Source of the DNA: Ignavibacteriales bacterium
Lineage (GTDB): Bacteria > Bacteroidota > Ignavibacteria > Ignavibacteriales > SURF-24
Assembly (NCBI GenBank): GCA_036261625.1
Contig: DATAKL010000009.1
Location: forward strand, 1,990 to 65,989
DNA: 64,000 nucleotides
Direction: 5' to 3'
In this document: positions 1 to 64,000 of the stretch, in pieces
Layout of the letters: each line of letters begins with the position of its first letter
Numbering within the stretch: position 1 is the first letter of the stretch
Notes under the pieces: model-generated
Seen by the model: only the letters and a program-made list of their open reading frames with translations
Databases searched by the model: none
Told to the model about the DNA's origin: nothing
Made by a program: the position numbers and the translations under genes

Positions 1-132
1 CCCCTTGTAATTTATTCTATTTAGATAAGCGTTTATATCCATACGAATTTTATGCATGTTAAAAAATAAAAATTAAACATGCGGGTTGGATGATGCAATG
101 AAATTATTTATCGGGTTTCTTTTTTATATGCC

Positions 133-252
133 GCCCCTGACCGGGGCTGGGGATGCGTGGGGTGGGGATCATTAACCCGGGGTTTAGTCGTCCGCCTAAG
201 AGTCGGACTCCAGCACCCCGGGCTACAAATGTCTCGCCCGACTCAGTCGGGC
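133..252 (+). repeat. GC-rich modular hairpin repeat, single unit (copy R1)
   Basis: Hairpin GCCCC-tgacc-GGGGC and a G-rich tract GGGGATGCGTGGGGTGGGGAT. Outer stem CCCGGGG (176-182) / CCCCGGG (216-222) encloses hairpin GTCCG..CGGAC. Then CTACAAATGTCT plus hairpin GCCCGAC-tca-GTCGGGC. Same module order as 16811-16926, 25794-25897 and 52308-52425. Confidence 0.75.
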
Positions 253-318
253 TTAGTGATTGCGTAATTCTAAATTCTCAGCTTTCATTAGCTATCTAAT
301 ATCAAGAGACCTAAGTAA

Positions 319-906
319 TTACAGCTTCCAGCCAAAGACTAGGTTTAATTTAATAAGCCAGTTGACTTCGGTATTGTTAGTGGTAATATCTCCTACGTAA
401 CCATCCCAGCTGTAGCCGATTACTTTACCTCCGGCATATTGGAACAGCAGCTCAAATCCCGTGAATTTGAACATATTCACTCCGATTCCGGCTGCAGGCA
501 TGTAGATTCTTGCTCTTGAGTCTCCGCTGTAGATTCCGCCATTGCCCCCGTCATTTACGTGCAGCGCAAGGCCGCCTGTTGCATAAACGTTTTCATTAAA
601 GAAATATTTTGAGAATATGCCGTATTCAAATCCGATGAAGTTATCCCAGAGAAATTCCCGGCCGAATCTGGCTTCAATAGATACTTTTTCCGTTGGATAA
701 ACTGCCAGATTAGTCTGAAATGTTGTAAAGAAAGGAGCCATGAAGAAATCAGCACCGGTGTTCTTTGAAATGCCATGTTCTACTTCTGAATAACTCCGAT
801 GCATCCCCAAAGATTCGAACCTGAATCCAAGCTCTACCGCCTGCGGTTTAATTGTGGTACTAAGCAGAACCAGAAGCAGAACTAAGGTAATCTTATACAT
901 GGTCAT
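319..906 (-). CDS. small outer-membrane beta-barrel protein, function unknown
   Basis: 195-aa ORF with signal peptide MTMYKITLVLLLVLLSTTIKPQA. Alternating aromatic/hydrophobic beta-strand pattern and G/Y/F-rich sequence. Last gene of the minus-strand ABC operon. Confidence 0.55.
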   Translation of the reverse strand: MTMYKITLVLLLVLLSTTIKPQAVELGFRFESLGMHRSYSEVEHGISKNTGADFFMAPFFTTFQTNLAVYPTEKVSIEARFGREFLWDNFIGFEYGIFSKYFFNENVYATGGLALHVNDGGNGGIYSGDSRARIYMPAAGIGVNMFKFTGFELLFQYAGGKVIGYSWDGYVGDITTNNTEVNWLIKLNLVFGWKL

Positions 907-952
907 TACTCCAATATTTTGATTCCCGAAAGTTAAATTTATGCCGGATCAA

Positions 953-1666
953 TTAATGTTCTTTCAGTCGTGTGTCGCTGTGTATCCTGCCGTCGAGTAT
1001 GTGGATTATCCTTTGCGTGCGCTCTGCAAAAGTCTCATCGTGCGTTACTACTACAATTGTCTGCTTGTGCTTTTCGTTTAACTCTTTAAATAGATCAAAT
1101 ACCATAGCTGAATTCTTTGAATCCAGGTTTCCTGTAGGCTCATCTGTTAGAAGGACAACCGGATCATTTGCAAGCGCGCGTGCTATTGCAACCCTCTGCT
1201 GCTGACCTCCAGAGAGCTGATTGGGTTTGCTATTGAGTTTATCCGAAAGCCCAACGTCGCTTAAAAGCTCCGTGGCTTTTTTTCTTGCCTGTGAAACCGA
1301 ATATTTTCCGCGCGCCACCATCGGCATCATTACATTCTCAAGCGCTGAGAATTCAGGAAGAAGGAAATGAAACTGATAGACAAAGCCCAGCTTTTCATTT
1401 CTTACCTCCGATAATTCATCTTCACTCATGGAAGATATCTCGAGATTATCCAGAAATACTTTTCCCGAGGTCGGCCTGTCCAAGCCTCCCATAAGGTAAA
1501 GCATTGTGGTTTTACCGGATCCCGAGGGGCCAGTAATTGCGGTAAATTCACCCTTTTCAATTTCAAATGACAGATCGGGAAGAATTGTAGTATCCACCTC
1601 AGAGCCATTGGACTTTGAAACGAGTGTTCTTGAAACGTGTTCAAAACGGATTATTACGTCAGACAT
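953..1666 (-). CDS. ABC transporter ATP-binding protein (MacB/LolD type)
   Basis: Walker [13 protein letters not shown] signature [15 protein letters not shown], Walker [13 protein letters not shown]-loop VVVTHD. Confidence 0.93.
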
Positions 1667-1669
1667 TTT

Positions 1670-2938
1670 TTATCTTTCCCCTCTCAGGATTTCTACCGGG
1701 TTTACACGGGCTGCCCCGCGGGCGGGACCTATGGATGCAATAAGGCTTACTACAAATGCAAAAAGGGATGCAAGCACAAAGTACCACGGGCTTTTTCCCA
1801 TCTGAAGACGGTCGCTCCGCATAGATGTATTCGACTCGGACGGGGTAACCTGTATGGAACCCATGATGAAAATAAGCACGTATCCCAACAGGCACCCAAT
1901 GGCTGCGCCTATTAAGGCAACCAATATCCCCTGGAGTAAATAGATTACTGTGATTTCTTTTTTCTTGTATCCGATCGATTTTAATATCGCTATATCCCTG
2001 TATTTCTCCAAAACATTTGTAATAAGCACGTTCGCCACACCGAAGCCTGCAACAAGTATTACAAAGAATACCAGGAAGTAAACCATCATGGAAATCATTT
2101 TGTAAAGCGCTATTACGCTTGACGAGATTTCCTCCCACGTCTTCGACTTGTAGTTTGTCTCTTTTTCTATTGTGCGAGCTGCCTGTGCGTCGCGCTTTAA
2201 GTCCTTTACCCTTAAGTATATCTGGCTTACTTCATCGGGGCGGTAGCCTGCAATGTTCTGCGCTACCCTCAGGTTTACGTAAGCATTATTGTCAATGTCG
2301 TTTATTCCGGTTGAATAAATTCCCACTACTCTCACATCAAAAGTTTTCCCAAGGTTTGACACAAGCTGCAGCTTGTCGCCAAGTCGTAAACCGAAGTCTT
2401 TGGCCGAGGTGGTTCCGAGCATTAGTCCGTCAGGCGTCCTTTCAAGCTCCGTGAACCTTCCCTCAGTCATGTTCTGGCTGAACTTTACAATTTCATCCTG
2501 GGGACCGGGATCGATGCCGAAAACTTCGAGGGGCTGTGAAATTGTGCCGAACTTTGCAATTACCGTAACATTCACCACGGGAGATGTAACGCTAACATTA
2601 GGATCCGACTTAATCAGATTCTCAACCCTCTTGTAATTTTTTATTATCTCCTCATCCTGCCGTTCGACATTCTTGATGAGGTTTATTGTCTCGCCTTTCT
2701 TCGCCTGATAAATCGTATCGCTTACAATGGAAGTCACCTTTTCACCCGATACCACAACGTGCGGCGCAATGTTTACAATCTTATCTATAAAGCTGCTTAA
2801 AAGTCCGTCCATCAAGGATACAGCTGATATAAGCACCATAACGCCCACACCAATGCCTGAAATAGTTAAGATCGTCTGGCGCTTTCTCGAAGTAAGCTGC
2901 CTGAGAGCAATATTCAATATTTGATAATTTATTTTCAA
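1670..2938 (-). CDS. ABC transporter permease, MacB-periplasmic-domain/FtsX family
   Basis: 422 aa. N-terminal TM, large periplasmic domain and C-terminal FtsX-like 3-TM block (FLVFFVILVAGFGVANVL...). Starts 4 nt from the ATPase gene. Confidence 0.85.
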   Translation of the reverse strand: MKINYQILNIALRQLTSRKRQTILTISGIGVGVMVLISAVSLMDGLLSSFIDKIVNIAPHVVVSGEKVTSIVSDTIYQAKKGETINLIKNVERQDEEIIKNYKRVENLIKSDPNVSVTSPVVNVTVIAKFGTISQPLEVFGIDPGPQDEIVKFSQNMTEGRFTELERTPDGLMLGTTSAKDFGLRLGDKLQLVSNLGKTFDVRVVGIYSTGINDIDNNAYVNLRVAQNIAGYRPDEVSQIYLRVKDLKRDAQAARTIEKETNYKSKTWEEISSSVIALYKMISMMVYFLVFFVILVAGFGVANVLITNVLEKYRDIAILKSIGYKKKEITVIYLLQGILVALIGAAIGCLLGYVLIFIMGSIQVTPSESNTSMRSDRLQMGKSPWYFVLASLFAFVVSLIASIGPARGAARVNPVEILRGER

Positions 2939-2978
2939 ATACTTTTTAATTTTTCATTTTTAATTTTTAATTGATTTC

Positions 2979-4265
2979 TCAGGCCCTCAGTATCTCCACC
3001 GGCTTCAGGTTTGCCGCGCGCCTCGATGGAATGTAGCTCGAAAGGGCGCTTACGATAATTGAAAACAGCGCCACAATTATGTACGATGAAAGGGTCTCAA
3101 CCATCGCTATATGATCGCCTCTTACAACTGCGCTTTCGCCGTATGAAATGGGAAGTGAGGCGATAAAGTTTGTAAGGAAGTGCCCTGCAGTCATTCCGAT
3201 TACGGCTCCCGCAATTCCAAATATCATCCCTTCAGAAAGAAAAATGAGCTTTATCTCATTTCTGTCGACTCCCATGGACTTCATTATTGCAATGTCTTTC
3301 TGCTTCTGAAGCACTATTGTTATAAGCACGTTTGCAATACCGAAGCCCGCAACAAGAAAAACAAAGATGACAAGGAAAAGCGTTATGTTGTTATTCCGCT
3401 TAAAAAGCGTAAGCAGATTTAAGTTTGCTTCCTCCCATGTCTCTGCCTTGTAGCCTGTAAGGCTTTCTACACGGCGGGCAACGTCGTTTACAGCGTCAAG
3501 AGAAGTTGTATGCATTCCGATACCGGAGACCACATTGTCGCTGAAGCCGTTTATCGTCTGCGCAAGCTTAAGATTAACGTATGCGAAATTGTCATCCGTT
3601 GCGCTGAAGCCGCTTGTAAAAATTCCAACTATCCTTAGACGATAAATCTCGCTGTTTTCTCCGGCCAACTGGATCTGATCGTGGTACTTTGCCTTAAGCT
3701 TCTTTGCCATGCCGGAACCAAGAATGATACCGTTTTTTGTATAATTAAGCTCGTTTAAGCTGCCGATTTTCACATTCTTTTCAAGACTTGCAATCCCTCG
3801 CTCCCTTTCAGGTATAATTCCTTTTATAATTGCCGTCCTGTAGAGCGTTCTTTCCCTTAAGACGCCGCGGGTTTCAACAAAAGGGGAGACAGCATCAATT
3901 TCAGGGATTGCATCCATGACTGAAATTACTTCGCGGTAAGATTTTACTTCTTTTTTCTCATCGGGGATTATACGGCTTGCAATGTAAAACTCGTCACTTT
4001 GTCCGGGTGAGGATTTTAAGAGGAGGTGTTCTTTACCTTCAAGTTTCTCGCCTTTAACTGTTACAAGAGGGGAGATCTCAATTATCTTGCTTTGAATGTC
4101 ACTGATTATCCCCTGAGTAAGCGCAAACGTTATGATCATTACCATTGCGCCTGTTGCAACGCCGGTTACAACCAGTATGGTCTGCTTTTTCTTTGCCTCA
4201 AGGTGCCTTAAGGCAATTGAGAGAATAAAGCGCAGCTTCGGGATAACTGTAAGTTTTGAAGCCAT
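2979..4265 (-). CDS. ABC transporter permease, MacB-periplasmic-domain/FtsX family (paralog)
   Basis: 428 aa with the same architecture as 1670-2938 (FLVIFVFLVAGFGIANVLITIV). Abuts the adaptor gene. Confidence 0.85.
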   Translation of the reverse strand: MASKLTVIPKLRFILSIALRHLEAKKKQTILVVTGVATGAMVMIITFALTQGIISDIQSKIIEISPLVTVKGEKLEGKEHLLLKSSPGQSDEFYIASRIIPDEKKEVKSYREVISVMDAIPEIDAVSPFVETRGVLRERTLYRTAIIKGIIPERERGIASLEKNVKIGSLNELNYTKNGIILGSGMAKKLKAKYHDQIQLAGENSEIYRLRIVGIFTSGFSATDDNFAYVNLKLAQTINGFSDNVVSGIGMHTTSLDAVNDVARRVESLTGYKAETWEEANLNLLTLFKRNNNITLFLVIFVFLVAGFGIANVLITIVLQKQKDIAIMKSMGVDRNEIKLIFLSEGMIFGIAGAVIGMTAGHFLTNFIASLPISYGESAVVRGDHIAMVETLSSYIIVALFSIIVSALSSYIPSRRAANLKPVEILRA

Positions 4266-4266
4266 T

Positions 4267-5322
4267 TTAGTTTACGTCGACCTTCATATTATCGGTGTAG
4301 CTTCCTTTGGGCTCATCCACAATCTTCGCCCCTTCCGAAAGGCCGGTTCCCGAGACATCGGCAAACTTCCCGTCTAAAGTCCCACCGTTAAGCTGGACTT
4401 TCTTCAGGCGCTCACCTTCAACCTTAAAGACGTAGCGGTTCCGGTTTTCCTCAAGCACAGCCGTCCGGGGAAGAAGAAGAGCGTTTTCCTTTTCACCAGC
4501 TTTAATATTAATTGTAGCTGTCATGCCGAGATTAAGCTTTTCAGGCGAAGTTTTAAGCTTAATATAAACCCTGGATGTTTTTGTAGCCTCATCTGTTCTG
4601 GGCACAATCCTCTGTAGAACTCCTTCAAATCTCTCATCCGGATAGGCGTCGAAGGCTACTACTGCAGGCATACCCTTGTTTATCTTGCCAAGATCCTGCT
4701 CATCAACTTCCCCCTGAACGAGTATTGAATTAGGAGCCAAGATTTCAAAACATTCGGCGTTCGGAGTAAGATTGTCGCCAAGGTTTACCTTTACGTTAAC
4801 AAGCACGCCTGAAAATGGCGCTATAACTTCTGTTTTTGTGAGGTTCTGCCTTGCAATATCGAGCGCCACCTTTTTCTGATCGAGGCTTACTTTTGCCAGT
4901 TCATAGCTTTGTCTTGCATCTTCAAGCTCTTTTTTTGTGATGCTGTTTGATTTGTACAGGCTTTCTTTTCTTCCAAGATCCCGTTCTTTGGCCGAGAGGT
5001 CAATCTCTGCCGTCTTGATCTGGCTTTCGGCATCCCTAAGCCTCAGCTCCTGATCACTTCTGTCTGTACGGAGCAGAACGGTTCCTTTTTTTACTGTCAT
5101 CCCCTCTTTTCCGATTATATACTTTACTATTCCGCCCGACTCCGAGCGCAGCGCGGCAACAGAATCGGCCGTTACAGTTCCAGTAGCATAAATTAAGGTT
5201 ACAAGATTGCCCTTTGTAACCTCTACGGTCTTTACCTTTTCATGATTAAAAAAAGCTTTGTAAATGCCATAAATTACAGCGATAAGCACGAGGGAAACTA
5301 TGATGATATACTTTCTTTTCAT
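4267..5322 (-). CDS. HlyD/MacA-type periplasmic adaptor (membrane fusion) protein
   Basis: 351 aa. N-terminal TM anchor, coiled-coil segment (SDQELRLRDAESQIKTAEIDL...) and barrel-sandwich/beta-barrel C-terminal pattern. First gene of the 5-gene minus-strand operon. Confidence 0.85.
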   Translation of the reverse strand: MKRKYIIIVSLVLIAVIYGIYKAFFNHEKVKTVEVTKGNLVTLIYATGTVTADSVAALRSESGGIVKYIIGKEGMTVKKGTVLLRTDRSDQELRLRDAESQIKTAEIDLSAKERDLGRKESLYKSNSITKKELEDARQSYELAKVSLDQKKVALDIARQNLTKTEVIAPFSGVLVNVKVNLGDNLTPNAECFEILAPNSILVQGEVDEQDLGKINKGMPAVVAFDAYPDERFEGVLQRIVPRTDEATKTSRVYIKLKTSPEKLNLGMTATINIKAGEKENALLLPRTAVLEENRNRYVFKVEGERLKKVQLNGGTLDGKFADVSGTGLSEGAKIVDEPKGSYTDNMKVDVN

Positions 5323-5560
5323 TTATTTACCTGAATTAGTATTCCTGAAGGAAAAGCCGGCCGAAGAAGTAACCGCTTTTGATGAAGTTTAATTTAATGA
5401 ATGGGCTCTTTATATTCAAATCCCGTTAAAACTCCTTCTTTTGACTTATAATTTAAGGAGATTTTTTTATAAAAAATGTTCTGTGACTTTTTCTTTCAAA
5501 GTGCTTACCTTTGGGAAAACTGCTTTCATTTTTATTCAATATCATCGGGAAATAATTTTC

Positions 5561-7057
5561 ATGAAAAAACTTATTCTTTTTCTCTTAGCCTTTTCTTTTA
5601 CGGGGCTTTTTGCACAGGAGACCGTTCCCCCCAAAAGGGAATTCAGGGGCGCCTGGGTGGCAACGGTAGCCAATATCGACTGGCCCACAAATAAAAATGC
5701 CACCTCAGGAGAACAGATTGCAGAACTGGTTTCCATAATGGACAGGCTGAAGGCCTCGGGCGTTAATGCTGTTATATTCCAGATAAGAACCGAGTGCGAC
5801 GCCCTCTATCAGTCCAAAATTGAACCCTGGTCGTACTGGCTGACCGGAAAGCAGGGCAAAGCACCCGAGCCATTTTTTGACCCCCTGCAGTTTGCAATCA
5901 GTGAAGCCCACGCCAGAGGCATGGAGCTCCACGCCTGGTTTAACCCCTACAGGGCAGTTAAGGGGATAGGCGAATACGAAGCTGCCCCCAATCACGTCTC
6001 GGTTCTTCATCCCGACTGGCTTCTGACCTTTAAGGATTACAAGATGCTGGATCCGGGTCTTCCTGAAGTGAAAAATTATGTTCTCTCCATTGTCTCCGAC
6101 GTCCTCAGGCGCTATGACGTAGACGGAATTCACTTTGACGACTACTTCTACCCCTACGGACCCAAGGTCTCAAACGAGGACTCACTGACCTATGCAAAGT
6201 ATCACGGCAGCTTTACAAACGTCGACGACTGGAGAAGAAACAACATAAACAGCCTTATGGCAAGCATTTATGATACCATTAAGGTTATTAAGCCCAGGGT
6301 AAAGTTCGGTATAAGCCCGTTCGGAATTGTTGAAAATAAGTACGCCGGCACAGATGGTTTCCAGTCCTACAATATTCTTTACTGCGACCCGTTGACATGG
6401 ATTAAAAATAAGAGTCTGGACTACATGAACCCTCAGCTTTACTGGGAAATAGGCCACGCAAGGGCGGATTACGGAAAGCTTCTTCCCTGGTGGGCTTCTG
6501 TAACCAAGGATATGCACCTTTACATCGGACAGTTCTCCAGTCAGATGGCAGCTCCTAAATACAAGGGTAAGAAAACTGAGCTTGAAGACCAGATGAGGTT
6601 AAACCGCACAACTCCGAACGTCCAGGGAGAGGTATTCTTCAGCTCTAAGAGCCTGACAGATAACTATTCGGGTTTTGCTGACACCTTGAAGAATAATTTC
6701 TATAAGTATCCGGCACTTCCTCCCTTAATGCCATGGAAAGAGACCACGCCCCCTCTATCACCGGAAAACCTTACCGTTAAGGGGGATTCTACGGGAGCAA
6801 CCTTAGAGTGGACCGCCCCCAAAGCTGCCAGCGACGGAGAGACTGCAAGCTACTACGCCGTCTACCGCTTTACGGATAAGGATGAGATAAACACTGAAGA
6901 CCCGAGATTTCTCCTTGGTGTAATCTCTTCCAGGAAAACAAAGTATAAGGACCCCGTTAAGCTTTCTGAGGGCGCAAAGTACATATATATAGTTACAGCA
7001 CTCGACCGCCTGTTTAATGAAAGCGAAAAAAGCTCCACAACCCTGAGCCTTAAGTAA
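5561..7057 (+). CDS. glycoside-hydrolase-like GHL10 (YddW/COG1649-type) secreted protein with C-terminal Fn3-like domain
   Basis: Preferred start is ATG 5561 (MKKLILFLLAFSFTGLFAQ signal peptide), not the upstream ORF-track start. REFRGAWVATVANIDWP and GIHFDDYFYP motifs are typical of this family. Confidence 0.8.
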   Translation: MKKLILFLLAFSFTGLFAQETVPPKREFRGAWVATVANIDWPTNKNATSGEQIAELVSIMDRLKASGVNAVIFQIRTECDALYQSKIEPWSYWLTGKQGKAPEPFFDPLQFAISEAHARGMELHAWFNPYRAVKGIGEYEAAPNHVSVLHPDWLLTFKDYKMLDPGLPEVKNYVLSIVSDVLRRYDVDGIHFDDYFYPYGPKVSNEDSLTYAKYHGSFTNVDDWRRNNINSLMASIYDTIKVIKPRVKFGISPFGIVENKYAGTDGFQSYNILYCDPLTWIKNKSLDYMNPQLYWEIGHARADYGKLLPWWASVTKDMHLYIGQFSSQMAAPKYKGKKTELEDQMRLNRTTPNVQGEVFFSSKSLTDNYSGFADTLKNNFYKYPALPPLMPWKETTPPLSPENLTVKGDSTGATLEWTAPKAASDGETASYYAVYRFTDKDEINTEDPRFLLGVISSRKTKYKDPVKLSEGAKYIYIVTALDRLFNESEKSSTTLSLK

Positions 7058-7064
7058 TTCTTTT

Positions 7065-7102
7065 TTAAGAGGCGGAGCACGCAAAAAAGCTCCGCCTCTT
7101 AA
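7065..7102 (+). terminator. stem-loop just after the GHL10 gene
   Basis: TTAAGAGGCGGAGC-acgcaaaaaa-GCTCCGCCTCTTAA, a 14-bp perfect stem 8 nt after the stop. No downstream T-run. Confidence 0.5.
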
Positions 7103-7120
7103 GACTATCCGAAATTTCAT

Positions 7121-7688
7121 ACCAAACCGCTTTCAGCGGTTTCATATTTGTAGAAAAACGGACCCCAAAACAATTCAGCCCGCCAGAGGCGGTCTATATG
7201 CCTTTATTTACCTGAAAATATGAAACCACTGACGTGGTTTGGAAGAGGTTTTTGTTCCATATTGCTACAAATAGGTAGCCGCTAAAGCGGATAGAAAGGA
7301 ATGTCTCTATACTGTAGGGAATCCTCCTAACTGCGTTAGCAGTTACCTATTTGTAGGGACCGTGTAAAAAACCTCCCCGAACAGCGTAGCTGTTCCATCA
7401 GACTACAAATAGGTAGCCGCTAAAGCGGATAGAAAAGGAAAAACTTTGTTCTGAATACAAAGGGATTTTTCTAACTGCGTTAGCAGTTACCTATTTGTAG
7501 AAACAGGGACCCCAAAATCCATTCTGAACCACGTAGTGGTTCCATAGGCCAATTCATGCAAAATCTTCAACATGAAATTGTTTTTTTATTCCGTTCCTAC
7601 AAATAGGTAGCCGCTAAAGCGGTTAGGAAGGAATGTCTCTATATTGAAGGGAAATTTCCTAACTGCGTCAGCAGTTACCTATTTGTAG
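7121..7688. repeat. tandem array of nested palindromic multi-hairpin units
   Basis: Three 92-98 bp units at 7265-7356, 7403-7500 and 7597-7688. Each is CTACAAATAGGTA + hairpin CCGC-taaa-GCGG ... hairpin CTGC-gtta-GCAG + TTACCTATTTGTAG. They are separated by linker units GGACC..AAAA..-hairpin-TTCCATAGG, and a solo right arm lies at 7121-7153. Confidence 0.85.
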
Positions 7689-7808
7689 GAGTCAAACCGC
7701 CCTTAAATTTCTTTTCCGATTTACGAATTACTGACTGTTAATTTTGCCTAAAAGCTCTTATGTTTGTATCCATTACCAATCAAAAAACATATAAGAAAGC
7801 AGTCATAA

Positions 7809-9023
7809 ATGAAGAAACCTGAACTAATGGCTCCGGCAGGCGACTGGACCATGCTCACTACGGCCGTAAATAGCGGGGCAGACGCGGTTTATTTCGGCAT
7901 TGAAAAGCTGAATATGAGGGCAAAAGCCAGGAATTTTACGCTTGAGGGCCTTCCTGAAATTGTATCCTTCTGCAAAGAGCACGGGGTTAAGACCTATCTT
8001 ACACTGAACACTATAATTTTTGAAGAGGAAGTCCAGGAGCTTGACGAAATCATCCCCGCGGCAAAAAAAGCGGGCGTGGATATGATAATATGCTGGGATC
8101 TGGCCCTTGTCGAGAAGTGCCGGGAGCACGATATGCCCTTCTGCGTATCCACTCAGGCCTCAATTTCCAACTCAGCCTCGGCAAACCTCTTTAAGTCCCT
8201 GGGAGCACGCAGGATTGTCATGGCACGCGAGTGCTCCCTGGATGAAATTAAGAAAATCCGGGCAAAAACAGACCTTGAGATAGAAGCTTTCATACACGGA
8301 GCAATGTGCGTTGCCGTTAGCGGAAGATGCTTTATGAGCCACCACCTCTTCGGAAAAAGCGCAAACCGCGGCGAATGCATTCAGCCCTGCCGCAGGGAAT
8401 ACGAGGTAAAGGACAATCAAATAGATAAATCGATGCTCCTGGGGGAGGACTACGTAATGTCGCCCAAGGATCTGTGCTCCATTGAATATATAGATTTGTT
8501 AATTGAGGCGGGAATAGACTCTTTTAAGATTGAAGGGCGGAAAAGAAGTCCCGAATACGTTGCCAAGACGGTTTCAGTCTACAGAAAGGCAATTGACTTG
8601 TACTTTGAGGGGAAGTTAACCGGCGAAATTAAGAAAGATATGCTCCATGAGCTTGAAAAAGTCTATAACAGGGGCTTTTCCTCTGGATTTTATTTCGATG
8701 TCCCAAGTTCAGCCGAATATGCCACTATTTACGGGAGCATAGCTACAACTAAAAAGGAATACGTCGGGAAAGTAATAAATTATTACAAAAAGACGGCTAT
8801 TGCGCACATTAAGCTGGAAACAGGGAATATAACCGTCGGTGAAGACCTTCTTGTAATAGGTCAGACGACAGGCGTTGTGGAGTTAAAACTCCCGAATATG
8901 GTAAATAACGAACTTCCTGTAACCGAGGCCCGGAAAGGCGACGAGGTTACATTTGAGTGCAGTGAGGTTATCCGTCCTAAGGACATGGTTTACAAAGTCA
9001 TTCCGGCACGGCAGCCCATTTAA
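7809..9023 (+). CDS. peptidase U32 family protein
   Basis: 404 aa. N-terminus KPELMAPAGDWTMLTTAVNSGADAVYFG and Cys-rich core (CVAVSGRCFMSHH...GECIQPCRREY) are typical of U32. Confidence 0.85.
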   Translation: MKKPELMAPAGDWTMLTTAVNSGADAVYFGIEKLNMRAKARNFTLEGLPEIVSFCKEHGVKTYLTLNTIIFEEEVQELDEIIPAAKKAGVDMIICWDLALVEKCREHDMPFCVSTQASISNSASANLFKSLGARRIVMARECSLDEIKKIRAKTDLEIEAFIHGAMCVAVSGRCFMSHHLFGKSANRGECIQPCRREYEVKDNQIDKSMLLGEDYVMSPKDLCSIEYIDLLIEAGIDSFKIEGRKRSPEYVAKTVSVYRKAIDLYFEGKLTGEIKKDMLHELEKVYNRGFSSGFYFDVPSSAEYATIYGSIATTKKEYVGKVINYYKKTAIAHIKLETGNITVGEDLLVIGQTTGVVELKLPNMVNNELPVTEARKGDEVTFECSEVIRPKDMVYKVIPARQPI

Positions 9024-9029
9024 TTTTTC

Positions 9030-9118
9030 TGTAGGGGCGGGCGGCGCCCGCCCGGAAGGGCAAAAACAATCAAATACAAAATGCCAAGCCGTTCGGGCGA
9101 GCGCCGCCCGCCCCTACA
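9030..9118. repeat. perfect 18-bp inverted repeat (GTAG-type, BIME-like), probably also the terminator of the U32 gene
   Basis: TGTAGGGGCGGGCGGCGC (9030-9047) is the exact reverse complement of GCGCCGCCCGCCCCTACA (9101-9118). The loop is 53 nt and contains small hairpins. A T-run follows at 9119-9125. Confidence 0.8.
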
Positions 9119-9199
9119 TTTTTTTGATTTAGCCACGTCAATTCCTTATCTTTGTCTATTGTACAAAAAGTGTTTTTATCAAGTAATCAATATAATACT

Positions 9200-10885
9200 A
9201 TGAAGTTAAGCAAAGCTTTTATTCCGACCTTAAAAGAGGTCCCGACTGACGCAATAATTCCAAGCCACATTTTAATGCTCCGTACCGGCATGGTGCGCAT
9301 GCTTTCAGCTGGAATTTATTCATTTCTGCCATTGGGCTATACAGTGGTTAAGAAGGTTGTTGAAATCATCCGCGAGGAGATGGATGCCATAGGCGGACAG
9401 GAATTCCACCTTCCGGCCTTAAACCCGAGGGAAATCTGGGAAGAGACAAACCGCGTTGAGGCCTTCGGCGACACCATGTTCCACATTAAAAACAGGGAAT
9501 ACGTCCTGGCCCCGACACACGAGGAAATAATGACTTACCACGCCAAGGGTGTCGTTAAATCCTATAAGGATATGCCGCAGATCTGGTACCAGATACAGAC
9601 AAAGTTCAGAAATGAAGCGCGCCCAAAAAGCGGTGTTATAAGAGGCCGTCAGTTCTTAATGAAAGACGCTTATTCATTCGATACTTCATGGGAAAACCTG
9701 GACAAGTCCTACGCCCTGCACGACGGGGCCTACAGGAGGATATTCGACCGCTGCGGCCTCAAGTATTTTGTTGTCGGTGCTTCCTCGGGCGCCATGGGAG
9801 GCAGCCGCTCGGAAGAATTCATGGTTAAATCGGAGGCAGGTGAAGATACCGTGGCACATTGCGAAATGTGCGGATACGCTGCAAACGTAGAGGTTGCAAC
9901 CTCTGTTGTAGACGGCGCTCCAAGATCCCAGGAGTCACTTGAAATAAATGAAATCTCAACTCCCAATGTGAAGTCAATTGATGAACTTTGTGAGTTCCTA
10001 AAGATAAATGAGACTCAGTGCGCAAAGTCGAGAGTTTATATCCATAACGATCAGCCGGTATTAGTCCTTATGCTTGGAAACGACGAAGTAAATGAGACCA
10101 AGCTTGGAAGTGTCCTTCCGGGCACGTTAAGACCGGGGCATCCTGATGAACTGAAAGAAATTACGGGCGCTGAAGCAGGCTCAATTGGTCCTATCGGTTT
10201 TAAGGGAAGAATTATTGCAGACCTCCGCTTAAAAGACGCAAATAATCTCTATAGCGGCGCAAACAAAAACGACTATCATATCGGCGGAATTGACATGACC
10301 CGTGACGTCCCAAGTGCCGAATACTTCGACTTAAGAACCGTTCAGGCAGGCGAGACCTGTACAAGGTGCGGCGGAACGCTCGACGTATTTAAGGCAATTG
10401 AGCTTGGACACATTTTTAAGCTCGGAACAAAGTATTCTGAAGCCATGGGAGCCACTTTCCTGGATGAACAGGGAAAAGTTAACCCGATCATCATGGGCAG
10501 CTACGGCATTGGCGTTGAACGCGTTATTGCGTGCTACATCGAACAGCACCACGACGAAAAAGGGATCGTCTGGGATAAGACACTGGCCCCGTACCAGATC
10601 CACCTCATGGGCCTTAACATGAAAAAACAGGAAGTCATAGACGCATCAAACAGGATCTATAAGGATCTTGAGGCTATGAACTACGACGTTCTTTTTGACG
10701 ACAGGGTGGATGCACAGGCAGGCTTCAAGTTTAATGATGCCGACCTTTTGGGGCTCCCCATCCAGGTAATTGTAGGCGACAAGAACCTGAAGGAAAACAA
10801 GGTTGAAGTAAAGGTAAGGGAAACAGGGGAACGCTTTACAATTGAAATTGACAGGCTTTATGATAAATTAAGAGAGCTTATTTAA
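9200..10885 (+). CDS. proS: proline--tRNA ligase
   Basis: Class II aaRS motifs FRNEARPKSGVIRGRQFLMKDAYSF and GSYGIGVERV, plus a C-terminal anticodon-binding domain. ATG at 9200 preferred over the upstream TTG. Confidence 0.95.
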   Translation: MKLSKAFIPTLKEVPTDAIIPSHILMLRTGMVRMLSAGIYSFLPLGYTVVKKVVEIIREEMDAIGGQEFHLPALNPREIWEETNRVEAFGDTMFHIKNREYVLAPTHEEIMTYHAKGVVKSYKDMPQIWYQIQTKFRNEARPKSGVIRGRQFLMKDAYSFDTSWENLDKSYALHDGAYRRIFDRCGLKYFVVGASSGAMGGSRSEEFMVKSEAGEDTVAHCEMCGYAANVEVATSVVDGAPRSQESLEINEISTPNVKSIDELCEFLKINETQCAKSRVYIHNDQPVLVLMLGNDEVNETKLGSVLPGTLRPGHPDELKEITGAEAGSIGPIGFKGRIIADLRLKDANNLYSGANKNDYHIGGIDMTRDVPSAEYFDLRTVQAGETCTRCGGTLDVFKAIELGHIFKLGTKYSEAMGATFLDEQGKVNPIIMGSYGIGVERVIACYIEQHHDEKGIVWDKTLAPYQIHLMGLNMKKQEVIDASNRIYKDLEAMNYDVLFDDRVDAQAGFKFNDADLLGLPIQVIVGDKNLKENKVEVKVRETGERFTIEIDRLYDKLRELI

Positions 10886-10939
10886 TTTAATTCCTGGTAA
10901 TTTGAAATTAAGGCATGCAGAAGGAATAACAAACTTCTC

Positions 10940-11224
10940 ATGCCTTATTTTATAAAATATACAATGAACGATATCTATATTTATTCTGAAGAAAACCTGC
11001 TTGAGCAGATTCAGTCAGGGACATATGAACTTGGGTTTTATAAGGTGAGGTTCTATACCGAAGAGGGACGCCTCGCAGAAAGAAAAACCGATACAATTTC
11101 CGATTTCTATCTCTATCCAAGCGGCGGGGCCTTAAGAGATGAAAATATGAACATTGTGCTTTACAACTCCAGGTTCGATACCTACAGAGGGTTCGTTCCT
11201 CCTCATAAAAACAAGGAAAAATAA
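10940..11224 (+). CDS. hypothetical protein
   Basis: 94-aa ORF filling the proS-rsmI gap on the same strand. No recognisable motif. Confidence 0.35.
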   Translation: MPYFIKYTMNDIYIYSEENLLEQIQSGTYELGFYKVRFYTEEGRLAERKTDTISDFYLYPSGGALRDENMNIVLYNSRFDTYRGFVPPHKNKEK

Positions 11225-11233
11225 GTCTGACAT

Positions 11234-11923
11234 ATGGACAACGGCAAGCTTTATCTCGTCTCAACACCTATCGGCAACTACGATGACATTACACTCAGGG
11301 CGCTGAACACGCTGAAATCGGCAGATTTCATCATCTGCGAGGAATTCAAGGAAGCCCGCAGGCTTCTTTCACAGTATAAAATTGAAAAAGAACTCCTATC
11401 CCTCAATGAGCACAACGAAAATGAAGGCGCCAACGACATTCTGCTAAGAATTGTGCAGGGGGAGTCGGCAGCTTTGATCTCAGACTGCGGAACGCCATTG
11501 TTCTCAGATCCAGGGCATCTTCTGGTGGACCTGTGCATAAGCCAGAAAATTGACGTAGTACCGGTTCCGGGCGCCAATTCGCTTCTGCCCGCCCTGACAG
11601 CCTCGGGCTTCGACTTTGAAAAATTCTACTTCTACGGCTGGCTTTCACCTAAAAAAGACGAACGCCGGGCTGAACTTGTAAAGCTCAAGGCAGTTAACGA
11701 GGTGATTGTTCTTATGGATACCCCCTACCGCCTGAAAACGCTCCTTCAGGACGTTGAAAAAGTCTTCGGCGCAGGCCTAAGGGTGGCTCTCGGGTATAAT
11801 CTCACAATGAAGGATGAGAAGTTCTTCCGCGGCACGGTCTCCCAGGTGCTGGAGACAGCAGAAAAAAGGCAGCTCAAGGGGGAATTTGTGCTCGTTATCA
11901 ATAACAAAAGATTCAGACGTTAG
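11234..11923 (+). CDS. rsmI: tetrapyrrole-methylase-fold SAM methyltransferase, RsmI-like (16S rRNA C1402 2'-O-methyltransferase family)
   Basis: N-terminus KLYLVSTPIGNYDDITLRALNTLKSADFIICE and SDCGTPLFSDPG match the RsmI pattern. At 229 aa it is shorter than E. coli RsmI. Confidence 0.65.
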   Translation: MDNGKLYLVSTPIGNYDDITLRALNTLKSADFIICEEFKEARRLLSQYKIEKELLSLNEHNENEGANDILLRIVQGESAALISDCGTPLFSDPGHLLVDLCISQKIDVVPVPGANSLLPALTASGFDFEKFYFYGWLSPKKDERRAELVKLKAVNEVIVLMDTPYRLKTLLQDVEKVFGAGLRVALGYNLTMKDEKFFRGTVSQVLETAEKRQLKGEFVLVINNKRFRR

Positions 11924-12050
11924 TATTAAAGAGCTATGTTGTCTTTTCCCATTGATTTAGCGCGGGAATTTTGATAAAATTAGGGTAGCTTTTGAACTTT
12001 GAATTGTAAAACCGGGTTTTGCTGAATAATAGAATATAATTGGAGGAAAC

Positions 12051-12596
12051 ATGTTAAGAGTTCAGGATGTGGATTTAACGCCGAATCCCCAGGCTCTGAA
12101 ATTTATATTAAGCGAAAAACTGCTTAAAAGAGAGACAAGACACTTTAAGAATAGAGAAGAGGCCCAGGCAGACCCCCTGGCAAAAGGCATTTTTGAGATC
12201 GAAGGGGTTGAATCTGTCTTTTATATGGATAAATTCGTAACCGTCGAGAAAAACCCCGCAGTTGACTGGGGCAAAATACAGATGCCTTTTATTAAGTTTA
12301 TACAGGGTTTCGATAAAGCGCTCCTTCCTGAGGAAAAAGAACCGGAGCCTTTAGGAAAAGAAGAAGAAGGCGAGCTTTTAAGGCTGATTAATGCTTTTCT
12401 GGATCAGAGAGTGCGCCCTGCCCTGGCCGGCGACGGCGGAGGTCTGGAAGTAATTGGTATAGACGGCTACCTGCTGCGCATCCGCTACCAGGGTGCATGC
12501 GGAAGCTGCCCGAGCTCGATAAGCGGTACACTGAACGCCATTGAAAACCTGCTTAAACGCGAAATTAATCCGGCAATTGAAGTTATTCCGGGATGA
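12051..12596 (+). CDS. NifU/Nfu-type iron-sulfur cluster scaffold protein
   Basis: Nfu_N-like N-terminal half and a C-terminal NifU domain with CGSCPSS (CxxC). Confidence 0.8.
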   Translation: MLRVQDVDLTPNPQALKFILSEKLLKRETRHFKNREEAQADPLAKGIFEIEGVESVFYMDKFVTVEKNPAVDWGKIQMPFIKFIQGFDKALLPEEKEPEPLGKEEEGELLRLINAFLDQRVRPALAGDGGGLEVIGIDGYLLRIRYQGACGSCPSSISGTLNAIENLLKREINPAIEVIPG

Positions 12597-12643
12597 TAAT
12601 TCTCCGCACAGAGTAAATCGTTCTTAAAATAGATTAAATTATA

Positions 12644-12676
12644 AAAGCCGTCCCGAAAAACTTTCGGGACGGCTTT
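12644..12676 (+). terminator. intrinsic terminator-like hairpin after the Nfu gene
   Basis: AAAGCCGTCCCGAAA-aac-TTTCGGGACGGCTTT, a 15-bp perfect stem. Confidence 0.65.
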
Positions 12677-12701
12677 CAATTTATCTGGTACAAATAAAAA
12701 A

Positions 12702-12720
12702 AGCGGTGCTTAAAACCGCT
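12702..12720 (-). terminator. intrinsic terminator of the small minus-strand ORF
   Basis: AGCGGT-gcttaaa-ACCGCT. A run of T follows on the minus strand (A-run 12695-12701 on plus). Confidence 0.55.
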
Positions 12721-12746
12721 CTTTTCAAAGTAAGTCTATTCAATAA

Positions 12747-12911
12747 TTACTTTATATCGGTTACTTTGCTGACGTCGTCAAGACGGACAAACTTTTCCTG
12801 GAATTTTGTGCTTCCTTCATCTGACTTGAATGCCTTAATAACCTTTACATTAACTCCTGAAGACTTTGCCTTGTTTTTCGACTTGTCGCCAAAGGTTTGT
12901 TGTTTAGCCAT
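12747..12911 (-). CDS. small basic protein, DUF4295-like (below the ORF-track cutoff)
   Basis: Hand-translated 54 aa: MAKQQTFGDKSKNKAKSSGVNVKVIKAFKSDEGSTKFQEKFVRLDDVSKVTDIK. It resembles small Lys-rich DUF4295 proteins of Bacteroidota. It has its own terminator and an AT-rich upstream region. Confidence 0.55.
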   Translation of the reverse strand: MAKQQTFGDKSKNKAKSSGVNVKVIKAFKSDEGSTKFQEKFVRLDDVSKVTDIK

Positions 12912-13137
12912 CTTTTACTCCATTGAATTTATTCTCCCAAATATAAAAATATTCAGAATCAAAAAAAAGCGCTAAAGTATACAAAAATAGGGCTCTGAAA
13001 ATTGCATAATATTGGATTTGGAGTTTTTTTTGCTTAATCTTTAAATTATAAAGTCTTTGATTCTTTATTCTGTACGCCTTTGTCCGGGAGGCAGAAAGGC
13101 TTTGTAAGATCATTATCCGGAAATTAAAAGGGTTTTT

Positions 13138-14628
13138 ATGTCGACATTAGAAAAAACTTATAAATTTTCTGAAAAGTATCCAAATATCAAATATAAGCGT
13201 CTGGGAAAAACAGGTTATCAGGTTTCCATTTGCGGATTCGGAACCTACAGGGTGGACTACAGGATCCCCGAGCACGTTAAGGCGCTAAGCTATGCCATCC
13301 AGAGCGGCATTAACCTCGTTGATACTTCTTCCAATTACTCCGACGGCGGAAGTGAAACCCTTGTGGGCAACGCCGTAAACGGCCTGATTGAAACAGGCGG
13401 CCTTGACCGCGATGAGATTGTAATTGTATCCAAAGGGGGATACATACAGGGGCAAAATCAGGAACTGGCTATGGAAAAAGAAAGGCTGGGGCACGCTTAT
13501 CCCGAGATCGTCCGCTGCGCACCGGACTTGTGGCACAGCATACACCCGGAATTTCTTCACGACCAGATCACCTCCTCACTTGAAAAGTTAAAGCAGGATC
13601 ACATAGACGTCTACCTTCTGCATAATCCCGAGTACTTCCTCATGTATACGGGAACGCGTGACCTCGGGAAATTAAGGGAAGAATATTACAGAAGAATTAA
13701 AACGGCTTTTGAGTACCTGGAAGAGGAAGTCCGGAAAGGAAGAATACTCCACTACGGAATATCTTCCAACACTTTCGGAGAGGAGGAAGACAAAAGAAGC
13801 TTTACCTCGCTTGAGGAGGTCTTAAAGCTCTCAGAAAAAATCTCCCCTGAAAACCATTTCTCCGTTGTGCAGCTCCCGATGAACCTGCTTGAAAAAGGGG
13901 GAGCCGACAACTTTAACCAGCAGAAGGGAAAGAAAACTTTCCTCGAACTGGCCTCTGAAAACGATCTGGGCGTGCTCGTAAACCGCCCGCTTAACGCCAT
14001 CAGGGGAAATAAGATCGTAAGGCTGGCAGATTTTAACGTGAAAGAGGACCGCTCGGTGCCCGAGATCAATCAGCTTATTGGCGACCTGAAGAAACAGGAA
14101 GACACGATAAAGGCGTCCTATGTAAGCGACCTTTCAATTAAGGCAAAAGACAAAGAGACGATACTTGAATCGATGTCGCTTGCTTCTGTTCTGGAGAACA
14201 CTTTTAATAAATTTGAAAGCGCCAACCAGTTCATAGAGATTAAAAAACAGTTTTTTATTCCGAGGGCCAATTACGCCATAAATGAAATTTATAAACATCA
14301 CGACAACGAAGAGGATGTGATCTCAAAGCTGAACTTCTATGCCACTACAGTTAATATTGTGCTCGACTCGATGGAAAGCGTTTTTGCCAGACAGTCCAAC
14401 AGCAGGAACCAGAAGGTCCACAAGATGATTGAGCCATACCTGAACGGAAGCTCTAAAGACCTTACGCTTTCACAGAAGGCGATCCTTTTGATTAACTCCC
14501 TGCCCGGGGTTACAAGCACACTTGTAGGCATGCGCTCAATGAAGTATATTGATGACGTCATAGGATCTATTGAAACCCCTTATGCACAGAAGGCCCTTGA
14601 GTTCTGGAAAGAAGAAATGAAAGACTAA
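13138..14628 (+). CDS. aldo/keto reductase family oxidoreductase with C-terminal extension
   Basis: The N-terminal ~330 aa show the AKR pattern (GFGTYRV, LVDTSSNYSDGGSE, DVYLLHNPE). The ~160-aa C-terminal part is unassigned. Confidence 0.75.
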   Translation: MSTLEKTYKFSEKYPNIKYKRLGKTGYQVSICGFGTYRVDYRIPEHVKALSYAIQSGINLVDTSSNYSDGGSETLVGNAVNGLIETGGLDRDEIVIVSKGGYIQGQNQELAMEKERLGHAYPEIVRCAPDLWHSIHPEFLHDQITSSLEKLKQDHIDVYLLHNPEYFLMYTGTRDLGKLREEYYRRIKTAFEYLEEEVRKGRILHYGISSNTFGEEEDKRSFTSLEEVLKLSEKISPENHFSVVQLPMNLLEKGGADNFNQQKGKKTFLELASENDLGVLVNRPLNAIRGNKIVRLADFNVKEDRSVPEINQLIGDLKKQEDTIKASYVSDLSIKAKDKETILESMSLASVLENTFNKFESANQFIEIKKQFFIPRANYAINEIYKHHDNEEDVISKLNFYATTVNIVLDSMESVFARQSNSRNQKVHKMIEPYLNGSSKDLTLSQKAILLINSLPGVTSTLVGMRSMKYIDDVIGSIETPYAQKALEFWKEEMKD

Positions 14629-14658
14629 CAAAGGACTTCACAATAAAAGCGGATTATT

Positions 14659-15519
14659 ATGGATATCTCACGGTTCCTTGTAAAGCCTGACAGTTCAGTA
14701 AAACTGAAGGACTATAAGACAGACAATACTAATGGCTATAAGTCGAAGACGGATGCCGAAGGAAAACTTGCAGACAATATTACACAAATGGATGACCTGC
14801 AGGCCAGACTCTATGCGCAGGATAAGTATTCGCTTCTCCTGGTCTTCCAGGCAATGGACGGCGGCGGCAAAGACAGCGCCATTAAGCACGTTATGAGCGG
14901 ACTGAACCCGCAGGGTACGCAGGTCTTCAGCTTCAAGCAGCCTTCGAAGGAAGAGCTGGATCACGGCTATTTGTGGAGAATAAGTAAAGCCCTCCCGGAA
15001 AAAGGAAGAATCGGGATCTTTAACCGCTCGCACTATGAGGAGGTCCTGATTGTAAGAGTGCACGGCCTGCAGAATCAGGAGAGGCTGCCCGACTGGGTAC
15101 TTAACGACGATATCTGGAAGATGCGCTACAGGCAGATCAACGACTTTGAACGCTATCTTTATGAGACAGGCACCTTTATCGTTAAATTCTTTCTTAATAT
15201 TTCCAGGGATGAACAGAAAAAAAGATTCCTCAAAAGAATTGAGGATCCGGCAAAGAACTGGAAGATCACTGAAGAGGATATTGCCGAGCGTGCGTACTGG
15301 AATGACTACCAGAAGTGCTACCAGGAGGCAATTTCTAAAACCAGCACGAAGCACGCCCCGTGGTACATTATTCCTGGTGATAAAAAGTGGTTTGCCCACC
15401 TTGCAGTCTCCGAGGTCATTGTCGAGACGTTGAAATCTATGAATATAAATTTCCCCAAAGTTGAGGGTAAACAGCTGGAGGAGCTGGGCAGACTTAAGGA
15501 TAAATTAACCAAAGAATAA
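14659..15519 (+). CDS. polyphosphate kinase 2 (PPK2) family protein
   Basis: PPK2 P-loop FQAMDGGGKDS, FNRSHYEEV and the lid region. Length of 286 aa is typical. Confidence 0.9.
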   Translation: MDISRFLVKPDSSVKLKDYKTDNTNGYKSKTDAEGKLADNITQMDDLQARLYAQDKYSLLLVFQAMDGGGKDSAIKHVMSGLNPQGTQVFSFKQPSKEELDHGYLWRISKALPEKGRIGIFNRSHYEEVLIVRVHGLQNQERLPDWVLNDDIWKMRYRQINDFERYLYETGTFIVKFFLNISRDEQKKRFLKRIEDPAKNWKITEEDIAERAYWNDYQKCYQEAISKTSTKHAPWYIIPGDKKWFAHLAVSEVIVETLKSMNINFPKVEGKQLEELGRLKDKLTKE

Positions 15520-15531
15520 AGCAGAATATAT

Positions 15532-16134
15532 ATGAGAAATTTTTACAGGTTACTTCCCCTGTTTTTTTTCTTTCTTGCACTCCTCACCTCCGGATGCAAA
15601 GATAAACTGCCCGTAAAGGATGACCTTTCAAATGCGCACTACGTCTTTTTAACACAGGACAGCAGCCGCGTTGTTTTTCCTCAGAACGTGAAAGGCAAAG
15701 TCGTAGTGCTGGGGCTCATATTCACGCACTGCCCCGACATATGTCCTCTTATTACAAACAATATGGAGCGCATACAGAAGGAGGCAAAAAAAGAGGGGAT
15801 AAATGACATATCGTTTGTCTCAATCAGCTTCGATCCTTTAAGAGACAGGCCTTCGGTCCTGAAGGAATATGCCGATGTAAGAGAAATCGACACGTCAAAC
15901 TGGGTGTTTCTTACCGGCAGGCAGAGTGAAATCGATTCTCTTAAGAAACAGCTCCATTATGTATCTATTGCAGGAGATACGACTTATTCGGAATCGGGTG
16001 AGCCGTCGTACTTTTTCGTCCACACCGACCGTATAACCCTGATGGATAAAGAGGGGAGAACAAGGCAGGAATACAAAGGAAGCAGCCTAAACGTTGATGA
16101 AGTAATGAAAGACATAAAAACTCTTTCCGACTGA
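15532..16134 (+). CDS. SCO1/SenC family copper chaperone (lipoprotein)
   Basis: Lipobox LLTSGC, thioredoxin fold with the CPDICP (CxxxC) copper site and a downstream His. Confidence 0.85.
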   Translation: MRNFYRLLPLFFFFLALLTSGCKDKLPVKDDLSNAHYVFLTQDSSRVVFPQNVKGKVVVLGLIFTHCPDICPLITNNMERIQKEAKKEGINDISFVSISFDPLRDRPSVLKEYADVREIDTSNWVFLTGRQSEIDSLKKQLHYVSIAGDTTYSESGEPSYFFVHTDRITLMDKEGRTRQEYKGSSLNVDEVMKDIKTLSD

Positions 16135-16164
16135 GAGAGAGAGATCTTAAAAGGAGGTATTGAA

Positions 16165-16572
16165 GTGTTTATCTTAATCGTGCTTATGATGATAATGCCT
16201 TTTCAGCAGAAGGCTCAGATTGAAGTTAAGAACGCCTGGATGAGGCCCGGGGCAAAGGACATGAATTCAGCGCTCTATTTTGAAGTCATAAACCGCTCCA
16301 ATAAGGCCGATACATTATATGATGTAAAATCGGATCTCGCACAGAAAGTTGAGATGCATGAGACCTACAGGCAGGGCGACATGATGGGCATGCGCCCGGT
16401 TAAAATGGTTGCCGTCGGCGCAAACTCTTCTTTTAAGTTTGAGCCCGGAGGGCATCACATAATGTTCATTAATCTTAAGAAGAATTTAAAGAAAGGATCC
16501 CCGGGCGGCGAAGTGACCCTTTATTTCAGGCATGCGGGACAAATAAAGATCAAACCGGAAGTAAAGAAGTAA
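16165..16572 (+). CDS. PCu(A)C-type periplasmic copper chaperone (DUF461)
   Basis: Met/His-rich motif VEMHETYRQGDMMGMRPV ... GGHHIMF. Sits immediately after the SCO gene. Confidence 0.75.
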   Translation: MFILIVLMMIMPFQQKAQIEVKNAWMRPGAKDMNSALYFEVINRSNKADTLYDVKSDLAQKVEMHETYRQGDMMGMRPVKMVAVGANSSFKFEPGGHHIMFINLKKNLKKGSPGGEVTLYFRHAGQIKIKPEVKK

Positions 16573-16668
16573 GAAATTTAGTGCCACAAAAGAAAAACCG
16601 CTTCAGGCCTTATGTGCCAACTCAATTAAAAGGCCGATGAAAGGTAAGCATCTTAAATGGAAGTTATT

Positions 16669-16926
16669 AAGCCCCGATGAGGGGCGATTTGTCTATAGCC
16701 CGGAGTGACCAAACCCGCCTTTGGCGGGTGCGGGAACTCCCGGGTAACGAATTCCCCAAATTCCCCAGAGCCCCGAGAGGGGCGATTTGTTCGGCCCGTA
16801 TTTATACAAGTCGCCCCTCTCGGGGCTCTTTTGGGGTGGGGGGATCCGTTTCCCAGGGGTTCAGTCGCCCCCATCCGGGGGCTTCCTCACCCCGGACTAT
16901 AGACAAATCGCCCCTCATCGGGGCTT
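16669..16926. repeat. 258-bp nested palindrome made of two inverted modular hairpin units (copy R2)
   Basis: 35-bp terminal inverted repeats, 16669-16703 vs 16892-16926, 34/35 complementary. Inner inverted pair GAGCCCCGAGAGGGGCGA (16768-16785) / TCGCCCCTCTCGGGGCTC (16811-16828). The right half has the same module order as R1, R3 and R4. Confidence 0.9.
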
Positions 16927-17120
16927 GTTAAATGCGTTAATCTGCATACTCTCCTTTCATTATTATTTTTGAATTAAATTAACGCCTCAGGCCTCATGAG
17001 GATTTCTTTCTTTTGTATTTTACTTATTCCTATAATTATTTAGATTTGCCATATTAGTCTAAAGAACTTTTTTTTTGGCTCCTTTTTTGGGAGTGAACTA
17101 AAATATAAAAGGAAAACATC

Positions 17121-18251
17121 GTGAGCACATTAGAAACTGCCCCGGCAGAAGAAATCCAGGAAAAAAGAATTGAAGTTCCTGTTAAGAAAGCCCGCATAGC
17201 TTCAATTGACGCTTTCCGCGGCTTTACGGTTCTTTCTATGATCTTTGTAATTCAGGTTGCCGGCTATACCAACCTGCCCTTTACACAATCCTGGTTCGGC
17301 AGCGCGCCGGTCTCACAGTTCCATCACGCAGGAGATGCCGTTGGAAGTACTAATGGCGTGGGACTGACATTTACAGATCTGGTTGCTCCTTTCTTTGTTT
17401 TTATTGTGGGCATGGTTCTTCCTTTAAGCCGGAAAAAACGCGGAGGCGAGTTCTGGAAACACGTGGGAACCAGGACTCTCCTTTTAATTGGCCTGGGCAT
17501 CTTATACATTTCCTTAATTCTTAATCTTTCCTATTGGTGGGGTATTCTTCAGGCCATTGGAATTGCCTATTTTATGGGGGCTTCACTGATGCTCGTTAAG
17601 CCTTCCTGGCGCTGGGCAGCGGTTGTTTTAATTGCAGGGTTCCACCAGGTAATGTCTATTGTTTTCCCCTGGTGGCTCAGCCTTGGCGACCCTACAAAAC
17701 CGTTTCTTACAATCACAAACCTTGCAGGCGATCCCCTGCGCCCTCTTACCGTGCACTGCACGCCATGGGCTTCAATCTCCTACGGCGTAATTACTGTAAT
17801 CGGCACATTCTTAGGTGAAGCCGTACTGACACGCGATCCGAAAAAAATTATCAGACAGTCGGTTATAATGGGCATTGTTCTCTGCACGGCAGGATACCTT
17901 CTGCATCTCTATCACTGGCCCTTGTTTGCAATGAACAAGCCAAACGTGTCAGCTTCATATGCAATATTTACTTCCGGCGTTGCATCTCTGACTTTTCTTA
18001 TTTTCTATCTCATAATGGATGTCTGGAAAGTTCAGAAATGGGCTTGGGCCTTTATGGTCTTCGGCTCAAATGCCCTTTTGGGTTACTTCCTGCAGCCGAT
18101 CGTAAGAATATTTCTTTTCGCCTTGGGCTTCAAGCCCTTCTTTTCGGGCCACAGCGGCTGGGATGGAATGCTCTTTGGACTCATATGGACGGCAATTATA
18201 TGGGTAGTGCTACTCTGGTGCAATAAACGGAATATATACTGGAAGATTTAA
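17121..18251 (+). CDS. polytopic membrane protein, DUF5009/heparan-alpha-glucosaminide N-acetyltransferase-like acyltransferase
   Basis: 376 aa, GTG start. RIASIDAFRGFTVLSMIFV motif and ~10 predicted TM helices. Confidence 0.6.
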   Translation: MSTLETAPAEEIQEKRIEVPVKKARIASIDAFRGFTVLSMIFVIQVAGYTNLPFTQSWFGSAPVSQFHHAGDAVGSTNGVGLTFTDLVAPFFVFIVGMVLPLSRKKRGGEFWKHVGTRTLLLIGLGILYISLILNLSYWWGILQAIGIAYFMGASLMLVKPSWRWAAVVLIAGFHQVMSIVFPWWLSLGDPTKPFLTITNLAGDPLRPLTVHCTPWASISYGVITVIGTFLGEAVLTRDPKKIIRQSVIMGIVLCTAGYLLHLYHWPLFAMNKPNVSASYAIFTSGVASLTFLIFYLIMDVWKVQKWAWAFMVFGSNALLGYFLQPIVRIFLFALGFKPFFSGHSGWDGMLFGLIWTAIIWVVLLWCNKRNIYWKI

Positions 18252-18284
18252 TAATTATAAAACATACTTTCCAACGGAGAAATA

Positions 18285-18854
18285 GTGCTTAGAGATTTAA
18301 TACTGAAAAACCGCACTTACAGAAGATTTTTTGAGGATGAGCCGGTAAGCCGCCAGACTTTAACTGAACTTGTTGACCTTGCCCGCATGTCGGCTTCATC
18401 CAGCAACCTGCAGCCCTTAAAATATATTCTCTCATGCGACACCCGGAAAAATGCTGAAATATTCCAATGCCTTGCCTGGGCCGGATACCTGAAAGACTGG
18501 CCGGGGCCCTCGGAAGGGGAAAGACCTTCAGCCTACATTGTAATGCTGGGCGACACCTCGATCAGCAGGAATTTCGGAAGCGATCAGGGCATTTCGGCCC
18601 AAAGCATACTCCTCGGGGCCACCGAAAGAGGCCTTGGCGGATGCATTATAGCTTCAGTCCAGAAGCAGAAACTGCGCGAGATACTGAACCTGTCCGAAGG
18701 CCTGGAAATCCTGCTCGTAATTGCCCTCGGCAAACCAAAGGAAAATGTTGTCCTGGAAGATCTGCCTCCTTCGGGCGACGTGCGTTACTGGAGAAGTGAA
18801 GACGGCACGCATCACGTTCCCAAACGGTCTCTCGGCGAGATCATAATCGGATAA
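18285..18854 (+). CDS. nitroreductase family protein
   Basis: 189 aa. N-terminal KNRTYRRF motif and the GGC..A pattern of the nitroreductase fold. GTG start with GGAGA 6 nt upstream. Confidence 0.75.
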   Translation: MLRDLILKNRTYRRFFEDEPVSRQTLTELVDLARMSASSSNLQPLKYILSCDTRKNAEIFQCLAWAGYLKDWPGPSEGERPSAYIVMLGDTSISRNFGSDQGISAQSILLGATERGLGGCIIASVQKQKLREILNLSEGLEILLVIALGKPKENVVLEDLPPSGDVRYWRSEDGTHHVPKRSLGEIIIG

Positions 18855-18916
18855 AACTTGGTTCACTTATAATTCATTTAACAACCAATTTCTTTTTTAA
18901 GAAAGTAAGCACTTTT

Positions 18917-20713
18917 ATGAAAAAATATATTCTGAAGTCAGAGCTCCTTTATGTTCTGATCTTATTAAACTTCCTTTTCTCAGGCATTTCCCAGGCACAG
19001 AGCCTGAAACTAAAACTGATTGAGACAAGCGACGTCCATGGAGCGGTTTTTCCCTATGACTTCCGCGATAACCGCGGCGCCCGCACATCTTTATCCCAGG
19101 TATACACCTATGTAAAAGAGGAAAGAAATAATAAGGATCAGGAAGTTGTCCTCCTTGATAACGGCGACATACTGCAGGGACAGCCTGTAGTCTATTACTA
19201 TAATTTTGAAAAGACCGGTGTGCCTCATATCTTATCTGAAGTTATGAACTTCATGCAGTACGACGCTGCCTCAGTCGGCAATCATGATATTGAAACCGGC
19301 CACCCGGTCTATGACCGTATAAATAAAGAGTTCAAGTTTCCCTGGATGGCTGCCAACGCTGTGGTAAAAAAAACAGGCAAACCCTACTTCAAACCCTACA
19401 CTATCATTAACAGAAAAGGCGTGAAGATTGCCGTTCTGGGCATGATTACTCCTGCTATACCGAACTGGCTGCCTGAGAAGATATGGGCCGGGATGGAATT
19501 TCTGGATATGATTGAAACCGCCAAAAAATGGGTTAAGATAATTAAAGAAAAGGAAAAGCCGGACGTTCTAATCGGACTCTTCCATGCAGGCGTGGAATGG
19601 AATTACAACGGCCAGACAGCCGATATGCCTAAAAATGAAAACGCCTCGGAGCTCGTTGCTGAAAAGGTTCCGGGTTTTGACGTCGTCTTTACGGGCCACG
19701 ACCATAAAATCTGGAATAAGAACGTTAAAAATCCCGATGGCGCTGATGTATTACTTCTGGGCCCCAATAACGACGCCCGTACCGCTGCCGAGGCAAGCCT
19801 TACTCTTAACTACGACAAGACTTCCAAGAGCTGGAAAAAAGAGACTGCCAAAGGGAACATCATTGAAATTAAGAACTATCAGCCCGATGAAGAGTTCATG
19901 AAGAAGTTCACCCCTGCAATGGAAGAGGTTAAGACATACGTTGCAAAACCGATCGGGAATTTTACCGAGACAATTTCAACACGGGAATCGATGTTCGGCG
20001 ACTCCAAGTTTATGGATCTTATTCATGCCATTCAGCTCGATTTGACAAAAGCCGACGTTTCCTTTGCCGCACCCCTTTCCTTCGATACAAAAATTGATAA
20101 AGGGGAAATTTACGTGCGCGACATGTTTAAGCTCTATAAGTATGAAAACCTGCTTTATACGATGAAATTAAAAGGAAGTGAAATCAAGGGTTTCCTTGAG
20201 CATTCATACGCCCTGTGGTTTAACCGGATGACCGACAGCTCCAGCCATCTTATTAACTTTAAGACGGATAAAAACGGAAATCCCGTTAAGAACGCCAGGA
20301 ACAACATTTATGAACTGAAGGCCCCGTACTACAATTTCGACTGTGCCGCGGGGATTAAGTATACCGTGGACGTCTCGAAGCCTGAAGGTGAGAGGGTGAA
20401 TATTATTTCCATGGCTGACGGAAGCCCGTTCGACATGAATAAGACCTACAAAGCGGCTGTCAATTCCTACAGGGGCAACGGCGGCGGCGGCCACTTAGTA
20501 GAAGGAGCTAAGATCCCGAAGGATGAGCTTCCCAATAGGATCATCAACTCAACGGAGAAAGATCTCAGGTATTATCTCATGAAATGGATTGAAAAGGAGA
20601 AGACCGTAACCCCCAAAGCTTTCGGCAACTGGAAAGTAATTCCTGAGGATTGGTATCTGAAAGGAAAGGAAAAAGATTACCCTCTGCTTTACAGCAGCCG
20701 TCATTCAGATTAA
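18917..20713 (+). CDS. bifunctional metallophosphatase/5'-nucleotidase (UshA-like), secreted
   Basis: Signal peptide. Calcineurin-like motifs TSDVHG, DNGDILQG, GNHD and GHDH, plus a C-terminal 5'-nucleotidase domain. Confidence 0.85.
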   Translation: MKKYILKSELLYVLILLNFLFSGISQAQSLKLKLIETSDVHGAVFPYDFRDNRGARTSLSQVYTYVKEERNNKDQEVVLLDNGDILQGQPVVYYYNFEKTGVPHILSEVMNFMQYDAASVGNHDIETGHPVYDRINKEFKFPWMAANAVVKKTGKPYFKPYTIINRKGVKIAVLGMITPAIPNWLPEKIWAGMEFLDMIETAKKWVKIIKEKEKPDVLIGLFHAGVEWNYNGQTADMPKNENASELVAEKVPGFDVVFTGHDHKIWNKNVKNPDGADVLLLGPNNDARTAAEASLTLNYDKTSKSWKKETAKGNIIEIKNYQPDEEFMKKFTPAMEEVKTYVAKPIGNFTETISTRESMFGDSKFMDLIHAIQLDLTKADVSFAAPLSFDTKIDKGEIYVRDMFKLYKYENLLYTMKLKGSEIKGFLEHSYALWFNRMTDSSSHLINFKTDKNGNPVKNARNNIYELKAPYYNFDCAAGIKYTVDVSKPEGERVNIISMADGSPFDMNKTYKAAVNSYRGNGGGGHLVEGAKIPKDELPNRIINSTEKDLRYYLMKWIEKEKTVTPKAFGNWKVIPEDWYLKGKEKDYPLLYSSRHSD

Positions 20714-20738
20714 ATAGCCCGGGTAAAATTTTATAAAA

Positions 20739-20771
20739 GGCAGTCTGCTAATATTGCAGACTGCCTTTTTT
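20739..20771 (+). terminator. canonical intrinsic terminator of the 5'-nucleotidase gene
   Basis: GGCAGTCTGC-taatatt-GCAGACTGCC followed by TTTTTT. Confidence 0.85.
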
Positions 20772-20779
20772 GTTTAGTT

Positions 20780-20922
20780 GAATAGCCACGGCCTTTTAGG
20801 CCGTGGTTTAATGATTCCAAAAATATTTGGGCTTTAGCCCCCGATCCTATATCCGAAATCTGGGACTAAAGTCCCAGGTCTGTTTTGGGCATTTTTCCAC
20901 GACCTGAAGGTCGTGGCTATTC
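20780..20922. repeat. 143-bp multi-hairpin element with terminal inverted repeats
   Basis: TIR GAATAGCCACGGCC (20780-) vs GGTCGTGGCTATTC (-20922). Four internal hairpins: CCACGGCC-tttta-GGCCGTGG, GGGC-ttta-GCCC, CTGGGAC-taaa-GTCCCAG and CCACGACC-tgaa-GGTCGTGG. Confidence 0.8.
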
Positions 20923-21052
20923 ATGGAAATTTCGCTGCATTTTAACCCAATGCACCCTCTTTAGGGACTCATTTTTCCCGTTTTGTTTACCCCTTAAATC
21001 AGTACATTTTAAAGAAGACACGTTGTATATAAAACAAAGAAGGATAAAAAAT

Positions 21053-21763
21053 ATGCGTATAATTGGCAGATTATTATTTGCTATTTTTGTTTCATTCTCT
21101 GTTGTATCTTTTGTAAATGCACAGACGACTGACACAACCAGGAATAACGGCAGTATAAATAGCGGAACAAATAATAACCCGGACGCAACTGGCGGCGCCG
21201 TGCACACCCCTAACCAGAATCCGCCGGCTTCCGGCAGCTCTACTACACCCGGGACAAATAATCCAGGCACAACTGCTCCGGGTGCACCTGGCACTACTGC
21301 TCCGGGTTCTACAATACCTGCACCGGGATCAGTTCCTGCACCGGGATCAGTTCCTGCACCCGGATCCATTACAGCCGCTTCCGGCTCGGCTGCAGCTGAA
21401 GTTGAACAGGCAAGCAATGATTTCATGCAGGCTATTAACCGCGGCGATGCCGCTGCAGCAGCAGGATTCTATGCTGACGATGCTTTTCTTATGCCACCAG
21501 ATATAGATATGATTCAGGGTGCTAACGGTATTAAGAACTTCTGGGCTAAAGTTATATCCGTAGGAGGCAAGTTCGATACACTGACAACTTCCAAAGTTAA
21601 TGTAAACAATACAACAGTTGATGAAATAGGGCGTTATTTCCTCACCATCAACAGACCGGGGCTGGCTCCGGCGCAGGAAACGGGTAAATTTGTTTTCGTC
21701 TGGAAACGTCAGCCCGACGATACATGGAAGATCGTCACACACATGTGGAACAGAAACAAGTAG
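21053..21763 (+). CDS. secreted protein: Pro/Gly/Thr/Ala-rich linker plus C-terminal SnoaL/DUF4440-like domain
   Basis: ATG 21053 (MRIIGRLLFAIFVSFSVVSFVNAQ signal peptide) preferred, because the ORF-track start lies inside the repeat element. The C-terminus ...FVFVWKRQPDDTWKIVTHMWN is typical of DUF4440. Confidence 0.6.
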   Translation: MRIIGRLLFAIFVSFSVVSFVNAQTTDTTRNNGSINSGTNNNPDATGGAVHTPNQNPPASGSSTTPGTNNPGTTAPGAPGTTAPGSTIPAPGSVPAPGSVPAPGSITAASGSAAAEVEQASNDFMQAINRGDAAAAAGFYADDAFLMPPDIDMIQGANGIKNFWAKVISVGGKFDTLTTSKVNVNNTTVDEIGRYFLTINRPGLAPAQETGKFVFVWKRQPDDTWKIVTHMWNRNK

Positions 21764-21782
21764 TAAAACAGATCTCTTTTAT

Positions 21783-21815
21783 TTAAGGGGATGAAGCACT
21801 TGCATCATCCCCTTA
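21783..21815. terminator. bidirectional hairpin between convergent genes
   Basis: TTAAGGGGATG ... CATCCCCTTAA, an 11-bp stem lying between the stop at 21763 (+) and the stop at 21826 (-). Confidence 0.6.
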
Positions 21816-21825
21816 ACTTTACCTG

Positions 21826-22518
21826 TCATTCTTCTGTGAATAAAATGCTTCCCCCGTCTAAAAGAGGTCCATCGTAAAGCTCAAGAGTCTCATAGCCGTT
21901 TTTATTCAGGAACGATCTTATTTCATCCCCCTGGGGATGATATTTCAGGCTCCCGCAGAGAAAAACCGTATTATCCATTACTCCGCAGGCGCCGCCGAAA
22001 AAACCGTGCCTGAAGCCCGGAAGCACAACGCTTTCAGAGGAAACATAAAGAACTTCCAGTCCCGTTTCTTTTAACTTCTTATAAATCCCTTCGTCAGAAG
22101 TAATAAAACTGTCTGTCTTCAAAGGCAGCAGGCTGCAGCGGCAGTAGCCCTGACCGACATGAATTGTCTGTTTTTCTTTGGAATACTCCAGAATCTTTCT
22201 TTCCGTAATATCCAGTCGGTGAATAAGGAAATTCCGGCTCACTGAGGCGTTGTAGCGTGCCGAATCCGGATACTTCATTCCTACGGGAGACGTTCCTTTA
22301 ATATAGCTTATCTTTTTTTCATCCAGCACTCTGAAGTATTCAGCCGGGATGTTGGGTGAAGCAATAAGATGAGATGAACTCAGGAAGAAAAATATGTCGG
22401 GATGGCCTGAAATTGCCTCATATGTTATTCCTGAAGTTGCAAATTCAAGCACTTCACCGTAGTATGCAAGAGTCTCCTTAGCCTTTTCGGGCATTTTCCT
22501 GTCAATTATAATCTGCAC
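21826..22518 (-). CDS. hypothetical protein, translationally coupled to the radical SAM gene
   Basis: 230-aa ORF whose start overlaps the upstream radical SAM gene by 17 nt. No motif I can name with confidence. Confidence 0.5.
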   Translation of the reverse strand: MQIIIDRKMPEKAKETLAYYGEVLEFATSGITYEAISGHPDIFFFLSSSHLIASPNIPAEYFRVLDEKKISYIKGTSPVGMKYPDSARYNASVSRNFLIHRLDITERKILEYSKEKQTIHVGQGYCRCSLLPLKTDSFITSDEGIYKKLKETGLEVLYVSSESVVLPGFRHGFFGGACGVMDNTVFLCGSLKYHPQGDEIRSFLNKNGYETLELYDGPLLDGGSILFTEE

Positions 22519-23518
22519 GGAACTGCCTTTCCTCCAGCGAGGGATCGCTAATAAACCTGACTTTATGGAAATTCACCAAAAGCTCTTTTTTGTTGCGCCC
22601 GTTATAGCCCACTGCATAATTAAATTCCGAAGGGGGGACTGAAATGGTAAGGACTTTTCCTTTTTTAGTGCTTAAGGGCTTCAGTATCTCATTCCAGATT
22701 TCAGTTGCGACCAGCTCCCGGAAGGATACGTGATAAGGTCCTGCCGCAAGATCCTCACCCGAAAGAAGCCCTTCGGAAGGGTGGAGCCCCATGCGTATTA
22801 TACTGACACGGGCCTCTTCAAAAATTTTCGTGACCTCTTTTGCCTGACTGACGGCTTCACCGAGTTCGAGAGGCCTGTATTTGCCCGATAAGTACAAACT
22901 GTGAAGTTTTGTTCCTTTTATTACAAGCGTGGGATAGACTCTTGTATTACCGGCTCCCAGTTCCACAATCCGCCTTGCCGTAAAGACCGATTTTTCAGGC
23001 GTGTCGCCCGGAAGCCCCAGCATCATCTGCAGCCCCAGTGAAAAACCGTCCTGAATGATAAGGCGCGAGGCTTCTTCAATATCTTCCGTCTTGTGGCCGC
23101 GCCCCGAGAGCCTTAAGACATCCGGGTCCAGCGACTGTGCCCCAAGTTCTATGGAGCTTACGCCGTAATGTTTCAGCATATGGAGCTTTTCAGGTGAAAT
23201 GTAATCCGGACGCGTGGAAAGCCTGATGCCGTGGATCCTTCCTGCGGAAAGATAATCCGCTGCAGCACCCAGATACATCTCCTGAATGAGGGGATCTATT
23301 CCCGTAAAGTTTCCCCCGAAGAAACCTATTTCAATATGGCTCCCAGCCTTAGGAATTGTATTAAGATGCTCCTCTATGGTTATCCTTACTTCCTTTAGAT
23401 CGGGGCTTTCCTCATGCCCCGAGATTTTCCTCTGATCGCAGAAGACACACTGGAAAGGGCAGGCAAGCTCCGGAACAAATACCGGTATGGTGTAATGTTT
23501 TATTTTATCTGAACTCAT
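22502..23518 (-). CDS. radical SAM protein, ELP3-like (COG1243-type) without acetyltransferase domain
   Basis: CPFQCVFCDQ (CxxxCxxC) near the N-terminus, in the context HYTIPVFVPELACPF typical of ELP3-like radical SAM enzymes. Confidence 0.8.
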   Translation of the reverse strand: MSSDKIKHYTIPVFVPELACPFQCVFCDQRKISGHEESPDLKEVRITIEEHLNTIPKAGSHIEIGFFGGNFTGIDPLIQEMYLGAAADYLSAGRIHGIRLSTRPDYISPEKLHMLKHYGVSSIELGAQSLDPDVLRLSGRGHKTEDIEEASRLIIQDGFSLGLQMMLGLPGDTPEKSVFTARRIVELGAGNTRVYPTLVIKGTKLHSLYLSGKYRPLELGEAVSQAKEVTKIFEEARVSIIRMGLHPSEGLLSGEDLAAGPYHVSFRELVATEIWNEILKPLSTKKGKVLTISVPPSEFNYAVGYNGRNKKELLVNFHKVRFISDPSLEERQFRADYN

Positions 23519-23794
23519 CGTTGAATGCCGGCTTACTTACCGGATTATTCCTTTACTTAAATGATTATACTTTGTAATTTCCGGCTGAAACATACAAAGT
23601 TTGCATAAATAATTCACCACAGGCTTCCGCCCCTTTTTAAGGGCGCACGACAGACAGTAAAGAGCTTTTTTTATCGGCTAAAAATGGATTTACTCTTATC
23701 CTGAATTTTCTTAGTATAAATGAAGATACATTATGTTTGAAGAGGGTGTCAAATATTCCAGCACAATATTTATTAACTCTTTTTAGAAGGCAAA

Positions 23795-24229
23795 ATGTTT
23801 AAGAAGCTTTTATTTCCCGTTTTTTTTATTTCAATAATTCTGCTTTCCGGCTGCCGCGAAAAACTCAACCTTACCGACCCCGGGCCGGCGGAAAATCTTC
23901 TGATTTCAAGCACTGATGCGCCGAATGTCCTCTATATGAAAACACCTGCAGGAGGAGAAGTAATGCAAAAAGGGTCCCGGTTCAGCATCAGCTGGTTTGT
24001 ATCGCCTGCAGTAAAAACCGTTTCGCTGACACTCTTCAGAAAGACTGAAGAGATTACAGGAATCTCCGGGGCCACGGAAAATGACGGGACATTCAACTGG
24101 AAGATCCCGACCAATATTCCCGCCTCAGTGCATTACAGGATAAGACTGAGCAACACGATGAGTCCCGACGAGTACATTTTCAGTGAATACTTTACGATAG
24201 CTTCCTCTGATACGATGCAGGCTTTTTAA
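23795..24229 (+). CDS. small lipoprotein, function unknown
   Basis: 144 aa. Signal peptide with lipobox ILLSGC, and a beta-rich body. Confidence 0.55.
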   Translation: MFKKLLFPVFFISIILLSGCREKLNLTDPGPAENLLISSTDAPNVLYMKTPAGGEVMQKGSRFSISWFVSPAVKTVSLTLFRKTEEITGISGATENDGTFNWKIPTNIPASVHYRIRLSNTMSPDEYIFSEYFTIASSDTMQAF

Positions 24230-24262
24230 GACTCCCGGAAATTTCCAGCGCTGAAAAACCTG

Positions 24263-25408
24263 TTATTCAAATTTGAGGCGGAAGTTTACCACCTCGGGAG
24301 TATTGCCCGTTCTTATCGGGGGTCCCCAGCCTCCGAAGCCGCTTGAAACGTAATAGTTTGTATTTCCTTTTTTCTTATAGCCCCAGCTGAGTTCGTAGAC
24401 CCTGTTTGTTATAAAATTAAAAGGCCAGAGCTGTCCGTGATGCGTATGGCCCGAGATCTGAAGGTCCACGCCGTTATCCTCCGCCTCCTGAAGGTCAAAA
24501 GGCTGATGATCCATCATAATTACCGGTTTTGTTTTATCCACCTGAAGCATCAGTTCCTGTAGAGATTTTCTTTTCTTGATCTGATTAACCGAGCGGTCGT
24601 CGCGCCCAATGAGATAAACTCCGCCTTCAAGCACTACAACCGAATCTCTCAGCATTGTAATTCCATGGTCTGTAAGGTACTGTGTAGCCGCCTGAATTCC
24701 CCCGAAAAACTCGTGATTGCCCGGCACGGCAAATATTCCGTAGCGGGATTTAATTTTTCTTAAGGTTTCACCCAGATTTTTCTTTATTACGGGGCCCAGA
24801 TCCTCATCCACAATATCCCCGGGGAGCAGAACCACGTCGGGATCAAGATCATTTATTTTCTGAACCAGACTGTCGAGGCGCGAGTTGCCGACAAGAGTGC
24901 CTAAATGTATATCGGAAGCAGCAACAATGTTTAGCGATTTTACCGGGTTTGTCTTTTTATTTATTGCCAGCTCCAGCACCTTAAGCCTGGGGTGAACCGC
25001 ATTGATCCTCCCGAAGATAACTGTAAGGGCTACAATTGCCAGGACTGCAACTCCGGTATAGTACTTAGCCCTCGTGTAATCTTTTGTTATAAAGGCAGGG
25101 AAGAATCCTGTAAAATGGTTCGCAAGGCGGAGAATGTCCAGTAAAACAACGGCAAATAAAAAGTAGACCATAGCCGCCAGCCAGAAAGCGCCGATCCACA
25201 TTAAGGGATCGCTTACAGCGTAGAACGCCTTTTTTTCGAGCCATCTTGCCGCAAAATAAGAAAGCGCCAGAAAAAGAAAAATAATGAGATAATAGGCTCT
25301 TACCGGTGAGCCTTTAGGGATCGCCTGCCAGCCGCGGATAAATATATAATAGTTAATGAGTCCGTATAAGAGCAGTACGATGGAAAAAAATATAATGAAA
25401 TTCTTCAT
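24263..25408 (-). CDS. membrane-anchored metallophosphoesterase (YkuE-like)
   Basis: Four or more N-terminal TM helices, then motifs SDIHLG, GDIVD, GNHE and GHTHHG. Confidence 0.85.
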   Translation of the reverse strand: MKNFIIFFSIVLLLYGLINYYIFIRGWQAIPKGSPVRAYYLIIFLFLALSYFAARWLEKKAFYAVSDPLMWIGAFWLAAMVYFLFAVVLLDILRLANHFTGFFPAFITKDYTRAKYYTGVAVLAIVALTVIFGRINAVHPRLKVLELAINKKTNPVKSLNIVAASDIHLGTLVGNSRLDSLVQKINDLDPDVVLLPGDIVDEDLGPVIKKNLGETLRKIKSRYGIFAVPGNHEFFGGIQAATQYLTDHGITMLRDSVVVLEGGVYLIGRDDRSVNQIKKRKSLQELMLQVDKTKPVIMMDHQPFDLQEAEDNGVDLQISGHTHHGQLWPFNFITNRVYELSWGYKKKGNTNYYVSSGFGGWGPPIRTGNTPEVVNFRLKFE

Positions 25409-25438
25409 AACTAATTCAATTTTACTGTTAAATAAAAA

Positions 25439-25460
25439 GAAAACCGGAAGACCGGTTTTC
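25439..25460 (-). terminator. hairpin with T-run on the minus strand
   Basis: GAAAACCGG-aaga-CCGGTTTTC. On the minus strand it is followed by TTTTTA. Confidence 0.45.
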
Positions 25461-25580
25461 TTAAAAATATAGATAATTACTCCTCAAGTTGCCAGGTGCA
25501 AAAGCCGGGGTATTATTTTCTTTGCCCGGATCAAATTTTAAGTATCAGCCTAACAATTTATAAATCGGATGTCTTCAGAT

Positions 25581-25897
25581 GCCGCGGTCAGCGGCATAGT
25601 GTCGATAGCCCCGGGTGACGGAATTCGCCTTTGGCGAATGACCGAACCCGGGGTTATGGATAAAAAAATTTTCGGAGCCGCGGTCAGCCGCGACATGTTC
25701 CGATTGCACAACGGATACGTTTTAATGAAATTAAATTGTCGCTTATTTTTGTTGGGAATTTCCATAACGGGTTCCCCCCCATACGAAAAATGGCGCGGCT
25801 GACCGCTGCGCTTGGGGATTGTGGGGGGATTCCGTGATCCCGGGGTTCAGTCGCCCCTCTGGGGCTTCTTCACCCTGGGCTATCGACACCAAGCCGC
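25581..25897. repeat. 317-bp composite palindromic hairpin element (copy R3)
   Basis: Terminal inverted repeats GCCGCGGTCAGCGGCATAGTGTCGATAGCCCC (25581-) vs GGGCTATCGACACCAAGCCGCTGACCGCGGC (-25897). The right arm 25794-25897 is a full unit. The left arm is an inverted, diverged unit. Confidence 0.85.
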
Positions 25898-25951
25898 TGA
25901 CCGCGGCTTTAAGACAATATAAATATTAAATTGATACCTAAATCCTGAAAT

Positions 25952-28030
25952 CTATTCTCCCATCTTAATTCTTATATCCAGAGCGTAAATGGCGTTTGTT
26001 TCTGTAATTACCAGGGGATTTATATCGAACTCCTCAATGCGCTTGTTTTCAATCATCATACGGGCTGCCGACTTGATTACTTCCCTCAGGCAGCGGATAT
26101 CGGCCGGAGCCTCCCCGCGGACGCCTTTAATTATCTGCCCGATCTTTGTTTTATTTATCATCTCATTAACATCTGAATCCGACATAAAGGCCGACTTGAT
26201 GAGGGTATCATTGATAATTTCAACATATTTGCCCCCTGTGCCGAACATGATCATAGGACCGAATGACGGGTCACGGAAGCCTCCGAGCAGTATCTCATGC
26301 TTAACTTTAATATAGGGCTGAATAAGAAAACTGTTCAGTGTGAAATTTTTCCGTCCGAACTCCTCCGCCATATTCTTTGCTTCTTTGAGGAGGCTATCCC
26401 TTGAAGGGATGTTAAGCCTTACGGCATTAAATTCAGACTTATGCACTACTTCGCGGCTTACTCCCTTAAGGACTGCCGGAAAGAAGTTTTCCGGAATCGT
26501 GTCCAGCTCTTCCTGTTTAAGAAGAAGCGATTTAACAACAGGTATATTATAGTCCTCCGCAATTTTCAAAACCTCTTCCTGCAGGAGATTCCCCGCGTGA
26601 AATTTGTACCTATCCTCACCCGGGTGTCCGCTTTCTTTCAGACGGCTCGGGAAGCTTTTTTCAATTCTGAATTTTCTTTTCCTGTAGAAGAGCATATTTG
26701 AAATTACTTCTGCCGGATCCTCAGGATTCCGGAAAAGGGGTATTCTTGGGCACGGCCGATGGCGGTAGTAATCCCAGAACTCGGGCAGGGGCATATAAAC
26801 CTGGAAAAGAGGCTTATGGGACTTAATTTCCGAGACAGCCTCCACCACATTGGAAGGCTGAACCATTACGGGCTCAACAAATATGGAAATTACACTGTCT
26901 ACATTCTCATCCTGAAGCAGCAGCTCATTTACCTGGCGGTACGTTTCAGCCGAGCCTCCGGGGAGCAGGTCCACCGGGTTTTCAACGCTTCCCTCGGGAT
27001 GCACTATCTGGCGGAGCTTCATTTTGGTTTCACTTGTCAGTTCAGCTAAAACGAGGTTTTCCTTCTCCAGCGCATCCACGGCAAGAATGGCAGGTCCCCC
27101 TGCATTTGTTACAACTGCCACTTTCTTTCCATTAGGAAGGGGGAAGTTTTCAAAACCCTTTGCCGTATTAAAAAGCTCGTTTAAGTCGTTAACCCTTACA
27201 ATGCCGAACTGGTTTAAGACGGCTTCAACCACCTTATCCATGCTCCCCAGGGCTCCCGTGTGTGAAGATGCGGCTTTCATGCCTCCGGAGGTTTTGCCTG
27301 CCTTTAAGACAATTGCAGGCTTTGTGATTTCGCCTCTTACAAAAGGAGCTATAAATTCCTTTCCGCTGGTAAAGCTTTCAAGGTAGAAAGTGAGTGTTTG
27401 TATATCGCTGTTTGACTGCCAGTAATTTAGGATATCATTTTCATTTATGTCGGCCTTGTTTCCCACGCTGATAAAATGAGCAAAACGGATATCGGTTTCT
27501 CTAAGAGAGTTTAAGACTGCCGCCCCCAAAGCTCCCGACTGCGATAAAAATCCCGTCGAGCCGCACTCGGGCTTTTCAGCAACGAAAGTTGCATTCAGCT
27601 TTATGTCATCCAGAGTATTGATAATGCCCATACAGTTAGGGCCTACAAGGCGGGCGCCCGACTGTTTTATCTTCTGCACAATTCTTTTTTCCGCCTTCGC
27701 GCCTTCAGCACCCACTTCCTTAAAGCCCGCGGTTATAAGCACTATTGATTTTACCCCTTTTTGCAGGATGCTGTCTATGGTCTCCTCGGCCGAGGCCTTG
27801 GGAACGAGCACAACTGCCATATCCACGGGCCTGTCGACTTCCTCAACCGTGTGGTAGCATTTAAGTCCAAGAATTGTTTCGGCCTTAGGGTTAACGGGGA
27901 GTATTTCCCCTTTATAGCCGTAGGAAAGCATGGTTTTAAGGAGCTCGTAGCCGATGCTTTTTTCCTTTGTGGAAGCCCCGGCAACAAGGACGCTTTTAGG
28001 ATAAAAGAAACTGTCCAGCTGGAAATTCAT
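25952..28030 (-). CDS. ADP-forming acetyl-CoA synthetase family protein (fused CoA-binding/ligase and ATP-grasp domains)
   Basis: 692 aa. N-terminal CoA-binding domain (SVLVAGASTKEKSIGY), succinyl-CoA-synthetase-like middle region and a C-terminal ATP-grasp domain. Confidence 0.85.
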   Translation of the reverse strand: MNFQLDSFFYPKSVLVAGASTKEKSIGYELLKTMLSYGYKGEILPVNPKAETILGLKCYHTVEEVDRPVDMAVVLVPKASAEETIDSILQKGVKSIVLITAGFKEVGAEGAKAEKRIVQKIKQSGARLVGPNCMGIINTLDDIKLNATFVAEKPECGSTGFLSQSGALGAAVLNSLRETDIRFAHFISVGNKADINENDILNYWQSNSDIQTLTFYLESFTSGKEFIAPFVRGEITKPAIVLKAGKTSGGMKAASSHTGALGSMDKVVEAVLNQFGIVRVNDLNELFNTAKGFENFPLPNGKKVAVVTNAGGPAILAVDALEKENLVLAELTSETKMKLRQIVHPEGSVENPVDLLPGGSAETYRQVNELLLQDENVDSVISIFVEPVMVQPSNVVEAVSEIKSHKPLFQVYMPLPEFWDYYRHRPCPRIPLFRNPEDPAEVISNMLFYRKRKFRIEKSFPSRLKESGHPGEDRYKFHAGNLLQEEVLKIAEDYNIPVVKSLLLKQEELDTIPENFFPAVLKGVSREVVHKSEFNAVRLNIPSRDSLLKEAKNMAEEFGRKNFTLNSFLIQPYIKVKHEILLGGFRDPSFGPMIMFGTGGKYVEIINDTLIKSAFMSDSDVNEMINKTKIGQIIKGVRGEAPADIRCLREVIKSAARMMIENKRIEEFDINPLVITETNAIYALDIRIKMGE

Positions 28031-28217
28031 TTGAAGTGCTCTCTCTTCTGATTGAAAAATTCCTCCTCAATTATACCATTTTCCCCGGTTCCATTCCACT
28101 TCCCGGAATAAATTGTTTTTAAGTCATTTAGCGAAGCCTCCCCAATTTTCTCCTGCCAAATTATCCCGCTTTTTGCGTATATTTGAATTTATGTTTTAAC
28201 ATTAATAAGAGTGCTAA

Positions 28218-30839
28218 ATGCCTGAGTCTAATACAAGAGAAATTCCTAAAGCTTATAACCCCGGTCAGGTTGAAGACAAGTGGTACTCCTTCTGGGAAGG
28301 AAACCAGCTTTACCATTCCGAGCCGGATAAAAATAAAACTCCTTATACCATAGTTATCCCGCCTCCCAACGTTACGGGTATATTGACTATGGGACACATT
28401 CTTAACAACACCATTCAGGATGTTTTCATCCGCTATAAAAGAATGAAAGGCTTTAACGCCTGCTGGGTGCCGGGAACCGACCACGCCTCAATTGCAACTG
28501 AAACCAAGGTTACAAACTTCCTTAAGGAGCAGGGGATAGATAAAAAGTCGATCGGACGCGAGGAGTTCTTAAAACACTGCTGGGAATGGACTCATAAGTA
28601 CGGCGGCATTATAACCAAACAGCTTAGAAAGCTGGGCGTCAGCTGCGACTGGGAGCGCGAACGCTTTACAATGGATGAGCATTATTACGACAGGGTTATT
28701 GAATCTTTTGTGGACCTCTATAAAAAAGGCAAGATCTACCGCGGCTACCGCATGGTGAACTGGGATCCGGCAAGCAAGTCGGCCATCTCGGATGAAGAGG
28801 TGATCTACCGCCAGGTTAACGGAAAACTCTGGCACCTGAAGTACCCCGTAAAGGACACGGATGAATTTATTATTGTTGCAACCACCCGCCCTGAGACAAT
28901 GCTGGGCGATACGGGTATTGCAGTTAACCCCGAAGACGAAAGATATTTCCACCTTCTGGGCAAAAAGGTTATGCTTCCTATAGTTAACAGGGAGATACCA
29001 ATTTTCTCAGACGAATATGTAGATAAGAATTTCGGCACCGGCGCCGTTAAGGTTACACCCGCCCACGACGTAAATGACTATGAAATGGGTAAGCGTCACG
29101 ACCTGGAGTTTATCAACATCTTTAATCCCGACGCAACAACAAACTCCAATGTGCCGGAAGACCTTCAGGGGCTGGACCGCTATGAAGTAAGAAAGAAAGT
29201 GGTGGAAAAGCTTGAAGCTTTAGGATTCCTTTATAAGATTGAGGACTATACAAATAACGTTGGCTATTCCGAGCGAGGCGGTGTGCCGATTGAACCGTAT
29301 CTTTCGGAACAATGGTTCTTAAAGATGGATGAACTTGCCGCTCCGGCTCTTAAGGTCGTCCGTGACGGACAGATCCACTTCCACCCGGAACACTGGGTTA
29401 AAACCTATGAGCACTGGATGGGAAACATCAAGGACTGGTGCATCTCCCGCCAGCTCTGGTGGGGCCACCGTATTCCTGTCTGGTATAACAATAAGACAAA
29501 TGAGATCTACTGCGACACTAAGCCCCCGCAGGATATAGAAAACTGGCATCAGGATGAAGACGTCCTTGACACGTGGGCTTCAAGCTGGCTCTGGGCTTTT
29601 GACGTATTTACAACAAAAGAAGAGCAGGATTACTACTACCCCACAGATACACTTGTTACAGCTCCCGACATCATATTCTTCTGGGTTGCAAGAATGATTA
29701 TGGCAGGGCTTGAATTTAAGCAGGACATCCCGTTCCGCGACGTCTATTTTACGAGCGTCATACGCGACATGCAGGGAAGGAAAATGAGCAAATCGCTCGG
29801 AAACTCCCCCGATCCTCTTGACGTTATTGCCGAATACGGCGCCGATGCCTTAAGGTTCAGTGTACTTTATCTTGCACCACTCGGGCAGGACGTTCTCTTC
29901 AGCACCGAAAAATGCGAGATCGGACGCAACTTCGCCAATAAGATCTGGAACGCAGGCCGTTACCTGCTCATGAATGCACAAACTATTAAGCTCGATGAAT
30001 CTCTTAAGGATAAGCACCTCGACTTTGCCGACAGGTGGATCACTTCACGCTTCGAGAGCACACTTCACGCAGTAAACGAGGCCATGAACAGTTTCGACGT
30101 AAACGGCGTAGTTAAAATTATTTATTCCTTCGTATGGAATGACTTCTGCGACTGGTACATTGAAATGTCAAAAAGCCGCCTTTACTCCGATGATGAAGAG
30201 GTTAAGTCGGCCGTCCTTACAAGAGCTATCAGTCTCTTTGAGGAAATGCTTAAGATTGTCCATCCTTTCATGCCTTTTATAACCGAAGAGATCTGGCACC
30301 TCGTAAGAGAAAGAGGGGATAAGGAAAGCATATCGCTTGAGAACTTCCCAGAGGAAAACCCCTCTTTGATCAACACAGAAGCTGAAAAGGAAATCGAGTT
30401 CGTTCAGGATATCGTAACATCCATACGTAATATCAGAGGGGAAATGAATATTCCGCCCTCGAAGTCTGTGGACGTATACGTTAAAGGGCAGGAACTGACC
30501 GAGAACGAAAAGGTATACATAAGGAAGCTGGGCAAGGTGGAAAACCTCTTCGGGGGGCTTGATCTTCAGAAGCCGAAGGCTTCAGCCTCAGCTGTTGTAA
30601 AGGATTCCGAAATATTCATTCCTCTTGAAGGCATTATAGATCTGGACGTTGAGCGCACGCGTCTTCAAAAGGATATTCAGCGCCTTGAAGGAAGCCTAAC
30701 GGGCGTTAACAAAAAACTCTCCAGCGAAAGCTTTGTCAATAATGCTCCCAAAGACATTGTTGAAAAAGAAAGGCAGAAGAAAGCCGACTGGGAAGAAAAG
30801 CTCGGTAAGCTTAAGGCAATGCTGGAAGATCTGAAATAA
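28218..30839 (+). CDS. valS: valine--tRNA ligase
   Basis: HIGH-type PPPNVTGILTMGH, KMSKS (RKMSKSLGN), an editing-domain insert and a C-terminal coiled coil. 873 aa. Confidence 0.97.
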   Translation: MPESNTREIPKAYNPGQVEDKWYSFWEGNQLYHSEPDKNKTPYTIVIPPPNVTGILTMGHILNNTIQDVFIRYKRMKGFNACWVPGTDHASIATETKVTNFLKEQGIDKKSIGREEFLKHCWEWTHKYGGIITKQLRKLGVSCDWERERFTMDEHYYDRVIESFVDLYKKGKIYRGYRMVNWDPASKSAISDEEVIYRQVNGKLWHLKYPVKDTDEFIIVATTRPETMLGDTGIAVNPEDERYFHLLGKKVMLPIVNREIPIFSDEYVDKNFGTGAVKVTPAHDVNDYEMGKRHDLEFINIFNPDATTNSNVPEDLQGLDRYEVRKKVVEKLEALGFLYKIEDYTNNVGYSERGGVPIEPYLSEQWFLKMDELAAPALKVVRDGQIHFHPEHWVKTYEHWMGNIKDWCISRQLWWGHRIPVWYNNKTNEIYCDTKPPQDIENWHQDEDVLDTWASSWLWAFDVFTTKEEQDYYYPTDTLVTAPDIIFFWVARMIMAGLEFKQDIPFRDVYFTSVIRDMQGRKMSKSLGNSPDPLDVIAEYGADALRFSVLYLAPLGQDVLFSTEKCEIGRNFANKIWNAGRYLLMNAQTIKLDESLKDKHLDFADRWITSRFESTLHAVNEAMNSFDVNGVVKIIYSFVWNDFCDWYIEMSKSRLYSDDEEVKSAVLTRAISLFEEMLKIVHPFMPFITEEIWHLVRERGDKESISLENFPEENPSLINTEAEKEIEFVQDIVTSIRNIRGEMNIPPSKSVDVYVKGQELTENEKVYIRKLGKVENLFGGLDLQKPKASASAVVKDSEIFIPLEGIIDLDVERTRLQKDIQRLEGSLTGVNKKLSSESFVNNAPKDIVEKERQKKADWEEKLGKLKAMLEDLK

Positions 30840-30856
30840 TTTATTACTTTCTTTCT

Positions 30857-30885
30857 CAGGAGGCTTACATATTGTAAGCCTCCTG
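30857..30885 (+). terminator. stem-loop after valS
   Basis: CAGGAGGCTTACA-tat-TGTAAGCCTCCTG, a 13-bp perfect stem 18 nt after the stop. No T-run. Confidence 0.55.
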
Positions 30886-31011
30886 AATTCTCCACCGGTT
30901 AATGTGCTATTGAGCATGGATACGGCTATTCCAATTGAAGTAAATGATTTTTTTTCTAGATTGTACTTATAGGCAAAGTGGAGCAGTCTTTTAACAATAA
31001 TATTTACCTGA

Positions 31012-31854
31012 ATGGAAGAAGAACCCAACAAAGAAGAACCCGGAAAAGAACCCGAACCTGAAAAGGCATCTGAATCGGGGAATGGACCTTTCGAAAGACC
31101 GGAAGAAGAAACCGGCGAAGGGGATACTGCAGGACGCCAGGAAACCACAGGACGCCAGGAAACCACAGGCGGAGAAGAGCATCATCAGGTTCCGCCTCCG
31201 GCAGGGGAAGCTCCATATTCCGGGACTTACTACCGCAAAAGGCTCCATAAATCCAGAACCAACAGGATTCTTTTCGGCGTATGCGGGGGCCTGGGGGAAT
31301 ATCTGAACATCGATCCCGTAATAATCAGGCTTATTTTTATCTTAAGTTTTCTTCTTGGCGGCTGGGGCTTTCTGATATATATTATAGCGGCCATTGTAAT
31401 GCCCGGAAGTCCCAGGACTGAAGCAGCGCCTGAAAGTGAGGAAAGTATCAGTTCCGAGAACAGCAAGATTATACTGGGCGGGGCATTAATTCTCTTCGGG
31501 CTTTATGCTCTTTTAAGGACAACGGGGTTTTTGCGTGTATTCAGTTTCTTCGGCATAACTCACGAATTTATTATTCCACTCATACTCATTGTGCTGGGAA
31601 TTGTACTGCTTACAAAGCACAGGGAATTTTTCTACAGGGAAGCTCCCGCCAGCAGAAAGCTCACACGTTCCAGTACGAACAGGATGATTGCGGGGGTCTG
31701 CTCGGGGCTGGGGAATTATCTAAATATTGATCCCACGCTTATAAGGATAATCTGGGTCATCTTAACTTTCGGATCCTTTGGGATCGGCATACTGATTTAT
31801 ATTCTTTTTGCTCTTTTAGTTCCTTTAGACAGCGAGGTAAATCTTGAGAAATGA
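31012..31854 (+). CDS. PspC domain-containing membrane protein (two PspC domains)
   Basis: Two copies of the PspC motif (RILFGVCGGLGEYLNIDPVIIRLIFIL and RMIAGVCSGLGNYLNIDPTLIRIIWVIL). Acidic low-complexity N-terminus. Confidence 0.8.
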   Translation: MEEEPNKEEPGKEPEPEKASESGNGPFERPEEETGEGDTAGRQETTGRQETTGGEEHHQVPPPAGEAPYSGTYYRKRLHKSRTNRILFGVCGGLGEYLNIDPVIIRLIFILSFLLGGWGFLIYIIAAIVMPGSPRTEAAPESEESISSENSKIILGGALILFGLYALLRTTGFLRVFSFFGITHEFIIPLILIVLGIVLLTKHREFFYREAPASRKLTRSSTNRMIAGVCSGLGNYLNIDPTLIRIIWVILTFGSFGIGILIYILFALLVPLDSEVNLEK

Positions 31855-32350
31855 CAATTCTGCGCTCAGCCTGGTTTTCATTGCCATAATAGCTGCTTAC
31901 ATCTTAAAGCTCTTCGGTGTTATAACACTGAGCACCGGAAAGATAGTAGCCTACGCTTTTTTACTTTACGGCATAGTTTCAGTTTATCTTACCATGGGGA
32001 CGCACAGGAGGGCAGGACTATTCTTTGGGACGGCCATTTTTCTTACGGGTATAGTTTTATTTATTGTAGAGTACTTCGATATAATTCAGCCCGGGATACT
32101 GGTTCTGCCGGCCCTGCTTTTTATTATAGGCATAGGATTTCTTATGCTCTTCTTCGACGATTTTTCAAACCGGGTATTTCTTTACACCTCAGGCACGCTT
32201 GTATTTTTCTCCATCCTCTCGGCATTTCTAACCAGGCGTTTCCCGATGTTCGGCTTTGCGAACAGGGTTAGCTCGGGACTTTTGGACTACTACCCCGTTT
32301 TCCTAATACTCCTCGGCATATACATTCTTCTTAACAGGAAGAGGCAGTGA
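31844..32350 (+). CDS. polytopic membrane protein (LiaF-like context), function unknown
   Basis: 168 aa with ~5 TM helices. TTG start overlapping the PspC gene stop. The start site is uncertain. Confidence 0.5.
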   Translation: MRNDNSALSLVFIAIIAAYILKLFGVITLSTGKIVAYAFLLYGIVSVYLTMGTHRRAGLFFGTAIFLTGIVLFIVEYFDIIQPGILVLPALLFIIGIGFLMLFFDDFSNRVFLYTSGTLVFFSILSAFLTRRFPMFGFANRVSSGLLDYYPVFLILLGIYILLNRKRQ

Positions 32351-32461
32351 TTCTTTCTAATTTTCCGGGCGGAACTTTAAGCCCGGATGCAATTTTCTTC
32401 TAAATTAAGTAACTTAAGTTAGTTCATCACAAAATACTAATAAAACTAATGAGACAGTTAT

Positions 32462-32749
32462 ATGAATCTGCATGAATTAAGACAGAAAAGGGATCGCATT
32501 TTGCAGATAGCCTCTCTTTACGGGGCAAGGGATCTGCGGATTTTTGGTTCCATTGCCCGAAACGAGCAGACTGAAAGCAGTGATGTGGACATTTTAGCAA
32601 AAATGGAAAAAGGGACGACCTTATTAAGGCATATTTCTCTGGTCCATGCACTTGAAGAAGAATTAGGGATAAAAGTAGATGTGGTTTCTGAAAATGCTAT
32701 TAAAGGCCGAATTAAAGAAAATATTATGCGTGAGGTAATTCAGCTTTGA
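32462..32749 (+). CDS. MNT-type nucleotidyltransferase antitoxin (copy 1)
   Basis: FGSIARNEQTESSDVDIL (GS..DxD minimal nucleotidyltransferase motif). 4-nt overlap with the HEPN gene. About 90 percent nt identity to 50388-50675 by eye. Confidence 0.9.
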   Translation: MNLHELRQKRDRILQIASLYGARDLRIFGSIARNEQTESSDVDILAKMEKGTTLLRHISLVHALEEELGIKVDVVSENAIKGRIKENIMREVIQL

Positions 32750-33087
32750 GAAATGATACTGAATGGCTGAAAGATATTTTAGATGAAATTGCGCTGATTG
32801 AAAAGTATTCAGTGAAAGGAGAACTAGCCTTCCAGAAGGATGAATTAATTCAGACATGGATGATTCACCACTTGCAGACAATTGGTGAAGCAGCCGGTAA
32901 ACTGTCTGAAAATCTAAAACAAAAATATCCCTCAATCCCCTGGAGAGACATCATCTCCATGCGTAACTTTATAGTGCATCAGTATTTTGGAGTTGACCTG
33001 GAGGAAATCTGGAATACTGTCACCCATGATATCCCGGTTCTGAAAAACAATCTCAATCAAGTCCTAAAGGATCCCGATAATTCTTAG
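32746..33087 (+). CDS. HEPN (DUF86/HepT-type) toxin
   Basis: Rx4-6H motif RNFIVHQY. 113 aa. TTG start overlapping the MNT stop. Confidence 0.85.
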   Translation: MRNDTEWLKDILDEIALIEKYSVKGELAFQKDELIQTWMIHHLQTIGEAAGKLSENLKQKYPSIPWRDIISMRNFIVHQYFGVDLEEIWNTVTHDIPVLKNNLNQVLKDPDNS

Positions 33088-33108
33088 TTGCGTATCCAAA
33101 CTAATCCC

Positions 33109-33159
33109 CGGAGCCGCGGTGGCCTGCCCGTCTTTGACGTGGCCGCGACATGTTCTGAT
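33109..33159. repeat. fragment of the GC-rich hairpin repeat family (copy R5)
   Basis: CGGAGCCGCGGT...CCGCGACATGTTCTGAT matches CGGAGCCGCGGTCAGCCGCGACATGTTCCGAT at 25673-25704. The loop is expanded from about 4 to about 23 nt. Confidence 0.65.
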
Positions 33160-33235
33160 GAGAAGAACCATTTCAGAATTACAATAAATTTGGCTAAATT
33201 CGCGGAAGTGTCTAATATTTAAAGTCATAAATCGT

Positions 33236-34873
33236 ATGAACAACATTACTGCAGCCATCTTATCTATTTTAAACCTTAAAAGATTCACCCGTAAACATAA
33301 GCTGGAAAAGCTAAGGTCTGCTTGGGGTCAGCCTCTTGATCGATTTCACAATTTCGATCTTATAAGGAATTATCATGAACTGGTCTGCACAGACTCTGGG
33401 GATGAATTTGTGGATGATAAAACCTGGTCGGACCTCAATCTTAACGATGTTTACTCCTTAATTGACAGGAATATCAGCGGCCCCGGCAGACAGTATCTTT
33501 ATCACCTGCTTCATAAGTATGAACTGAACGATGACAAACTTGACAGCCGGTTTAACCAGATAAAACTGTTCAAAGAAAACCAGGGAATAAGAGAAAAAAT
33601 ACAATTAGCCCTTCAGAGACTCAGCAGCGACGATACTTACTTTATAATCAGCCTTCTTCTTGGTGAAAAGCCCATAATTCCCAAATATCCCAGGCTGATT
33701 TATTTATCTTCGGCTCTTTCAATTCTTTCTATTCTGGCTGCATTTTACAACAGCACTTTCTTTTTTGCCGTATTGTTTATGGCGGTGCTAAACCTGATAA
33801 TAACTAAAATATATTCTTCCGGGATCTATGAATCCTTCATCGGATTTTCCAATCTAAATAAAATGATAGTTTCAGCAAATGAGCTTGCCGGCTTAGAGTC
33901 TGAAACAGCAATTGAACAGCTTTCTGTTCTTAAGAAACATTCCGGGGTCCTGAAAAAGCTGAATAAAAAAGTTTCCCACCTTGTAATTGATAAATCGCAG
34001 CTTGATACTTTTGCACAAACAGTTATAGAATACTTAAATATGTTCTGCCTGTTCGATCTGGTTGCATACACCAGATCCGTTATCGAATTGTACAAATACA
34101 AGAAAGAGCTTAAAGAGGTTTTTGATGCCGTGGCAAGTCTGGATGCACATATTTCAATTGCATCCTACTTTTGCAGCATCCCTTATTATTCAAAGCCTGA
34201 ATTTATTTCGGGGAACACAATATCCTTCGATGAGGTTTATCATCCATTGATTGATGAAGCGGTACCGAATTCTATAAGCGGGTTAAGCAGGTCGGCTTTG
34301 ATTACCGGGTCCAATATGGCCGGTAAAACCACATTTATTAAATGTATAGGTGTAAACACAATTCTTTCCCAAACACTCGGGTTTACTCTTTCCAGAAGAA
34401 CAGTAATTCCAAAGCTGATTGTCAAATCTTCAATAAAGATCGAAGACAGCATTGCAGATTCCAGGAGTTATTATTTTTCGGAAGTTGAAGAGATTAAAAA
34501 ACTTATCGGTCTGAGCAGAACGGAGAAGAAATATCTTTTTATAATAGATGAGATTTTCAGAGGGACCAATACAGTTGAAAGGCTTGGAATTTCCGCAGCC
34601 GTACTTAAGCAGTTAAACCATAACAACCTGGTGCTGGTTACGACACATGACATTGAGCTTCAGGACCTGCTGGATAACTCATTTTCCATGTATCACTTCA
34701 GTGAGCAGGTAGAAGGAGACAGATACTATTTTGATTTCAGGATAAAGGAAGGTCCCTGTTCCTCCGGCAATGCCATTAAGCTCCTGGAGCTGACAGGCTA
34801 CCCCGAGCAAGTCACTAATGAAGCAAAACAGATCAGCAATAGGATAATAAGCAAAGAAGGAGTAAATATCTAA
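33236..34873 (+). CDS. MutS-domain-V (ABC-like) ATPase with central transmembrane segment; lacks mismatch-binding domains
   Basis: Walker A GSNMAGKTTF, Walker B LFIIDEIFRGTN and TTHDIEL. Hydrophobic helices around aa 150-195 (IYLSSALSILSILAAFY..FFFAVLFMAVLNLIITKIY). No MutS domain I. Confidence 0.8.
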   Translation: MNNITAAILSILNLKRFTRKHKLEKLRSAWGQPLDRFHNFDLIRNYHELVCTDSGDEFVDDKTWSDLNLNDVYSLIDRNISGPGRQYLYHLLHKYELNDDKLDSRFNQIKLFKENQGIREKIQLALQRLSSDDTYFIISLLLGEKPIIPKYPRLIYLSSALSILSILAAFYNSTFFFAVLFMAVLNLIITKIYSSGIYESFIGFSNLNKMIVSANELAGLESETAIEQLSVLKKHSGVLKKLNKKVSHLVIDKSQLDTFAQTVIEYLNMFCLFDLVAYTRSVIELYKYKKELKEVFDAVASLDAHISIASYFCSIPYYSKPEFISGNTISFDEVYHPLIDEAVPNSISGLSRSALITGSNMAGKTTFIKCIGVNTILSQTLGFTLSRRTVIPKLIVKSSIKIEDSIADSRSYYFSEVEEIKKLIGLSRTEKKYLFIIDEIFRGTNTVERLGISAAVLKQLNHNNLVLVTTHDIELQDLLDNSFSMYHFSEQVEGDRYYFDFRIKEGPCSSGNAIKLLELTGYPEQVTNEAKQISNRIISKEGVNI

Positions 34874-34959
34874 ACATCTTCTAAGCAGTTATCCGGCTTC
34901 AGTCCGGAAGACTTTCGATTGTATTTCTTCATTTATCGGGCTGAGTTGAGCCCCTTGTT

Positions 34960-35748
34960 TTATTTAGAATCCATGAATACCACTTCATCGGCATTAAAAT
35001 ATTCGGGATCGAAATCATCTCCCGCCCATTCTTTCATCTCTTCATAATCCTCAGAATCCTCATTGCTTAAAGTATCGAGAAGTTCCTCGTAGCCCCAGGA
35101 ACCGCCGCAATCCTCAGGCGGGCAAGCCCTTTCACCGGCAAGGCAAACCGGGTAGGTAAGGTTTTCATCCCTTGGCAGGGATTTCTCAAACTTTATTGTA
35201 TGCTCCCAGCAATCCCCAAAATCGTACGTATATAATGCTTTCGAATTCAGCCTGGAGAAATAATTCGCAACTTTGTGTTTTTTCCCCTCAATTACCCCGG
35301 GAGCCATTTCATCTGGTATACCGATACTTACCTCAAGGCCTGTTTTCGGGTTCATTATCTTAAACTCATGCAGATGGTAATTAAGCCATCCCATTGCATC
35401 CTGAATTGCATTATGCAGCTGTTCGAAATTATAAGTTTCAGGCACCTGTATACGCCGCCATATCCTCGGCTTTACATCGTGGAGAGTGATTTTGAACTGA
35501 TAAACATTTTCAAACTGCTTTTTACTGCCCTTTTTACCGGCACCCTCAGTGTTCGCGACCTGTCCGGTGTTAGCTTTCGCCGTCTTGAACAGCCCTCCCG
35601 ATTCCTTCATTGCTTTCAGGGGAATAAGTCCTATACTGTCCTCGAGTTGAAATATTTCGAGCTCATCTCCCGGCTCCAGTTTCAGCTTTTTCCGTATCTC
35701 TTCGGGGATAACAACCTGATATTCCGGTAAGATTTTTACAATTGTCAT
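34960..35748 (-). CDS. AbrB/SpoVT-like N-terminal domain fused to a pRiA4b ORF-3-like (PRiA4_ORF3) domain
   Basis: N-terminus VVIPEEIRKKLKLEPGDELEIF (swapped-hairpin AbrB/MazE pattern). C-terminus YQFKITLHDVKPRIWRRIQVP ... CPPEDCGGSWGYEELL, typical of PF07929. Confidence 0.75.
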   Translation of the reverse strand: MTIVKILPEYQVVIPEEIRKKLKLEPGDELEIFQLEDSIGLIPLKAMKESGGLFKTAKANTGQVANTEGAGKKGSKKQFENVYQFKITLHDVKPRIWRRIQVPETYNFEQLHNAIQDAMGWLNYHLHEFKIMNPKTGLEVSIGIPDEMAPGVIEGKKHKVANYFSRLNSKALYTYDFGDCWEHTIKFEKSLPRDENLTYPVCLAGERACPPEDCGGSWGYEELLDTLSNEDSEDYEEMKEWAGDDFDPEYFNADEVVFMDSK

Positions 35749-36086
35749 CTTTCTCTCCCAATTTTATAAATAATATATCGATACTTCGGCCATAATTCAA
35801 TAAAGCAGCCGGGTTGAACTATAATTTAATATATCTTTAATTTAGCAAGTATGTAAGGAACAGATATTAAAAGGAAACAGATTATACGATTTTCCAGCTT
35901 TTTTATGGATTTTTATTCTTTTTTTATGTGCGTTTCCTAAAAACAAACGCAACTTTTCAGAGGAAGCTGCAATGCCGGCATTTGCCGGCAGATTTAAGGC
36001 ACAAAGTGACAATATCTTTAATGTTAAGATATTCCAGATAAGGGAACTCAATTCTGCCTAATCTCCAAAAATATTTTTACTTTGCA

Positions 36087-36113
36087 GCAACATTTTTCTT
36101 TTGCCGGCGTCTA
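36087..36113 (+). promoter_or_regulatory. putative ECF-type promoter (AAC-N16-CGTCTA)
   Basis: GCAAC (36087-36091), a 16-nt spacer, then CGTCTA (36108-36113), ~50 nt upstream of the sigma gene. A parallel arrangement occurs at 39434-39460. Confidence 0.35.
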
Positions 36114-36163
36114 TAATATAAACAATCGGAAAGGACTTGACCAATACTCAACCTGAAGGCAGA

Positions 36164-36652
36164 ATGGAATTTAAGTTTTATTATGCAAAACATAAGTCCA
36201 AATTGTACTTTTATGTATTCAGAATGCTGAATGATAAGATGCTTACCGATGACATTGTGCAGAATGTGTTTATTAAACTTTATGAGAATATGGATAATAT
36301 TAATAACCGGGAATTTATAGCATCATGGATCTATAAAACTGCAAGAAATAAGGTTTATAGCTTTTTAAGGCATAAAAAAAGAAAAGCCGAGGAGCTGATT
36401 GACGACGAAGAGCCGCTATACTCTGAAACGCTGACGGATGAAATGGATAATGTTGAGTTGAGGGAAATGATTATGTCGGCACTTGAAACTATCCCTGAAG
36501 AGCAAAGGGAAGCTTACCTGCTGAAAGAATATTCAGGCTTCAGCTATAAAGAGATAGCATCTCTTCAGGACATTGATGAAGAATTGGTCAAAAGCCGCCT
36601 TTTCCACGCAAGAAAGAAACTGATAGCTAAAATAGCCAAGGTCATTTTATAA
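36164..36652 (+). CDS. ECF (group 4) sigma-70 factor
   Basis: Region 2 (DDIVQNVFIKLYEN..WIYKTARNKVYSFLR) and region 4 (AYLLKEYSGFSYKEIASL..VKSRLFHARKKL). ATG 36164 preferred to TTG 36137. Confidence 0.85.
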   Translation: MEFKFYYAKHKSKLYFYVFRMLNDKMLTDDIVQNVFIKLYENMDNINNREFIASWIYKTARNKVYSFLRHKKRKAEELIDDEEPLYSETLTDEMDNVELREMIMSALETIPEEQREAYLLKEYSGFSYKEIASLQDIDEELVKSRLFHARKKLIAKIAKVIL

Positions 36653-36668
36653 TAAAAGGAATGATCAT

Positions 36669-37136
36669 ATGAAATGCGAAGAAATTCAAGAATTGATAAG
36701 CCAATTTAGTGACGGCTCTCTGGAAACAGAAAAAGAGGCCTTCATATTTGCACATATGTCGGTGTGCCCCGGGTGCAGGACATTCTTAAAATCTATTAAC
36801 ACGCTTAGCTTTTCAGCTCAGAGAGAAGAATTCTATTTCCCTCCTGAACTGGACAAGAAGGTCATCAGCAAAACCGAAAAGAGGAAAGCGAAAAAGCACG
36901 TAAACATTCTTACCATGAAATATCCGGCATATGTTTCCTTTTCATTCGGAGCAGTTGTGATATTATTGCTCTTCCTGCTTTTTAAGTCAACAACAGAATA
37001 CAGGCAGGAGCTTCATGAAGCCATGGAAAACATGCAGCAGCAGAATAAGCAGATTCAGACTATACTGAACAGCTACCCTGAAATTCAGGTTCGGCCTAAA
37101 CAGGTAAATGAAATATTCGTTAACAGAAAATTGTGA
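36669..37136 (+). CDS. anti-sigma factor (zf-HC2 type, single TM)
   Basis: N-terminal H..C..C motif (HMSVCPGCRTFL) and a TM helix YVSFSFGAVVILLLFLLF. Follows the sigma gene. Confidence 0.65.
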   Translation: MKCEEIQELISQFSDGSLETEKEAFIFAHMSVCPGCRTFLKSINTLSFSAQREEFYFPPELDKKVISKTEKRKAKKHVNILTMKYPAYVSFSFGAVVILLLFLLFKSTTEYRQELHEAMENMQQQNKQIQTILNSYPEIQVRPKQVNEIFVNRKL

Positions 37137-37145
37137 GGCAGTGAA

Positions 37146-38114
37146 ATGAAATCCAGATACAGATATTTTATTGCAATCAGCATCATTGTGCTGGTATTTA
37201 TTATCGGATTGGCTGCGGGTTTCTTTATAAATAAGCGCCCTAATTTTATATCCTCCTCAATTAAACAGCATGAAGTTTACAACACTTCTGATTGGGCAAT
37301 ATCATATTACTCCATTTCGGTGCCTCAGGATTATTATGATACAAGGTTCGTAAACAAATCAGCTCAGATCAATATGGGAGACAAGAAGTTCCTTGATATA
37401 ATAGGTAAATCCATACCCGTTAAAACAGTTTTTGACAACTGCGGAGAAGGCACGCACCAATTCAATTTTATTTTCCAGATTGATAAGAATGGAAATGCGA
37501 TCGATTGCAATATCCGCAAGATCATTAATACAACCAAAGGCGGGGGTGTTAGAAATGCAGATTACTTAATTCAGGGCAAAGCACTAATTAATAATCTTGC
37601 CGCAAAATATCAGCCCGGAGTTTACAGTGGGAAAATTGTTAACAGCCTTATGATAAAAGATCTGGCGATCTATGTGGATAAGAACGGAAACTCCAGGGCA
37701 GGGTGGAACTTTTCTGAAACTTTGCCCGGAATATCCATGGCACCATACAACTATGCACTAAAAAGCCCGCGTGGCCCCCGTCAAAGAAGAGAACTTGAAG
37801 AATACAAATCTTCAGCTGATAAAATGCCCGAGTATCCCGGTGGGACACAGGCCATGGCAAAGTTTATCGAAAGGAACATCATTTACCCGGAAGCGGCAAA
37901 ACAGGCAGGCGTTGAAGGGAAAGTTATTGTGGAAGTATATATTGATGAAATCGGCAGGGTCGCTTACGCAAAAATATTAAAAGGCATTGGCGGCGGATGC
38001 GAAGCAGAAGCCGAGAGAGTATTGGGTCTCTTGAAAAACTTTCGGCCAGGAATTGAAAATGGGGTGCCGGTAAAAACCAAAATAGTTATTCCTTTCAACT
38101 TCAACATTGGATAA
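37146..38114 (+). CDS. membrane-anchored protein with C-terminal TonB_C domain
   Basis: N-terminal TM. C-terminus MPEYPGGTQAMAKFIERNIIYPEAAKQAGVEGKVIVEVYIDEIGRV is the TonB C-terminal fold pattern. No Pro-rich TonB linker seen. Confidence 0.75.
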   Translation: MKSRYRYFIAISIIVLVFIIGLAAGFFINKRPNFISSSIKQHEVYNTSDWAISYYSISVPQDYYDTRFVNKSAQINMGDKKFLDIIGKSIPVKTVFDNCGEGTHQFNFIFQIDKNGNAIDCNIRKIINTTKGGGVRNADYLIQGKALINNLAAKYQPGVYSGKIVNSLMIKDLAIYVDKNGNSRAGWNFSETLPGISMAPYNYALKSPRGPRQRRELEEYKSSADKMPEYPGGTQAMAKFIERNIIYPEAAKQAGVEGKVIVEVYIDEIGRVAYAKILKGIGGGCEAEAERVLGLLKNFRPGIENGVPVKTKIVIPFNFNIG

Positions 38115-38308
38115 ATTCAAGTTTCCCTAATTTCCTTTGCAGGAAACATGAAGCATCAGGAAACAGTTGGAGTAAGTGGCAGTCCTTTAGAGTTGCAATT
38201 ACAGTTGGACAATGAAAACTTATAATTTTATATTGCAAACTATTATACAGAAATCTATTTGAAATCTACTTAATCAGCTTTTACTTTTCGTTTTAGCAAG
38301 GAATTTGA

Positions 38309-39202
38309 ATGATGAAATTCGGTGGAAGAGTATCTGTTTTCTTTCTGAGTATTTTTGTTTTTGCATCCAATATTTTTGGAGAAAGCGACTCATTAAAAAC
38401 TAATTATTCAAAATCCCCAGCTATCGATATTACGTCTATCAGGGACGATTTTGATAAAACTCTTATTAATGAAGGCTATAAGAACTATTCTGTATTTATC
38501 TTGCCCTCGGGCACTTATTGCAAATCCATTTATCTTGCAATAAATCCCTCCTTAGAAGTTTTGGATATAAAAGTGATCGCAATCTTCAGTGAGGGCTTTG
38601 ATATGAGTCAGGAGCCCTTAAAAGCAATGAATGATTCTTTATATATAGGGAAAGTAGGATTAAGCAGCAGGAATGGTTTCCCTGTTGAACCTATCAGCAT
38701 CGTATTTGACCGAAAGAATAACAGCATATTTTATAAATGCAGCAATCCATCCGGGAAGAATGAGCCATACTACTTTAAGAGGGAGAACATAGGAAGTTAT
38801 TTTCCCTTCAAAAGAATGAATACCTGTGACGGCAAAGATATTGAGATTACAAGAGACAAAATATTCATATTCAACTGGTGGGAAACGGGCTGTGTACCAT
38901 GCAGGGTAGAAATTCCCGGTTTGAATAAACTGGTGGAGAAATATAAAGGCAATGACAGCGTTGTTTTTATTTCAGTGATTCACGACAATAACAATTTAAA
39001 GAAGTTCCTGTCCGGGAATAGATTCGACTACATTCACTGCTTTTCAGATAAAGATATTACAGATTACTTTGGCATTAGATATCCAAGAAATATCATCGTA
39101 AACCATGAAGGTAAAGTGATTTATGATGAAGTTGGGGCAATAGCCAATAAATACATTGAACTTGAAAAAGTAATCGACCAGGCTATCAGCATTAAGAAGT
39201 AG
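38309..39202 (+). CDS. secreted protein with C-terminal TlpA-like thioredoxin-fold domain
   Basis: Signal peptide. WWETGCVPCRVEIPGLNKL (CxxC) within a ~130-aa thioredoxin-like C-terminal domain. The N-terminal ~165 aa are unassigned. Confidence 0.65.
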   Translation: MMKFGGRVSVFFLSIFVFASNIFGESDSLKTNYSKSPAIDITSIRDDFDKTLINEGYKNYSVFILPSGTYCKSIYLAINPSLEVLDIKVIAIFSEGFDMSQEPLKAMNDSLYIGKVGLSSRNGFPVEPISIVFDRKNNSIFYKCSNPSGKNEPYYFKRENIGSYFPFKRMNTCDGKDIEITRDKIFIFNWWETGCVPCRVEIPGLNKLVEKYKGNDSVVFISVIHDNNNLKKFLSGNRFDYIHCFSDKDITDYFGIRYPRNIIVNHEGKVIYDEVGAIANKYIELEKVIDQAISIKK

Positions 39203-39433
39203 AAATAAAAACTGTAACTGGTATAAAATGCACATTCAATTCGCAGCGAATTCAATTATCTTGTTCCCTGAGGCAGGAGCCAAAGTAACTTAAATAATTG
39301 TAAATCTTTGCGAACAGGCCTTCTCTATAGAACATATACCTGTAGATAATATCTGGAGTGGGTCACAGTTCAGCTTCTTTTTGCCCAATCTCCAACACTA
39401 TTTTGTCTCGCAGAAAAATCTTTTATGCTTCGT

Positions 39434-39460
39434 GTAATTTTTTCATCTTTCATTCGTCTA
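39434..39460 (+). promoter_or_regulatory. putative ECF-type promoter (AAT-N16-CGTCTA)
   Basis: GTAAT (39434-39438), a 16-nt spacer, then CGTCTA (39455-39460). The upstream block 39382-39425 resembles 36055-36100. Confidence 0.3.
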
Positions 39461-39485
39461 TTTATTAACAACAAATAATTACTCT

Positions 39486-39974
39486 TTGAATAATACTTTA
39501 GTTCATATCCCATCAGAAAAATTATATAAAATGTATTCTGATGATATTTTAAGATATTCTTTTAGCATCCTAAGAGATTATGAGGAAGCTAAGGATATGG
39601 TGCAGGAAGTATTTATCCGGCATTTTGAAAACGAACAGTCATTTAAGGGAGCCTGCAGTTATAAAACGTGGCTCCTGATCATTACCCGGAATCTCTTTTA
39701 CTCTAAAATCAAAAGCAAAAGCTTTACAAATGAAAGAGTTGACGAAGAACTTAATGATTCTGTTTTTGAAGTAAACTATGAAATTAATATTTCTATAAAA
39801 GATGCGTTAATGAAAATCCCCTCTGAATATAGTGAATTGTTATATCTGAAAGAAGCAGAGGGCTATTCGTATGAGGAAATATCTCAAATTACAGAAACCT
39901 CACTGGATAACGTGGCCGTCAGATTACACAGAGCAAAGAAGATGCTAAGGAAAATATTAAAAGACCGGTATTAA
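39486..39974 (+). CDS. ECF (group 4) sigma-70 factor (second copy, distant paralog)
   Basis: Region 2 (KDMVQEVFIRHFEN..WLLIITRNLFYSKI) and region 4 (LLYLKEAEGYSYEEISQI..VAVRLHRAKKML). TTG start; the start site is uncertain. Confidence 0.8.
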   Translation: MNNTLVHIPSEKLYKMYSDDILRYSFSILRDYEEAKDMVQEVFIRHFENEQSFKGACSYKTWLLIITRNLFYSKIKSKSFTNERVDEELNDSVFEVNYEINISIKDALMKIPSEYSELLYLKEAEGYSYEEISQITETSLDNVAVRLHRAKKMLRKILKDRY

Positions 39975-39975
39975 T

Positions 39976-40704
39976 ATGAAACATTATGATTATGAAATAA
40001 GCCTTTTTGTTGAAGATGAACTGCCGGATGAGCAGATCACTTTACTGAATATGCATTTAGCCGGCTGTAAAAGCTGCAGACAGGTTTTATCGGATTATAT
40101 GGAAATAAAAAATGAAGTTTCAAAATTCTATAAAAACCTGCCTTCGGATATTCAGGAACTGAATCAAAGTGGTTTAAGCACCAATTTTAATAGAAGTATA
40201 ATAAAAGGGATCCATAAAAACAGCCTTAATACTGAAATCAAATCTTTTAGAAGGAAGAAATTCTTTATACCAGTTTCTGCGGCTGCTTCTTTCATTATTG
40301 CCGTGTTAGCTTTCTGGAATCTTTGGCATCATGATATTCAAGATACATTTAAGAGCGGCAGCACTCCTGCTTTTCAAAAAGACATAGAACAGACAACTTC
40401 CAACAAGAATACTTATTCCCCTCATCTATATGCGGCTGAAGACCAGACGACGAGGGAAAGTACCAGGGCACTAAAAGATCAGGTTGAAAGTATAAAAAGG
40501 CTGAAGACTGATTCTCTAGATAATAATTATGTCCTGACTGTTGAATGCTTTAATGAGGAAATTGATAAGGCTATAGCGGCTCACAAAGATAGACTTAAAA
40601 ATACAGGCTATTTGGTCTCCTTTTCCAGGTATTCTGAATTTGAGGATTTCAATGCAGTTATTGACAGTGCCTTATTAAAACAAAACTTACAAATCTTAAA
40701 CTAA
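39976..40704 (+). CDS. anti-sigma factor (zf-HC2 type, single TM)
   Basis: HLAGCKSCRQVL motif and TM FFIPVSAAASFIIAVLAFW. The start lies 1 nt after the sigma gene stop. Confidence 0.65.
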   Translation: MKHYDYEISLFVEDELPDEQITLLNMHLAGCKSCRQVLSDYMEIKNEVSKFYKNLPSDIQELNQSGLSTNFNRSIIKGIHKNSLNTEIKSFRRKKFFIPVSAAASFIIAVLAFWNLWHHDIQDTFKSGSTPAFQKDIEQTTSNKNTYSPHLYAAEDQTTRESTRALKDQVESIKRLKTDSLDNNYVLTVECFNEEIDKAIAAHKDRLKNTGYLVSFSRYSEFEDFNAVIDSALLKQNLQILN

Positions 40705-40722
40705 TTTCAAGGGTAACTTAAA

Positions 40723-41337
40723 ATGAAACCTGATAAGAGAACTGCTGCAGGAATATTTTTTGTGATGTTGTCCATATCATTTTTTGGTTTTGAATTAAAC
40801 CCGGACGGCAGTATTCCTAAGGGGTGGATAAAAGCGGGAACCGATAGTAAAAGTTATGAAGTGGGCATAGAAAAAGGCGCGGGAAACGACGGCAGCAATG
40901 CCGCTTATATAAAATCCATCAAGGCCGACATAAAGGGATTTGGAGTTTTACTTCAGGGCTTCTCTGCGGAAAAGTATCTCGGGAAAAGAGTAAGATTAAG
41001 CGGATATATGAAATCAAAGGATGTTGAAAATAGCGCGGGTTTTGTAATGAGAATCGAAAATGAGGAAGATAGGAGTCATCCATTGGGATTTGATAATATG
41101 AGTAACCGTCCTGTTAAAGGAAATACGGACTGGAAAATTTATCAGGTTGTACTTGATGTTCCTGAAAACAGTACCGAAATTATGCTGGGCGGACTCCTTA
41201 CAGGTAAAGGACAGGTATGGTTCAGCAATTTGAAATTCGAAGTGGTGGATAAGTCTGTACCGACTACGGATTTGGGTTCTATAATAAATGATAAAGGAGA
41301 ACCGGTGGAACCGACAAATCTCAATTTTCAGGATTAG
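40723..41337 (+). CDS. secreted beta-sandwich (CBM/jelly-roll-like) protein, function unknown
   Basis: Signal/TM anchor, then the pattern IPKGW..G....Y..G, GKRVRLSGYMKSKDVE and GNTDWKIYQVVLDVPENS. Third gene of the second ECF module. Confidence 0.55.
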   Translation: MKPDKRTAAGIFFVMLSISFFGFELNPDGSIPKGWIKAGTDSKSYEVGIEKGAGNDGSNAAYIKSIKADIKGFGVLLQGFSAEKYLGKRVRLSGYMKSKDVENSAGFVMRIENEEDRSHPLGFDNMSNRPVKGNTDWKIYQVVLDVPENSTEIMLGGLLTGKGQVWFSNLKFEVVDKSVPTTDLGSIINDKGEPVEPTNLNFQD

Positions 41338-41450
41338 TGATCACTGCTCGTCCCGATTAAAAGTCCCGGGGTGTACAACATGAAATCAGCTCATATCAGG
41401 CTTGCACCCCTAAACTTTAGAATTTATCACAAATTTGTACGCTTTAAAGC

Positions 41451-41502
41451 CCTGGATGGTCATAAAACAGGTTCTGATTAATTTCAGTTTGCAGAGCGAA
41501 TA
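41451..41502 (+). repeat. ~55-60 bp direct repeat, copy A
   Basis: GCTTTAAAGCCCTGGATGGTCATAAAACAGGTTCTGATTAATTTCAGTTTGCAGAGCGAATA aligns with 49681-49742 at roughly 80 percent by eye. Core: GTCATAAAACAGGTT..TTTCAGTTTGC.GAGCGAATA. Confidence 0.7.
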
Positions 41503-41503
41503 A

Positions 41504-41530
41504 AACCCTGAGATTTTCTCAGGGTTTTTT
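41504..41530 (+). terminator. canonical intrinsic terminator directly after repeat copy A
   Basis: AACCCTGAG-atttt-CTCAGGGTT followed by TTTTCTTTTT. Confidence 0.75.
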
Positions 41531-41586
41531 CTTTTTAAATGTGAGATATATCAAGACGTTCTGGATCTGAAGCATTATATTCCGGT

Positions 41587-41844
41587 ATGCCATATTACCT
41601 ATACATGCTGAAATCCCAGTCTGCAGATAAGTTCTATGTCGGCTCTTCGGAACATCCCCAAACCAGACTCACTTACCATAATACTTTTGAAAATGGGTTT
41701 ACTTCAAGATACCGGCAATGGGAAATTGTCTTTATGAGAGAATACTACGGAAAATCTGAAGCACAGAGTGCTGAAAGAAAGGTCAAATCTTGGAAGAGTT
41801 CAATTATGATAAGGCACCTGATAAATAATGAGCTTCAGTTGTAA
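41587..41844 (+). CDS. GIY-YIG nuclease family protein (small, UPF0213-like)
   Basis: YYLYMLKSQSADKFYVGSSEHPQTRLTYHN (GIY...YIG-type motif with downstream R and H/N). 85 aa. Confidence 0.8.
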   Translation: MPYYLYMLKSQSADKFYVGSSEHPQTRLTYHNTFENGFTSRYRQWEIVFMREYYGKSEAQSAERKVKSWKSSIMIRHLINNELQL

Positions 41845-41963
41845 ATTATAAAGTCCGGCAGAGCCTCCTGCTGTTGCCCTGAAAGCTTTCTGAGTGCAGA
41901 TCCCCTATTGATATTATGGCCTCAAGAGCCGTTTTCTCACCATTGCCTCAGATGGCACCGGCT

Positions 41964-42572
41964 TTAAGCCCATCCTGTAGCAATATCGACCGTGTTTACG
42001 GTATAGACAAACATTCCTGCAACGCTATTACCGCAGTGTGCCACCGTATTGGCCTCAATGAAGCCCGGCCTCGTCTCATCCCACTGGTTTGTCTTAATGG
42101 GAACGTGATTCTTCAAGAGCTTGCCGGGCTTTGTTGTGCTAAGCCCCAGCCTCGTCATCTTCTTTCTTTCTCTAAGAAGAATGTGGTCAATTATTGCTGG
42201 TGAAATCTCTAGAATCCTCCTTCTATTTATTTCATTCAGCTTTAGACAGAAGACCCTTTCATAGAATGGCAGCCAGTTAGGGATTACGGCCCTAAGCCTT
42301 TTTGAGCATATCATATTGGTACTCTTTAAGAGTAGTTTCAGAAAGTGAATTATCACAGGATCATTGTATCGCTTGGGCCTTCCCGGCCTTTTCTTTTTCT
42401 TATTATTCCTTACCTCTTTGTCTTTTCCATTGAGGAGTCTTATTGCATATTTTCTGTTATAGCCACAGGTCTCCGAGAATTCATCCAGGATTTTCTGCTT
42501 TTCCAGCTTGTCGGCCCTTTTATATCTTGGCTTTATTTTCCTTAAATATTCTTCCTTTGCCTTCTGACTCAT
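41964..42572 (-). pseudogene. truncated rve-type DDE transposase (ISNCY/IS481-like), N-terminal ~200 aa only
   Basis: HTH N-terminus EEYLRKIKPRYKRADKLEKQKILDEFSETCGYNRKYAIRLL and the start of the catalytic core (FIEANTVAHCG..VYTVNTVDIATGW), then a stop. The remaining ~250 aa expected for such transposases are absent. Confidence 0.7.
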
Positions 42573-42585
42573 AAATATTCAGTCC

Positions 42586-44011
42586 GGTAATGTCTTTATC
42601 TTTGTGTAAAAAATAAAAAGAAGGAGGTGCCGCTCCAGTTTATTAAATTTGAATTGCAAAAAACAAAATTTAGTAAAAAAGGAGACAGCACCATGAGCAC
42701 AAAGTTAAATGCATCTAGTCAAAAAAACAAATTATTTGAAGAAATGTTAGAGCTGGAAGGAGGAGGCGGCCTCTTCCGGGAATTCTTTAAGCGAGGAATG
42801 GAAAAGCTCCTTCAGGAAAGCCTTGAAGGAGAGGTAACGGACTTCCTTGGCCGCAGCTGGTATGAGCACAACCCGGAGGGGAAAAGAAAAGGCTACCGTA
42901 ACGGATACTATGACCGGCAGGTAAAAACAAGCGAGGGTCTCCTGGAACTTAGGCAGCCTAGAGTACGGGACACCGATGAAGAGTTTAGAAGCAGGATCCT
43001 GGAAAGGCTTGACAGCCTGGAGGACAACCTCAAGTACCTCTCCCGTGAGATGTACATTAGGGGCCTCTCAACCCGTGACATAGAGGATACCTTTAGAGAT
43101 GATAGCGGAGAGGCACTTTTGTCCAAGAGCTCCGTAAGCCGCCTAAACTCTGAAATGATAAAGGAATATGAGGAGTTTACCTGCCGTGACCTCTCGGAAC
43201 TGGATGTGGTTTATCTCTTTATTGACGGGGTTTATGAGGCTGTTCGCAGGTTTACGGGTAATAGGGCCTTGCTCTGTGCCTGGGGCATATTGTCTGACGG
43301 GACAAAGCGCTTAATCCATGTAGCGGCAGTTGAAAGTGAGAGTAAGGCATCCTGGGAGGTGTTCTTTGAGGATATGACGAGCCGTGGCATGAGGCATCCA
43401 CTGCTCGTTGTAAGTGACGGGGGTAAAGGGGCAGGTGCTGCCATAGTAAAAAGCTTCCCCAAGGCTGACCGGCAGAGATGCTTGGCCCACAAGCTCAGGA
43501 ACATTGCCTCAAAGCTTCCAAGGGACCGCCAGGCTGAGGTGCTTGCAGCTATAAAAGGGATCTATTATGCCTCTGATTACGAGGCTGCAAAGGTCCTGGC
43601 TTCTGATTTCATTGACAAGAATATTGACAACTACCCCTCTGCAGTCAAGTGCTTCAGTGAGGATCTGGATGCCTGCCTGGTCAATCTCAATTATCCCATG
43701 AGTCACAGGAAGTTCATTCGCACTACAAACCTCTTAGAAAGGGCATTTGAGGAAGAGAAAAGAAGGACCAAGGTGTTCCCCCAGCATGCAAGTGAGAAGG
43801 CCCTTACGGGTCTTGTCTTCTCTGTCCTTTACAGGGCATCACAGAACTGGAAGAGAATTGGGATGAGGGATGATGAACTGAAAATACTGAAGAACATCAG
43901 GAAACTGATGACTAATGAAGAATCAACCGGAGACTATATTTCATATAGACTGGCAGCGTAGAGCCTCCTATGAAAAATATTTTTACACAATAAAAAAGAC
44001 TTGACCACTGG
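42586..44011 (+). mobile_element. IS256-family insertion sequence (~1.43 kb) with 9-bp target duplication
   Basis: ATTCAGTCC occurs at 42577-42585 and 44012-44020. Imperfect terminal inverted repeats: GTCTTTATCTTTGTGTAAAAA near the left end vs the reverse complement of TTTTTACACAATAAAAAAGAC near the right end. Single transposase ORF. Boundaries uncertain by about 6 bp. Confidence 0.8.
42693..43961 (+). CDS. IS256-family (Mutator-type) transposase
   Basis: 422 aa from the ATG with AGGAGA upstream. Motifs DGVY, VVSDGGKG and RQRCLAHKLRNI are typical of Transposase_mut. Confidence 0.9.
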   Translation: MSTKLNASSQKNKLFEEMLELEGGGGLFREFFKRGMEKLLQESLEGEVTDFLGRSWYEHNPEGKRKGYRNGYYDRQVKTSEGLLELRQPRVRDTDEEFRSRILERLDSLEDNLKYLSREMYIRGLSTRDIEDTFRDDSGEALLSKSSVSRLNSEMIKEYEEFTCRDLSELDVVYLFIDGVYEAVRRFTGNRALLCAWGILSDGTKRLIHVAAVESESKASWEVFFEDMTSRGMRHPLLVVSDGGKGAGAAIVKSFPKADRQRCLAHKLRNIASKLPRDRQAEVLAAIKGIYYASDYEAAKVLASDFIDKNIDNYPSAVKCFSEDLDACLVNLNYPMSHRKFIRTTNLLERAFEEEKRRTKVFPQHASEKALTGLVFSVLYRASQNWKRIGMRDDELKILKNIRKLMTNEESTGDYISYRLAA

Positions 44012-44878
44012 ATTCAGTCCTTTTATTTTGGAGTACTTTATACTATGAGTCAGCCTCTTATGTACCCGTAAAATCAGCCTGAAAACATAAATTTCAGGCA
44101 AATCTTTCGGTTACATTTACTTTTGAGGCAACGAATCATTTTTCATACCCTCATGGTTACATTATTTATGAGTCAATTCGTTCAACTCGATATTTAATTT
44201 ATTACTTGACAGCAAGAAACAATATAGTTATTTTAAGCTTAAAAGCATTAAGAAAGACACCTATAGTAGGTATTAAGAATTTATTGGCCAATTGCAGATA
44301 CTATTTCATTTATTCCATTCCCAAAAATAATTCATATCAAAAGTATTTTTGTTCGCCTTAACGTCGGCAAATAAATTTCCCTTTAATAAGTAAAATAGAA
44401 CTAATCAAAACAAAGTCTAAATAAGTATCTGCAAAGATGAATACTATTACTCCGGTATTAACTTTAATAATAAAGCATTTCCCGAGGGCGTTCTTTCTTA
44501 TCGGTAACATTTATAAGAGCGCATATTCAAGGAATCAGATGGGACCCAAGTTAAAAATCATTATAAGCTTTGAAAAGAAGTCTTAAGCATATTTGCAGTT
44601 TTGGTATTATACTCAGTCTCATTTGTATAGGGAAAGCAGTTATAATCCTTAATCGAATGAAACACAAAGCAATTAGAGTTTTCATTGTGGTCATATTCTT
44701 AAGGTCCTTTCATTAGGTCGAATACAAAAAAATAGCTTTATTCACCAAAAATATTGATAACTCAGAATAGTCAAATCTTATTTTCAGTTCTGAAATGTTT
44801 ACAGGTGTTTCCATTCAGTAATGTGGGTTCTTACTAAATGTGAGTTTATTTTTGAATCCCTCTTAAAAAATAACAGTT

Positions 44879-46216
44879 ATGAAAAAAAAGCTGATTCACC
44901 TGATACTATTATTCCCCATGTTTTTCGGCTGTGAATCCTCCACAATGCCTCCGGCAAGTCTGCCATTCACCATATCGGCTGAGAAGGTGTCCTGCAAGGA
45001 TGCATGGCTTAAAATCTCCTTATGTAACGTTTCTCTTCCCAAGCTGCTGTTTATGAGGTCGAGTGACTCTGACGGTTATAATGTACATCATATTTCGACA
45101 AAAGACACGATGTTCCACTTCAAAGGGCTTATTCCAGGCAAGGAATATACATATTGGTTTTATGTAAGTGATAATCAAGCCCTGTCTAAAGATGATTTGA
45201 AAAATACAAGCAACATCCTGACTATAAGGACGTTGGATACAACAAGCTATTATTTCACCTGGAAGGTGGACTCCATCGGGACCACACAAAGCCTTTTGAA
45301 CGGCATCTGGGGCAGCAGCAGCAATGATGTATGGGCTGTTGGAAGATTCTACAATGGGCATTATCCGACTTCATATATAGCACATTACAACGGTTATGGC
45401 TGGACACAGAATTATTCCCCCCTTTTTACCACAGGTATCCAGGGTGGCAATCTTAATGGAATATATGGCCTTTCCAAGGATAAGATGTGGGTTGTTGGAG
45501 AAGGTCTCTCTACAATTCCACTTGAAAAAAGAGATACAACCTGGGCATTCGCCGCATACTGGAATAAAGACAAGTGGGTGGATATCTCGCCCAAATTCTT
45601 TAATGTTCGTCTGTGGGCAGTCTGGGCATATGATGAATACAATGTGTGGGCAGTCGACCTTTCGGGATCAATCCTTTATTATGACGGTAAGAACTGGACG
45701 GAGCAGTATAATAATCCCGGCTATATGCTCTACGACATCCATGGTACAGATCCAAAACATTTATATGCTGCAGGGGCTGATAACAGCTACTCAAGAGGGA
45801 TTCTCCTGAAGTTTAACGGTACAGGCTGGCAAAGGGTTCCGACATCATTTTATGATGCTCATGGTCCCTTCCATTCAGTATGGGTGGAATCGGAAAAGAC
45901 GGTCTGGGTTGCAGGTATAGGCATGATACTCCATGGTGATGGAGCTGATAGTGATGACTGGGAAGCCCAATGGGTAAATTACGGGCTTCGAAAAATAAGG
46001 GGACTCTCAGGAAACGATATCCTTACCGGCGGATACAATGGCGCAATTGGGCATTTTAACGGAAATACGCTGAAAATAAATATGGATATATATGCGGACC
46101 AGCAGGAGTTCTATGTCAATGATATTCTTGCTTTCAAAGACAAGGTGTTCTTTGCAGGGCAGGGAGGAACAGGTTTTATAAACAGAAAAGGCGTAGTCTT
46201 TATTGGAACGAGATAA
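44879..46216 (+). CDS. lipoprotein with N-terminal Fn3-like domain and beta-propeller-like repeats
   Basis: Signal peptide ending FFGC. Repeated ~45-aa units carrying L.G(I/V)WG....(V/M)W(A/V)VG (e.g. LNGIWGSSSNDVWAVG, LNGIYGLSKDKMWVVG, VWAYDEYNVWAVD, VWVESEKTVWVAG). Confidence 0.65.
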   Translation: MKKKLIHLILLFPMFFGCESSTMPPASLPFTISAEKVSCKDAWLKISLCNVSLPKLLFMRSSDSDGYNVHHISTKDTMFHFKGLIPGKEYTYWFYVSDNQALSKDDLKNTSNILTIRTLDTTSYYFTWKVDSIGTTQSLLNGIWGSSSNDVWAVGRFYNGHYPTSYIAHYNGYGWTQNYSPLFTTGIQGGNLNGIYGLSKDKMWVVGEGLSTIPLEKRDTTWAFAAYWNKDKWVDISPKFFNVRLWAVWAYDEYNVWAVDLSGSILYYDGKNWTEQYNNPGYMLYDIHGTDPKHLYAAGADNSYSRGILLKFNGTGWQRVPTSFYDAHGPFHSVWVESEKTVWVAGIGMILHGDGADSDDWEAQWVNYGLRKIRGLSGNDILTGGYNGAIGHFNGNTLKINMDIYADQQEFYVNDILAFKDKVFFAGQGGTGFINRKGVVFIGTR

Positions 46217-46276
46217 CCTAGGGTGAATAATCAGTTCTAAATAAATTATTCATTTCTCAAAAACCAAAGGTGTATC

Positions 46277-49200
46277 ATGAAACGTTTCATCTCTGTACTC
46301 ATGTTTGCTTTTTCGGTTATATTCAGCATTCAGAATGCCTCTTTATTCGGCAATGAAACTCCCAAAGTGAAAGTTTTTTTTGACATGCTGAATAGTTACA
46401 CCAGCGCTGCTGTTTATGAAGTAAAAAATGAAGCAGCGCCACCTCCTGGGGATAAAGTTTTGTGGGAATTAAAACCTTCTACTTATAAGGGAGCAATCAG
46501 ATATTCTTATGATGGTAAGGATTATTGGGAATGGGATTATTATGGCAGTTCAAGGTATCGAGTTGGTACAGGGGATTTTTATGGCGGAACAATAACAGGA
46601 GAAATAGCAAGATCGTTTTACCAATGGATGCTTCCGGAAACTGATATTCCTGCTGATGCCGAAATAACTAGTGTAAAATTAGAGTTCACATTATATCAAT
46701 ACCCTCCAACTTCAAACCCTCAATTAGTAAATCTTTATAAAGTAACTGGGTTAAATTTATTGAGTGCTGAGAATACTTGGAAATCAATAAATTCGGAATC
46801 GGGAGGTATTCTATTAACTAATACTCCAATTTCTGTATCAGGCTCATTCCTTACTGTCGATATTACGCCAAATACTCCATATTTTGACACCTTTGTTAGC
46901 GAACTAAAGAAAAGCCTTGCTTCATATCATTCTTTTACTTTAGGAATTATTTCTGCAAATGAAAGTGACCAAAATAAGTTTATTATTATTGATGTCGCCT
47001 CACAATATTCTAAATTAACGATAACATTTAATTCACCAACAAGACAGCTTACTGCCCGAAATCAATTGGGGACAGAGGATACACAATATAATCAGGGGGA
47101 AATAGCTATTGATAATGTTTGGCAAAATTCCCCATTCTCCATTTCAGCAAAGTGGAGCACCACACACATGGTTGAGGCTCCTCAAAAGGTGGAAGATAAC
47201 AATAAGGATGATTGGAAATTTACTAATTGGGTAGGAGGTCCAACTTCCTATAGTCAATCAGTTAAACTGATGAGCAATACTACACTTACTACAAACTTCA
47301 CTCAACTATATAAACTTACAGTTAAAAATAATTTGGAGGGAATAGGGGAACAGGAAATAATGCTCAATGGAGGAAAAGTTATCTCTGGACATACCGAAAC
47401 TGATATTGTCTCTGGCACACAATATAATATTTCAGCCTTTGAGATTCTTACAAGGGAAGATGGCGAAGATTATCAATTTAGCATTTGGAGTGACGGGGTA
47501 ACCACGGCTGCGCATCCACCCATAACAATTAATTCTACAGAAACTCTTACGGCCTATTATAAGCATAGCAAATATAGCGGCACTTCTACTGCCTTCAGCA
47601 ACTCCAGTCAGAGAAAGATAGTCCGGACCCCCAACGGCAGCCTGCACCTGGTATATGAAAGCATGGGGAAGGTGTGGTATGAAATGAGTACGGATAACGG
47701 CGTAAGCTGGAGGCTTATGAACGGGGGCAAACCCCTGGTAAGTGAGGATGCAAAACTCCCTTCAATTGAAGCCTATGACATCGATTCAAGAATATTCATA
47801 ACATTTCAGAAGAAACTCGAAAATGGCTTTCCTCCCGACTCATATTTAATTGAGCTTATGGTATATAATGTTGACGGTGACAGTCCGCAGGACATACTTG
47901 ATGCCTGGCAGTCAGCCCCATACAGCTATAATGCAAATCCTGTTGTGGCCTTTGATTTTAACCAGTATGTATCCGACAGGGTTGCAGTGGCTTTTCAGGA
48001 TAATTCAAGCTCTGCTCCCGGAATACTTTACCGGCTGGCAGGTCTTAACAGCACAAATTTACATTACGAGTGGAAGAACAGTGCCGCAAGAATAAACGGA
48101 ACTGACGAAAATTCGGTTAATCCGTCAATAAAATCCATATATTACAGCGCAAACATTTCCAAGTATAACACCGATCAAAAATTCCACATCGCCTTTGAGC
48201 AGCAGGGCAACGGGAGTTCAGTTAATTACTCATTACTGAATATAAACCGGTCGGGTGCAGCTTCTGTTTCAGCTCCTGTTGACATTTCTTCCGACATATT
48301 TCCTACCTCCACAGATGAGAACGAGAAGCCCCTTGTTACGGTTGTAAACGGAGTGCCTTACATAAGCTGGCTTCATTACAGCGACTGGACCTACCTGCAT
48401 GAAGCAGCATTGGCAAGAAGTACCTCGGGCTCATGGGACTTATTCGATACTTACGGAAAAGAAGACGACATTACCTCAGTGCATATGAATAATGTGGGAC
48501 AGAATGACTTTGTACTTGCCTGGAATGTCGACGGCTATGGAAACGAGTTCGTTCGAAGCACCTCGATGTCAACCCCCTATTTTACAAATACCTCCGGGCG
48601 TGACTTACAGGTTGCAAACGGATCTGACTTCACGAATACGAGACTCATCTCATTTATGACTGATGCAGTTCCATATTATTTCACCACATCAAATCCCATG
48701 TCAACAGGGACTCTGGCCAAGGTAACTCTTTCCAAAGAAACAGATGGACAGAATACCTCCAAAACACTAGAAAGCCGTACAGGAATAATAAAGATCAATG
48801 ATGCCTCTTTTAGGGCAACTCTAGGGGAAATAAAGGCAGGAGACAGTTATGTCAAGTTCAGAGATATAGAGAATGATTTCACGACTGAAAAAGAAACCTT
48901 CCCTTATGCACTCGAATCCAAGGAATTTAACACCTCAGATAAGACCGTACTTAGCTATACCTCAGAATTCACAATGAATGATTCAGTTAAGATGTCTTCA
49001 ATTTTCCCGAAGGATCTTGAATCTTTGACTTTTTCTCTAGAGTTAGTTGACGCAAAAAGCAATGAGCTCCTAAAAAGGCTCAGTTCCAGAAAATTTAACT
49101 CTAACTCCATTTCCATGGGGAAACCTCAGGCCTTTAGGCTTGACTTAAATGGAATAGGAAGCCGCACCGTTAAGCTCAGGATTTCATATGACATGAAGAC

Positions 49201-49573
49201 AAAAGATTCCGTAAAGGTTGAATATAAACTCCTGAACTACTATAAGCCTGAAGGCAAAATAAAGAAAGGCAGTTATGTTGACCTCTCATTCAGTGAAGTA
49301 AAACCTGTAACGGAATACGGCTTAAGCCAGAATTATCCTAATCCATTCAATCCTACAACAGTCATAAACTACCAGATCCCGAAGGCATCCAAAGTTATGC
49401 TAAAAGTCTATGACATGCTGGGTAAAGAAGTCATAACTCTTGTGAACGAATACAAGGAGCAGGGAAGGTATTCTGTTCAATTCAATGCCTCAAACCTCCC
49501 GAGCGGGACATATATCTATGAGATCCGTGCCAATGACTTCGTCAAGAGCGGCAAGATGATGCTTTTGAAATGA
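46277..49573 (+). CDS. 1098-aa secreted protein with BNR-like motif and T9SS C-terminal sorting domain
   Basis: Signal peptide. STDNGVSW (BNR/Asp-box). C-terminal Por_Secre_tail pattern LSQNYPNPFNPTTVINYQIP...GTYIYEIRANDFVKSGKMMLLK. Confidence 0.85.
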   Translation: MKRFISVLMFAFSVIFSIQNASLFGNETPKVKVFFDMLNSYTSAAVYEVKNEAAPPPGDKVLWELKPSTYKGAIRYSYDGKDYWEWDYYGSSRYRVGTGDFYGGTITGEIARSFYQWMLPETDIPADAEITSVKLEFTLYQYPPTSNPQLVNLYKVTGLNLLSAENTWKSINSESGGILLTNTPISVSGSFLTVDITPNTPYFDTFVSELKKSLASYHSFTLGIISANESDQNKFIIIDVASQYSKLTITFNSPTRQLTARNQLGTEDTQYNQGEIAIDNVWQNSPFSISAKWSTTHMVEAPQKVEDNNKDDWKFTNWVGGPTSYSQSVKLMSNTTLTTNFTQLYKLTVKNNLEGIGEQEIMLNGGKVISGHTETDIVSGTQYNISAFEILTREDGEDYQFSIWSDGVTTAAHPPITINSTETLTAYYKHSKYSGTSTAFSNSSQRKIVRTPNGSLHLVYESMGKVWYEMSTDNGVSWRLMNGGKPLVSEDAKLPSIEAYDIDSRIFITFQKKLENGFPPDSYLIELMVYNVDGDSPQDILDAWQSAPYSYNANPVVAFDFNQYVSDRVAVAFQDNSSSAPGILYRLAGLNSTNLHYEWKNSAARINGTDENSVNPSIKSIYYSANISKYNTDQKFHIAFEQQGNGSSVNYSLLNINRSGAASVSAPVDISSDIFPTSTDENEKPLVTVVNGVPYISWLHYSDWTYLHEAALARSTSGSWDLFDTYGKEDDITSVHMNNVGQNDFVLAWNVDGYGNEFVRSTSMSTPYFTNTSGRDLQVANGSDFTNTRLISFMTDAVPYYFTTSNPMSTGTLAKVTLSKETDGQNTSKTLESRTGIIKINDASFRATLGEIKAGDSYVKFRDIENDFTTEKETFPYALESKEFNTSDKTVLSYTSEFTMNDSVKMSSIFPKDLESLTFSLELVDAKSNELLKRLSSRKFNSNSISMGKPQAFRLDLNGIGSRTVKLRISYDMKTKDSVKVEYKLLNYYKPEGKIKKGSYVDLSFSEVKPVTEYGLSQNYPNPFNPTTVINYQIPKASKVMLKVYDMLGKEVITLVNEYKEQGRYSVQFNASNLPSGTYIYEIRANDFVKSGKMMLLK

Positions 49574-49598
49574 CCTGCTCAGGATAATTTGATTGTAG

Positions 49599-49626
49599 GG
49601 CAGAGGCTTTTAACAGGGCTTCTGCC
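49599..49626 (+). terminator. hairpin after the T9SS cargo gene, preceded by GTAG
   Basis: GGCAGAGGC-loop-GCTTCTGCC (9 bp with one G-U) followed by TTTAT. Context TTGTAGGGCAGAGGC. Confidence 0.6.
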
Positions 49627-49680
49627 TTTATATTAAGTTTAATTTCAGCTTCTTAGCGGAATTAACCACACGATTATACT

Positions 49681-49742
49681 GCTTAAAATCCTCAAATGTC
49701 ATAAAACAGGTTATAATTGATTTTCAGTTTGCGGAGCGAATA
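49681..49742 (+). repeat. ~55-60 bp direct repeat, copy B
   Basis: GCTTAAAATCCTCAAATGTCATAAAACAGGTTATAATTGATTTTCAGTTTGCGGAGCGAATA. Partner of 41451-41502. Confidence 0.7.
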
Positions 49743-49819
49743 TTTAACTTCTGAAAAGCACACCAGTTGAATGAAAGGTTATATTCAATTATATTGAAAC
49801 TGAGAAAGGAGACTCTAAA

Positions 49820-50056
49820 ATGGCGAATGAACAATCAGGTTCTAATCCTCTTGAGAATATAAAGAATTTAAGTGTTGCTGAGCGGATACTCATTGTAGAA
49901 GAGATCTGGGACAGCATCTTAAATTCAAACGAGGAATTCCCGCTGTCTGATGAACAGAAAAATGAATTGGATAAACGTTTAGAAGCCCATGGTAAAAATC
50001 CAAACGAGGTAAAACCCTGGAGTGAAGTCAGAGACAATATCAGAAAAAAACTATGA
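49820..50056 (+). CDS. putative addiction-module antitoxin (TIGR02574/Unstab_antitox-like)
   Basis: LSVAERILIVEEIWDSI motif. 78 aa. 4-nt overlap (ATGA) with the downstream toxin gene. Confidence 0.7.
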   Translation: MANEQSGSNPLENIKNLSVAERILIVEEIWDSILNSNEEFPLSDEQKNELDKRLEAHGKNPNEVKPWSEVRDNIRKKL

Positions 50057-50352
50057 ATTATAAGGTGTTGTTTCGGGCTGAAGCTGAAGAGGAACTCCTT
50101 GAGGCTGTTGGCTGGTATGAAGACAGAATGAAAGGATTAGGATCAGCCTTTCTTTTAAGTATTGAAGCCGCAATTGATTCAATTTCCCGCAATCCCGAAT
50201 CCTATCCCAAAATCTATAAAAATATAAGACGTGCCCTGATTAGAAGATTTCCCTTTGGAATTTGTTATTTTGTTGAAAAAAACCGCGTCATAGTGCTTGC
50301 TGTTTTCCATGTACATAGAAATCCTAAAGAATGGAAAAAACGAATATCGTAA
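50053..50352 (+). CDS. RelE/ParE-family toxin
   Basis: 99 aa. A..E..EA..WY pattern at the N-terminus and RFPFGICYFVEKNRVIVLAVFHVHRNP at the C-terminus, typical of ParE_toxin. Confidence 0.7.
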   Translation: MNYKVLFRAEAEEELLEAVGWYEDRMKGLGSAFLLSIEAAIDSISRNPESYPKIYKNIRRALIRRFPFGICYFVEKNRVIVLAVFHVHRNPKEWKKRIS

Positions 50353-50387
50353 AATCAATTTGTTAATAACACTACTGAGACAATTAT

Positions 50388-50675
50388 ATGAATCTGCTTG
50401 AATTAAGACAGAAAAGGGATCGCATTTTGCAGATAGCATCTCTTTATGGGGCAAAGGATTTGCGGATTTTTGGTTCTATTGCCCGAAACGAGCAGACTGA
50501 AAGCAGTGATGTGGACATTTTAGCAAAAATGGAAAAAGGGACAACCTTGTTAAAGCATATTTCCCTGGTTCATGCACTTGAAGAGGAATTGGGAGTAAAA
50601 GTAGATGTAGTTTCTGAAAGTACTATTAAAGGCAGAATTAAAGAAAATATTTTGCATGAGGCAGTTAAGCTTTGA
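50388..50675 (+). CDS. MNT-type nucleotidyltransferase antitoxin (copy 2, orphan)
   Basis: 84/95 aa identical to copy 1 by eye, and about half of the nt differences are synonymous. Only a few-nt stub of the HEPN partner follows (TTGAGAAATGA..). Confidence 0.85.
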   Translation: MNLLELRQKRDRILQIASLYGAKDLRIFGSIARNEQTESSDVDILAKMEKGTTLLKHISLVHALEEELGVKVDVVSESTIKGRIKENILHEAVKL

Positions 50676-50784
50676 GAAATGACTAGCCTTGGAATTAAAT
50701 GTATTTTCGTAGGTGAAATGCTGCACTTGTAATTTAATTTCATAAACCATAAGTTTTAATACCAACAATTCAGGATTCTGGAAT

Positions 50785-51225
50785 ATGAAAACAATGCGCC
50801 TGTTCGTTTTAGCGGCTCTGTTATCTTTTCAATTCGTTTCCGGACTGTCTGCTCAATCAAATCCTATAAATATTAAGGCATACCTTACTGTCAGCTTCCA
50901 GGGCAAGGCAATTGAAAGCAAGCAATTCCATACGGCCAGTATCGCGGACAGGATTTCAGGCATACTTACTTCAGAAGGGATACAGCTGCTTTCAAATGTA
51001 GACATTGGGAAACCGGGTGAGCCCTGCCTTAATATCTATGTGACACTGGATGACAGCCTGAGAATTAATGCCATAAGTTTTGAAGACGGCGGCAATAACT
51101 CTGTATTATCATTTTCCTACCCTGAACTTTCATATCCATACAGGAATACTACAGAAATAACCCGCTCCGTACGCAAATATGTAAAAGATTACATCAAGTC
51201 CTCTCCTAAAGAGAACAGAAAATAA
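50785..51225 (+). CDS. secreted hypothetical protein
   Basis: 146 aa. Signal peptide MKTMRLFVLAALLSFQFVSGLSAQ. No recognisable motif. Confidence 0.45.
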   Translation: MKTMRLFVLAALLSFQFVSGLSAQSNPINIKAYLTVSFQGKAIESKQFHTASIADRISGILTSEGIQLLSNVDIGKPGEPCLNIYVTLDDSLRINAISFEDGGNNSVLSFSYPELSYPYRNTTEITRSVRKYVKDYIKSSPKENRK

Positions 51226-51322
51226 CACTTCTAAAAATGAAACAAAGAATTAGTCCCGATGTTATAAGTTATTAGAAACCTCAAATTAGCAGCATTTCCA
51301 ATTGAAACAGGGGGACTGACCA

Positions 51323-52255
51323 TTGAAAGCTATAGCCAGCATGAAACAGTTCGTTGGAATCAAAACCGAAAGCGAATTAAAAAGAAAAGAGGAGCCTAAA
51401 AGTAGAACAAGAGATTTCATTAAGAATCTTTTGTTTGCCCTTATAGGGGCTCTTGTTATCAAAACATTTTTCCTTGAATCATCAAGAATCCCTACCGGCT
51501 CCATGGAAGGGACAATGCTGGTTGGAGACTTCGTACTTGTAAACAAAATGATCTATGGCTCATCCACGCCAAGAAACATTCCATTTACAAATATTTCGCT
51601 CCCTTTCTATACACTCCCTGCTTTTCGTGAGCCCAAAAGGGAAGATGTTGTTGTTTTTGATTACCCGGGCAATTCTGATGAATTGGAATCACCCGTTATT
51701 ATGAGCTATGTCAAAAGGCTGGTCGGCCTGCCGGGCGATACGATCCAAATAAAAGATAAAGTACTGTTTGTAAATGGACGGGAATTCCGGAGGCCTCCGA
51801 ACATTCAATATATTGATCCTGTAGTAAGACCTGCAGGAATGGATGAGAGCGATATATTTCCAGGATCTGCCAATTGGAACAGGGATAACTACGGCCCTAT
51901 AGTTGTTCCCGGAAAGGGAGAGGTAATAAAGCTAAATCCTTCCAACCTTGAACAGTGGAGAACTATAATTGACCGCGAATTTGGACGGCGGGTTGTAAAT
52001 GTTTCCGGCAATCAGGTTACCATTGATGGAAAGCCCGCCAGTTCATATACTCTGAAGAAGGATTATTATTTTATGATGGGTGATAACAGGGATAACAGCG
52101 CAGACAGCCGGTATTGGGGATTTGTACCGAGAGATAAGATAATCGGAAGAGCTGAAATAGTATATTGGTCGTGGGACCCATCCATTCCTTTTTATGAATT
52201 ATTTGATTTATTGGGATCGGTCAGATTTAGCAGAATTGCCAGACTGATAAAATGA
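51323..52255 (+). CDS. lepB: signal peptidase I
   Basis: Catalytic Ser box IPTGSMEGTM, Lys box VKRLVGLPGD and GDNRDNSADSRYWGFVP. The start is TTG 51323 or ATG 51341. Confidence 0.92.
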   Translation: MKAIASMKQFVGIKTESELKRKEEPKSRTRDFIKNLLFALIGALVIKTFFLESSRIPTGSMEGTMLVGDFVLVNKMIYGSSTPRNIPFTNISLPFYTLPAFREPKREDVVVFDYPGNSDELESPVIMSYVKRLVGLPGDTIQIKDKVLFVNGREFRRPPNIQYIDPVVRPAGMDESDIFPGSANWNRDNYGPIVVPGKGEVIKLNPSNLEQWRTIIDREFGRRVVNVSGNQVTIDGKPASSYTLKKDYYFMMGDNRDNSADSRYWGFVPRDKIIGRAEIVYWSWDPSIPFYELFDLLGSVRFSRIARLIK

Positions 52256-52307
52256 CAATATATAATGATTTAATTTCATTTATATATTTGTTGTGGCATC
52301 GGAATAT

Positions 52308-52425
52308 GGCGCAGCTGACCGCAGCGCAATGGGATTGTTGGGGGATTCTTTGGTCCCGGGGTTCAGTCCCCGCCAAAGGCGGGTTCCTCACCCTGGGCTA
52401 TCAATACCAGGCCGCTGGCCGCGGC
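52308..52425 (+). repeat. GC-rich modular hairpin repeat, single unit (copy R4)
   Basis: GCGCAGCTGACCGCAGCGC hairpin and G-rich tract GGGATTGTTGGGGGATT. Outer stem CCCGGGG/CCCTGGG encloses CCCGCC-aaa-GGCGGG. Then CTATCAATACCAG plus GCCGC-tggcc-GCGGC. Lies between convergent genes. Confidence 0.8.
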
Positions 52426-52479
52426 ATTTGAAGAAAGCTTTCGGCCGGCGGAGGATTTAATATCCTGGCCATGAGAAAA

Positions 52480-53676
52480 CTACTTCCCGTTAAACGTGGT
52501 CATAAGATATATCTTATCCGATGGCGCGGTTTTGCCCTCGCCAGTTTCAAGCGTTACGATGTATGAATCAATTTTTCCCTGCTTGTCCCCGGGAACGGAG
52601 AAGGGGAAATATTCTACTTCACGCCTCGTTTTGAATGTGCCAAGCGAATAATAGTTTTTGCCGCTCTGAAGCCAGAGCTCGTAGATACTGCTGTCTTTAA
52701 GTGCCGGCATATTGTATAACTGAATTACTCCCTCGCTTCCGTTCTCTAGAAGCGTAAGCTTCCCGAAACCTCCGGAATTTGCTGCCGTTCCATCCAGATT
52801 AATTGTCCTAAGATCCTTTGCACTCAATACAGCCAGCACCTTCTGGTTTCTGTCCAGACGCAGCATCTCACTGTTTAAGGCATTGACCTGTCCGCTAAGT
52901 GATGCAATCTGCTCTTTTCCCTGACTGATCCTCCGGTTCATTAAAAGATAAGTTACTGCTCCTGCTATTAGAACTAATACCAGAACTACACTCATGACAA
53001 GAATAGTCTTAAAATAGCTTTTGGTTTCGGCTTCAGGCTCTTCCATAGCGGGCCGCGCTGCCTCGGGCATAACAGGCTCCATCGTCCTGTAGGCGCGGTT
53101 TGCTGTATTCTGAGACGCCGGAGCCCCGGCGGCTTCACTCTCAGGTTTATCCGCTTCCGTATACGGCACTTCAAATATGGTGGACTTCTTAAGCCCGCGG
53201 TTATTCCGCTCTCTTTCGGGCACCGGGCCTTCTATTGCCGGGCCTTCTGGCACCGGACTTTCATATTCAGGGTTTTGAGGCAGAGGAGTTTCCACGGTCA
53301 TTCTGCCCGTTGTTTTTAACGGGGGCGCCATTTCAGGCTTTTCAGCCACTTTTTCAGAAAATATGTTTTCATTTGCCGGAGCGGTTTCACCTGCGGCAGC
53401 CTCATTTTGCGACTGTCTTCTTTTTTCCTTCAGCTCCTCACGCATGCGGTAAAGCCTTTTGGCTACCCTGTCCTTAACTTCCGCGGCGGGCCGTTCAATT
53501 TCAAGTATTGCAGGCAATAAGGAAACTACATTCTGCAGTTCCCCAAGTTCCCTATCCGGAGCCTTCTTACCCGAGGAAAGGTATTCAAGAAATTCCAGGT
53601 ATTCATTTCTATCCAGGCACCCTGCACTGAATGCGTGAATCATTTCGTTAAATTTCTGTTCGCTCAAATTTCTCAT
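52480..53676 (-). CDS. anti-sigma factor with RskA-like extracytoplasmic domain
   Basis: Follows the ECF sigma gene after a 4-nt gap. Pro/Glu-rich linker, single TM ILVMSVVLVLVLIAGAVTYLL and a C-terminal domain with YELWLQ (anti-sigma-K RskA pattern). Confidence 0.65.
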   Translation of the reverse strand: MRNLSEQKFNEMIHAFSAGCLDRNEYLEFLEYLSSGKKAPDRELGELQNVVSLLPAILEIERPAAEVKDRVAKRLYRMREELKEKRRQSQNEAAAGETAPANENIFSEKVAEKPEMAPPLKTTGRMTVETPLPQNPEYESPVPEGPAIEGPVPERERNNRGLKKSTIFEVPYTEADKPESEAAGAPASQNTANRAYRTMEPVMPEAARPAMEEPEAETKSYFKTILVMSVVLVLVLIAGAVTYLLMNRRISQGKEQIASLSGQVNALNSEMLRLDRNQKVLAVLSAKDLRTINLDGTAANSGGFGKLTLLENGSEGVIQLYNMPALKDSSIYELWLQSGKNYYSLGTFKTRREVEYFPFSVPGDKQGKIDSYIVTLETGEGKTAPSDKIYLMTTFNGK

Positions 53677-53680
53677 CTTC

Positions 53681-54271
53681 TTATCCTTTTATCAGGTTGT
53701 CTTTAAGATTGCCGAGAGCGATCTGAATCTTGCTTTTAACGGTAGGCAGGGGAATGTTTAACTTTTCTGCAATTGCGGCCTGTGTAAAGCCTTCATAAAA
53801 AGCCAGGTAAATAACGTACTTCTGTGCGTCTGTCAGGCGGTTTAAGGCCACTTCAACGTTGCTTTTGACGTTCAAGGCGGATTCCAGATCCAGCTGATCT
53901 ATGCCGCGGGAAAGATGCGGAATTATAAATGCGTTTTCATACTCTTCTGTGTATTCTTCTACGGCAGGCGCTTGCCCCCTTTGGACGGGGCGGTTCCTTC
54001 TTAAATAGTCTGCGGCCTTGTTTCTTGAAAGAAGGACGAGCCATGCATAGACGTTCCCGGTAGAAAAGTTAAAACGGTCGATCTTTCTCCAGATTATGGC
54101 AAAGACTTCAATGAGAACCTCTTCTGCCAGGCGCTCCTCAACTACTATCCTTTTTATTAATGTAAATAAGATGGGTGAGTACCTGTCGTATAAGGTTTCG
54201 AGTGCTCTGGAATCGTACTGGGAGATTTTCCGGAACAGCTCCAGATCAGTGAGTATTGAATAGCTTTTCAA
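53681..54271 (-). CDS. ECF (group 4) sigma-70 factor
   Basis: Region 2 (AEEVLIEVFAIIWRKIDRF..WLVLLSRNKAADYLR) and region 4 (YVIYLAFYEGFTQAAIAEKLNIPLPTVKSKI). Confidence 0.88.
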   Translation of the reverse strand: MKSYSILTDLELFRKISQYDSRALETLYDRYSPILFTLIKRIVVEERLAEEVLIEVFAIIWRKIDRFNFSTGNVYAWLVLLSRNKAADYLRRNRPVQRGQAPAVEEYTEEYENAFIIPHLSRGIDQLDLESALNVKSNVEVALNRLTDAQKYVIYLAFYEGFTQAAIAEKLNIPLPTVKSKIQIALGNLKDNLIKG

Positions 54272-54476
54272 TTTAATTCTTTTTATGTTTTTGTACTATT
54301 TTACAAAACTAAAATAACGAACCCTAAAAATCAATTCCGCCCTGAAGGTCTTAATTTAAGAACTTTATTGATAAAAAGGAAAAGCAAAGTTAAATTACCC
54401 GGAAGTAATTTTATATTTATCAGGAAAAACATTTATCCTGATATACCGGACCCAGGAACAATTAAATGGAGTTTCA

Positions 54477-56372
54477 ATGAAAAGGCATCTCTTACTAACA
54501 GCCATAGGTTTACTTTTTATTTTTTCATCCGCTGCCGCACAGGCTTCACCGAAGTTTTCCTTTACACCTGAGCATCCGAAGGCAGGTGAGGAAATTACTG
54601 TGAAATTCAATCCTGCTGGAACCATTCTTGCCGATGCTCAGAATATTGAAGTGACTGCTTACCTCTACAGCGTGGATCTGGATGAGGCTAAAGGCGTCGA
54701 AATGAAGAAAGAGGGGAACATTTTTACAGGAGTAATTAAGACAAGTCCCCAAACACGCGGTCTGATTATTAAATTTAAGGACGGCGAGACTGCCGATAAC
54801 AATAAAGGGCAGGGATACATTGTTAACCTCTACGGCCCCGACGGCAAACTCATACCGGGAAGCATGGCAGGCCTTGCTGCTGCAAAAGGCAACTGGGGTG
54901 TGCGCTACCTGGATATGGATCGCGACCGCGAGGCTGCCAACAAGCTTTTCCTCGAGGAGTTCAAGAAAAACCCGCAGGTTAAATCAGAATACCTCGATCA
55001 GTACTTTAAGGTAATTTTCCCCCTGATGGGTGAAAAAGCCAATAGTATTATATCCAAAGAACTCAGCCTTAAGGAGAAGAATCCCGTTAATTCGGAAGAG
55101 TACTTAACCTTAATGACTACCTGGTACGGCAGCCTTAAGAATGAAGCTAAAAGTGCACAGTATAAAAAAGAGCTTCTTGAGAAATTCCCGAATGGCAAGA
55201 TGGCACAGGCAGAAAAAGCTGCTGAAATAAATAAAACTGAAGACTTAAATAAAAAACTTGAACTCATAAAGTCTTTTGAGACCAAATTCCCCAAAAGCGA
55301 ATATACCGCCGGCCTTTATGACGGTGTCCTCTCTTCATATAAATCAAAGAAGATGTATAAGGACGCCTATGAATTCATTAAAGCCAATCAGTCAAAGATC
55401 AGCGCTTACTCATTCTATACTTTAGTCAGTCAGATGCTGAAGGAAGATGCCGACATGAATCTTGCCGGTGAAATTGCTCCGCTCGGCATTCAAAGAACCG
55501 GAGAGGAAATTGCCTTTATAGGAGGAAAACCAAATTTCCAGACGGAAAGTGAATACAGGCAGGAACAGGAGTACATCCTGGGACTCAACTTTTTTGCCCA
55601 GGGCAAAGTGCTCAGTAAACTGGGTAAAAAAGCCGAGGCTACAAAATCTTTTCAGACTGCCGCAAAACTTCTTAAGAATCAAGAGCCGGAGGCCAATGAA
55701 CTCTATGCAAATCTCCTTATTGAAACCGGACAGCAGGAGGCGGCAATAGCCCACCTTGAATCTGTAATCAAATCGGGCAACGGCACTCCGCTCATGAAAG
55801 ACTATCTGAAAACAGCCTACACAAAGAAAAACGGAAGTGAAAAGGGATTTCCGGAATTTCTCGCACAGCTGGACGCCGCGGCTAAAGAAGGACTAGTAAA
55901 GAAACTTAAAAAAGAGATGCTGAATGATAAAGCACCAGATTTTAAGCTGAAGGATCTGGACGGACATGAAGTAAAACTTTCTTCGCTTAAGGGGAAAACC
56001 GTTATACTCGACTTCTGGGCAACCTGGTGCCCTCCCTGCAGGGCTTCATTCCCCGGTATGAAGAAAGCCGTTGAGAAATACCAATCTAACCCGAACGTGC
56101 GTTTTCTTTTCGTTGATACACGCGAGCGCGTGGAGGATAAGAAGAAAAATGCAGCCGACTTCCTGGCCAAAAACCAGTACCCGTTCCATGTGCTGCTGGA
56201 CCTGGAGAGCAAGGTTCTTGAGCTTTACAAGGTGCCCGGAATTCCGACTAAATTTGTAATCGATAAAAACGGGAAAGTCCGCTTCAAGGTCGTGGGCTTC
56301 GGCGGCAACACAGACCAGATGCTGGAAGAAATTGATGCCATGATATCAATGGCAGACGGATCAGTTCTCTAG
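54477..56372 (+). CDS. secreted TPR-like protein with C-terminal TlpA/redoxin thioredoxin domain
   Basis: Signal peptide. Helical-repeat middle region. C-terminal APDFKLKDLDGHEVKLSSLKGKTVILDFWATWCPPCR (CxxC). Confidence 0.8.
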   Translation: MKRHLLLTAIGLLFIFSSAAAQASPKFSFTPEHPKAGEEITVKFNPAGTILADAQNIEVTAYLYSVDLDEAKGVEMKKEGNIFTGVIKTSPQTRGLIIKFKDGETADNNKGQGYIVNLYGPDGKLIPGSMAGLAAAKGNWGVRYLDMDRDREAANKLFLEEFKKNPQVKSEYLDQYFKVIFPLMGEKANSIISKELSLKEKNPVNSEEYLTLMTTWYGSLKNEAKSAQYKKELLEKFPNGKMAQAEKAAEINKTEDLNKKLELIKSFETKFPKSEYTAGLYDGVLSSYKSKKMYKDAYEFIKANQSKISAYSFYTLVSQMLKEDADMNLAGEIAPLGIQRTGEEIAFIGGKPNFQTESEYRQEQEYILGLNFFAQGKVLSKLGKKAEATKSFQTAAKLLKNQEPEANELYANLLIETGQQEAAIAHLESVIKSGNGTPLMKDYLKTAYTKKNGSEKGFPEFLAQLDAAAKEGLVKKLKKEMLNDKAPDFKLKDLDGHEVKLSSLKGKTVILDFWATWCPPCRASFPGMKKAVEKYQSNPNVRFLFVDTRERVEDKKKNAADFLAKNQYPFHVLLDLESKVLELYKVPGIPTKFVIDKNGKVRFKVVGFGGNTDQMLEEIDAMISMADGSVL

Positions 56373-56480
56373 GTGTACTTTACACGGCGTTCTTTTTAGA
56401 TTTTTCCGGTTTCTTTTACCCTGCACTAAATAGCTTGACATGCAGAGTGTTTTTGCTATTTTAATATTTAGGTGACTTTT

Positions 56481-56516
56481 GAGAGGGGATTAACCCCCTC
56501 TCAAAACCGGTTTTTT
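56481..56516 (+). terminator. tandem hairpins with T-run after the thioredoxin gene
   Basis: GAGAGGGG-attaac-CCCCTCTC, followed by the palindrome AAAACCGGTTTT and additional T residues. Confidence 0.6.
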
Positions 56517-56580
56517 GAACTCACCTTTGAATTAAGTTTTGTCTTTCAAGCAAAACATTGTGAAGGGAGGAATCTTTAAG

Positions 56581-57384
56581 ATGCTAAGAAGTGTAAAGGA
56601 AATGGAAAAATTCAGAATAGCAGCTACGGATGGTGAAATCGGCGATGCCTATGACTTTTATTTTAATGACCTGCAATGGACTATCCGCTATCTTGTTGTT
56701 GAAACCGGCGGATGGCTTTCCAAAAAACAGGTGCTTATTTCCCCTTACTCAATCCAAAAAACCGGCCCGGAAGAAAAAGAACTCTCACTTAATCTTACCA
56801 AAAAGCAGATCGAACAAAGCCCCGATGTCTCGACAGATGAACCTGTAAGCCGGCAGAACGAAATTGATCTTATGAGGTACTATAACTGGCCCAGGTACTG
56901 GGACTGGGGTGAGGCCGGACTGCCGTATACGCCGGGAGCCGCCAGCTTTATGGCATCAGGACCTATATTAAACGAAGGTGCCTTAAACGAAGAAAATAAG
57001 GAGCAGCAATCTTCAGGCAGCGAAAAAGAGCATAATGAAAAAAAGGGAGATCCTCACTTAAGAAGCTGCAGGGAAATTCTGGGCTATAAACTCCTGGCCG
57101 CCGACGGCGAAACAGGACAGGTGGAGGATTTCATTCTGGATGACGAGACCTGGATCATCCGTTATATGGTCTTCGACACCGGCAGCTGGCTTACCGGCGG
57201 CAAAAAGTTTCTCATCGCTCCTCACTGGATCAATAAAGTAGAGTGGGCTGATTCCTCGGTCCATGTCGTCTTAAAGAACCAGGACATTAAAAACAGCCCG
57301 CCTTATGATCCGTCCAGTACACTGAACCGGGATTATGAAGAACTGCTTTATGAACATTACGGACTTCCCAAGTACTGGGTCTGA
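56581..57384 (+). CDS. PRC-barrel domain protein (two PRC barrels)
   Basis: ATG 56581 with GAAGGGAGG 11 nt upstream. Two copies of the pattern (V/L)...DGE.G...DF..DD..W.IRY(L/M)V..TG.WL..K, separated by an acidic linker. Confidence 0.65.
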   Translation: MLRSVKEMEKFRIAATDGEIGDAYDFYFNDLQWTIRYLVVETGGWLSKKQVLISPYSIQKTGPEEKELSLNLTKKQIEQSPDVSTDEPVSRQNEIDLMRYYNWPRYWDWGEAGLPYTPGAASFMASGPILNEGALNEENKEQQSSGSEKEHNEKKGDPHLRSCREILGYKLLAADGETGQVEDFILDDETWIIRYMVFDTGSWLTGGKKFLIAPHWINKVEWADSSVHVVLKNQDIKNSPPYDPSSTLNRDYEELLYEHYGLPKYWV

Positions 57385-57498
57385 GGGCCATATTTAAAAA
57401 GTCTGATCTATAATGCTTATTCTTTTCTGCTAAAGAAATGATTTGTCTGAGTAATTTGTAATGCACAGGGATTATATTAATTATTAAGAGAGGTTAAT

Positions 57499-58035
57499 AT
57501 GCTAAGGAATATGACTTTATTTTTTTTGCTTGTAGTTTTTTCAGGCATTACTTCATATGCACAGATGCAGAACCAGGCTGAGGACGTGACAAAAGCTGTT
57601 GCTGTACTGATACCTACACAGGGAAGCAATGTAAAAGGTGTAGTAACATTTACCAAAGACGGGGATAACCTTAAAGTTACAGCCGACCTGGAAGGGCTTA
57701 CCCCGGGCAAACACGGATTACACATTCACCAATTCGGAGACTTGACTTCGCCCGACGGCAAATCGGCTGGTGACCACTTCAACCCCACAGAACAACGGCA
57801 CGGCGGACCTACAGACGTTCAGCACCATATGGGAGATCTGGGTAACATCGAGGCTCAGTCCGACGGAAAGGCACACCTCGAGATGACGCTCCAGGGCGTG
57901 AGTCTTACAGGCCCAAATTCAATCATCGGGCGCTCTGTTGTAGTACATGAAAAAGAAGACGATATGATGTCGCAGCCGGCGGGCAATGCAGGCTCCCGCC
58001 TGGCCGTGGGCGTAATTGGCATTGCACAGAAGTAA
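57499..58035 (+). CDS. sodC: periplasmic Cu/Zn superoxide dismutase
   Basis: Signal peptide. HGLHIHQFGD, GDHFNP, HMGDLGN and VVVHEKEDD metal-ligand motifs. Confidence 0.93.
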   Translation: MLRNMTLFFLLVVFSGITSYAQMQNQAEDVTKAVAVLIPTQGSNVKGVVTFTKDGDNLKVTADLEGLTPGKHGLHIHQFGDLTSPDGKSAGDHFNPTEQRHGGPTDVQHHMGDLGNIEAQSDGKAHLEMTLQGVSLTGPNSIIGRSVVVHEKEDDMMSQPAGNAGSRLAVGVIGIAQK

Positions 58036-58102
58036 TCCATTACAGTAGTAATCCGCTGCAAAAGTAATTTTTGAACATGACCACCGAAAGGATGAGACCA
58101 TT

Positions 58103-60415
58103 ATGAGGCATAACTATAAGAGACTGTGGATCGGCCTGGGAGCTGTTATAATTTTTTCTTTTCTTATTCTGGCATATTACGGCGTGGAAATCTATCAGCA
58201 GGCACCCCCTGAACCAAAGCGCGTCGTGACAACTGAGGGACGGGTGCTCTTTACAGGGCAGGATATTAAAGACGGACAGAACGTCTGGCAGTCCATTGGC
58301 GGACAGGAACTTGGAACAGTATGGGGGCACGGAAGCTATGTGGCGCCCGACTGGACGGCAGACTGGCTGCACCGCGAAGCCGTGTGGATGCTGAACAATT
58401 ACGCTATGAATTCATACGGCACCGCTTACGATAAAATAGATAACCAAAAAAAAGCCTCCCTCACAGAAAAACTGAAAGAGGAACTCAGGCGTAATACCTA
58501 TAACCCTGAAACCGGAGACTTGACCATATCTGAAGACCGCGCACGCGCAGTAAGCGATATAAGCTCTTACTATGCCTCTTTGTTCGGAAATGATCCTGAA
58601 CTTGACGAGCTCAGGCGTGACTATGCCATACCCGAAAACACGATTAAAGACCCTGAACGCCAAAGAAAAATGAACGCATTTTTCTTCTGGGCATCCTGGG
58701 CCTGCGTTACTAACCGTCCCGGTCAGAATGTAAGTTATACGAATAACTGGCCTTCGGAACCTTTAGTCGGCAACCAGCCCACGGGTCAGATTGTAATCTG
58801 GTCTGTTATAAGTTTTGTACTTCTTCTTGCCGGAATCGGAGCCCTGGCCTGGTATTATGCAGTCCAGAGGAGGAAACCGGAAGAAGAACATGTTCTGCCC
58901 GAGTGGGATCCGCTTCTGGCCTTAAAACCCACAGCCTCCATGAGGGCAACGCTTAAGTATTTCTGGGTCGTGGCGGCCCTGATTGTCCTTCAGGTAATTA
59001 TGGGCGTCATAACAGCTCACTACGGCGTTGAAGGCAACGGTCTCTACGGCATCCCGCTTGCAAAATGGCTCCCTTATTCTGTAACAAGAACCTGGCACAC
59101 TCAGCTCGGCATCTTCTGGATTGCAACGGCCTGGCTTGCAACGGGGCTTTTTATTGCACCTGCCGTTTCGGGCTATGAACCGAAACTCCAAAGAGCAGGG
59201 GTTAACTTCCTCTTTGTCTGCCTGCTTATAATTGTCCTGGGCTCCATGGCAGGCCAGTGGCTGGGAGTCGAGCAGAAGCTTGGGCTCGAAATCAATTTCT
59301 GGTTCGGGCACCAGGGCTATGAATACGTGGACCTTGGGCGCTTCTGGCAGATATTCCTCCTTGTGGGGCTTTTCCTATGGCTTTTCCTCATGGGGCGCGC
59401 TATGCTGCCGGCATTTAAGAACATGGCGGAAAACAAGCACCTTCTGGGGCTTTTTCTAATCGCCAGCATTGCAATTGCTCTGTTCTATGCTGCCGGGCTC
59501 ATGTGGGGGCGCCAGACCAACCTGGCAATAGCAGAGTACTGGAGGTGGTGGGTTGTGCATCTCTGGGTGGAAGGATTTTTCGAAGTCTTTGCAACCGTGG
59601 CAATAGCGTTCCTTTTTACCAGGATGGGTTTACTAAGAGTAGCCACTGCAACCTCTGCCGTTCTGTTTTCAACCATTATATTCCTCTCGGGCGGAATTGT
59701 AGGGACATTCCATCACCTCTACTTTACCGGAACCCCCACGGCTGTAATGGCTTTCGGCGCCACTTTCAGCGCGCTTGAAGTTGTGCCCCTTGTTTTAATA
59801 GGTTTTGAGGGCTATGAGAATCTTACCTTAAGCCGCGCAAAGAAGTGGGTCGAGGCCTATAAGTGGCCCATCTACTGCTTTGTAGCCGTAGCATTCTGGA
59901 ACCTTGTTGGCGCGGGACTCTTCGGATTTCTCATAAATCCCCCGATTGCCTTGTACTATATGCAGGGGCTTCAGACTACTCCCGTGCACGGGCACACGGC
60001 GCTCTTCGGCGTATACGGAATGCTGGGAATCGGTTTTATGCTCTTCTGCCTGAAAGGTCTTACTGTGCATTACGTCTGGAAGACAAAAGCGCTCTCGTTT
60101 GCTTTCTGGGCAATTAATATAGGTTTAAGTCTTATGGTGCTTATCAGCATGCTCCCTTTAGGACTTATACAGACCTGGGCCAGCGTGGAGCATGGAATGT
60201 GGTATGCCAGATCGGCTGAATTCACAAAGATCCCTCTTCTTGACACGCTTAGATGGCTGAGGGTAATCGGCGACACAATCTTTGCCTTCGGAATACTTGC
60301 ACTCGGCTACTTTGTAATGGGCCTTAAGACAGGCTGGTCTATAACAAAAGAAGTTGATGCCGTCGGGAAAGAATTTCCTGAAGGAGCACCTAAAGGATCG
60401 GAAACAGCATCCTGA
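58103..60415 (+). CDS. norB: quinol-dependent nitric oxide reductase (qNOR) large subunit
   Basis: 770 aa with a long N-terminal extension. YKRLWIGLGAVII...GHGSYVAPDWTADWLHRE closely parallels characterised qNOR N-termini. C-terminal 12-TM heme-copper-oxidase-like core. Confidence 0.93.
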   Translation: MRHNYKRLWIGLGAVIIFSFLILAYYGVEIYQQAPPEPKRVVTTEGRVLFTGQDIKDGQNVWQSIGGQELGTVWGHGSYVAPDWTADWLHREAVWMLNNYAMNSYGTAYDKIDNQKKASLTEKLKEELRRNTYNPETGDLTISEDRARAVSDISSYYASLFGNDPELDELRRDYAIPENTIKDPERQRKMNAFFFWASWACVTNRPGQNVSYTNNWPSEPLVGNQPTGQIVIWSVISFVLLLAGIGALAWYYAVQRRKPEEEHVLPEWDPLLALKPTASMRATLKYFWVVAALIVLQVIMGVITAHYGVEGNGLYGIPLAKWLPYSVTRTWHTQLGIFWIATAWLATGLFIAPAVSGYEPKLQRAGVNFLFVCLLIIVLGSMAGQWLGVEQKLGLEINFWFGHQGYEYVDLGRFWQIFLLVGLFLWLFLMGRAMLPAFKNMAENKHLLGLFLIASIAIALFYAAGLMWGRQTNLAIAEYWRWWVVHLWVEGFFEVFATVAIAFLFTRMGLLRVATATSAVLFSTIIFLSGGIVGTFHHLYFTGTPTAVMAFGATFSALEVVPLVLIGFEGYENLTLSRAKKWVEAYKWPIYCFVAVAFWNLVGAGLFGFLINPPIALYYMQGLQTTPVHGHTALFGVYGMLGIGFMLFCLKGLTVHYVWKTKALSFAFWAINIGLSLMVLISMLPLGLIQTWASVEHGMWYARSAEFTKIPLLDTLRWLRVIGDTIFAFGILALGYFVMGLKTGWSITKEVDAVGKEFPEGAPKGSETAS

Positions 60416-60443
60416 AGCTTCAGAAGGACAAGGATAAGCATGG

Positions 60444-61889
60444 ATGAAAGACAATGAACGCTATGATGCCGTAGTAATAGGATCCGGGCCAAACGGTCTT
60501 GCTGCAGCCATAACGCTTCTCAAGGCAGGAAAAAGAGTCCTTATAATTGAAGCCAAAGATTCCATCGGGGGCGGAATGAGAACCGGGGAGCTGACACTCC
60601 CCGGGTTTCGTCACGACATCTGTTCGGCTATTCATCCACTGGCCGTGGGATCGCCATTTTTCAGGAGCCTTCCTCTTATGGACTTTGGCCTTAAATGGAT
60701 TTTCCCTCCGGCAGCCCTTGCGCATCCTATGGATAACGGTCAGACGGCGCTTCTGTTAAATTCCGTTACTGAAACGGCCGGAACTCTCCCCGGTGACACT
60801 GAAAATTACATCCGCCTTATTAAACCTGTCCTTTCGAAGTGGAACCTCATACTTCCTGAAGTTCTGGCGCCTTTTCACATCCCGCGGCATCCTTTTGCGC
60901 TTCTCAGATTTGCGCTTCATGGCGTAATGTCTGCATCAAGGCTTGCTGAAAGGAAATTCAGTTCACAGCTTGCCAGGGGATTTTTTGCAGGCCTCTCGGC
61001 ACACTCCATGCTTAGGCTTGAAGAGCCCGTTACCGCGGCTTTCGCGCTTGTCCTTGCCTTGCTCGGGCATTCCTTCGGATGGCCATTTCCTGAAGGGGGT
61101 TCCGGAAACCTTGCGCTGGCGCTTGAAGGATACATAAAATCGCTTGGCGGAGAGTTTCTTCTTAATACCCCGATAGAGAGCATGGCTGATATTCCACCCG
61201 GTAAGGTTCTACTTTTTGACCTTACTCCCAGGCAGATCCTTCATATTGCGGGCAACAGCCTGCCCCGGGGCTATAGACGCCAGATTGAAGGCTACCGCTA
61301 CGGACCGGGGGTCTTCAAGATGGACTTTGCCCTTAAAAGCCCCGTCCCGTTCAACTCCCCCCAGTGCGCTCTTGCAGCAACAGTGCACTTAGGCGGAACA
61401 ATGGAGGAGATAGCACTTTCCGAAAACGAGGTCTTTCAGGGCAGGCATCCCGAAAAACCTTTTGTCATGCTGGCCCAGCAGAGCTTATTCGATTCAACGC
61501 GTGCGCCCTTAGAAAAACATACACTCTGGGCATACTGTCATGTGCCGAACGGGTCTGAGATTGACATCTCCGAAAGGATCATTTCCCAGATAGAGCGTTT
61601 TGCACCGGGCTTCCGCCAAACGATACTTTCAGTCCACAAGATGACATGCCCGGATTTTCAGGACTATAACGGCAATTACATTGGAGGGGACATAAACGGC
61701 GGCATTCAGGACTTAAGGCAGCTGTTTACCAGGCCATACTTCAGCCTTACTCCCTGCAGAACCCCCCTTAAGGGAGTTTATATCTGCTCTTCTTCCACAC
61801 CGCCCGGGGGCGGAGTGCATGGAATGTGCGGCTTTTATGCCGCCAGGGCTGCATTGAAGGATATCTACGGAATAAAAATAAAGTTATAA
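60444..61889 (+). CDS. FAD/NAD(P)-dependent oxidoreductase, phytoene-desaturase-related (COG1233-type)
   Basis: N-terminal dinucleotide-binding motif YDAVVIGSGPNGLAAAITLLKAGKRVLIIE and C-terminal GVYICSSSTPPGGGVHG. Starts 28 nt after norB. Confidence 0.8.
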   Translation: MKDNERYDAVVIGSGPNGLAAAITLLKAGKRVLIIEAKDSIGGGMRTGELTLPGFRHDICSAIHPLAVGSPFFRSLPLMDFGLKWIFPPAALAHPMDNGQTALLLNSVTETAGTLPGDTENYIRLIKPVLSKWNLILPEVLAPFHIPRHPFALLRFALHGVMSASRLAERKFSSQLARGFFAGLSAHSMLRLEEPVTAAFALVLALLGHSFGWPFPEGGSGNLALALEGYIKSLGGEFLLNTPIESMADIPPGKVLLFDLTPRQILHIAGNSLPRGYRRQIEGYRYGPGVFKMDFALKSPVPFNSPQCALAATVHLGGTMEEIALSENEVFQGRHPEKPFVMLAQQSLFDSTRAPLEKHTLWAYCHVPNGSEIDISERIISQIERFAPGFRQTILSVHKMTCPDFQDYNGNYIGGDINGGIQDLRQLFTRPYFSLTPCRTPLKGVYICSSSTPPGGGVHGMCGFYAARAALKDIYGIKIKL

Positions 61890-62059
61890 GTTTTGCCGTA
61901 GATTTCCATTCATCATTTCCTTTAATTTGTTTATAAGCAAATTGAAAACTTCTTTACCCCGGGTTTTCTTCTGCCAAAATGTAAGCTTTTGTAATAATAA
62001 ATCGCACTTTTTTATAACTGCCTTGATCCGATGAAATACTTAAGAGTTCTGCCTGTAAT

Positions 62060-63931
62060 ATGAGCAATATCTTTTTTCGTAAACTGCTATACATTGCGTT
62101 TGTACTTATCACTTTTACTGCCGAAGCAAGCGCATTTACGCTTATGCCTGATACAATTAGGGCAGAGGACATTAACCGCGATTCCATTACAATTTCCAGT
62201 ATAAACAACAAGGATGTAATAGAATCGGTAAAGAAGTTTTCAGAGAAAGATAATTTCTTCTCACGGCTGCTTAAGCACGTCCTCGTTGCAGATGTGGACG
62301 ACCCCAGAAGCAGCAGCTCCAGTGGAGAACAATATAGAAAATATGCCGGGAAAATTATTAGAAACATAGATGTGCGCGTCCTCGACGTCTTCGGCACCTC
62401 GGTAGATCACCCCAATGACACAGCCCAAAGCTGGCTCCAGCAGACAGGCAATGCAGTCCACCTCAATACGCGCTCGTGGCTTATTAAAGACCGCCTTCTT
62501 TTTACTGAGGGGGGCACGCTTTTCCCTTTTGAACTTGCCGAAAGCGAACGCCTCTTAAGACAAAATGACTTTATCTATGATGCCAAGATCCTTGTCAGGA
62601 GCGTTAAAAATGTAAGCGACAGCGTGGACGTCATCGTACTGGTTCAGGACGTCTGGAGCATTACCGGAGGAGCTTCTTATCAGCCGCAGGCTAAAACCGG
62701 CAAGGTTTCCTTAAGAGATATCAACTTCCTCGGTCTCGGCAACGAGATCAACGGCACCGTGAAGTTTGATGACGTTTATAAGAGCGGCTGGGACTGGGAC
62801 GGCAGCTACACGTTCAGCAATATCGACAGGACATACATTACGGGCACACTCTTTCACTTTTCTGAAAGATTTAATCAGCGCTACGGCTTTAATTTTAACC
62901 GCGACTTCTTCAGTCCCGTCACCCGGTATGCCGGAGGAATGGGCATGCAGTGGTCCAGTGACAAGATTGCCGTTCTGAACGATACCACGCATACGATTCG
63001 GGACCTCAGGTTCAACCGGCAGGATTACTGGCTGGGCTATGCTTTTGATCTTAAGCCCTTTGACCCTTACAGTGTCAACTTCAACAGATTTAATTTATCC
63101 TTAAGATTAACCCGCACCCAGTATACTCAGGCTCCGCCAATGGATCCCTTAAGGGCCTTCCAGAACAACACATTTTATCTTGCCCGGCTGGGTTATTCCT
63201 TCAGGACATACTACCGCGACAGGTACCTTTTTGGACTGGGGAAAATTGAGGATATTCCGCTTGGGAGCCTTGCAGAACTGCTCATGGGAATTGAAAGAGG
63301 GCAGTATGCCGACCGCCCTTATCTGGGCTTTAAGACCGGATACAGCAACTACAGCGACAGTTTCGGATATCTCTACGGGGGCTTTCAGATGGGGGGCTAC
63401 CGGCAGAAGAGCAAATGGACAAACGGCGTAATGATACTTGAATCGCTTTTTTACTCAAAGCTTCTGCCTATCGGTAAATTAAAATGGAGGCATTACCTGG
63501 GAACGAGGTATTCCTACAGCTATAACCCGGTTATTGCTGAAGACCTCTTGAACATAAACGGCGATATGGGCTTAAGGGGCTTCGACACGGAGGAAAGGGG
63601 AAATAAAAAACTGGTCCTGAACTACGAGAACGACATTTTCGTACCCTTGAAATTCTTAAACTTCAAGCTCGCCTTTATTACTTTTGCAGACTTTGCCCTC
63701 CTTGCCGGGAAAGATGAGACCCTCTTCCAAAGCAAACTCTACCAGGGCTACGGCATAGGCTTCAGGATTAGAAATGAACACCTGGTGTTTCCAACCTTTC
63801 AGCTCATGCTCGGCTTTTATCCGAATGACGGCATAAAAGGGGGCAACCGCTTTGAAGTCTTCCGCCAGCAGTCGATGTTCTACCACTTTAATCAGTTCCA
63901 GATCTCGGCCCCTTCGGTAGTTCAGTTCTAA
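62060..63931 (+). CDS. Omp85/BamA-family outer-membrane protein (single POTRA-like domain plus beta-barrel)
   Basis: Signal peptide. POTRA-like segment (KIIRNIDVRVLDVFG...DVIVLVQDVWS). Long Gly/aromatic-rich beta-barrel ending in ...VVQF (C-terminal Phe). Confidence 0.6.
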   Translation: MSNIFFRKLLYIAFVLITFTAEASAFTLMPDTIRAEDINRDSITISSINNKDVIESVKKFSEKDNFFSRLLKHVLVADVDDPRSSSSSGEQYRKYAGKIIRNIDVRVLDVFGTSVDHPNDTAQSWLQQTGNAVHLNTRSWLIKDRLLFTEGGTLFPFELAESERLLRQNDFIYDAKILVRSVKNVSDSVDVIVLVQDVWSITGGASYQPQAKTGKVSLRDINFLGLGNEINGTVKFDDVYKSGWDWDGSYTFSNIDRTYITGTLFHFSERFNQRYGFNFNRDFFSPVTRYAGGMGMQWSSDKIAVLNDTTHTIRDLRFNRQDYWLGYAFDLKPFDPYSVNFNRFNLSLRLTRTQYTQAPPMDPLRAFQNNTFYLARLGYSFRTYYRDRYLFGLGKIEDIPLGSLAELLMGIERGQYADRPYLGFKTGYSNYSDSFGYLYGGFQMGGYRQKSKWTNGVMILESLFYSKLLPIGKLKWRHYLGTRYSYSYNPVIAEDLLNINGDMGLRGFDTEERGNKKLVLNYENDIFVPLKFLNFKLAFITFADFALLAGKDETLFQSKLYQGYGIGFRIRNEHLVFPTFQLMLGFYPNDGIKGGNRFEVFRQQSMFYHFNQFQISAPSVVQF

Positions 63932-63935
63932 AACA

Positions 63936-63966
63936 CGCCTGAAGCCCCGGAAGGCGCGGTTTTTTT
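63936..63966 (+). terminator. hairpin plus T-run after the Omp85-family gene
   Basis: CGCCT-gaagccccgga-AGGCG, followed by CGG and TTTTTTT. Confidence 0.5.
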
Positions 63967-64000
63967 GAATTCCTTCTTCATTGAAAAATGCCGGAAATAA

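Follow-up and report, generated by a model that had tools for sequence, protein, structure and literature searches.

A probable REP/BIME-like array of palindromic DNA repeats between two genes of an Ignavibacteriales bacterium

Introduction

To our knowledge, the REP/BIME/REPIN phenomenon has been worked out nearly exclusively in Proteobacteria. In E. coli, y/z2 REP and iREP sequences connected by S and s/l/r linkers occur in tandem copies whose number varies among strains (Ton-Hoang et al. 2012, PMC3333891), and TnpA-REP depends on a GTAG that stands at the foot of the hairpin, cleavage taking place between C and T, including within CTAC (PMC3333891). REPINs are REP doublets that form hairpins of ~100 nt and are mobilised by RAYTs (Bertels and Rainey 2011, PMC3116915). 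RAYT group 4 is frequent in Chlorobia, and subclasses 2.4 and 2.6 are frequent in Bacteroidetes, part of them having structures that are ‘atypical’ or nested and ~120 nt long (PMC6006769). Subclass 2.6 elements, termed atypical in Bacteroidetes, include a 122-nt nested palindrome in Belliella and GGTAG-footed hairpins in Desulfatibacillum, and the rule given for REPs is a GC-rich basal stem of 7–20 fully paired nt with a loop of 2–5 nt (Quentin et al. 2018, PMC6006769). The repeats of Bacteroidetes and Chlorobi have been reported as CGTC-tagged, not GTAG-tagged (Di Nocera et al. 2013, PMC3733652).

Here we follow up an earlier note that had singled out a group of nested palindromes in a 64-kb stretch of DNA from an Ignavibacteriales bacterium (64,000 nucleotides, hereafter the window) and had proposed that it is either a REP/BIME-like cluster or a structured RNA. 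The first of these proposals is supported and the second disfavoured. We consider that the array is probably a mosaic of clustered palindromic DNA repeats of the REP type, with an organisation like that of a BIME-2 array or of several REPINs in succession, i.e. a recent non-coding gain, and neither a gene nor a conserved regulatory RNA.

Architecture of the array

The array lies in a gap of 751 bp between co-directional genes for a GHL10 glycosidase and a U32 peptidase. Three palindromic units of 92–98 nt and a degenerate fourth one make up its content, together with related linker hairpins. On the left, the insertion is bounded by the GHL10 terminator hairpin (7065–7102, + strand), a 14-bp perfect stem that aligns with the empty sites of three relatives (L007, L014 and L008) and whose T-run in these relatives is replaced here. 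On the right stands the box TATGTTTG (7759–7766, + strand), located 5' of the U32 peptidase gene and conserved in four relatives (L007, L008, L009 and L014), a putative promoter element that fits the Bacteroidetes -7 consensus TAnnTTTG.

Each unit consists of a type-A arm on the + strand, a centre and a type-B arm on the - strand: 7265–7295 and 7326–7356 in unit 1 (7265–7356), 7403–7433 and 7470–7500 in unit 2 (7403–7500), and 7597–7627 and 7658–7688 in unit 3 (7597–7688). The inverted arms, 30–35 nt long, are 83–86% complementary within each unit, in full agreement with the inverted-arm units originally described, and by enclosing the centre they form a long hairpin of ~95 nt. As single-stranded DNA, each unit on the + strand has one long hairpin as its minimum free energy fold (-20.8 to -24.5 kcal/mol, z = -5.4 to -8.7), and z for single units as a whole ranges from -5.3 to -8.7. 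The centre of unit 2 has a hairpin of its own (CTTTGT..ACAAAG). As for the covariation that the earlier note saw in the centres, what is left of it is one single compensatory pair, which unit 1 breaks.

The linkers between the A/B pairs are conserved and carry a third type of hairpin (type C). Linker 1 (7357–7402, + strand) has a GGACC..AAAAAA box followed by the hairpin GAACAGC-gta-GCTGTTC (7379–7395), and linker 2 (7501–7596, + strand) has the box GGACCCCAAAA (7507–7517), the hairpin GAACCAC-gta-GTGGTTC (7526–7542) and ~50 nt of extra spacer. At 46 and 96 nt these spacers differ in length, and they are mutually homologous. Upstream of unit 1, an exact first copy of GGACCCCAAAA (7160–7170, + strand), identified by alignment, precedes the hairpin CCGCC-aga-GGCGG (7180–7192, + strand; alignment and fold). 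In the alignment the hairpins at 7180–7192 and 7526–7542 occupy homologous positions with conserved flanks and a replaced stem, so that the linker boxes are kept while their stems are swapped; linker stems that vary and remain complementary had been described in the earlier note, and they are found at all three sites.

Further upstream, a type-C arm on the - strand (7122–7153), made of CTACAAATATGAA and ACCGC..GCGGT with an 8-bp stem (AAACCGCT/AGCGGTTT), was scored at 35 bits by the covariance model R1. This arm, at 7121–7153 in the original description, had been regarded as solo; it is present, but it pairs with a diverged type-C arm on the + strand (7212–7242; CTGAAAATATGAA and ACCAC..GTGGT; R1 21.9 bits, E = 0.004), creating the fourth palindrome of ~125 nt. 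The complete order is thus C(-), linker, C(+), followed by A(+), centre, B(-), then twice a linker with C(+) followed by A(+), centre, B(-). All three A arms are on the + strand and all three B arms on the - strand, in strict alternation. The term tandem array holds for the repetition of units and not in its strict sense, as Tandem Repeats Finder detected no strict tandem repeat in the array and unit-to-unit spacing is irregular (138 and 194 nt). Alignment also shows that units and linkers differ among themselves at many positions.

These features are closely paralleled in the BIME-2 and atypical BIMEs of E. coli (tandem REP/iREP pairs in the Bachellier/Gilson nomenclature; PMC3333891), in which two hairpin subtypes in opposite orientation alternate strictly, short centres take turns with conserved linkers as two classes of spacer, several copies follow each other in tandem at one intergenic site, stems vary among copies and stay complementary, and copy number or presence varies between close relatives. 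The array thus has the two subtypes, alternating orientation and alternating conserved linkers that characterise a BIME, and the polymorphism as well (see below). It differs from E. coli BIME-2 in having CTACAAATAGGTA(G/A) as a box where the latter has only GTAG at the hairpin foot, stems of 5–7 bp instead of about 12–14 bp with a bulge, a third hairpin type in its linkers, a host in the Ignavibacteria and not in the Enterobacteria, and no cognate tnpA-REP gene in the sequence screened. Like REPINs, the units are extragenic, occur as a cluster of several and consist of two inverted REP-like arms with a short spacer folding into one imperfect hairpin of ~95 nt. Unlike REPINs, their two arms are of different subtypes, and dispersed near-identical doublets are not seen in the 64 kb or in the relatives.

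Several other readings were discarded. Small genes or repeated peptides are ruled out, since the only ORFs in the array are unrelated ones of 20–28 aa with no repeated peptides. A CRISPR is ruled out by the irregular spacing, the homology of the spacers and the absence of a cas domain among the scanned ORFs, and attC sites by the absence of a GTTRRRY core site in the arms, which were inspected by eye, and of an integrase domain among the same ORFs. Finally, the arms are not promoters, because CCTATTTG misfits TAnnTTTG and there are no sigma-70-like sites.

A fixed box beside a covarying hairpin

The arm comprises a fixed box of 13–14 nt, CTACAAATAGGTA followed by G or A, and directly thereafter a hairpin of 5–7 bp. 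The window has six exact copies of CTACAAATAGGTA and one with two mismatches, all within 7141–7688, so that the exact box is confined to this one array; about 1.4 matches are expected and none of 100 shuffles attained seven. The adjacent hairpin varies. Between types A and B it displays a compensatory change (CCGC/GCGG versus CTGC/GCAG), the type-A stem having 4 bp (7 bp only if a G-A or G-T pair is allowed) and the type-B stem, TAACTGC/GCAGTTA, 7 bp with only three G-C pairs. The type-C stem has 7–8 bp, and arms in other genomes have 5 bp. In a hand-built alignment of 20 arms centred on the hairpin, the 5-bp stem is paired in 95% of cases, with compensatory changes in all five pairs; this covariation score was equalled by none of 500 shuffles, and slid registers pair only 32–41%. 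Compensatory differences among local copies may come from template switching in quasi-palindromes, which requires neither selection nor an enzyme. That the box is fixed while the adjacent hairpin covaries points to recognition of a single-strand structure. A looser form of the arm architecture is CTAYAnA-N6-hairpin.

The GTAG at the end of the arms, taken originally as a REP tag, is present, but it follows the hairpin on the 3' side at a distance of 7 nt, whereas canonical REPs have theirs at the 5' foot. Another GTAG, inside the arm (within GGTAG), abuts the type-A hairpin on its 5' side, and this GGTAG, the last G of which is the first base of the stem, is shared by the type-A arms and by the copies in Mucilaginibacter, Runella and a metagenome contig (L011). 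The GT[AG]G tag expected of REPs 0–2 nt 5' of the stem does not extend to all subtypes, as type B has GTAA in its place and type C has none. The likeness to GTAG-tagged REPs (PMC3733652) resides in the GTAG abutting the type-A hairpin and its complement CTAC nearby. The arms depart from the stem rule for REPs (Quentin et al. 2018, PMC6006769), the type-A stem being too short.

CTAC and GTAG are both inside the conserved 14-mer, 6 nt apart. This layout is also reminiscent of the ends of IS200/IS605 elements and their MITE derivatives, which combine a sub-terminal hairpin with two complementary tetranucleotides, one at the hairpin foot and the other a few bases off, and which share with the array a single-strand logic and the lack of target duplication. 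In IS608, a guide sequence pairs with the cleavage site, to which GTAG and CTAC in the arms would be the parallel. However, the ends of IS200/IS605 elements lack symmetry and have their two hairpins on the same strand, whereas the units of the array are symmetrical and have no tnpA or tnpB gene nearby.

Lineage-specific gain of the array

Four Ignavibacteria relatives (L007, L014, L008 and L009) lack the array at the syntenic site. The same gene interval measures 161, 181, 171 and 197 bp in relatives whose U32 protein is 94, 93, 86 and 82% identical, respectively, and homology with the relatives restarts on each side of the array. Since these four have only 161–197 bp at this site, sequence comparison identifies the array as a lineage-specific and apparently recent gain of ~590 bp (roughly 7103–7693).

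This comparison weighs heavily on the alternative that the array is a functional structured RNA, be it a small RNA with several hairpins or a regulatory element in the 3' or 5' untranslated region of a flanking gene, with hairpins selected at the RNA level. There are reasons to entertain it. Predicted folding of the whole gap is much stronger than that of shuffled sequence, the stems covary, the long hairpins have slightly more G-U than C-A mismatches on the + strand, and the B and C arms on that strand resemble weak intrinsic terminators, with a 7–8 bp stem followed by CCTATTTGTA. However, folding is as good on either strand (z = -15 on the + strand and -16 on the - strand for the whole gap), as expected for a DNA palindrome, and the box is found in both orientations relative to adjacent genes. 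Moreover, the locus is empty in relatives whose neighbouring protein is 82–94% identical, and the array has a terminator hairpin on one side and, on the other, the conserved TATGTTTG box that belongs to the following gene. An Rfam scan, suggested at the outset as a check, was run over the whole window and returned no family at gathering score, while a relaxed search of 6900–7900 gave only chance-level microRNA and FopS matches. Because the locus is not conserved, the array lies upstream of a conserved TAnnTTTG box and there is no Rfam match, we regard a structured RNA as very unlikely.

Could the array, or its copy number, be a chance product or a mis-assembled repeat? An independent Logan contig (L001) begins at window position 7601, inside unit 3, and there is another break at 16718, inside a second repeat cluster; this indicates that assemblers struggle at such repeats and that the number of units could be wrong. 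On the other hand, unit 3 and its right flank are identical in the independent contig, the divergence of units and linkers is unlike a collapsed or duplicated read path, and related elements occur in isolate genomes. An artefact is thus highly improbable.

Copies in other genomes

The arm core is, judging from sequence matches, a member of a family and not a one-off. A scan of 185,579 species genomes, made with a gapped pattern that needs both unit termini and is probably too strict, returned five loci, four of which are credible. A metagenome scan with the same kind of strict pattern returned four, of which only one is credible, the others (L010, L012 and L013) having been set aside as chance matches or artefacts; scans of viral contigs and plasmids gave no match. 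Mucilaginibacter dorajii has box and hairpin at two loci, and both Runella sp. and metagenome contig L011 have them as well, always in intergenic regions between co-directional genes and at sites unrelated to the locus studied here. In Runella there are single arms and head-to-tail direct arrays of one arm with a 57-nt period, while one M. dorajii unit is nested in a larger palindrome of ~240 nt with long outer inverted repeats. The Ignavibacteria relative L008 has one decayed solo arm at a non-homologous intergenic site.

Such units might be MITEs, i.e. non-autonomous derivatives of a DDE-type insertion sequence with terminal inverted repeats of 13–35 nt and a transposase elsewhere, which grew into an array by nested insertion or local duplication. 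The inverted repeats at the ends of each unit, a length of 92–98 nt, the palindrome surrounding the M. dorajii unit and the close relatives without the array would all be consistent with this. However, no target-site duplication flanks any of the seven full units from four genomes; the direct repeat CCGCC(T)CTTAA at the array junctions was ruled out as such, since it is ancestral sequence also present in L008. The lack of a visible duplication fits Y1-type rather than DDE-type mobility. Furthermore, the single arms and head-to-tail one-arm arrays of Runella are unlike MITEs, as are the systematically different subtypes of the two arms of a unit and a hairpin that covaries beside a fixed box. 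We therefore view MITEs as an unlikely explanation.

Ignavibacteria, Sphingobacteriia (Mucilaginibacter) and Cytophagia (Runella) share an identical box of 13–14 nt, in spite of the differences between the stems beside it. REPs normally differ from species to species, and such conservation is unusual for them. It could mean that the cluster is mainly a protein-binding or chromosome-structuring site, the 14-mer with its CTAC and GTAG half-sites 6 nt apart being the operator of a host protein conserved in Bacteroidota, and that copies were spread by ordinary recombination. There is a precedent, as IHF and other host proteins are bound by E. coli BIMEs (PMC3333891; PMC2817692). However, the box has no palindromic centre (AAATAG versus CTATTT), binding to duplex DNA needs no constantly adjacent covarying hairpin, and no candidate regulator was found. 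As the array is not conserved at its locus, it has no locus-specific regulatory role either, and a binding site as the main function appears distinctly unlikely.

Other repeats in the window

The array is one subfamily among several REP-type repeats scattered through this genome. A canonical GTAG REP doublet, GTAGGGGCGGGC..GCCCGCCCCTAC, is found at 9030–9118; the relative L014 has it at the same position with covarying stems, and L007 has one hairpin there ending in CTAC. The doublet is very similar to GTAGGGGCGGGGCTTGCCTCCGCCC, a subclass 2.4 REP of Runella slithyformis (PMC6006769). A two-hairpin repeat of ~100 nt (‘family X’) is present six times in the window and once in L008. The 3' module of this repeat, CTAYAnA-N6-hairpin, has the same layout as the arms and is matched by the covariance model built from them. 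A repeat pair at 16.7 kb is, like the array, absent in L007 and L008. Relaxed Rfam searches of these other repeat clusters in the window gave no credible match.

A wider proposal can be made from these likenesses. The fixed box CTACAAATAGGTAG with its freely covarying 5-bp hairpin might define an undescribed superfamily of repeats throughout the Bacteroidota, related to family X, in which each arm would be a self-contained substrate of a putative HUH/Y1 enzyme, intermediate between IS200/IS605 ends and canonical REPs. Each arm would then bear a recognition GTAG at the hairpin foot and a complementary cleavage CTAC 6 nt upstream. This would link the Ignavibacteria, Sphingobacteriia and Cytophagia, and family X is abundant in this genome, but we hold the proposal to be speculative and rather unlikely.

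Proposed mechanism and significance

The reading of the array as REP/BIME-like is supported by its alternating arm subtypes with conserved linkers, its absence in four relatives, the occurrence of box and hairpin elsewhere in Bacteroidota, the other REP families in the window and the lack of a target-site duplication. It would belong to the REP/BIME/REPIN class as a variant without earlier description, presumably dependent on a RAYT. That it is not a described element, as the earlier note had stated, holds for the sources searched. The box is absent from the REPs flanking RAYT genes in Table S1 of Quentin et al. 2018, which includes Runella slithyformis and has no matching Bacteroidetes REP; searches of the literature by sequence found CTACAAATAGG and CCTATTTGTAG only in unrelated primer lists, and those on REP/RAYT in Ignavibacteria and on MITE/REP in Bacteroidetes returned no description of the element.

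The search for a transposase covered the window and the related loci. Among 35 ORFs scanned with Pfam, including the neighbours of related loci, there was no RAYT or HUH-Y ORF, and a screen of 188 kb of sequence for the HUH..Y motif revealed no Y1 transposase. Nor were other doublets of these arms met beyond the array, be it in the 64-kb window or in ~60 kb of the relatives' loci, and the dispersed near-identical doublets typical of REPINs were not encountered. The arms may serve as substrates for an HUH/Y1 enzyme that acts specifically on single strands, is of the RAYT (TnpA-REP) type and has its gene elsewhere in the genome. Its target would be the extruded hairpin, bound together with the GTAG at the 5' foot, and the cut would fall between C and T within CTAC, 6 nt upstream in the same box. 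A module of ~140 nt could then have been multiplied in place by rolling-circle-like copying, by slippage of replication from one arm to another, or by excision followed by rejoining. Insertion cost the GHL10 terminator its canonical T-run, and a likely side effect is that the stack of hairpins 3' of this gene would serve as a terminator, as an RNA-stabilising 3' structure or as an insulator between the two genes.

If this reading is correct, the REP/BIME/REPIN phenomenon would be extended to the Ignavibacteria, and a box of 14 nt with CTAC and GTAG beside a minimal hairpin would provide a compact and testable substrate, which could reveal the basis of site choice by Y1 enzymes from those RAYT subclasses of Bacteroidetes that are poorly understood. 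No long-standing question is opened by this; the value lies in a tidy new example and in a lead to a possibly wider family. There are also practical consequences. Elements of this kind inflate intergenic regions, where they can be mistaken for regulatory RNAs, and they break short-read assemblies, two of them coinciding with the ends of a Logan contig.

Recent gain of the array

The window is placed in Ignavibacteriales by its U32 protein, and gene order is the same in four syntenic contigs from Ignavibacteria relatives, with U32 identities of 94% (L007), 93% (L014), 86% (L008) and 82% (L009). The palindromic array lies in a 751-bp gap (7058-7808) between the genes for a GHL10-family glycosidase with an fn3 domain (5441-7057, + strand) and a U32 peptidase (7809-9023, + strand). 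No internal ORF of the gap exceeds 28 codons, and the short ones are never repeated. The corresponding gap measures 161 bp in L007, 181 bp in L014, 171 bp in L008 and 197 bp in L009. Alignment of these empty sites revealed that the hairpin of the GHL10 terminator (7065-7102) is conserved and that conservation resumes from about 7694 (ACCGCCC..TTTCTTTTC..ATTACTGACTGTTAATTTT..CTTATGTTTGTATCC); the array (about 590 bp) therefore sits between the terminator and a promoter-like box, where it took the place of the terminator's T-run. To judge from this alignment, it is a recent gain and not a conserved element of the locus. A direct repeat at the two array junctions, considered as a target duplication, turned out to be ancestral sequence, hence no target duplication is evident.

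Unit 3 of the array is real, since it is present in an independent Logan contig (L001) with an identical U32 gene. This contig runs from window position 7601, within unit 3, to 16718, within a cluster of another repeat (family X, discussed below), the array and the cluster at 16.7 kb thus coinciding with short-read assembly breakpoints.

The Bacteroidetes -7 promoter consensus is TAnnTTTG. It is fitted by the box upstream of the U32 gene (TATGTTTG, 7759-7766) and by another before proS (TATCTTTG, 9147-9154), both conserved in all four relatives, which suggests that this Ignavibacteria lineage uses Bacteroidetes-like promoters.

Architecture and folding

A repeat finder recovered the three palindromic units with inverted arms described in the earlier note (7265-7356, 7403-7500 and 7597-7688), the arms being 30-35 nt long and 83-86% complementary. 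The arm at 7121-7153, which had been called solo, has a diverged partner at 7212-7242, and the two together make up a fourth palindrome, about 125 nt long. Nor is the array tandem in the sense first proposed: Tandem Repeats Finder reported no tandem repeat in it, and the units are spaced at 138 and 194 nt, which makes it an interspersed direct repeat and not a strict tandem array. The 13-mer CTACAAATAGGTA has six exact copies and one with two mismatches, all within the gap and none in the rest of the 64 kb searched; about 1.4 matches were expected against the seven observed, a number reached by none of 100 shuffles.

When all arms were oriented box-first and sorted, three subtypes emerged. Type A (CTACAAATAGGTA-GCCGC-taaa-GCGG(A/T)) is always on the + strand and type B (CTACAAATAGGTA-ACTGC-taac-GCAGT) always on the - strand, while type C (..TGA-ACC(G/A)C..G(C/T)GGT) comprises 7122-7153 (-), its diverged partner 7212-7242 (+) and the linker hairpins at 7379-7395 and 7526-7542. 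What separates type A from type B is a compensatory change in the small hairpin (CCGC/GCGG vs CTGC/GCAG), so each arm retains its own hairpin despite the mismatches in the long A:B hairpin. Alignment of the three linker-plus-unit modules showed conserved linker boxes (GGACCCCAAAA, ATTC[A/T]G and [T/C]ATA[T/G]GCC) and, at one homologous position, stems that are wholly different yet complementary (CCGCC/GGCGG vs AACCAC/GTGGTT), as the earlier note had claimed; its account of the anatomy of arms and linkers is therefore accurate. Its further claim of covarying unit centres holds for one compensatory pair but is broken by unit 1. Among local copies, compensatory differences can also arise without selection, from template switching in quasi-palindromes, a point that counts against the REP/BIME-like reading discussed below.

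The gap was predicted to fold far more strongly than shuffled sequence (z = -15 and -16 on the two strands), and single units also outfold shuffles as ssDNA (z = -5.3 to -8.7). In the predicted + strand fold every unit is one long hairpin, and on the - strand units 1 and 2 form, at similar energy, a 13-bp outer stem bearing both small hairpins and a central one. Such folding might be expected of a functional structured RNA, the second reading first offered for this locus, but the strands are symmetrical, the array is not conserved at the locus, it is flanked by a terminator and a promoter-like box and no Rfam family matches it, all of which disfavours that reading. Read on the + strand, B and C arms resemble weak terminators, just past the terminator that lacks its T-run, and a secondary effect of the array on RNA thus seems likely.

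Relatives in other Bacteroidota

Strict scans of two collections yielded few members of the family. With one genome per species and both unit termini required, the species-genome scan returned five loci: two in Mucilaginibacter dorajii and one each in a Runella chromosome, a Bacteroidetes MAG and Christensenella, the last being a chance hit. One further true member (L011) came from the metagenome scan. Another contig opens with a perfect palindrome of about 100 nt (L012 1-110, JACCDP010785835.1), most probably an artefact of assembly or library that is unrelated to the family. In every credible member the box CTACAAATAGGTAG is identical and directly followed by a short hairpin whose stem differs (GCCGC/GCGGC and GCTCC/GGAGC in Mucilaginibacter, GTCCC/GGGAC in Runella, GCCTC/GAGGC in L011). 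In Runella (NZ_OZ257252, L004 905-1170), single arms (CTACAAATAGGTAGTCCCTACGGGAC and about 30 nt more), three or four in number, are arranged head-to-tail with a 57-nt period, and one inverted arm after these direct arms closes a palindrome. In M. dorajii, whose genome has at least two copies, a palindrome of about 240 nt (L005 2440-2700 and L002 2330-2490) encloses the CTACAAATAGGTAG unit; its outer inverted repeats are long (GGGAAATCGCTTTTAAAGATTTGCATA..), and it also has a second type of hairpin (GGTAGCTCCTATGGAGC). An unrelated intergenic region of L008 has a type-A arm (CTACAAATATGCTACCACTAAAGCGGTAGAAA) that is solo and decayed. The neighbours of all members are ordinary co-directional genes, with no transposase adjoining any of them. 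A DDE-type MITE origin of the units is possible but disfavoured by these single-arm arrays, by the two arm subtypes and by the missing target duplication.

In a hand-built alignment of 20 arms, the 5-bp stem is 95% paired with both-sided changes in all five pairs, slid registers pair at 32-41% only and the covariation score was reached by none of 500 shuffles, figures that lean towards structure, the hairpin having guided the alignment. The unusual cross-class conservation of the box would be accounted for by a host-protein binding array, but such an array leaves the obligatory covarying hairpin unexplained.

A BIME-like element and its possible mechanism

In E. coli BIME-2, two REP subtypes have fixed opposite orientations, two linker classes alternate and tandem copy number varies among strains (Ton-Hoang et al. 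2012, PMC3333891). The array matches this arrangement in subtype orientation, alternating linkers and variable tandem copies, and the REP/BIME-like reading, also put forward in the earlier note, is supported by this order together with the insertion, the family, the stem covariation and the absent target duplication. TnpA-REP requires a hairpin with GTAG at its 5' foot and cuts ssDNA between C and T, CTAC included (PMC3333891). In the conserved 14-mer, GTAG stands at the hairpin foot, with CTAC on that strand six bases further upstream, which is why the arms are proposed as substrates: each would be recognized by a RAYT-type Y1 enzyme, presumably cleaving at CTAC, and modules of about 140 nt could then be copied by the enzyme or by slippage, leading to array growth. 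In Bacteroidetes, RAYTs of subclasses 2.4 and 2.6 are common, and some of them have structures that are atypical or long and nested (PMC6006769); group 4 is common in Chlorobia, so this enzyme class is plausible for the phylum.

However, a search for Y1 genes across the 188 kb examined (window and related loci) found none, and within 64 kb the exact subfamily is limited to one locus. The arms fall outside the formal REP criteria of Quentin et al., type A for the shortness of its stems and types B and C for want of GT[AG]G, and the box is absent from the RAYT-flanking REPs these authors tabulated (PMC6006769). The link to a RAYT is one that we infer, and the element is best filed in the REP/BIME/REPIN class as a new variant, and not as an established member of the GTAG-REP family.

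Other REP-type elements in the window

The covariance model of the arms also matched 25880-25911, 25577-25608, 52398-52429, 16667-16698 and 16897-16928, which are 3' modules of family X, a dispersed repeat of about 100 nt without an Rfam match. All its copies are intergenic, six in the 64-kb window (150-268, 16826-16935, 25812-25920 and 52330-52438 on the + strand; 16660-16766 and 25568-25672 on the - strand) and one in L008 (3035-3142), and inverted pairs are frequent. Its consensus is ..CCCGGGGTTCAGTC-[hairpin 1]-TTCCTCACCCCGGGCTAYAGACAnnTC-[hairpin 2], with conserved boxes CCCGGGGTTCAGTC and TTCCTCACCCCGGGCTAYAGACA and covariation in both hairpins. In this Ignavibacteria lineage, family X could represent a REP/MITE-type element of high copy number. 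The copy at 150-268 has CTACAAATGTCTCG where the focal arms have CTACAAATAGGTAG (10/14 matches). General interest of the array is moderate to low; one lead worth following is the 14-nt box conserved across Bacteroidota, together with its relation to this abundant family.

The interval between the U32 peptidase gene and proS contains a canonical GTAG REP doublet (9030-9118; GTAGGGGCGGGC-ggc-GCCCGCCC, 29 nt, GGGCG..GCCCGCCCCTAC), which is closely like the Runella slithyformis subclass 2.4 REP (Quentin 2018 Table S1, PMC6006769). At this position L014 has a GTAG doublet whose stem covaries (GGGCGCAC/GTGCGCCC), L007 has one hairpin that ends in CTAC on its 3' side, and the doublet is absent from L008 and L009. 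With family X, this doublet points to several REP-type families in this lineage. L007 and L008 lack the inverted X pair at 16.7 kb (gaps of 121-130 bp vs 548 bp in the window), and at least two loci of the window have gained REP-type elements recently.

The stretch at 32000-52000, which may be variable or acquired, has a GC content of 0.34-0.41 vs about 0.45 elsewhere and encodes a HepT-like toxin (32746-33087), a protein with MazE and PRiA4_ORF3 domains (34960-35748), a TonB_C protein and two ECF sigma/zf-HC2 anti-sigma pairs (36137-37136 and 39486-40704).

Follow-up and report, generated by a model that had tools for sequence, protein, structure and literature searches.

The palindrome at 16637-16960

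The window (the whole 64-kb stretch of DNA that was analysed) contains six long and approximately eight short repeat units, as located by a covariance model scan, and each of the four sites occupied by long units adjoins the 3' end of a gene. At one of these sites a nested palindrome had been described at 16669-16926, and this structure was confirmed. The 35-nt ends, 16669-16703 and 16892-16926, are reverse-complementary at 34 of 35 positions, and the inner pair, 16768-16785 and 16811-16828, is complementary at 18 of 18, both on reading of the sequence. The symmetry extends beyond these limits; an inverted-repeat search returned arms of 64 nt (16664-16727/16868-16931, 81%) and 57 nt (16734-16790/16806-16862, 77%), as well as further outer arms at 16637-16651/16946-16960, which give a symmetric element of ~324 bp against the 258 bp first reported. 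When folded as single-stranded DNA, 16637-16960 reached -112 kcal/mol (z = -15.7 versus shuffles). The element does consist of two inverted units, as the preliminary description had it, but the dimensions given there (units of ~115 bp, centre of 25 nt) were revised to units of ~135 nt and a centre of 29 nt. The element, hereafter U2, has the following features:

16637..16960, unstranded: U2, full palindromic doublet, REPIN/BIME-like, comprising an inverted left unit, a 29-nt centre and a right unit, with outer extensions of ~35 nt ending in ...CTTTCAT
16664..16799, minus strand: left unit, with the 'left-type' P2/B subtype (TTCCCGC...TTTGGTCAC); covariance model R1, 116.7 bits, E = 4e-28
16797..16931, plus strand: right unit, with the 'right-type' P2/B subtype (TTCAGTC...TTCCTCAC); covariance model R1, 130.4 bits, E = 1e-31
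16813..16826, plus strand: REP hairpin A of the right unit, GCCCC-TCTC-GGGGC, preceded by ACAAGTC; mirror copy at 16770-16783
16833..16843, plus strand: G-rich spacer of the right unit, GGGGTGGGGGG; mirror C-rich tract at 16745-16767
16852..16896, plus strand: P2/B of the right unit, a long imperfect palindrome adjoining the CTAT tag, with outer stem CCCAGGGG/CCCCGGA, a 7x7 internal loop (TTCAGTC/TTCCTCA) and inner hairpin B at 16867-16882; mirror copy at 16699-16744, with its inner hairpin at 16713-16729
16897..16924, plus strand: canonical REP module of the right unit, with the CTAT tag at 16897-16900, 9 nt (AGACAAATC) and hairpin C at 16910-16924 (GCCCC-TCATC-GGGGC); mirror copy at 16671-16698

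The outer extension, TTAGTAAnTGCGTTATTCTnnnTGCTCAGCTTTCA, was seen again at other copies, and a G-rich spacer is carried by nearly all long and short units. A 16-nt direct repeat (14/16) lies around U2, at 16599-16614 and 16983-16998. The 'GGGGWSAS' TIR motif (Di Nocera et al.) was compared with the G-rich tract by eye and did not fit it.

Other family members and the composition of units

The remaining members of the family in the window were as follows:

117..259, plus strand: U1, a single long unit (98.7 bits); the element probably reaches ~288
7119..7691, unstranded: cluster of short units and REP doublets without P2/B (CTACAAATAGGTA + GCCGCTAAAGCGG and related)
25574..25914, unstranded: U3, a second doublet, with GCCGC-type hairpins; units at 25574-25707 (minus) and 25779-25914 (plus), of 108.7 and 123.5 bits, about a centre of ~70 nt
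52295..52432, plus strand: U4, a single long unit between convergent genes (118.8 bits)

The covariance model scan of the window recovered the six long units at 99-130 bits (E = 1e-23 to 1e-31), and alignments showed that all six share the module order attributed to them at the outset. The original list of members was correct for these six and overlooked the shorter members at 7119-7691, where units alternate in orientation in a BIME-like manner, comprise direct and inverted repeat families, and match the model at 9-30 bits.

The unit itself is not the basic element, as had been supposed. The smallest component is a REP module of ~28 nt, made up of a CTAY tag, ~9 nt and a GC hairpin of 5-7 bp; a long unit then consists of REP(A), a G-rich spacer, optionally the long imperfect palindrome P2/B, which adjoins CTAY, and REP(C). 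These composite units have three hairpins and measure 90-165 nt. The P2/B domain is missing from short units, and a plain hairpin takes its place in loci L029, L008 and L012. CTAY (RTAG on the opposite strand) is nearly invariant, with Y being T in about half of copies, and it adjoins the P2 stem but sits ~9 nt from the short hairpins. A strict scan for CTAY-N9-hairpin produced 11 matches where 1.9 were expected, 7 of the sites being within elements of the window. Hairpins A and C are in direct orientation on the same strand, have related stems and loops, and their stem types are paired non-randomly.

There were 68 covariance model matches in 273 kb of loci. All 34 long units were intergenic, in both orientations relative to genes, and their G-C content (0.57-0.62) exceeded that of their surroundings (~0.44-0.47), as previously stated. 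The accompanying statement that copies lie beside gene 3' ends was true of the four sites in the window and not of some copies in relatives, which occupy divergent intergenic regions. Single units, or half-elements, were at least as common as doublets. In the parts of the bin-C14 genome that were examined there were at least 13 long copies, with near-identical copies at many sites, reflecting recent amplification.

Compensatory variation and folding

The variants of hairpins B and C that had been listed were all present, and the accompanying claim that stems co-vary, with selection acting on structure rather than sequence, was supported. In a MAFFT alignment of 18 units, double changes affected 12 of 22 pairs; among 68 copies they affected 18 of 22, with 97.7% of cells paired and 127 cells doubly changed, compared with 25 +/- 4 in shuffles (0 of 500 as good). 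Slid controls were 29-61% paired. The compensatory variation is real, and it affects all four pairs of helix 1 (hairpin A) and all five of helix 5 (hairpin C); P2/B corresponds to helices 2-4 of the alignment.

The helices differ in character. In hairpins A, B and C, one-sided changes numbered 2, 0 and 0 respectively, against 21, 38 and 57 double changes, and G-U pairs were almost absent; covariation of this kind fits a DNA palindrome. P2 had a G-T wobble in approximately 15 of 49 copies, on one strand only, which implies a strand-specific fold that RNA could explain also. When single units were folded and compared with shuffles they were unexceptional (z = +0.3 to -3 as RNA, -0.9 as DNA), both strands folding about equally, and so the structural evidence resides in covariation rather than in folding energy.

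A Y1 transposase gene between inverted units in related genomes

A check for a RAYT or other cognate transposase, as previously advised, identified a Y1_Tnp gene associated with the units in three related loci (L009, L028 and L029; 162-167 aa). The Y1 gene was absent from the 64-kb window and from the neighbourhood of every copy in it, and the link between enzyme and repeat is drawn from homologous repeats in relatives rather than from the source genome itself. A tblastn search with an approximate IS608 TnpA query gave a weak match that led to L009, and one with an equally approximate query for E. coli YafM (RAYT) gave no match in the window or loci; these queries were bait only, and identification of the Y1 protein rests on Pfam and NCBIfam.

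The product of the L009 gene (5432-5935) has 167 aa, including the motifs HVH and YIQNQEEHH, and matched Pfam Y1_Tnp (E = 1e-26) and the NCBIfam IS200/IS605 transposase model, transpos_IS200 (82 bits, cut-off 55). Its closest solved structure was ISDra2 TnpA (E = 2e-12), and its PDB matches comprised IS200-type TnpAs only, E. coli TnpA_REP not being among them. The NCBIfam model REP_Tyr_transpos gave 34.5 bits, below its cut-off of 80; by these profile scores the enzyme is an HUH-Y1 TnpA but not a canonical (class-2) RAYT of the TnpA_REP family. In an alignment of Y1 proteins the HUH histidines and the tyrosine of the Y motif were invariant, and PDHVH/PDHIH, WQxGYG, YIxNQEEHH and a conserved C-terminus were present. 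This agrees with the signature of TnpAY1 subclass 1.2, which combines DH[IV]H, WQ and Y---Q--HH with a short core and a C-terminal domain that is conserved (Quentin et al. 2018, PMC6006769).

In L009 the gene is flanked by one unit at 5138-5297 (minus) and another at 6106-6241 (plus), of 80 and 140 bits. The paralogue in L028 is preceded by five short units (minus) and followed by others, the first of which is on the plus strand, while the L029 gene is followed by two units (plus) and preceded by the remnant of half a REP. Each gene has a hairpin type of its own: GCCCC in L009, GCTCC in L028 and GCCGC in L029. The two diverged Y1 paralogues of MAG223 are 68% identical, and the hairpin type differs from one to the other. 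The L029 gene (P0008) occurs at an identical locus in four assemblies.

The left-type subtype of the U2 left unit is that found to the left of the Y1 gene in L009, and the right-type subtype of the right unit is that found to its right. The same combination of an inverted left-type unit (TTCCCGC..TTTGGTCAC) and a right-type unit (TTCAGTC..TTCYTCAC) is common to U2, the doublets in L018 and L003, and the gene-flanking pair of L009; sharing these subtypes, the doublets look like gene-less derivatives. Additionally, a 36-nt segment from upstream of the L029 Y1 gene survives in the centres of GCGGC-type doublets (32/36 identical).

The design proved general across the Y1 clade. Two Bacteroidota homologues (L034, from the cultured Sphingobacterium hungaricum, and L035) are likewise flanked by inverted tagged hairpins. 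Among 78 metagenomic loci with Y1 homologues and usable flanks, a significant inverted 'hairpin-N9-RTAG' repeat surrounded the gene in 46 and was not found in 32, and the CTAY-N9-hairpin arrangement occurred beside the Y1 gene in 52 of 73 metagenomic loci. Strict CTAY-N7-11-hairpin sites at metagenomic loci were biased in orientation, with 80 on the minus strand to 26 on the plus upstream, and 51 on the plus strand to 29 on the minus downstream. No tnpB or iscB was seen beside the Y1 genes of L009, L028, L029 and L033-L035, and for this reason an origin of the TnpB/IscB omega-RNA type was dropped.

Interpretation of the element

The element is probably a non-coding repeat of the REP/BIME/REPIN type that acts as single-stranded DNA hairpins recognised by a cognate HUH-Y1 (IS200-like) enzyme. 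The REP/BIME-type option offered by the preliminary description is supported by REP-like hairpin clusters and by the cognate HUH-Y1 gene found between such units in relatives. By resemblance to the gene-flanking units, the 258/324-bp palindrome looks like the non-coding relic or passenger of the Y1 enzyme and not a new kind of RNA. Two inverted units around a Y1 gene would constitute a 'REPtron' in relatives, and the palindrome in the window would be the left-type and right-type pair minus the gene, that is, an internally deleted, non-autonomous derivative.

On this model, the Y1 enzyme would bind the hairpins when the DNA becomes single-stranded during replication or repair, and would cut and rejoin it at or near the CTAY tag by means of the HUH motif and the catalytic tyrosine. 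Units would thereby be copied, inverted, clustered and spread into intergenic DNA without target-site duplications. We infer cleavage at CTAY, the mobility of the units and the strand that is used. Recognition of hairpin shape by the enzyme is the proposed reason for the co-variation of the stems, and every type of hairpin would co-evolve with its own enzyme copy. Possible side functions at the transcript level are the protection of 3' ends and weak termination.

Alternative explanations

A single unit could instead be a miniature element of the IS200/IS605 type (a PATE), with hairpin A as its left end and hairpin C as its right end, moved in trans through classical single-strand (peel-and-paste) transposition by an IS200-like TnpA; this would replace the domesticated system of the REP/RAYT type, and is unlikely. 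The enzyme does pass the IS200/IS605 equivalog model, with ISDra2 TnpA as its nearest solved relative; hairpins A and C are in direct orientation, with related stems and loops and non-random type pairing; and target duplications are absent. The tag lies 5' of the hairpin at a distance, as it does at an IS200/IS605 left end; in IS608 and ISDra2 the left ends have a tetranucleotide some distance 5' of the hairpin. However, the gene is flanked by inverted units, and asymmetric same-strand ends with a multi-copy autonomous element were not found. The tandem arrays of many REPs (L028; 7.1-7.7 kb in the window) are not IS-like, the gene occupies one fixed locus in four assemblies, and the protein subclass is described as low-copy and without IS properties (PMC6006769).

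It is improbable that the hairpins are kept by the host for a role in DNA (binding gyrase, IHF or a nucleoid protein, or marking domain boundaries, as has been suggested for BIMEs), or that pairing is a by-product of intrastrand template switching in quasi-palindromes rather than of selection. The strict Watson-Crick pairing of A, B and C, without G-T, is in favour, as is the fact that two genomes whose neighbouring genes are only 78% identical have retained a copy in a similar place. A host role also has a precedent in E. coli BIMEs, which are bound by host proteins (PMC2817692). Yet both proposals leave unexplained the inverted modules around the Y1 gene across a whole protein clade, and the way in which hairpin type tracks the enzyme copy; a host role is, moreover, compatible with recognition by the Y1 enzyme as a secondary function.

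The suggestion of a structured RNA family, in which units serve as RNA genes or cis-acting elements (for instance sRNAs, terminators or stabilisers of 3' UTRs) and the Y1 association is incidental, is decidedly improbable. Compensatory changes in every helix, the confinement of G-U tolerance in P2 to one strand, the position of every window copy beside a gene 3' end, and the reverse strand of each REP, which is a hairpin followed by GATTTGT and terminator-like by a simple scan, are what it has in its favour. The Rfam search that had been advised gave no match in the whole window at gathering score, and at permissive thresholds the best were miRNA-like hairpin models (<=27 bits versus 93), that is, generic hairpins. 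Units also face either way with respect to neighbouring genes and occur between divergent genes; together with the near-absence of G-U in A, B and C, these findings leave the RNA option unsupported. Perfectly inverted doublets and alternating arrays are also unexpected for an RNA gene, the strands of single units fold about equally and no more stably than shuffles, and the same hairpins are found systematically beside the gene of a DNA-cleaving enzyme. A ribozyme or tRNA-like core was dropped for want of an Rfam match.

A conventional MITE, which would have arisen by deletion from an insertion sequence encoding a DDE transposase and would have terminal inverted repeats and target-site duplications, is hardly credible: the size (258-324 bp), the long inverted termini, the intergenic location, the multiple copies and the one 16-nt direct repeat around U2 would suit it, but the lack of consistent target-site duplications (none at U1, U3, U4, L003 and L018) does not support the MITE with structured ends once suggested, half-elements are as common as doublets or commoner, the termini consist of tandemly repeated modules that contain hairpins of their own, and at the loci with a Y1 gene the sole associated gene is that of this HUH enzyme, which has no homologue at the other loci.

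Comparison with known systems

To our knowledge, systems of the REP/REPIN type have been studied almost only in Proteobacteria, with class-2 RAYTs. The REP/BIME repeats and REPtrons of that group (E. coli REP with TnpA_REP/RAYT; the GTAG-REP superfamily, PMC3733652) are likewise short, GC-rich extragenic palindromes with a conserved tetranucleotide tag, and CTAY (RTAG on the other strand) adjoins the P2 palindrome as GTAG adjoins REP. Singletons, inverted dimers and clusters of alternating orientation (here 7119-7691 in the window and the L028 arrays) are common to both, stem variants remain complementary, and HUH-Y1 genes lie between inverted repeats (here in L009, L028 and L029), with several repeat types coexisting, each with its own enzyme copy. 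In contrast, the tag here is ~9 nt from the short hairpin rather than adjoining it, stems are only 5-7 bp, units are composite, and the enzyme is not a class-2 RAYT (34.5 bits against 80 for REP_Tyr_transpos). The host is also Ignavibacteria-like, and the survey of Di Nocera et al. 2013 (PMC3733652) recorded no GTAG REPs in Bacteroidetes or Chlorobi.

REPINs (Bertels & Rainey 2011, PMC3116915) are similar in that two inverted REPs or units form one long hairpin, as in U2, U3, L003 and L018, that they are non-coding and presumably moved in trans by a Y1 enzyme whose gene may be single-copy, and that a copy occurs at a similar position in a related genome. They differ in having arms of ~20-nt REPs, whereas here each arm is a composite unit of ~135 nt, the left and the right arm being of different subtypes that correspond to those found left and right of the enzyme gene; single units are also common here. 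TIRtrons/TIRYTs, and with them the 'REP + unrelated stem-loop' composite TIRs that Di Nocera et al. 2013 (PMC3733652) describe in Pseudomonas, equally have a Y1 gene between long inverted repeats with self-complementary tracts, and these repeats form moderately abundant dispersed families of singles, dimers and clusters; the long repeats described here, however, are themselves made of tagged REP modules.

By sequence, the closest relatives of the enzyme are those of IS200/IS605 elements and PATEs (IS608, ISDra2), which are also HUH-Y1, have subterminal single-stranded DNA hairpins that are recognised (as proposed here) and a tetranucleotide at a distance 5' of the hairpin, and make no target duplications. 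Their left and right ends are on the same strand, in contrast to the inverted copies seen here, where the gene is apparently at a single locus, with no tnpB beside it in the neighbourhoods inspected, and the repeats form arrays. Subclass 1.2 (PMC6006769) is matched by YIxNQEEHH, a length of ~150-167 aa, a C-terminal extension that is conserved, an apparently low copy number and occurrence in Bacteroidetes. Its members were considered IS200-like, without IS properties and with no associated REPs in the 2018 survey (Quentin et al., PMC6006769); most of those examined here, by contrast, have inverted tagged hairpins on their flanks, which suggest that the 'no associated repeats' assignment should be revised.

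The proposal that the repeat matches no known family is superseded, since the system is REPtron/REPIN-like, a kind already known, and occurs in Ignavibacteria-like bacteria and Bacteroidota. No new principle is required; this is another HUH-Y1 enzyme tied to hairpin repeats, the cognate enzyme falling by signature in the IS200-proximal subclass 1.2, and it accounts for the conspicuous GC-rich repeats that lie between genes in these genomes. The orphan HUH-Y1 proteins of subclass 1.2 may quite plausibly be the enzymes of a distinct and widespread REPtron system built on a 5-bp GC hairpin joined to a CTAY tag by a 9-nt linker, a module elaborated in Ignavibacteria-like genomes into three-hairpin units of 120-165 nt and gene-less palindromic doublets. 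If so, subclass 1.2 (in Bacteroidota, Ignavibacteriota and other lineages) would gain a function, and REP processing would have a second lineage of 'domesticated' enzymes, one that evolved independently as a sister group of the true IS200 transposases. As a substrate, the simple CTAY-N9-hairpin module would lend itself to biochemical work.

Two observations concern individual copies. Alignment of U1 with the copy in L026 showed conservation as far as ...CAGCYTTCAT; the two are similarly positioned without being strictly orthologous, as the window has an extra gene (319-906) before the syntenic block. GC-rich intergenic repeats of these genomes break short-read assemblies, and a 4-kb Logan contig ends at the element.

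Anatomy of the repeat units

The anatomy of the repeats was read from a side-by-side comparison of 68 copies, some of them in the window and the others at 29 related loci. The elementary module comprised a CTAY tag, approximately 9 nt (consensus AnACAAGTC) and a GC-rich hairpin of 5–7 bp with a 3–5-nt loop, the whole resembling a REP. Each of hairpins A and C was one such module, the two in direct orientation. A G-rich spacer lay between them, joined in long units, but not in short ones, by a long imperfect palindrome (P2/B), whose outer stem (P2) is separated by a 7x7 internal loop from the inner hairpin (B). The module order of the 'unit' in the preliminary description stood, but the unit is composite rather than elementary. 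Because P2/B directly adjoins the CTAY tag, the opposite strand reads RTAG plus palindrome, a layout like that of classical REPs. Short units lacked P2/B (window 7.1–7.7 kb, locus L028 and many copies in the genome bin-C14), while it was a plain hairpin at loci L029, L008 and L012 and perfectly paired at L022. Two P2/B subtypes were seen, TTCAGTC..TTCYTCAC and TTCCCGC..TTTGGTCAC. Hairpin types at A and C were non-randomly paired within units, but common descent of the copies makes this weak evidence.

A covariance model built from 18 units scored the six window units at 99–130 bits (E = 1e-23 to 1e-31). The other copies already named were present, and alignment gave them the same module order; the model also picked up shorter relatives, clustered at 7119–7691, that had been missed. 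As had been claimed, the units were GC-enriched (0.57–0.62 versus 0.44–0.47 nearby) and adjoined a gene 3' end at 4/4 window sites. The intergenic region 7058–7700 was packed with family members lacking P2/B, both short REP units and inverted doublets (e.g., CTACAAATAGGTAGCCGCTAAAGCGG), and a separate, perfect 14-bp hairpin (7065–7102) directly followed the stop of gene 5441–7057. The G-rich spacers at 144–182 and 16833–16859 contained at least four runs of at least 3–4 G (GGGG-ATGCGT-GGGG-T-GGGG...GGGG in the unit at 117–259(+), U1), and could in principle form top-strand G-quadruplexes.

The doublet U2 (16637–16960) had been described as a 258-bp nested palindrome. Its 35-bp ends were reverse-complementary on reading the sequence (16669–16703 versus 16892–16926, 34/35), as was its inner pair (16768–16785 versus 16811–16828, 18/18). 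A repeat finder identified two pairs of inverted arms, one of 64 nt (81%) and one of 57 nt (77%), plus an additional outer pair at 16637–16651/16946–16960. The nesting was correct, but not the size; because the outer arms add to the palindrome, its symmetry spans approximately 324 bp. As single-stranded DNA, 16637–16960 folded at -112 kcal/mol (z = -15.7 versus dinucleotide shuffles). U2 was bracketed by a 16-nt direct repeat (14/16; 16599–16614 and 16983–16998) and by another at 16586–16595/17007–17016, with an A-tract at left and a hairpin plus T-tract at right, as though the insertion had split a bidirectional terminator or duplicated part of it. No such flanking repeats were found at other copies.

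Covariation and folding

The compensatory stem variation was confirmed when 18 units were aligned by MAFFT without regard to structure: double changes occurred in 12/22 predicted pairs. Among the 68 copies, 97.7% of cells were standard pairs and 18/22 pairs had double changes; doubly changed cells numbered 127, against 25 ± 4 in shuffles (0/500 as high), and sliding the partners by 1–3 columns left only 29–61% pairing. This larger alignment was fitted to the model and is biased toward structure, and so the MAFFT result was taken as the independent check. One-sided (G-U type) changes in hairpins A, B and C numbered 2, 0 and 0, versus 21, 38 and 57 double changes, while G-T was tolerated in the top strand of P2. 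Near-absence of one-sided changes is characteristic of DNA palindromes and unusual in an RNA helix. Single units showed no stability beyond shuffles, whether as RNA of either strand (z = +0.3 to -3) or as DNA (z = -0.9); the structure is supported by covariation, not by folding energy.

A Y1 transposase gene between inverted units

Locus L009, from a related genome, contained a gene for a small IS200-like HUH-Y1 transposase:

5138–5297 (-), left unit
5432–5935, Y1 open reading frame, 167 aa
6106–6241 (+), right unit

The protein matched Pfam Y1_Tnp (E = 1e-26) and the NCBIfam IS200/IS605 transposase (82 bits, cut-off 55). The advice of the preliminary description to look for a RAYT proved right; the protein fell below the NCBIfam cut-off for REP-associated tyrosine transposases (34.5 versus 80 bits). 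Among solved structures, ISDra2 TnpA was its best relative (E = 2e-12), and E. coli TnpA_REP was not matched. L028, from the same genome, carried a paralogue of 68% identity, with five short units (-) upstream and further units downstream, the first being (+). A 57% identical homologue (L029) occupied one and the same locus in four independent assemblies; downstream of it lay two units, and upstream a half-REP remnant. Hairpin type varied with the gene copy (GCCCC, GCTCC and GCCGC for L009, L028 and L029, respectively). An inverted left-type unit plus a right-type unit made up U2, the doublets of L018 and L003, and the gene-flanking pair of L009; in addition, a 36-nt segment from upstream of the L029 gene was kept in the centres of three GCGGC-type doublets (up to 32/36 identical). 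At L009, a motif of approximately 22 nt (GATATCTGAATTCATGTAAA; 5290–5350) occurred three times in tandem between the left unit and the gene, and three copies of GCATTTGGGTTTTTGATT (6040–6095) lay just downstream of the gene; both could be regulatory or binding sites.

Homologues of approximately 50% identity were common in Bacteroidota. Two that were inspected (one in a Sphingobacterium genome, the other on an ENA contig) were flanked by inverted modules of the type CTACAAAyATTTA + GCACC-TAC-GGTGC. A metagenome scan provided 80 further loci; flanks were usable at 78 loci, i.e., 73 of metagenomic origin plus L009, L028, L029, L034 and L035. A significant inverted repeat (z >= 5) surrounded the gene at 46/78. 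The recurring layout was hairpin-N9-(G/A)TAG upstream and CTA(C/T)-N9-hairpin downstream, and stems varied between loci with pairing always kept. Across the 73 metagenome loci, strict motifs were oriented 80(-) versus 26(+) upstream and 51(+) versus 29(-) downstream, with at least one correctly oriented upstream site in 52.

GTAG-tagged REPs and REPtrons have been described, as have 'TIRtrons', Y1 genes flanked by long inverted repeats with partial self-complementarity, the repeats themselves forming dispersed families; Bacteroidetes and Chlorobi yielded no GTAG REPs in that survey (Di Nocera et al. 2013, PMC3733652). TnpAY1 subclass 1.2 is defined by DH[IV]H, WQ and Y---Q--HH, with associated structures entered as 'no' (Quentin et al. 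2018, PMC6006769). In alignment, the present Y1 proteins matched this signature exactly (PDHVH, WQxGYG, YIxNQEEHH). Our literature search found no paper tying Ignavibacteria to REPs.

Interpretation of the repeats

The repeats are best read as a REP/BIME/REPIN-type system; the earlier guess to this effect was right, given the REP-like modules and the Y1 gene between inverted units in relatives. The hairpins would be single-stranded DNA recognition elements of a cognate IS200-like HUH-Y1 enzyme, presumably encoded at another place in the genome and flanked there by two such units, and U2 would be a gene-less, non-autonomous derivative. Mobility of the units, cutting and rejoining at or near CTAY, and the strand that would be active are predicted from the analogous systems IS608, ISDra2 and E. 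coli TnpA_REP. The main point of interest is that an orphan Y1 subclass would be tied to a repeat grammar of its own within the Bacteroidota/Ignavibacteriota group.

Maintenance by the host as DNA sites, or mutational palindrome correction, is compatible with the REP-type system as a secondary factor. Single units are possibly PATE-like, truly IS200-type mini-elements, against which stand the inverted flanks, the arrays formed by units and the fixed gene locus. The structured RNA family entertained in the preliminary description is opposed by the presence of both orientations among copies, some in divergent intergenic regions, by the near-lack of G-U in hairpins A, B and C, and by the lack of any Rfam match. 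A MITE of DDE type is not supported, as target duplications were lacking, no consistent flanking direct repeats being found around copies; their absence fits HUH-Y1 chemistry, not DDE transposons.

Related genomes and further observations

When one genome per species was scanned for the core pattern, three metagenome-assembled genomes proved to contain it. In bin-C14 (labelled Ignavibacteria), locus L026 was syntenic with window 999–5337 at 78% identity; two other genomes, labelled Acidobacteriota and Syntrophomonadaceae, had stretches similar or syntenic to the window. Records titled 'Acidobacteriota MAG223' or 'Syntrophomonadaceae MAG164' (L001–L004, L008, L009, L012, L013, L015–L018, L028, L029) resemble the window at nucleotide level or are syntenic with it, include a Y1 protein 84% identical to one from Ignavibacteriales, and are probably mislabelled or mixed bins. 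At bin-C14 loci L006, L010, L011, L014 and L020–L027, the long unit lay inside composite blocks of several hundred nt, which recurred nearly identically at many loci and also carried more REP modules and the microsatellites (CTTGAAC)n and (AACTTAA)n. Intergenic DNA in this genome could run to more than 1.4 kb. Window 1–420 and L026 4560–5130 each had a long unit beside the same syntenic gene block, in genomes approximately 78% identical, the window having an extra gene (319–906) between U1 and the block. The L026 copy was closer to other copies in its own genome than to U1, which suggests within-genome homogenisation or re-insertion.

A Logan short-read contig (L036) with window gene 17121–18251 stopped 268 nt upstream of that gene, at the repeat edge; these elements appear to break assemblies. 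Finally, GC content fell to 0.32–0.40 across window 36000–51000, versus 0.44–0.49 elsewhere, and the genes there may form a specialised cluster or one acquired horizontally.

Follow-up and report, generated by a model that had tools for sequence, protein, structure and literature searches.

A palindromic intergenic doublet in an Ignavibacteriales genome as a probable REPIN-like element associated with Y1 transposases

A strongly palindromic stretch lies between two minus-strand housekeeping genes of an Ignavibacteriales bacterium, those for an ADP-forming acetyl-CoA synthetase (ACS; 692 aa, 25952-28030) and a metallophosphoesterase (381 aa, 24263-25408), where it occupies the space between the ACS stop codon and the metallophosphoesterase start. 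A preliminary description had read it as a composite palindromic copy of a dispersed repeat in which one module had been replaced. What kind of element is it, and how did it come to sit there? We approached the question within the window, by which we mean the whole 64-kb stretch of DNA analyzed (64,000 nt), and in loci from related MAGs. Our reading, to which we assign a probability of roughly 0.72, is that the doublet is REPIN-like: a pair of compound REP-like units of ~125 nt in inverted orientation, and a mobile element rather than a gene.

Anatomy of the doublet and its repeat family

The stretch from 25581 to 25907 consists of two complete ~125-nt units placed head-to-head, an inverted one (U4) followed by a direct one (U5), with a core of 327 nt (Table 1). 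Its ends had been described as inverted copies of one another, and they form a 38-nt inverted repeat that is 92% complementary (25581-25618 versus 25870-25907); 25677-25702 and 25784-25809 make up a second inverted pair. In the window there are 7 occurrences of the terminal 15-mer GCCGCGGTCAGCGGC with no more than 2 mismatches, compared to 0.03 expected by chance. Outside the core, the AT-rich arms are weakly inverted, and the arm-to-arm alignment extends to ~25537 and ~25945. Folding energies were −62.1 kcal/mol for U4 (z = −6.2), −58.3 kcal/mol for U5 (z = −2.3), and −98.9 kcal/mol for the doublet core as single-stranded DNA (z = −10.2); folded as RNA, the whole insert (25529-25951) formed one long hairpin of −196.9 kcal/mol (z = −12.2). 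As a separate observation, one short-read contig terminates within the doublet element.

Table 1. Positions of the doublet, its parts, and other members of the repeat family in the window
Feature	Position	Strand	Remarks
Whole inserted palindromic element	25537..25945	.	GC-rich doublet plus AT-rich outer arms
Left unit U4, inverted, AT-tract subfamily	25581..25706	-	Covariance model R1 25570-25708(-), 106.1 bits
U4 hairpin C	25581-25595	-	Plus-strand coordinates
U4 ATAG/CTAT box	25599-25611	-	
U4 B domain	25609-25654	-	Hairpin B 25623-25639
U4 AT-rich tract	25655-25675	-	
U4 hairpin A	25677-25694	-	
U4 leader	25695-25706	-	
Central AT-rich spacer	25707..25783	.	77 nt, between both leaders
Right unit U5, canonical	25784..25907	+	Covariance model R1 25778-25918(+), 118.1 bits
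U5 leader	25784-25791	+	
U5 hairpin A	25792-25812	+	
U5 G-rich tract	25813-25838	+	
U5 B domain	25838-25879	+	Hairpin B 25853-25865
U5 CTAT box	25880-25892	+	
U5 hairpin C	25893-25907	+	GCCGCTGACCGCGGC
Single unit U1	128..252	+	R1 108.9 bits; GTAG foot; conserved 3' extension to ~288
Second doublet	16664..16931	.	U2 16664-16790(-), U3 16806-16931(+), 15-nt spacer
Single unit U6	52300..52428	+	R1 116.2 bits
Cluster of ~7 short units, ~95 nt, alternating orientation	7115..7707	.	B domain absent
Solo hairpin A plus leader fragment, enlarged loop	33109..33159	-	Directly 3' of HEPN/DUF86 gene

That the stretch belongs to a dispersed family was borne out by a covariance model (R1; 142 model positions including flanks) built from 25 units of the window and the MAG loci. 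Run unfiltered over the window, R1 returned exactly six full units with scores of 106 to 128 bits, together with weaker matches at 7115-7707. A full unit reads, in order, leader (..AAYATGkC), hairpin A, G-rich tract, B domain, CTAY box, and hairpin C, and the B domain is a long stem, P2 (CCCGGGG/CCCCGGG), enclosing hairpin B. Hairpins A and C of a given unit share a strand, with a tendency to match in type (GCCCC/GCCCC, GCGGC/GCCGC). The two arms of the second doublet scored 112.5 and 128 bits and, with their 3' extensions, span ~16628-16982; U6 sits amid convergent genes, a lepB-like gene (51323-52255, plus strand) and a 398-aa ORF (52480-53676, minus strand). Unpaired single units, which lack terminal inverted repeats, are found as often as doublets. 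The six long units and the cluster of short ones are all intergenic, with about one long unit per 10 kb of the window, and the units have a GC content of 56 to 62% versus 43.7% for the genome.

The family is modular, as the short units lack the B domain entirely. In the cluster they follow the order hairpin A, GGGG tract, CTACAAATA box, and hairpin C; seven CTACAAATA boxes are present, and R1 matched there at 30.9, 24.6, 17.3, and 13.3 bits with the B-domain model positions skipped. The solo fragment reads CCGCGG..CCGCGACATGTTCTGAT and gave a weak R1 match (33050-33163, minus strand, 9.8 bits), in agreement with the earlier remark that the sequence at the center of the doublet recurs at 33109-33159.

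How do the two arms of the doublet compare? They are ~70% alike and differ in the forms of the tract and of the B domain. Hairpin B of U4 is ATTCGCC-TTT-GGCGAAT, and its tract is A/T-rich where the corresponding tract of the other units is G-rich; both features are present just as they had been described. They had been taken as a module replacement within this copy, but the same AT-rich tract and ATTCGCC-type hairpin B occur in a unit of MAG164 (L003, 681-807) that is 85% identical to U4, and they therefore mark a subfamily rather than a replacement event at this site. The hairpin in the doublet center, CGCGG-TCAG-CCGCG followed by ACATGTTCCGAT (25679-25704), had been regarded as an extra element. 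Together with the sequence that follows, it matches column for column both CGGAATATGGCGCAGCTGACCGC in the 52300 unit and the right-arm leader, which identifies it as the inverted left unit's hairpin A and leader; the element is thus two full units around a 77-nt spacer. The right arm is a canonical unit as proposed, although the end previously given for it, 25897, cuts through hairpin GCCGCTGACCGCGGC, and its true end is at 25907.

Mirror-image ORFs on the two strands (25550-25765, minus; 25569-25802, plus) had been dismissed as artefacts of the palindrome, and we agree: they have no Pfam match, the region is absent from the orthologous loci, and homologous doublets match both ORFs in frame-hopping fragments only. 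GC-rich stretches here are open in all six frames for 30 to 116 codons. Several other coding or structural candidates were considered and set aside. The likeness of GGTTCAGTC to a tRNA T-arm fails in loop length and at position 58, and its CCCC partner is used by hairpin B. The reading frames opened by the leader ATG (ACATGTCGC) vary in length and phase from unit to unit as a result of indels in the G tract. A possible 11-codon micro-ORF (MKAENLELRNH), read from the opposite strand of the type I 3' extension, has an early stop or none in several copies. An integron attC site, an inverton, and a G-quadruplex were likewise rejected, given that the copies are dispersed among housekeeping genes and the G tract is absent from U4 and from the L003 unit.

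The helices of the unit are maintained by compensatory change. Across 42 aligned units, 94.4% of cells were paired and 17 of the 23 pairs had changed on both sides, a result reached by 0 of 500 shuffles, in counts that take in copies related by descent and on an alignment fitted to the model. When the partners were slid as a control, pairing fell to 26 to 60%. Hairpins A, B, and C covary, and P2 is conserved in sequence. Stems contained 13 G.U and 8 A.C combinations, so neither strand is preferred, which fits hairpins acting in DNA.

A tetranucleotide at an invariant position abuts the 3' strand of P2, and it is CTAC in 23 of the 42 units and CTAT in the other 19. On the complementary strand this places GTAG (23/42) or ATAG (19/42) at the foot of a ~45-nt imperfect palindrome. 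Canonical REP sequences are defined by a palindrome with GT[AG]G at its foot (PMC6006769; PMC3733652); the foot in both arms of the 25581-25907 doublet is the noncanonical ATAG. Of 10 matches to CTAYARAYA in the window, where 3.5 would be expected by chance, 9 fall inside units.

Presence and absence of units among relatives

The gene order ValRS-ACS-metallophos-Kre9-rSAM-DUF6873 is kept in five relatives (L118/L125, L119, L121/L124, L122, and L123), whose metallophosphoesterases are 74 to 89% identical to that of the window. The spacer between ACS and metallophosphoesterase is 543 nt in the window versus 133, 120, 141, 141, and 121 nt in these relatives. By alignment, the extra ~400 to 420 nt, which comprise the 327-nt core and the AT-rich outer arms, fall after the ACS stop codon and before a conserved block whose end, a hairpin-plus-T-run, lies immediately ahead of the metallophosphoesterase start. 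The short spacers in five syntenic relatives show that the doublet is an insertion. The presence/absence comparison of orthologous loci, which the preliminary description had suggested, came out as expected there, with the site empty in all five.

The site of the second doublet behaves similarly, with 548 nt in the window compared to 121 and 130 nt in relatives. The converse was also observed: L119 (MAG164, 8226-8361) and L124 (10759-10902) carry a unit downstream of the 5'-nucleotidase gene, a site at which neither the window (171-nt spacer) nor L125 has one. Presence and absence in both directions among close relatives show that the family is mobile or was so until recently. Neither doublet showed a convincing target duplication, in comparisons whose nearest relatives have 88 to 89% protein identity and intergenic DNA too diverged for base-exact junctions. 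Two candidate target-site duplications were considered, the 16-nt direct repeat CGCYTCAGGCCTYATG close to the 16664 doublet and TTATTCAAGA close to the L119 unit, and neither generalizes. Orthology of U1 with a unit in L031 was not established either, as the 195-aa gene lying between U1 and the ABC ATPase gene has no counterpart in L031.

Lying between the ACS stop codon and the conserved hairpin-plus-T-run, the doublet is probably transcribed as a highly structured 3' tail of the ACS mRNA; any effect on the stability or termination of that mRNA is speculation. Could the units instead be structured RNAs, either small RNA genes or 3'-UTR stabilizers or terminators, with the palindrome retained for that function as a divergent or convergent pair? 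Their GC richness in a GC-poorer genome, the covarying helices, the persistence of the B domain even in a Sumerlaeales MAG of 58% GC, and the 3' intergenic positions adjoining terminators would all suit such a role. We nevertheless consider it quite unlikely. Rfam gave no match across the whole window at gathering thresholds, and on 25400-26000 only chance-level matches with E values up to 10. The stems show none of the G.U strand asymmetry, orthologous sites in the relatives at 74 to 89% identity show no conservation, the units occur in both orientations relative to neighboring genes, and a promoter scan found nothing specific within the element. A structured RNA would also leave the association with a Y1 transposase, described below, unexplained. 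A secondary, exapted RNA role is compatible with the REPIN-like reading.

How widely is the family distributed? An exact-pattern scan for the B domain, with one genome per species, found it repeated in four MAGs: Ignavibacteria bin-C14, "Syntrophomonadaceae" MAG164, "Acidobacteriota" MAG223, and Candidatus Sumerlaeales LC101. MAG164 and MAG223 have the same GC content as the window, and MAG164 is syntenic with it at 89% protein identity; the taxon labels of these two MAGs are probably binning or naming errors. R1 gave 65 matches in 260 kb of loci from the four MAGs and none in 566 kb from 80 metagenome contigs of Ignavibacteria relatives whose orthologous gene has ≤62% protein identity. On these counts the family is confined to a narrow clade, the Sumerlaeales copies (62 to 69 bits) excepted. 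No IMG/VR viral contig matched the B-domain pattern.

The doublet form recurs as well. Minus/plus doublets are present at the unrelated loci L004 (2519-2659/2725-2865), L010, L015, and L021, and clusters of alternating orientation were found at 7115-7707 in the window and at 1127-1697 in L129. Among doublets of different MAGs, the outer hairpins C mark the limit of conservation, and spacer lengths are similar. The B-domain form GGTTCAGTCG..CTTCCTCAC is found in right arms, and GGTTCCCGCA..TTTGGTCAC usually in left arms.

One potential explanation for such a doublet is that it arose in place: a single unit inserted and was then duplicated in inverted form together with its flank, by template switching at a hairpin, so that the doublet never moved as a whole. 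The outer arms invite this explanation, since they are AT-rich and inverted and yet are not shared with doublets elsewhere, and the T-run and hairpin native to the right flank of the 16664 doublet reappear, inverted, in its left flank. The arms of the doublet, however, differ systematically from each other in similarity, tract, and B-domain form, and the same pairing of unlike arms in minus/plus order recurs at all four loci named above and also around tnpA. An old, inherited doublet architecture fits this recurrence better, and we regard an origin in place as unlikely.

Y1 transposase genes beside the units

Is there an enzyme that could move these units? One locus from MAG223, L011, had entered the dataset through its DNA pattern alone, and it contains a 167-aa ORF (5432-5935) between a unit on the minus strand (5134-5298) and one on the plus strand (6105-6245), 800 nt apart. 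The product of this ORF matched Pfam Y1_Tnp at 93.8 bits and NCBIfam transpos_IS200 at 82.4 bits (cut-off, 55), and it scored 34.5 bits against the NCBIfam RAYT model REP_Tyr_transpos, below the cut-off of 80. Homologues of this tnpA are present in MAG223 (68% identity) and MAG164 (57%). The MAG223 gene, in L129, has five short units on the minus strand upstream and units in the order (+)(−)(+)(−) downstream; the MAG164 gene, in L126, has a remnant hairpin upstream and two plus-strand units downstream. In these related MAGs the transposase genes beside units encode 162 to 167 aa. Within the 1.0 Mb of DNA examined, tnpA was found solely at these three loci, and all contigs recovered for P0128 had the same single tnpA locus. 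The gene is low in copy number, hairpin units are many, and there is no tnpB. The two MAG223 genes differ in their company, with long units flanking the L011 gene and mainly short units flanking the L129 gene.

With units flanking a Y1 tnpA in minus/plus layout, the doublet resembles a transposase locus that lacks its gene. This link to a Y1 enzyme, which the preliminary description had not drawn, is what best accounts for the family. The spacer of the L010 doublet matches the 5' flank of the L126 tnpA, after the remnant hairpin, in 27 of 28 nt (both loci are from MAG164), which suggests that a doublet spacer corresponds to the position of tnpA. This match exists for L010 and L126 only; the spacer at 25707-25783 contained no tnpA remnant or flank match, and the 64-kb window has no transposase gene. 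Three proteins (HEX2868437.1, HEX2866888.1, and HEX2868488.1) are tnpA products 80 to 84% identical to that of L011, and their accessions fall in the same block as HEX2866043.1, a protein of a TPA Ignavibacteriales MAG that a protein of the window matches at 100%. Judging from these accession numbers, the MAG from which the window derives probably encodes three such tnpA genes. The tnpA paralogues are 57 to 84% identical and are not near-identical copies.

The transposase carries the motifs DHVH (HuH), WQ, and YIQNQEEHH and a conserved C-terminal segment, SF-EEYLKILKDF-VEY--KY-F. Of the solved structures, ISDra2 TnpA is the closest (E = 2e-12), and the PDB matches did not include E. coli TnpA-REP. 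A homologue from Sphingobacterium hungaricum (54% identity) has, on both flanks, doublets of a two-hairpin unit that reads TTAATT-GCGCACCTACGGCGCGC, ~20 nt, and then GCTACAAACATTTA-GCACCTACGGTGC, with the pattern 'hairpin ... CTACAAA-N5-7-hairpin'. This layout equals the plan of the short units in the window, hairpin A, linker, CTACAAATA-N4-5, and hairpin C. In the Y1 classification of Quentin et al. (2018; PMC6006769), "subclass 1.2" has the Y motif Y---Q--HH, and the table there gives no associated repeats. By its sequence motifs, our transposase appears to belong to this subclass.

The enzyme bears on a further explanation, that the doublet is a classical MITE derived from a DDE-type insertion sequence, with 38-nt terminal inverted repeats and a short target duplication. 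Its long inverted-repeat ends, its size of ~330 to 410 nt, and the empty site in relatives are what such an element would show. We find this very improbable, for terminal inverted repeats are missing from the single units, which equal doublets in frequency, no convincing target duplication accompanies either doublet, and the sole transposase between or beside units, at three loci, is a Y1 HUH enzyme. The apparent inverted repeats are, moreover, whole structured units kept by compensatory changes.

On the REPIN-like reading, the family would be a non-autonomous single-strand-DNA hairpin element of one Ignavibacteriales clade. The IS608 and ISDra2 TnpA enzymes (IS200/IS605) and E. coli TnpA-REP bind hairpins on single-stranded DNA and cut and rejoin them without target duplication. 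By analogy, a Y1 transposase would bind the hairpins with their tag, CTAY/RTAG, when the DNA is single-stranded, for instance at a replication fork, and would cut and rejoin them, again leaving no target duplication. The enzyme may be supplied in trans by one of the three tnpA genes of the window's own MAG.

Comparison with known systems and significance

No domesticated transposase that coexists with a population of miniature elements of its own has been studied as thoroughly as that of the REP/REPIN-RAYT systems, which, to our knowledge, have been known almost only from Proteobacteria and class 2 enzymes. Like the REP/BIME sequences of E. coli and the REPINs of Pseudomonas fluorescens, the family described here is extragenic, multi-copy, and palindromic with a tetranucleotide tag at the stem foot, and it occurs as single copies, inverted doublets, and clusters of alternating orientation (BIMEs). 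The likeness extends to the small Y1 HUH gene flanked by inverted copies, seen here in related MAGs, and to the pairing of distinct paralogues with distinct repeat types, as for L011 and L129 in MAG223. The differences lie in scale and in the enzyme. A REP palindrome has 20 to 40 nt, whereas the unit of the family has ~125 nt, three hairpins, and a G-rich tract; only its ~45-nt B domain, taken by itself, is comparable to a long REP. About half of the copies have a GTAG foot and the rest ATAG, compared to GT[AG]G in REPs. RAYTs belong to class 2, whereas the family transposase is of class 1 (IS200-like, subclass 1.2 by motif) and falls below the NCBIfam RAYT cut-off.

Pneumococcal BOX, Neisseria Correia, and enterobacterial ERIC elements are 100 to 400 nt long, with modules that are present, absent, or duplicated and with strong structure; they are intergenic and often cotranscribed with their neighbors. 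In size, modularity, structure, and location the family resembles them. We know of no cognate Y1 transposase for these elements, and Correia elements have TA duplications and DDE-type ends.

Among transposases, the enzyme is closest to IS200/IS605, with ISDra2 TnpA as its nearest structure and a transpos_IS200 score over the cut-off. The same-strand hairpins A and C resemble the left-end and right-end hairpins of IS200/IS605 elements and of the gene-less PATEs, and here too terminal inverted repeats are dispensable and there is no sign of a target duplication. Unlike in IS200/IS605, the tnpA of the family is flanked by inverted rather than direct units, is low in copy number while hairpin units are numerous, and has no accompanying tnpB. 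With subclass 1.2 (PMC6006769) the enzyme shares the DHVH, WQ, and YIQNQEEHH motifs, the conserved C-terminal domain, a size of ~150 to 167 aa, low copy number, and Bacteroidota relatives; it differs in having hairpin units on either side of its genes, units that occur scattered over the genome as well. In the literature on Ignavibacteria repeats and on RAYTs in Bacteroidota, we found nothing specific beyond PMC6006769 and PMC3733652. The kind of system is known, then; what is new is the subclass of the enzyme together with the unit's size and architecture.

A broader proposal can be put forward tentatively, and we hold it somewhat short of even odds. Subclass 1.2 enzymes, described so far as orphan relatives of IS200 in Bacteroidota and Cyanobacteria, may as a group be of REP type, with a cognate unit of hairpin A, linker, CTAC/GTAG tag, and hairpin C from Sphingobacterium to Ignavibacteriales, and the Ignavibacteriales unit may have been enlarged to a 125-nt compound by a GTAG-footed B domain. 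If this is true, the near-identical B domains in the Sumerlaeota MAG would point to spread between phyla or to a second selected function.

The family explains contig breaks in these MAGs, and the 71-aa and 77-aa ORFs of the doublet should not be called in annotation. For the neighboring genes, the insertion means a very stable hairpin of ~400 nt at the 3' end of the ACS transcript, where it is probably transcribed. The locus points to the same relationship between a transposase and its repeats in Ignavibacteriales, and perhaps in Bacteroidota generally, with an enzyme of class 1 (IS200-like) that had earlier been reported without partner DNA and with a unit that is much larger and modular. 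The units thereby offer a testable substrate for subclass 1.2 enzymes.

Variants and neighbors of the repeat family within the window

Type I units of the repeat family, which have GCCCC-type hairpins, carry a conserved 3' extension of ~35 nt (TTAGTAATTGCGTTATTCTAAATGCTCAsCTTTCAT) that is common to most of the family's copies in metagenome-assembled genomes (MAGs). The GCCGC-type units, among them the inverted doublet at 25581-25907, are without this extension. When considered as a micro-ORF, the extension was found not to be conserved as one.

In each of the clustered short units, a TTTTGGGG tract and a CTACAAATA box lie between hairpin A and hairpin C, and several copies have GTAG immediately 5' of the hairpin (AATAGGTAGCCGCTAAAGCGG). 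In its arrangement the cluster is BIME-like. The separate REPIN is laid out as TGTAG-GGGCGGGCGGCGCCCGCCC, a 29-nt spacer, and an inverted copy ending in CCCCTACA; a search of the window and of 131 fetched loci located this one copy, in the window, and no other. This REPIN may be the partner of another paralogue of the Y1 transposase gene tnpA in the window's genome.

Features of the window and related units, with positions (window coordinates unless a locus is named)
Feature	Position	Strand or orientation	Description
Short-unit cluster, same family	7115-7707	alternating	~7 units of ~95 nt, without B domain
REPIN, apart from main family	9030-9118	inverted arms	canonical-looking; arms 30 nt each, 90% complementary
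Type I 3' extension copies	253-288, 16628-16663, 16932-16982
Hairpin and T-run	25437-25462	minus	11-bp hairpin; ~30 nt upstream of metallophosphoesterase start codon
Regions with the duplicated MNT-like nucleotidyltransferase gene	32462-33087, 50388-50675
Solo hairpin-A fragment	33109-33159
ParE-type/antitoxin-like pair	49820-50352
Candidatus Sumerlaeales LC101 units (n = 3)	L026, L033, L037		62-69 bits (covariance model); MAG 58% GC

Surroundings of the doublet and a duplicated gene

The hairpin and T-run near the doublet are kept in three of the fetched loci (L118, L119, and L121) and have diverged in a fourth (L123). They could be either a terminator of the acetyl-CoA synthetase gene, with read-through into the metallophosphoesterase gene, or an attenuator. 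A short-read Logan contig (SRR13766244_678471; L001) is identical to window positions 20897-25608 and stops inside the doublet, in its left terminal hairpin region, which shows that short-read assemblies break at repeats of this family.

The two MNT-like copies share 92% nucleotide identity (32438-32737 versus 50364-50663). Only the first has kept the adjoining HEPN/DUF86-like ORF, whose stop codon is directly followed by the repeat family's solo hairpin-A fragment; the second is preceded by the ParE-type/antitoxin-like pair, whose putative family names come from reading the translations.

Copies and taxonomic labels in other MAGs

The family is also present, at the GC content of the window, in MAGs labelled Syntrophomonadaceae or Acidobacteriota (L002-L021, L119, and L126; JBLNAZ01 and JBLMYS01). 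One of these, MAG164 (Syntrophomonadaceae), has gene order in common with the Ignavibacteriales window, at 89% protein identity. Two metallophosphoesterase homologues (P0010 and P0015), one labelled Methanococcaceae archaeon (70% identity) and one Bacillota (65%), look out of place as well, and all of these records seem to carry wrong taxonomic labels.

In the Ignavibacteria MAG bin-C14 (JAAXKQ01), the long unit sits inside a 0.7- to 1-kb mosaic of repeated modules, namely, long units, short units, and AACCTnGAACCT-type tandem repeats. This mosaic was found at L008 (3900-4935) and at 15 further loci with 82-96% identity, its modules being variably present or absent.

The LC101 units, from a phylum other than that of the window, share the architecture of the window's units, and their B domain is near-identical to that of the single unit U1 (ACCCGGGGTTTAGTCGT..GCACCCCGGGCTA). 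GC-rich tandem repeats adjoin all three. Their occurrence may reflect either horizontal spread of the family or contamination of the bin.
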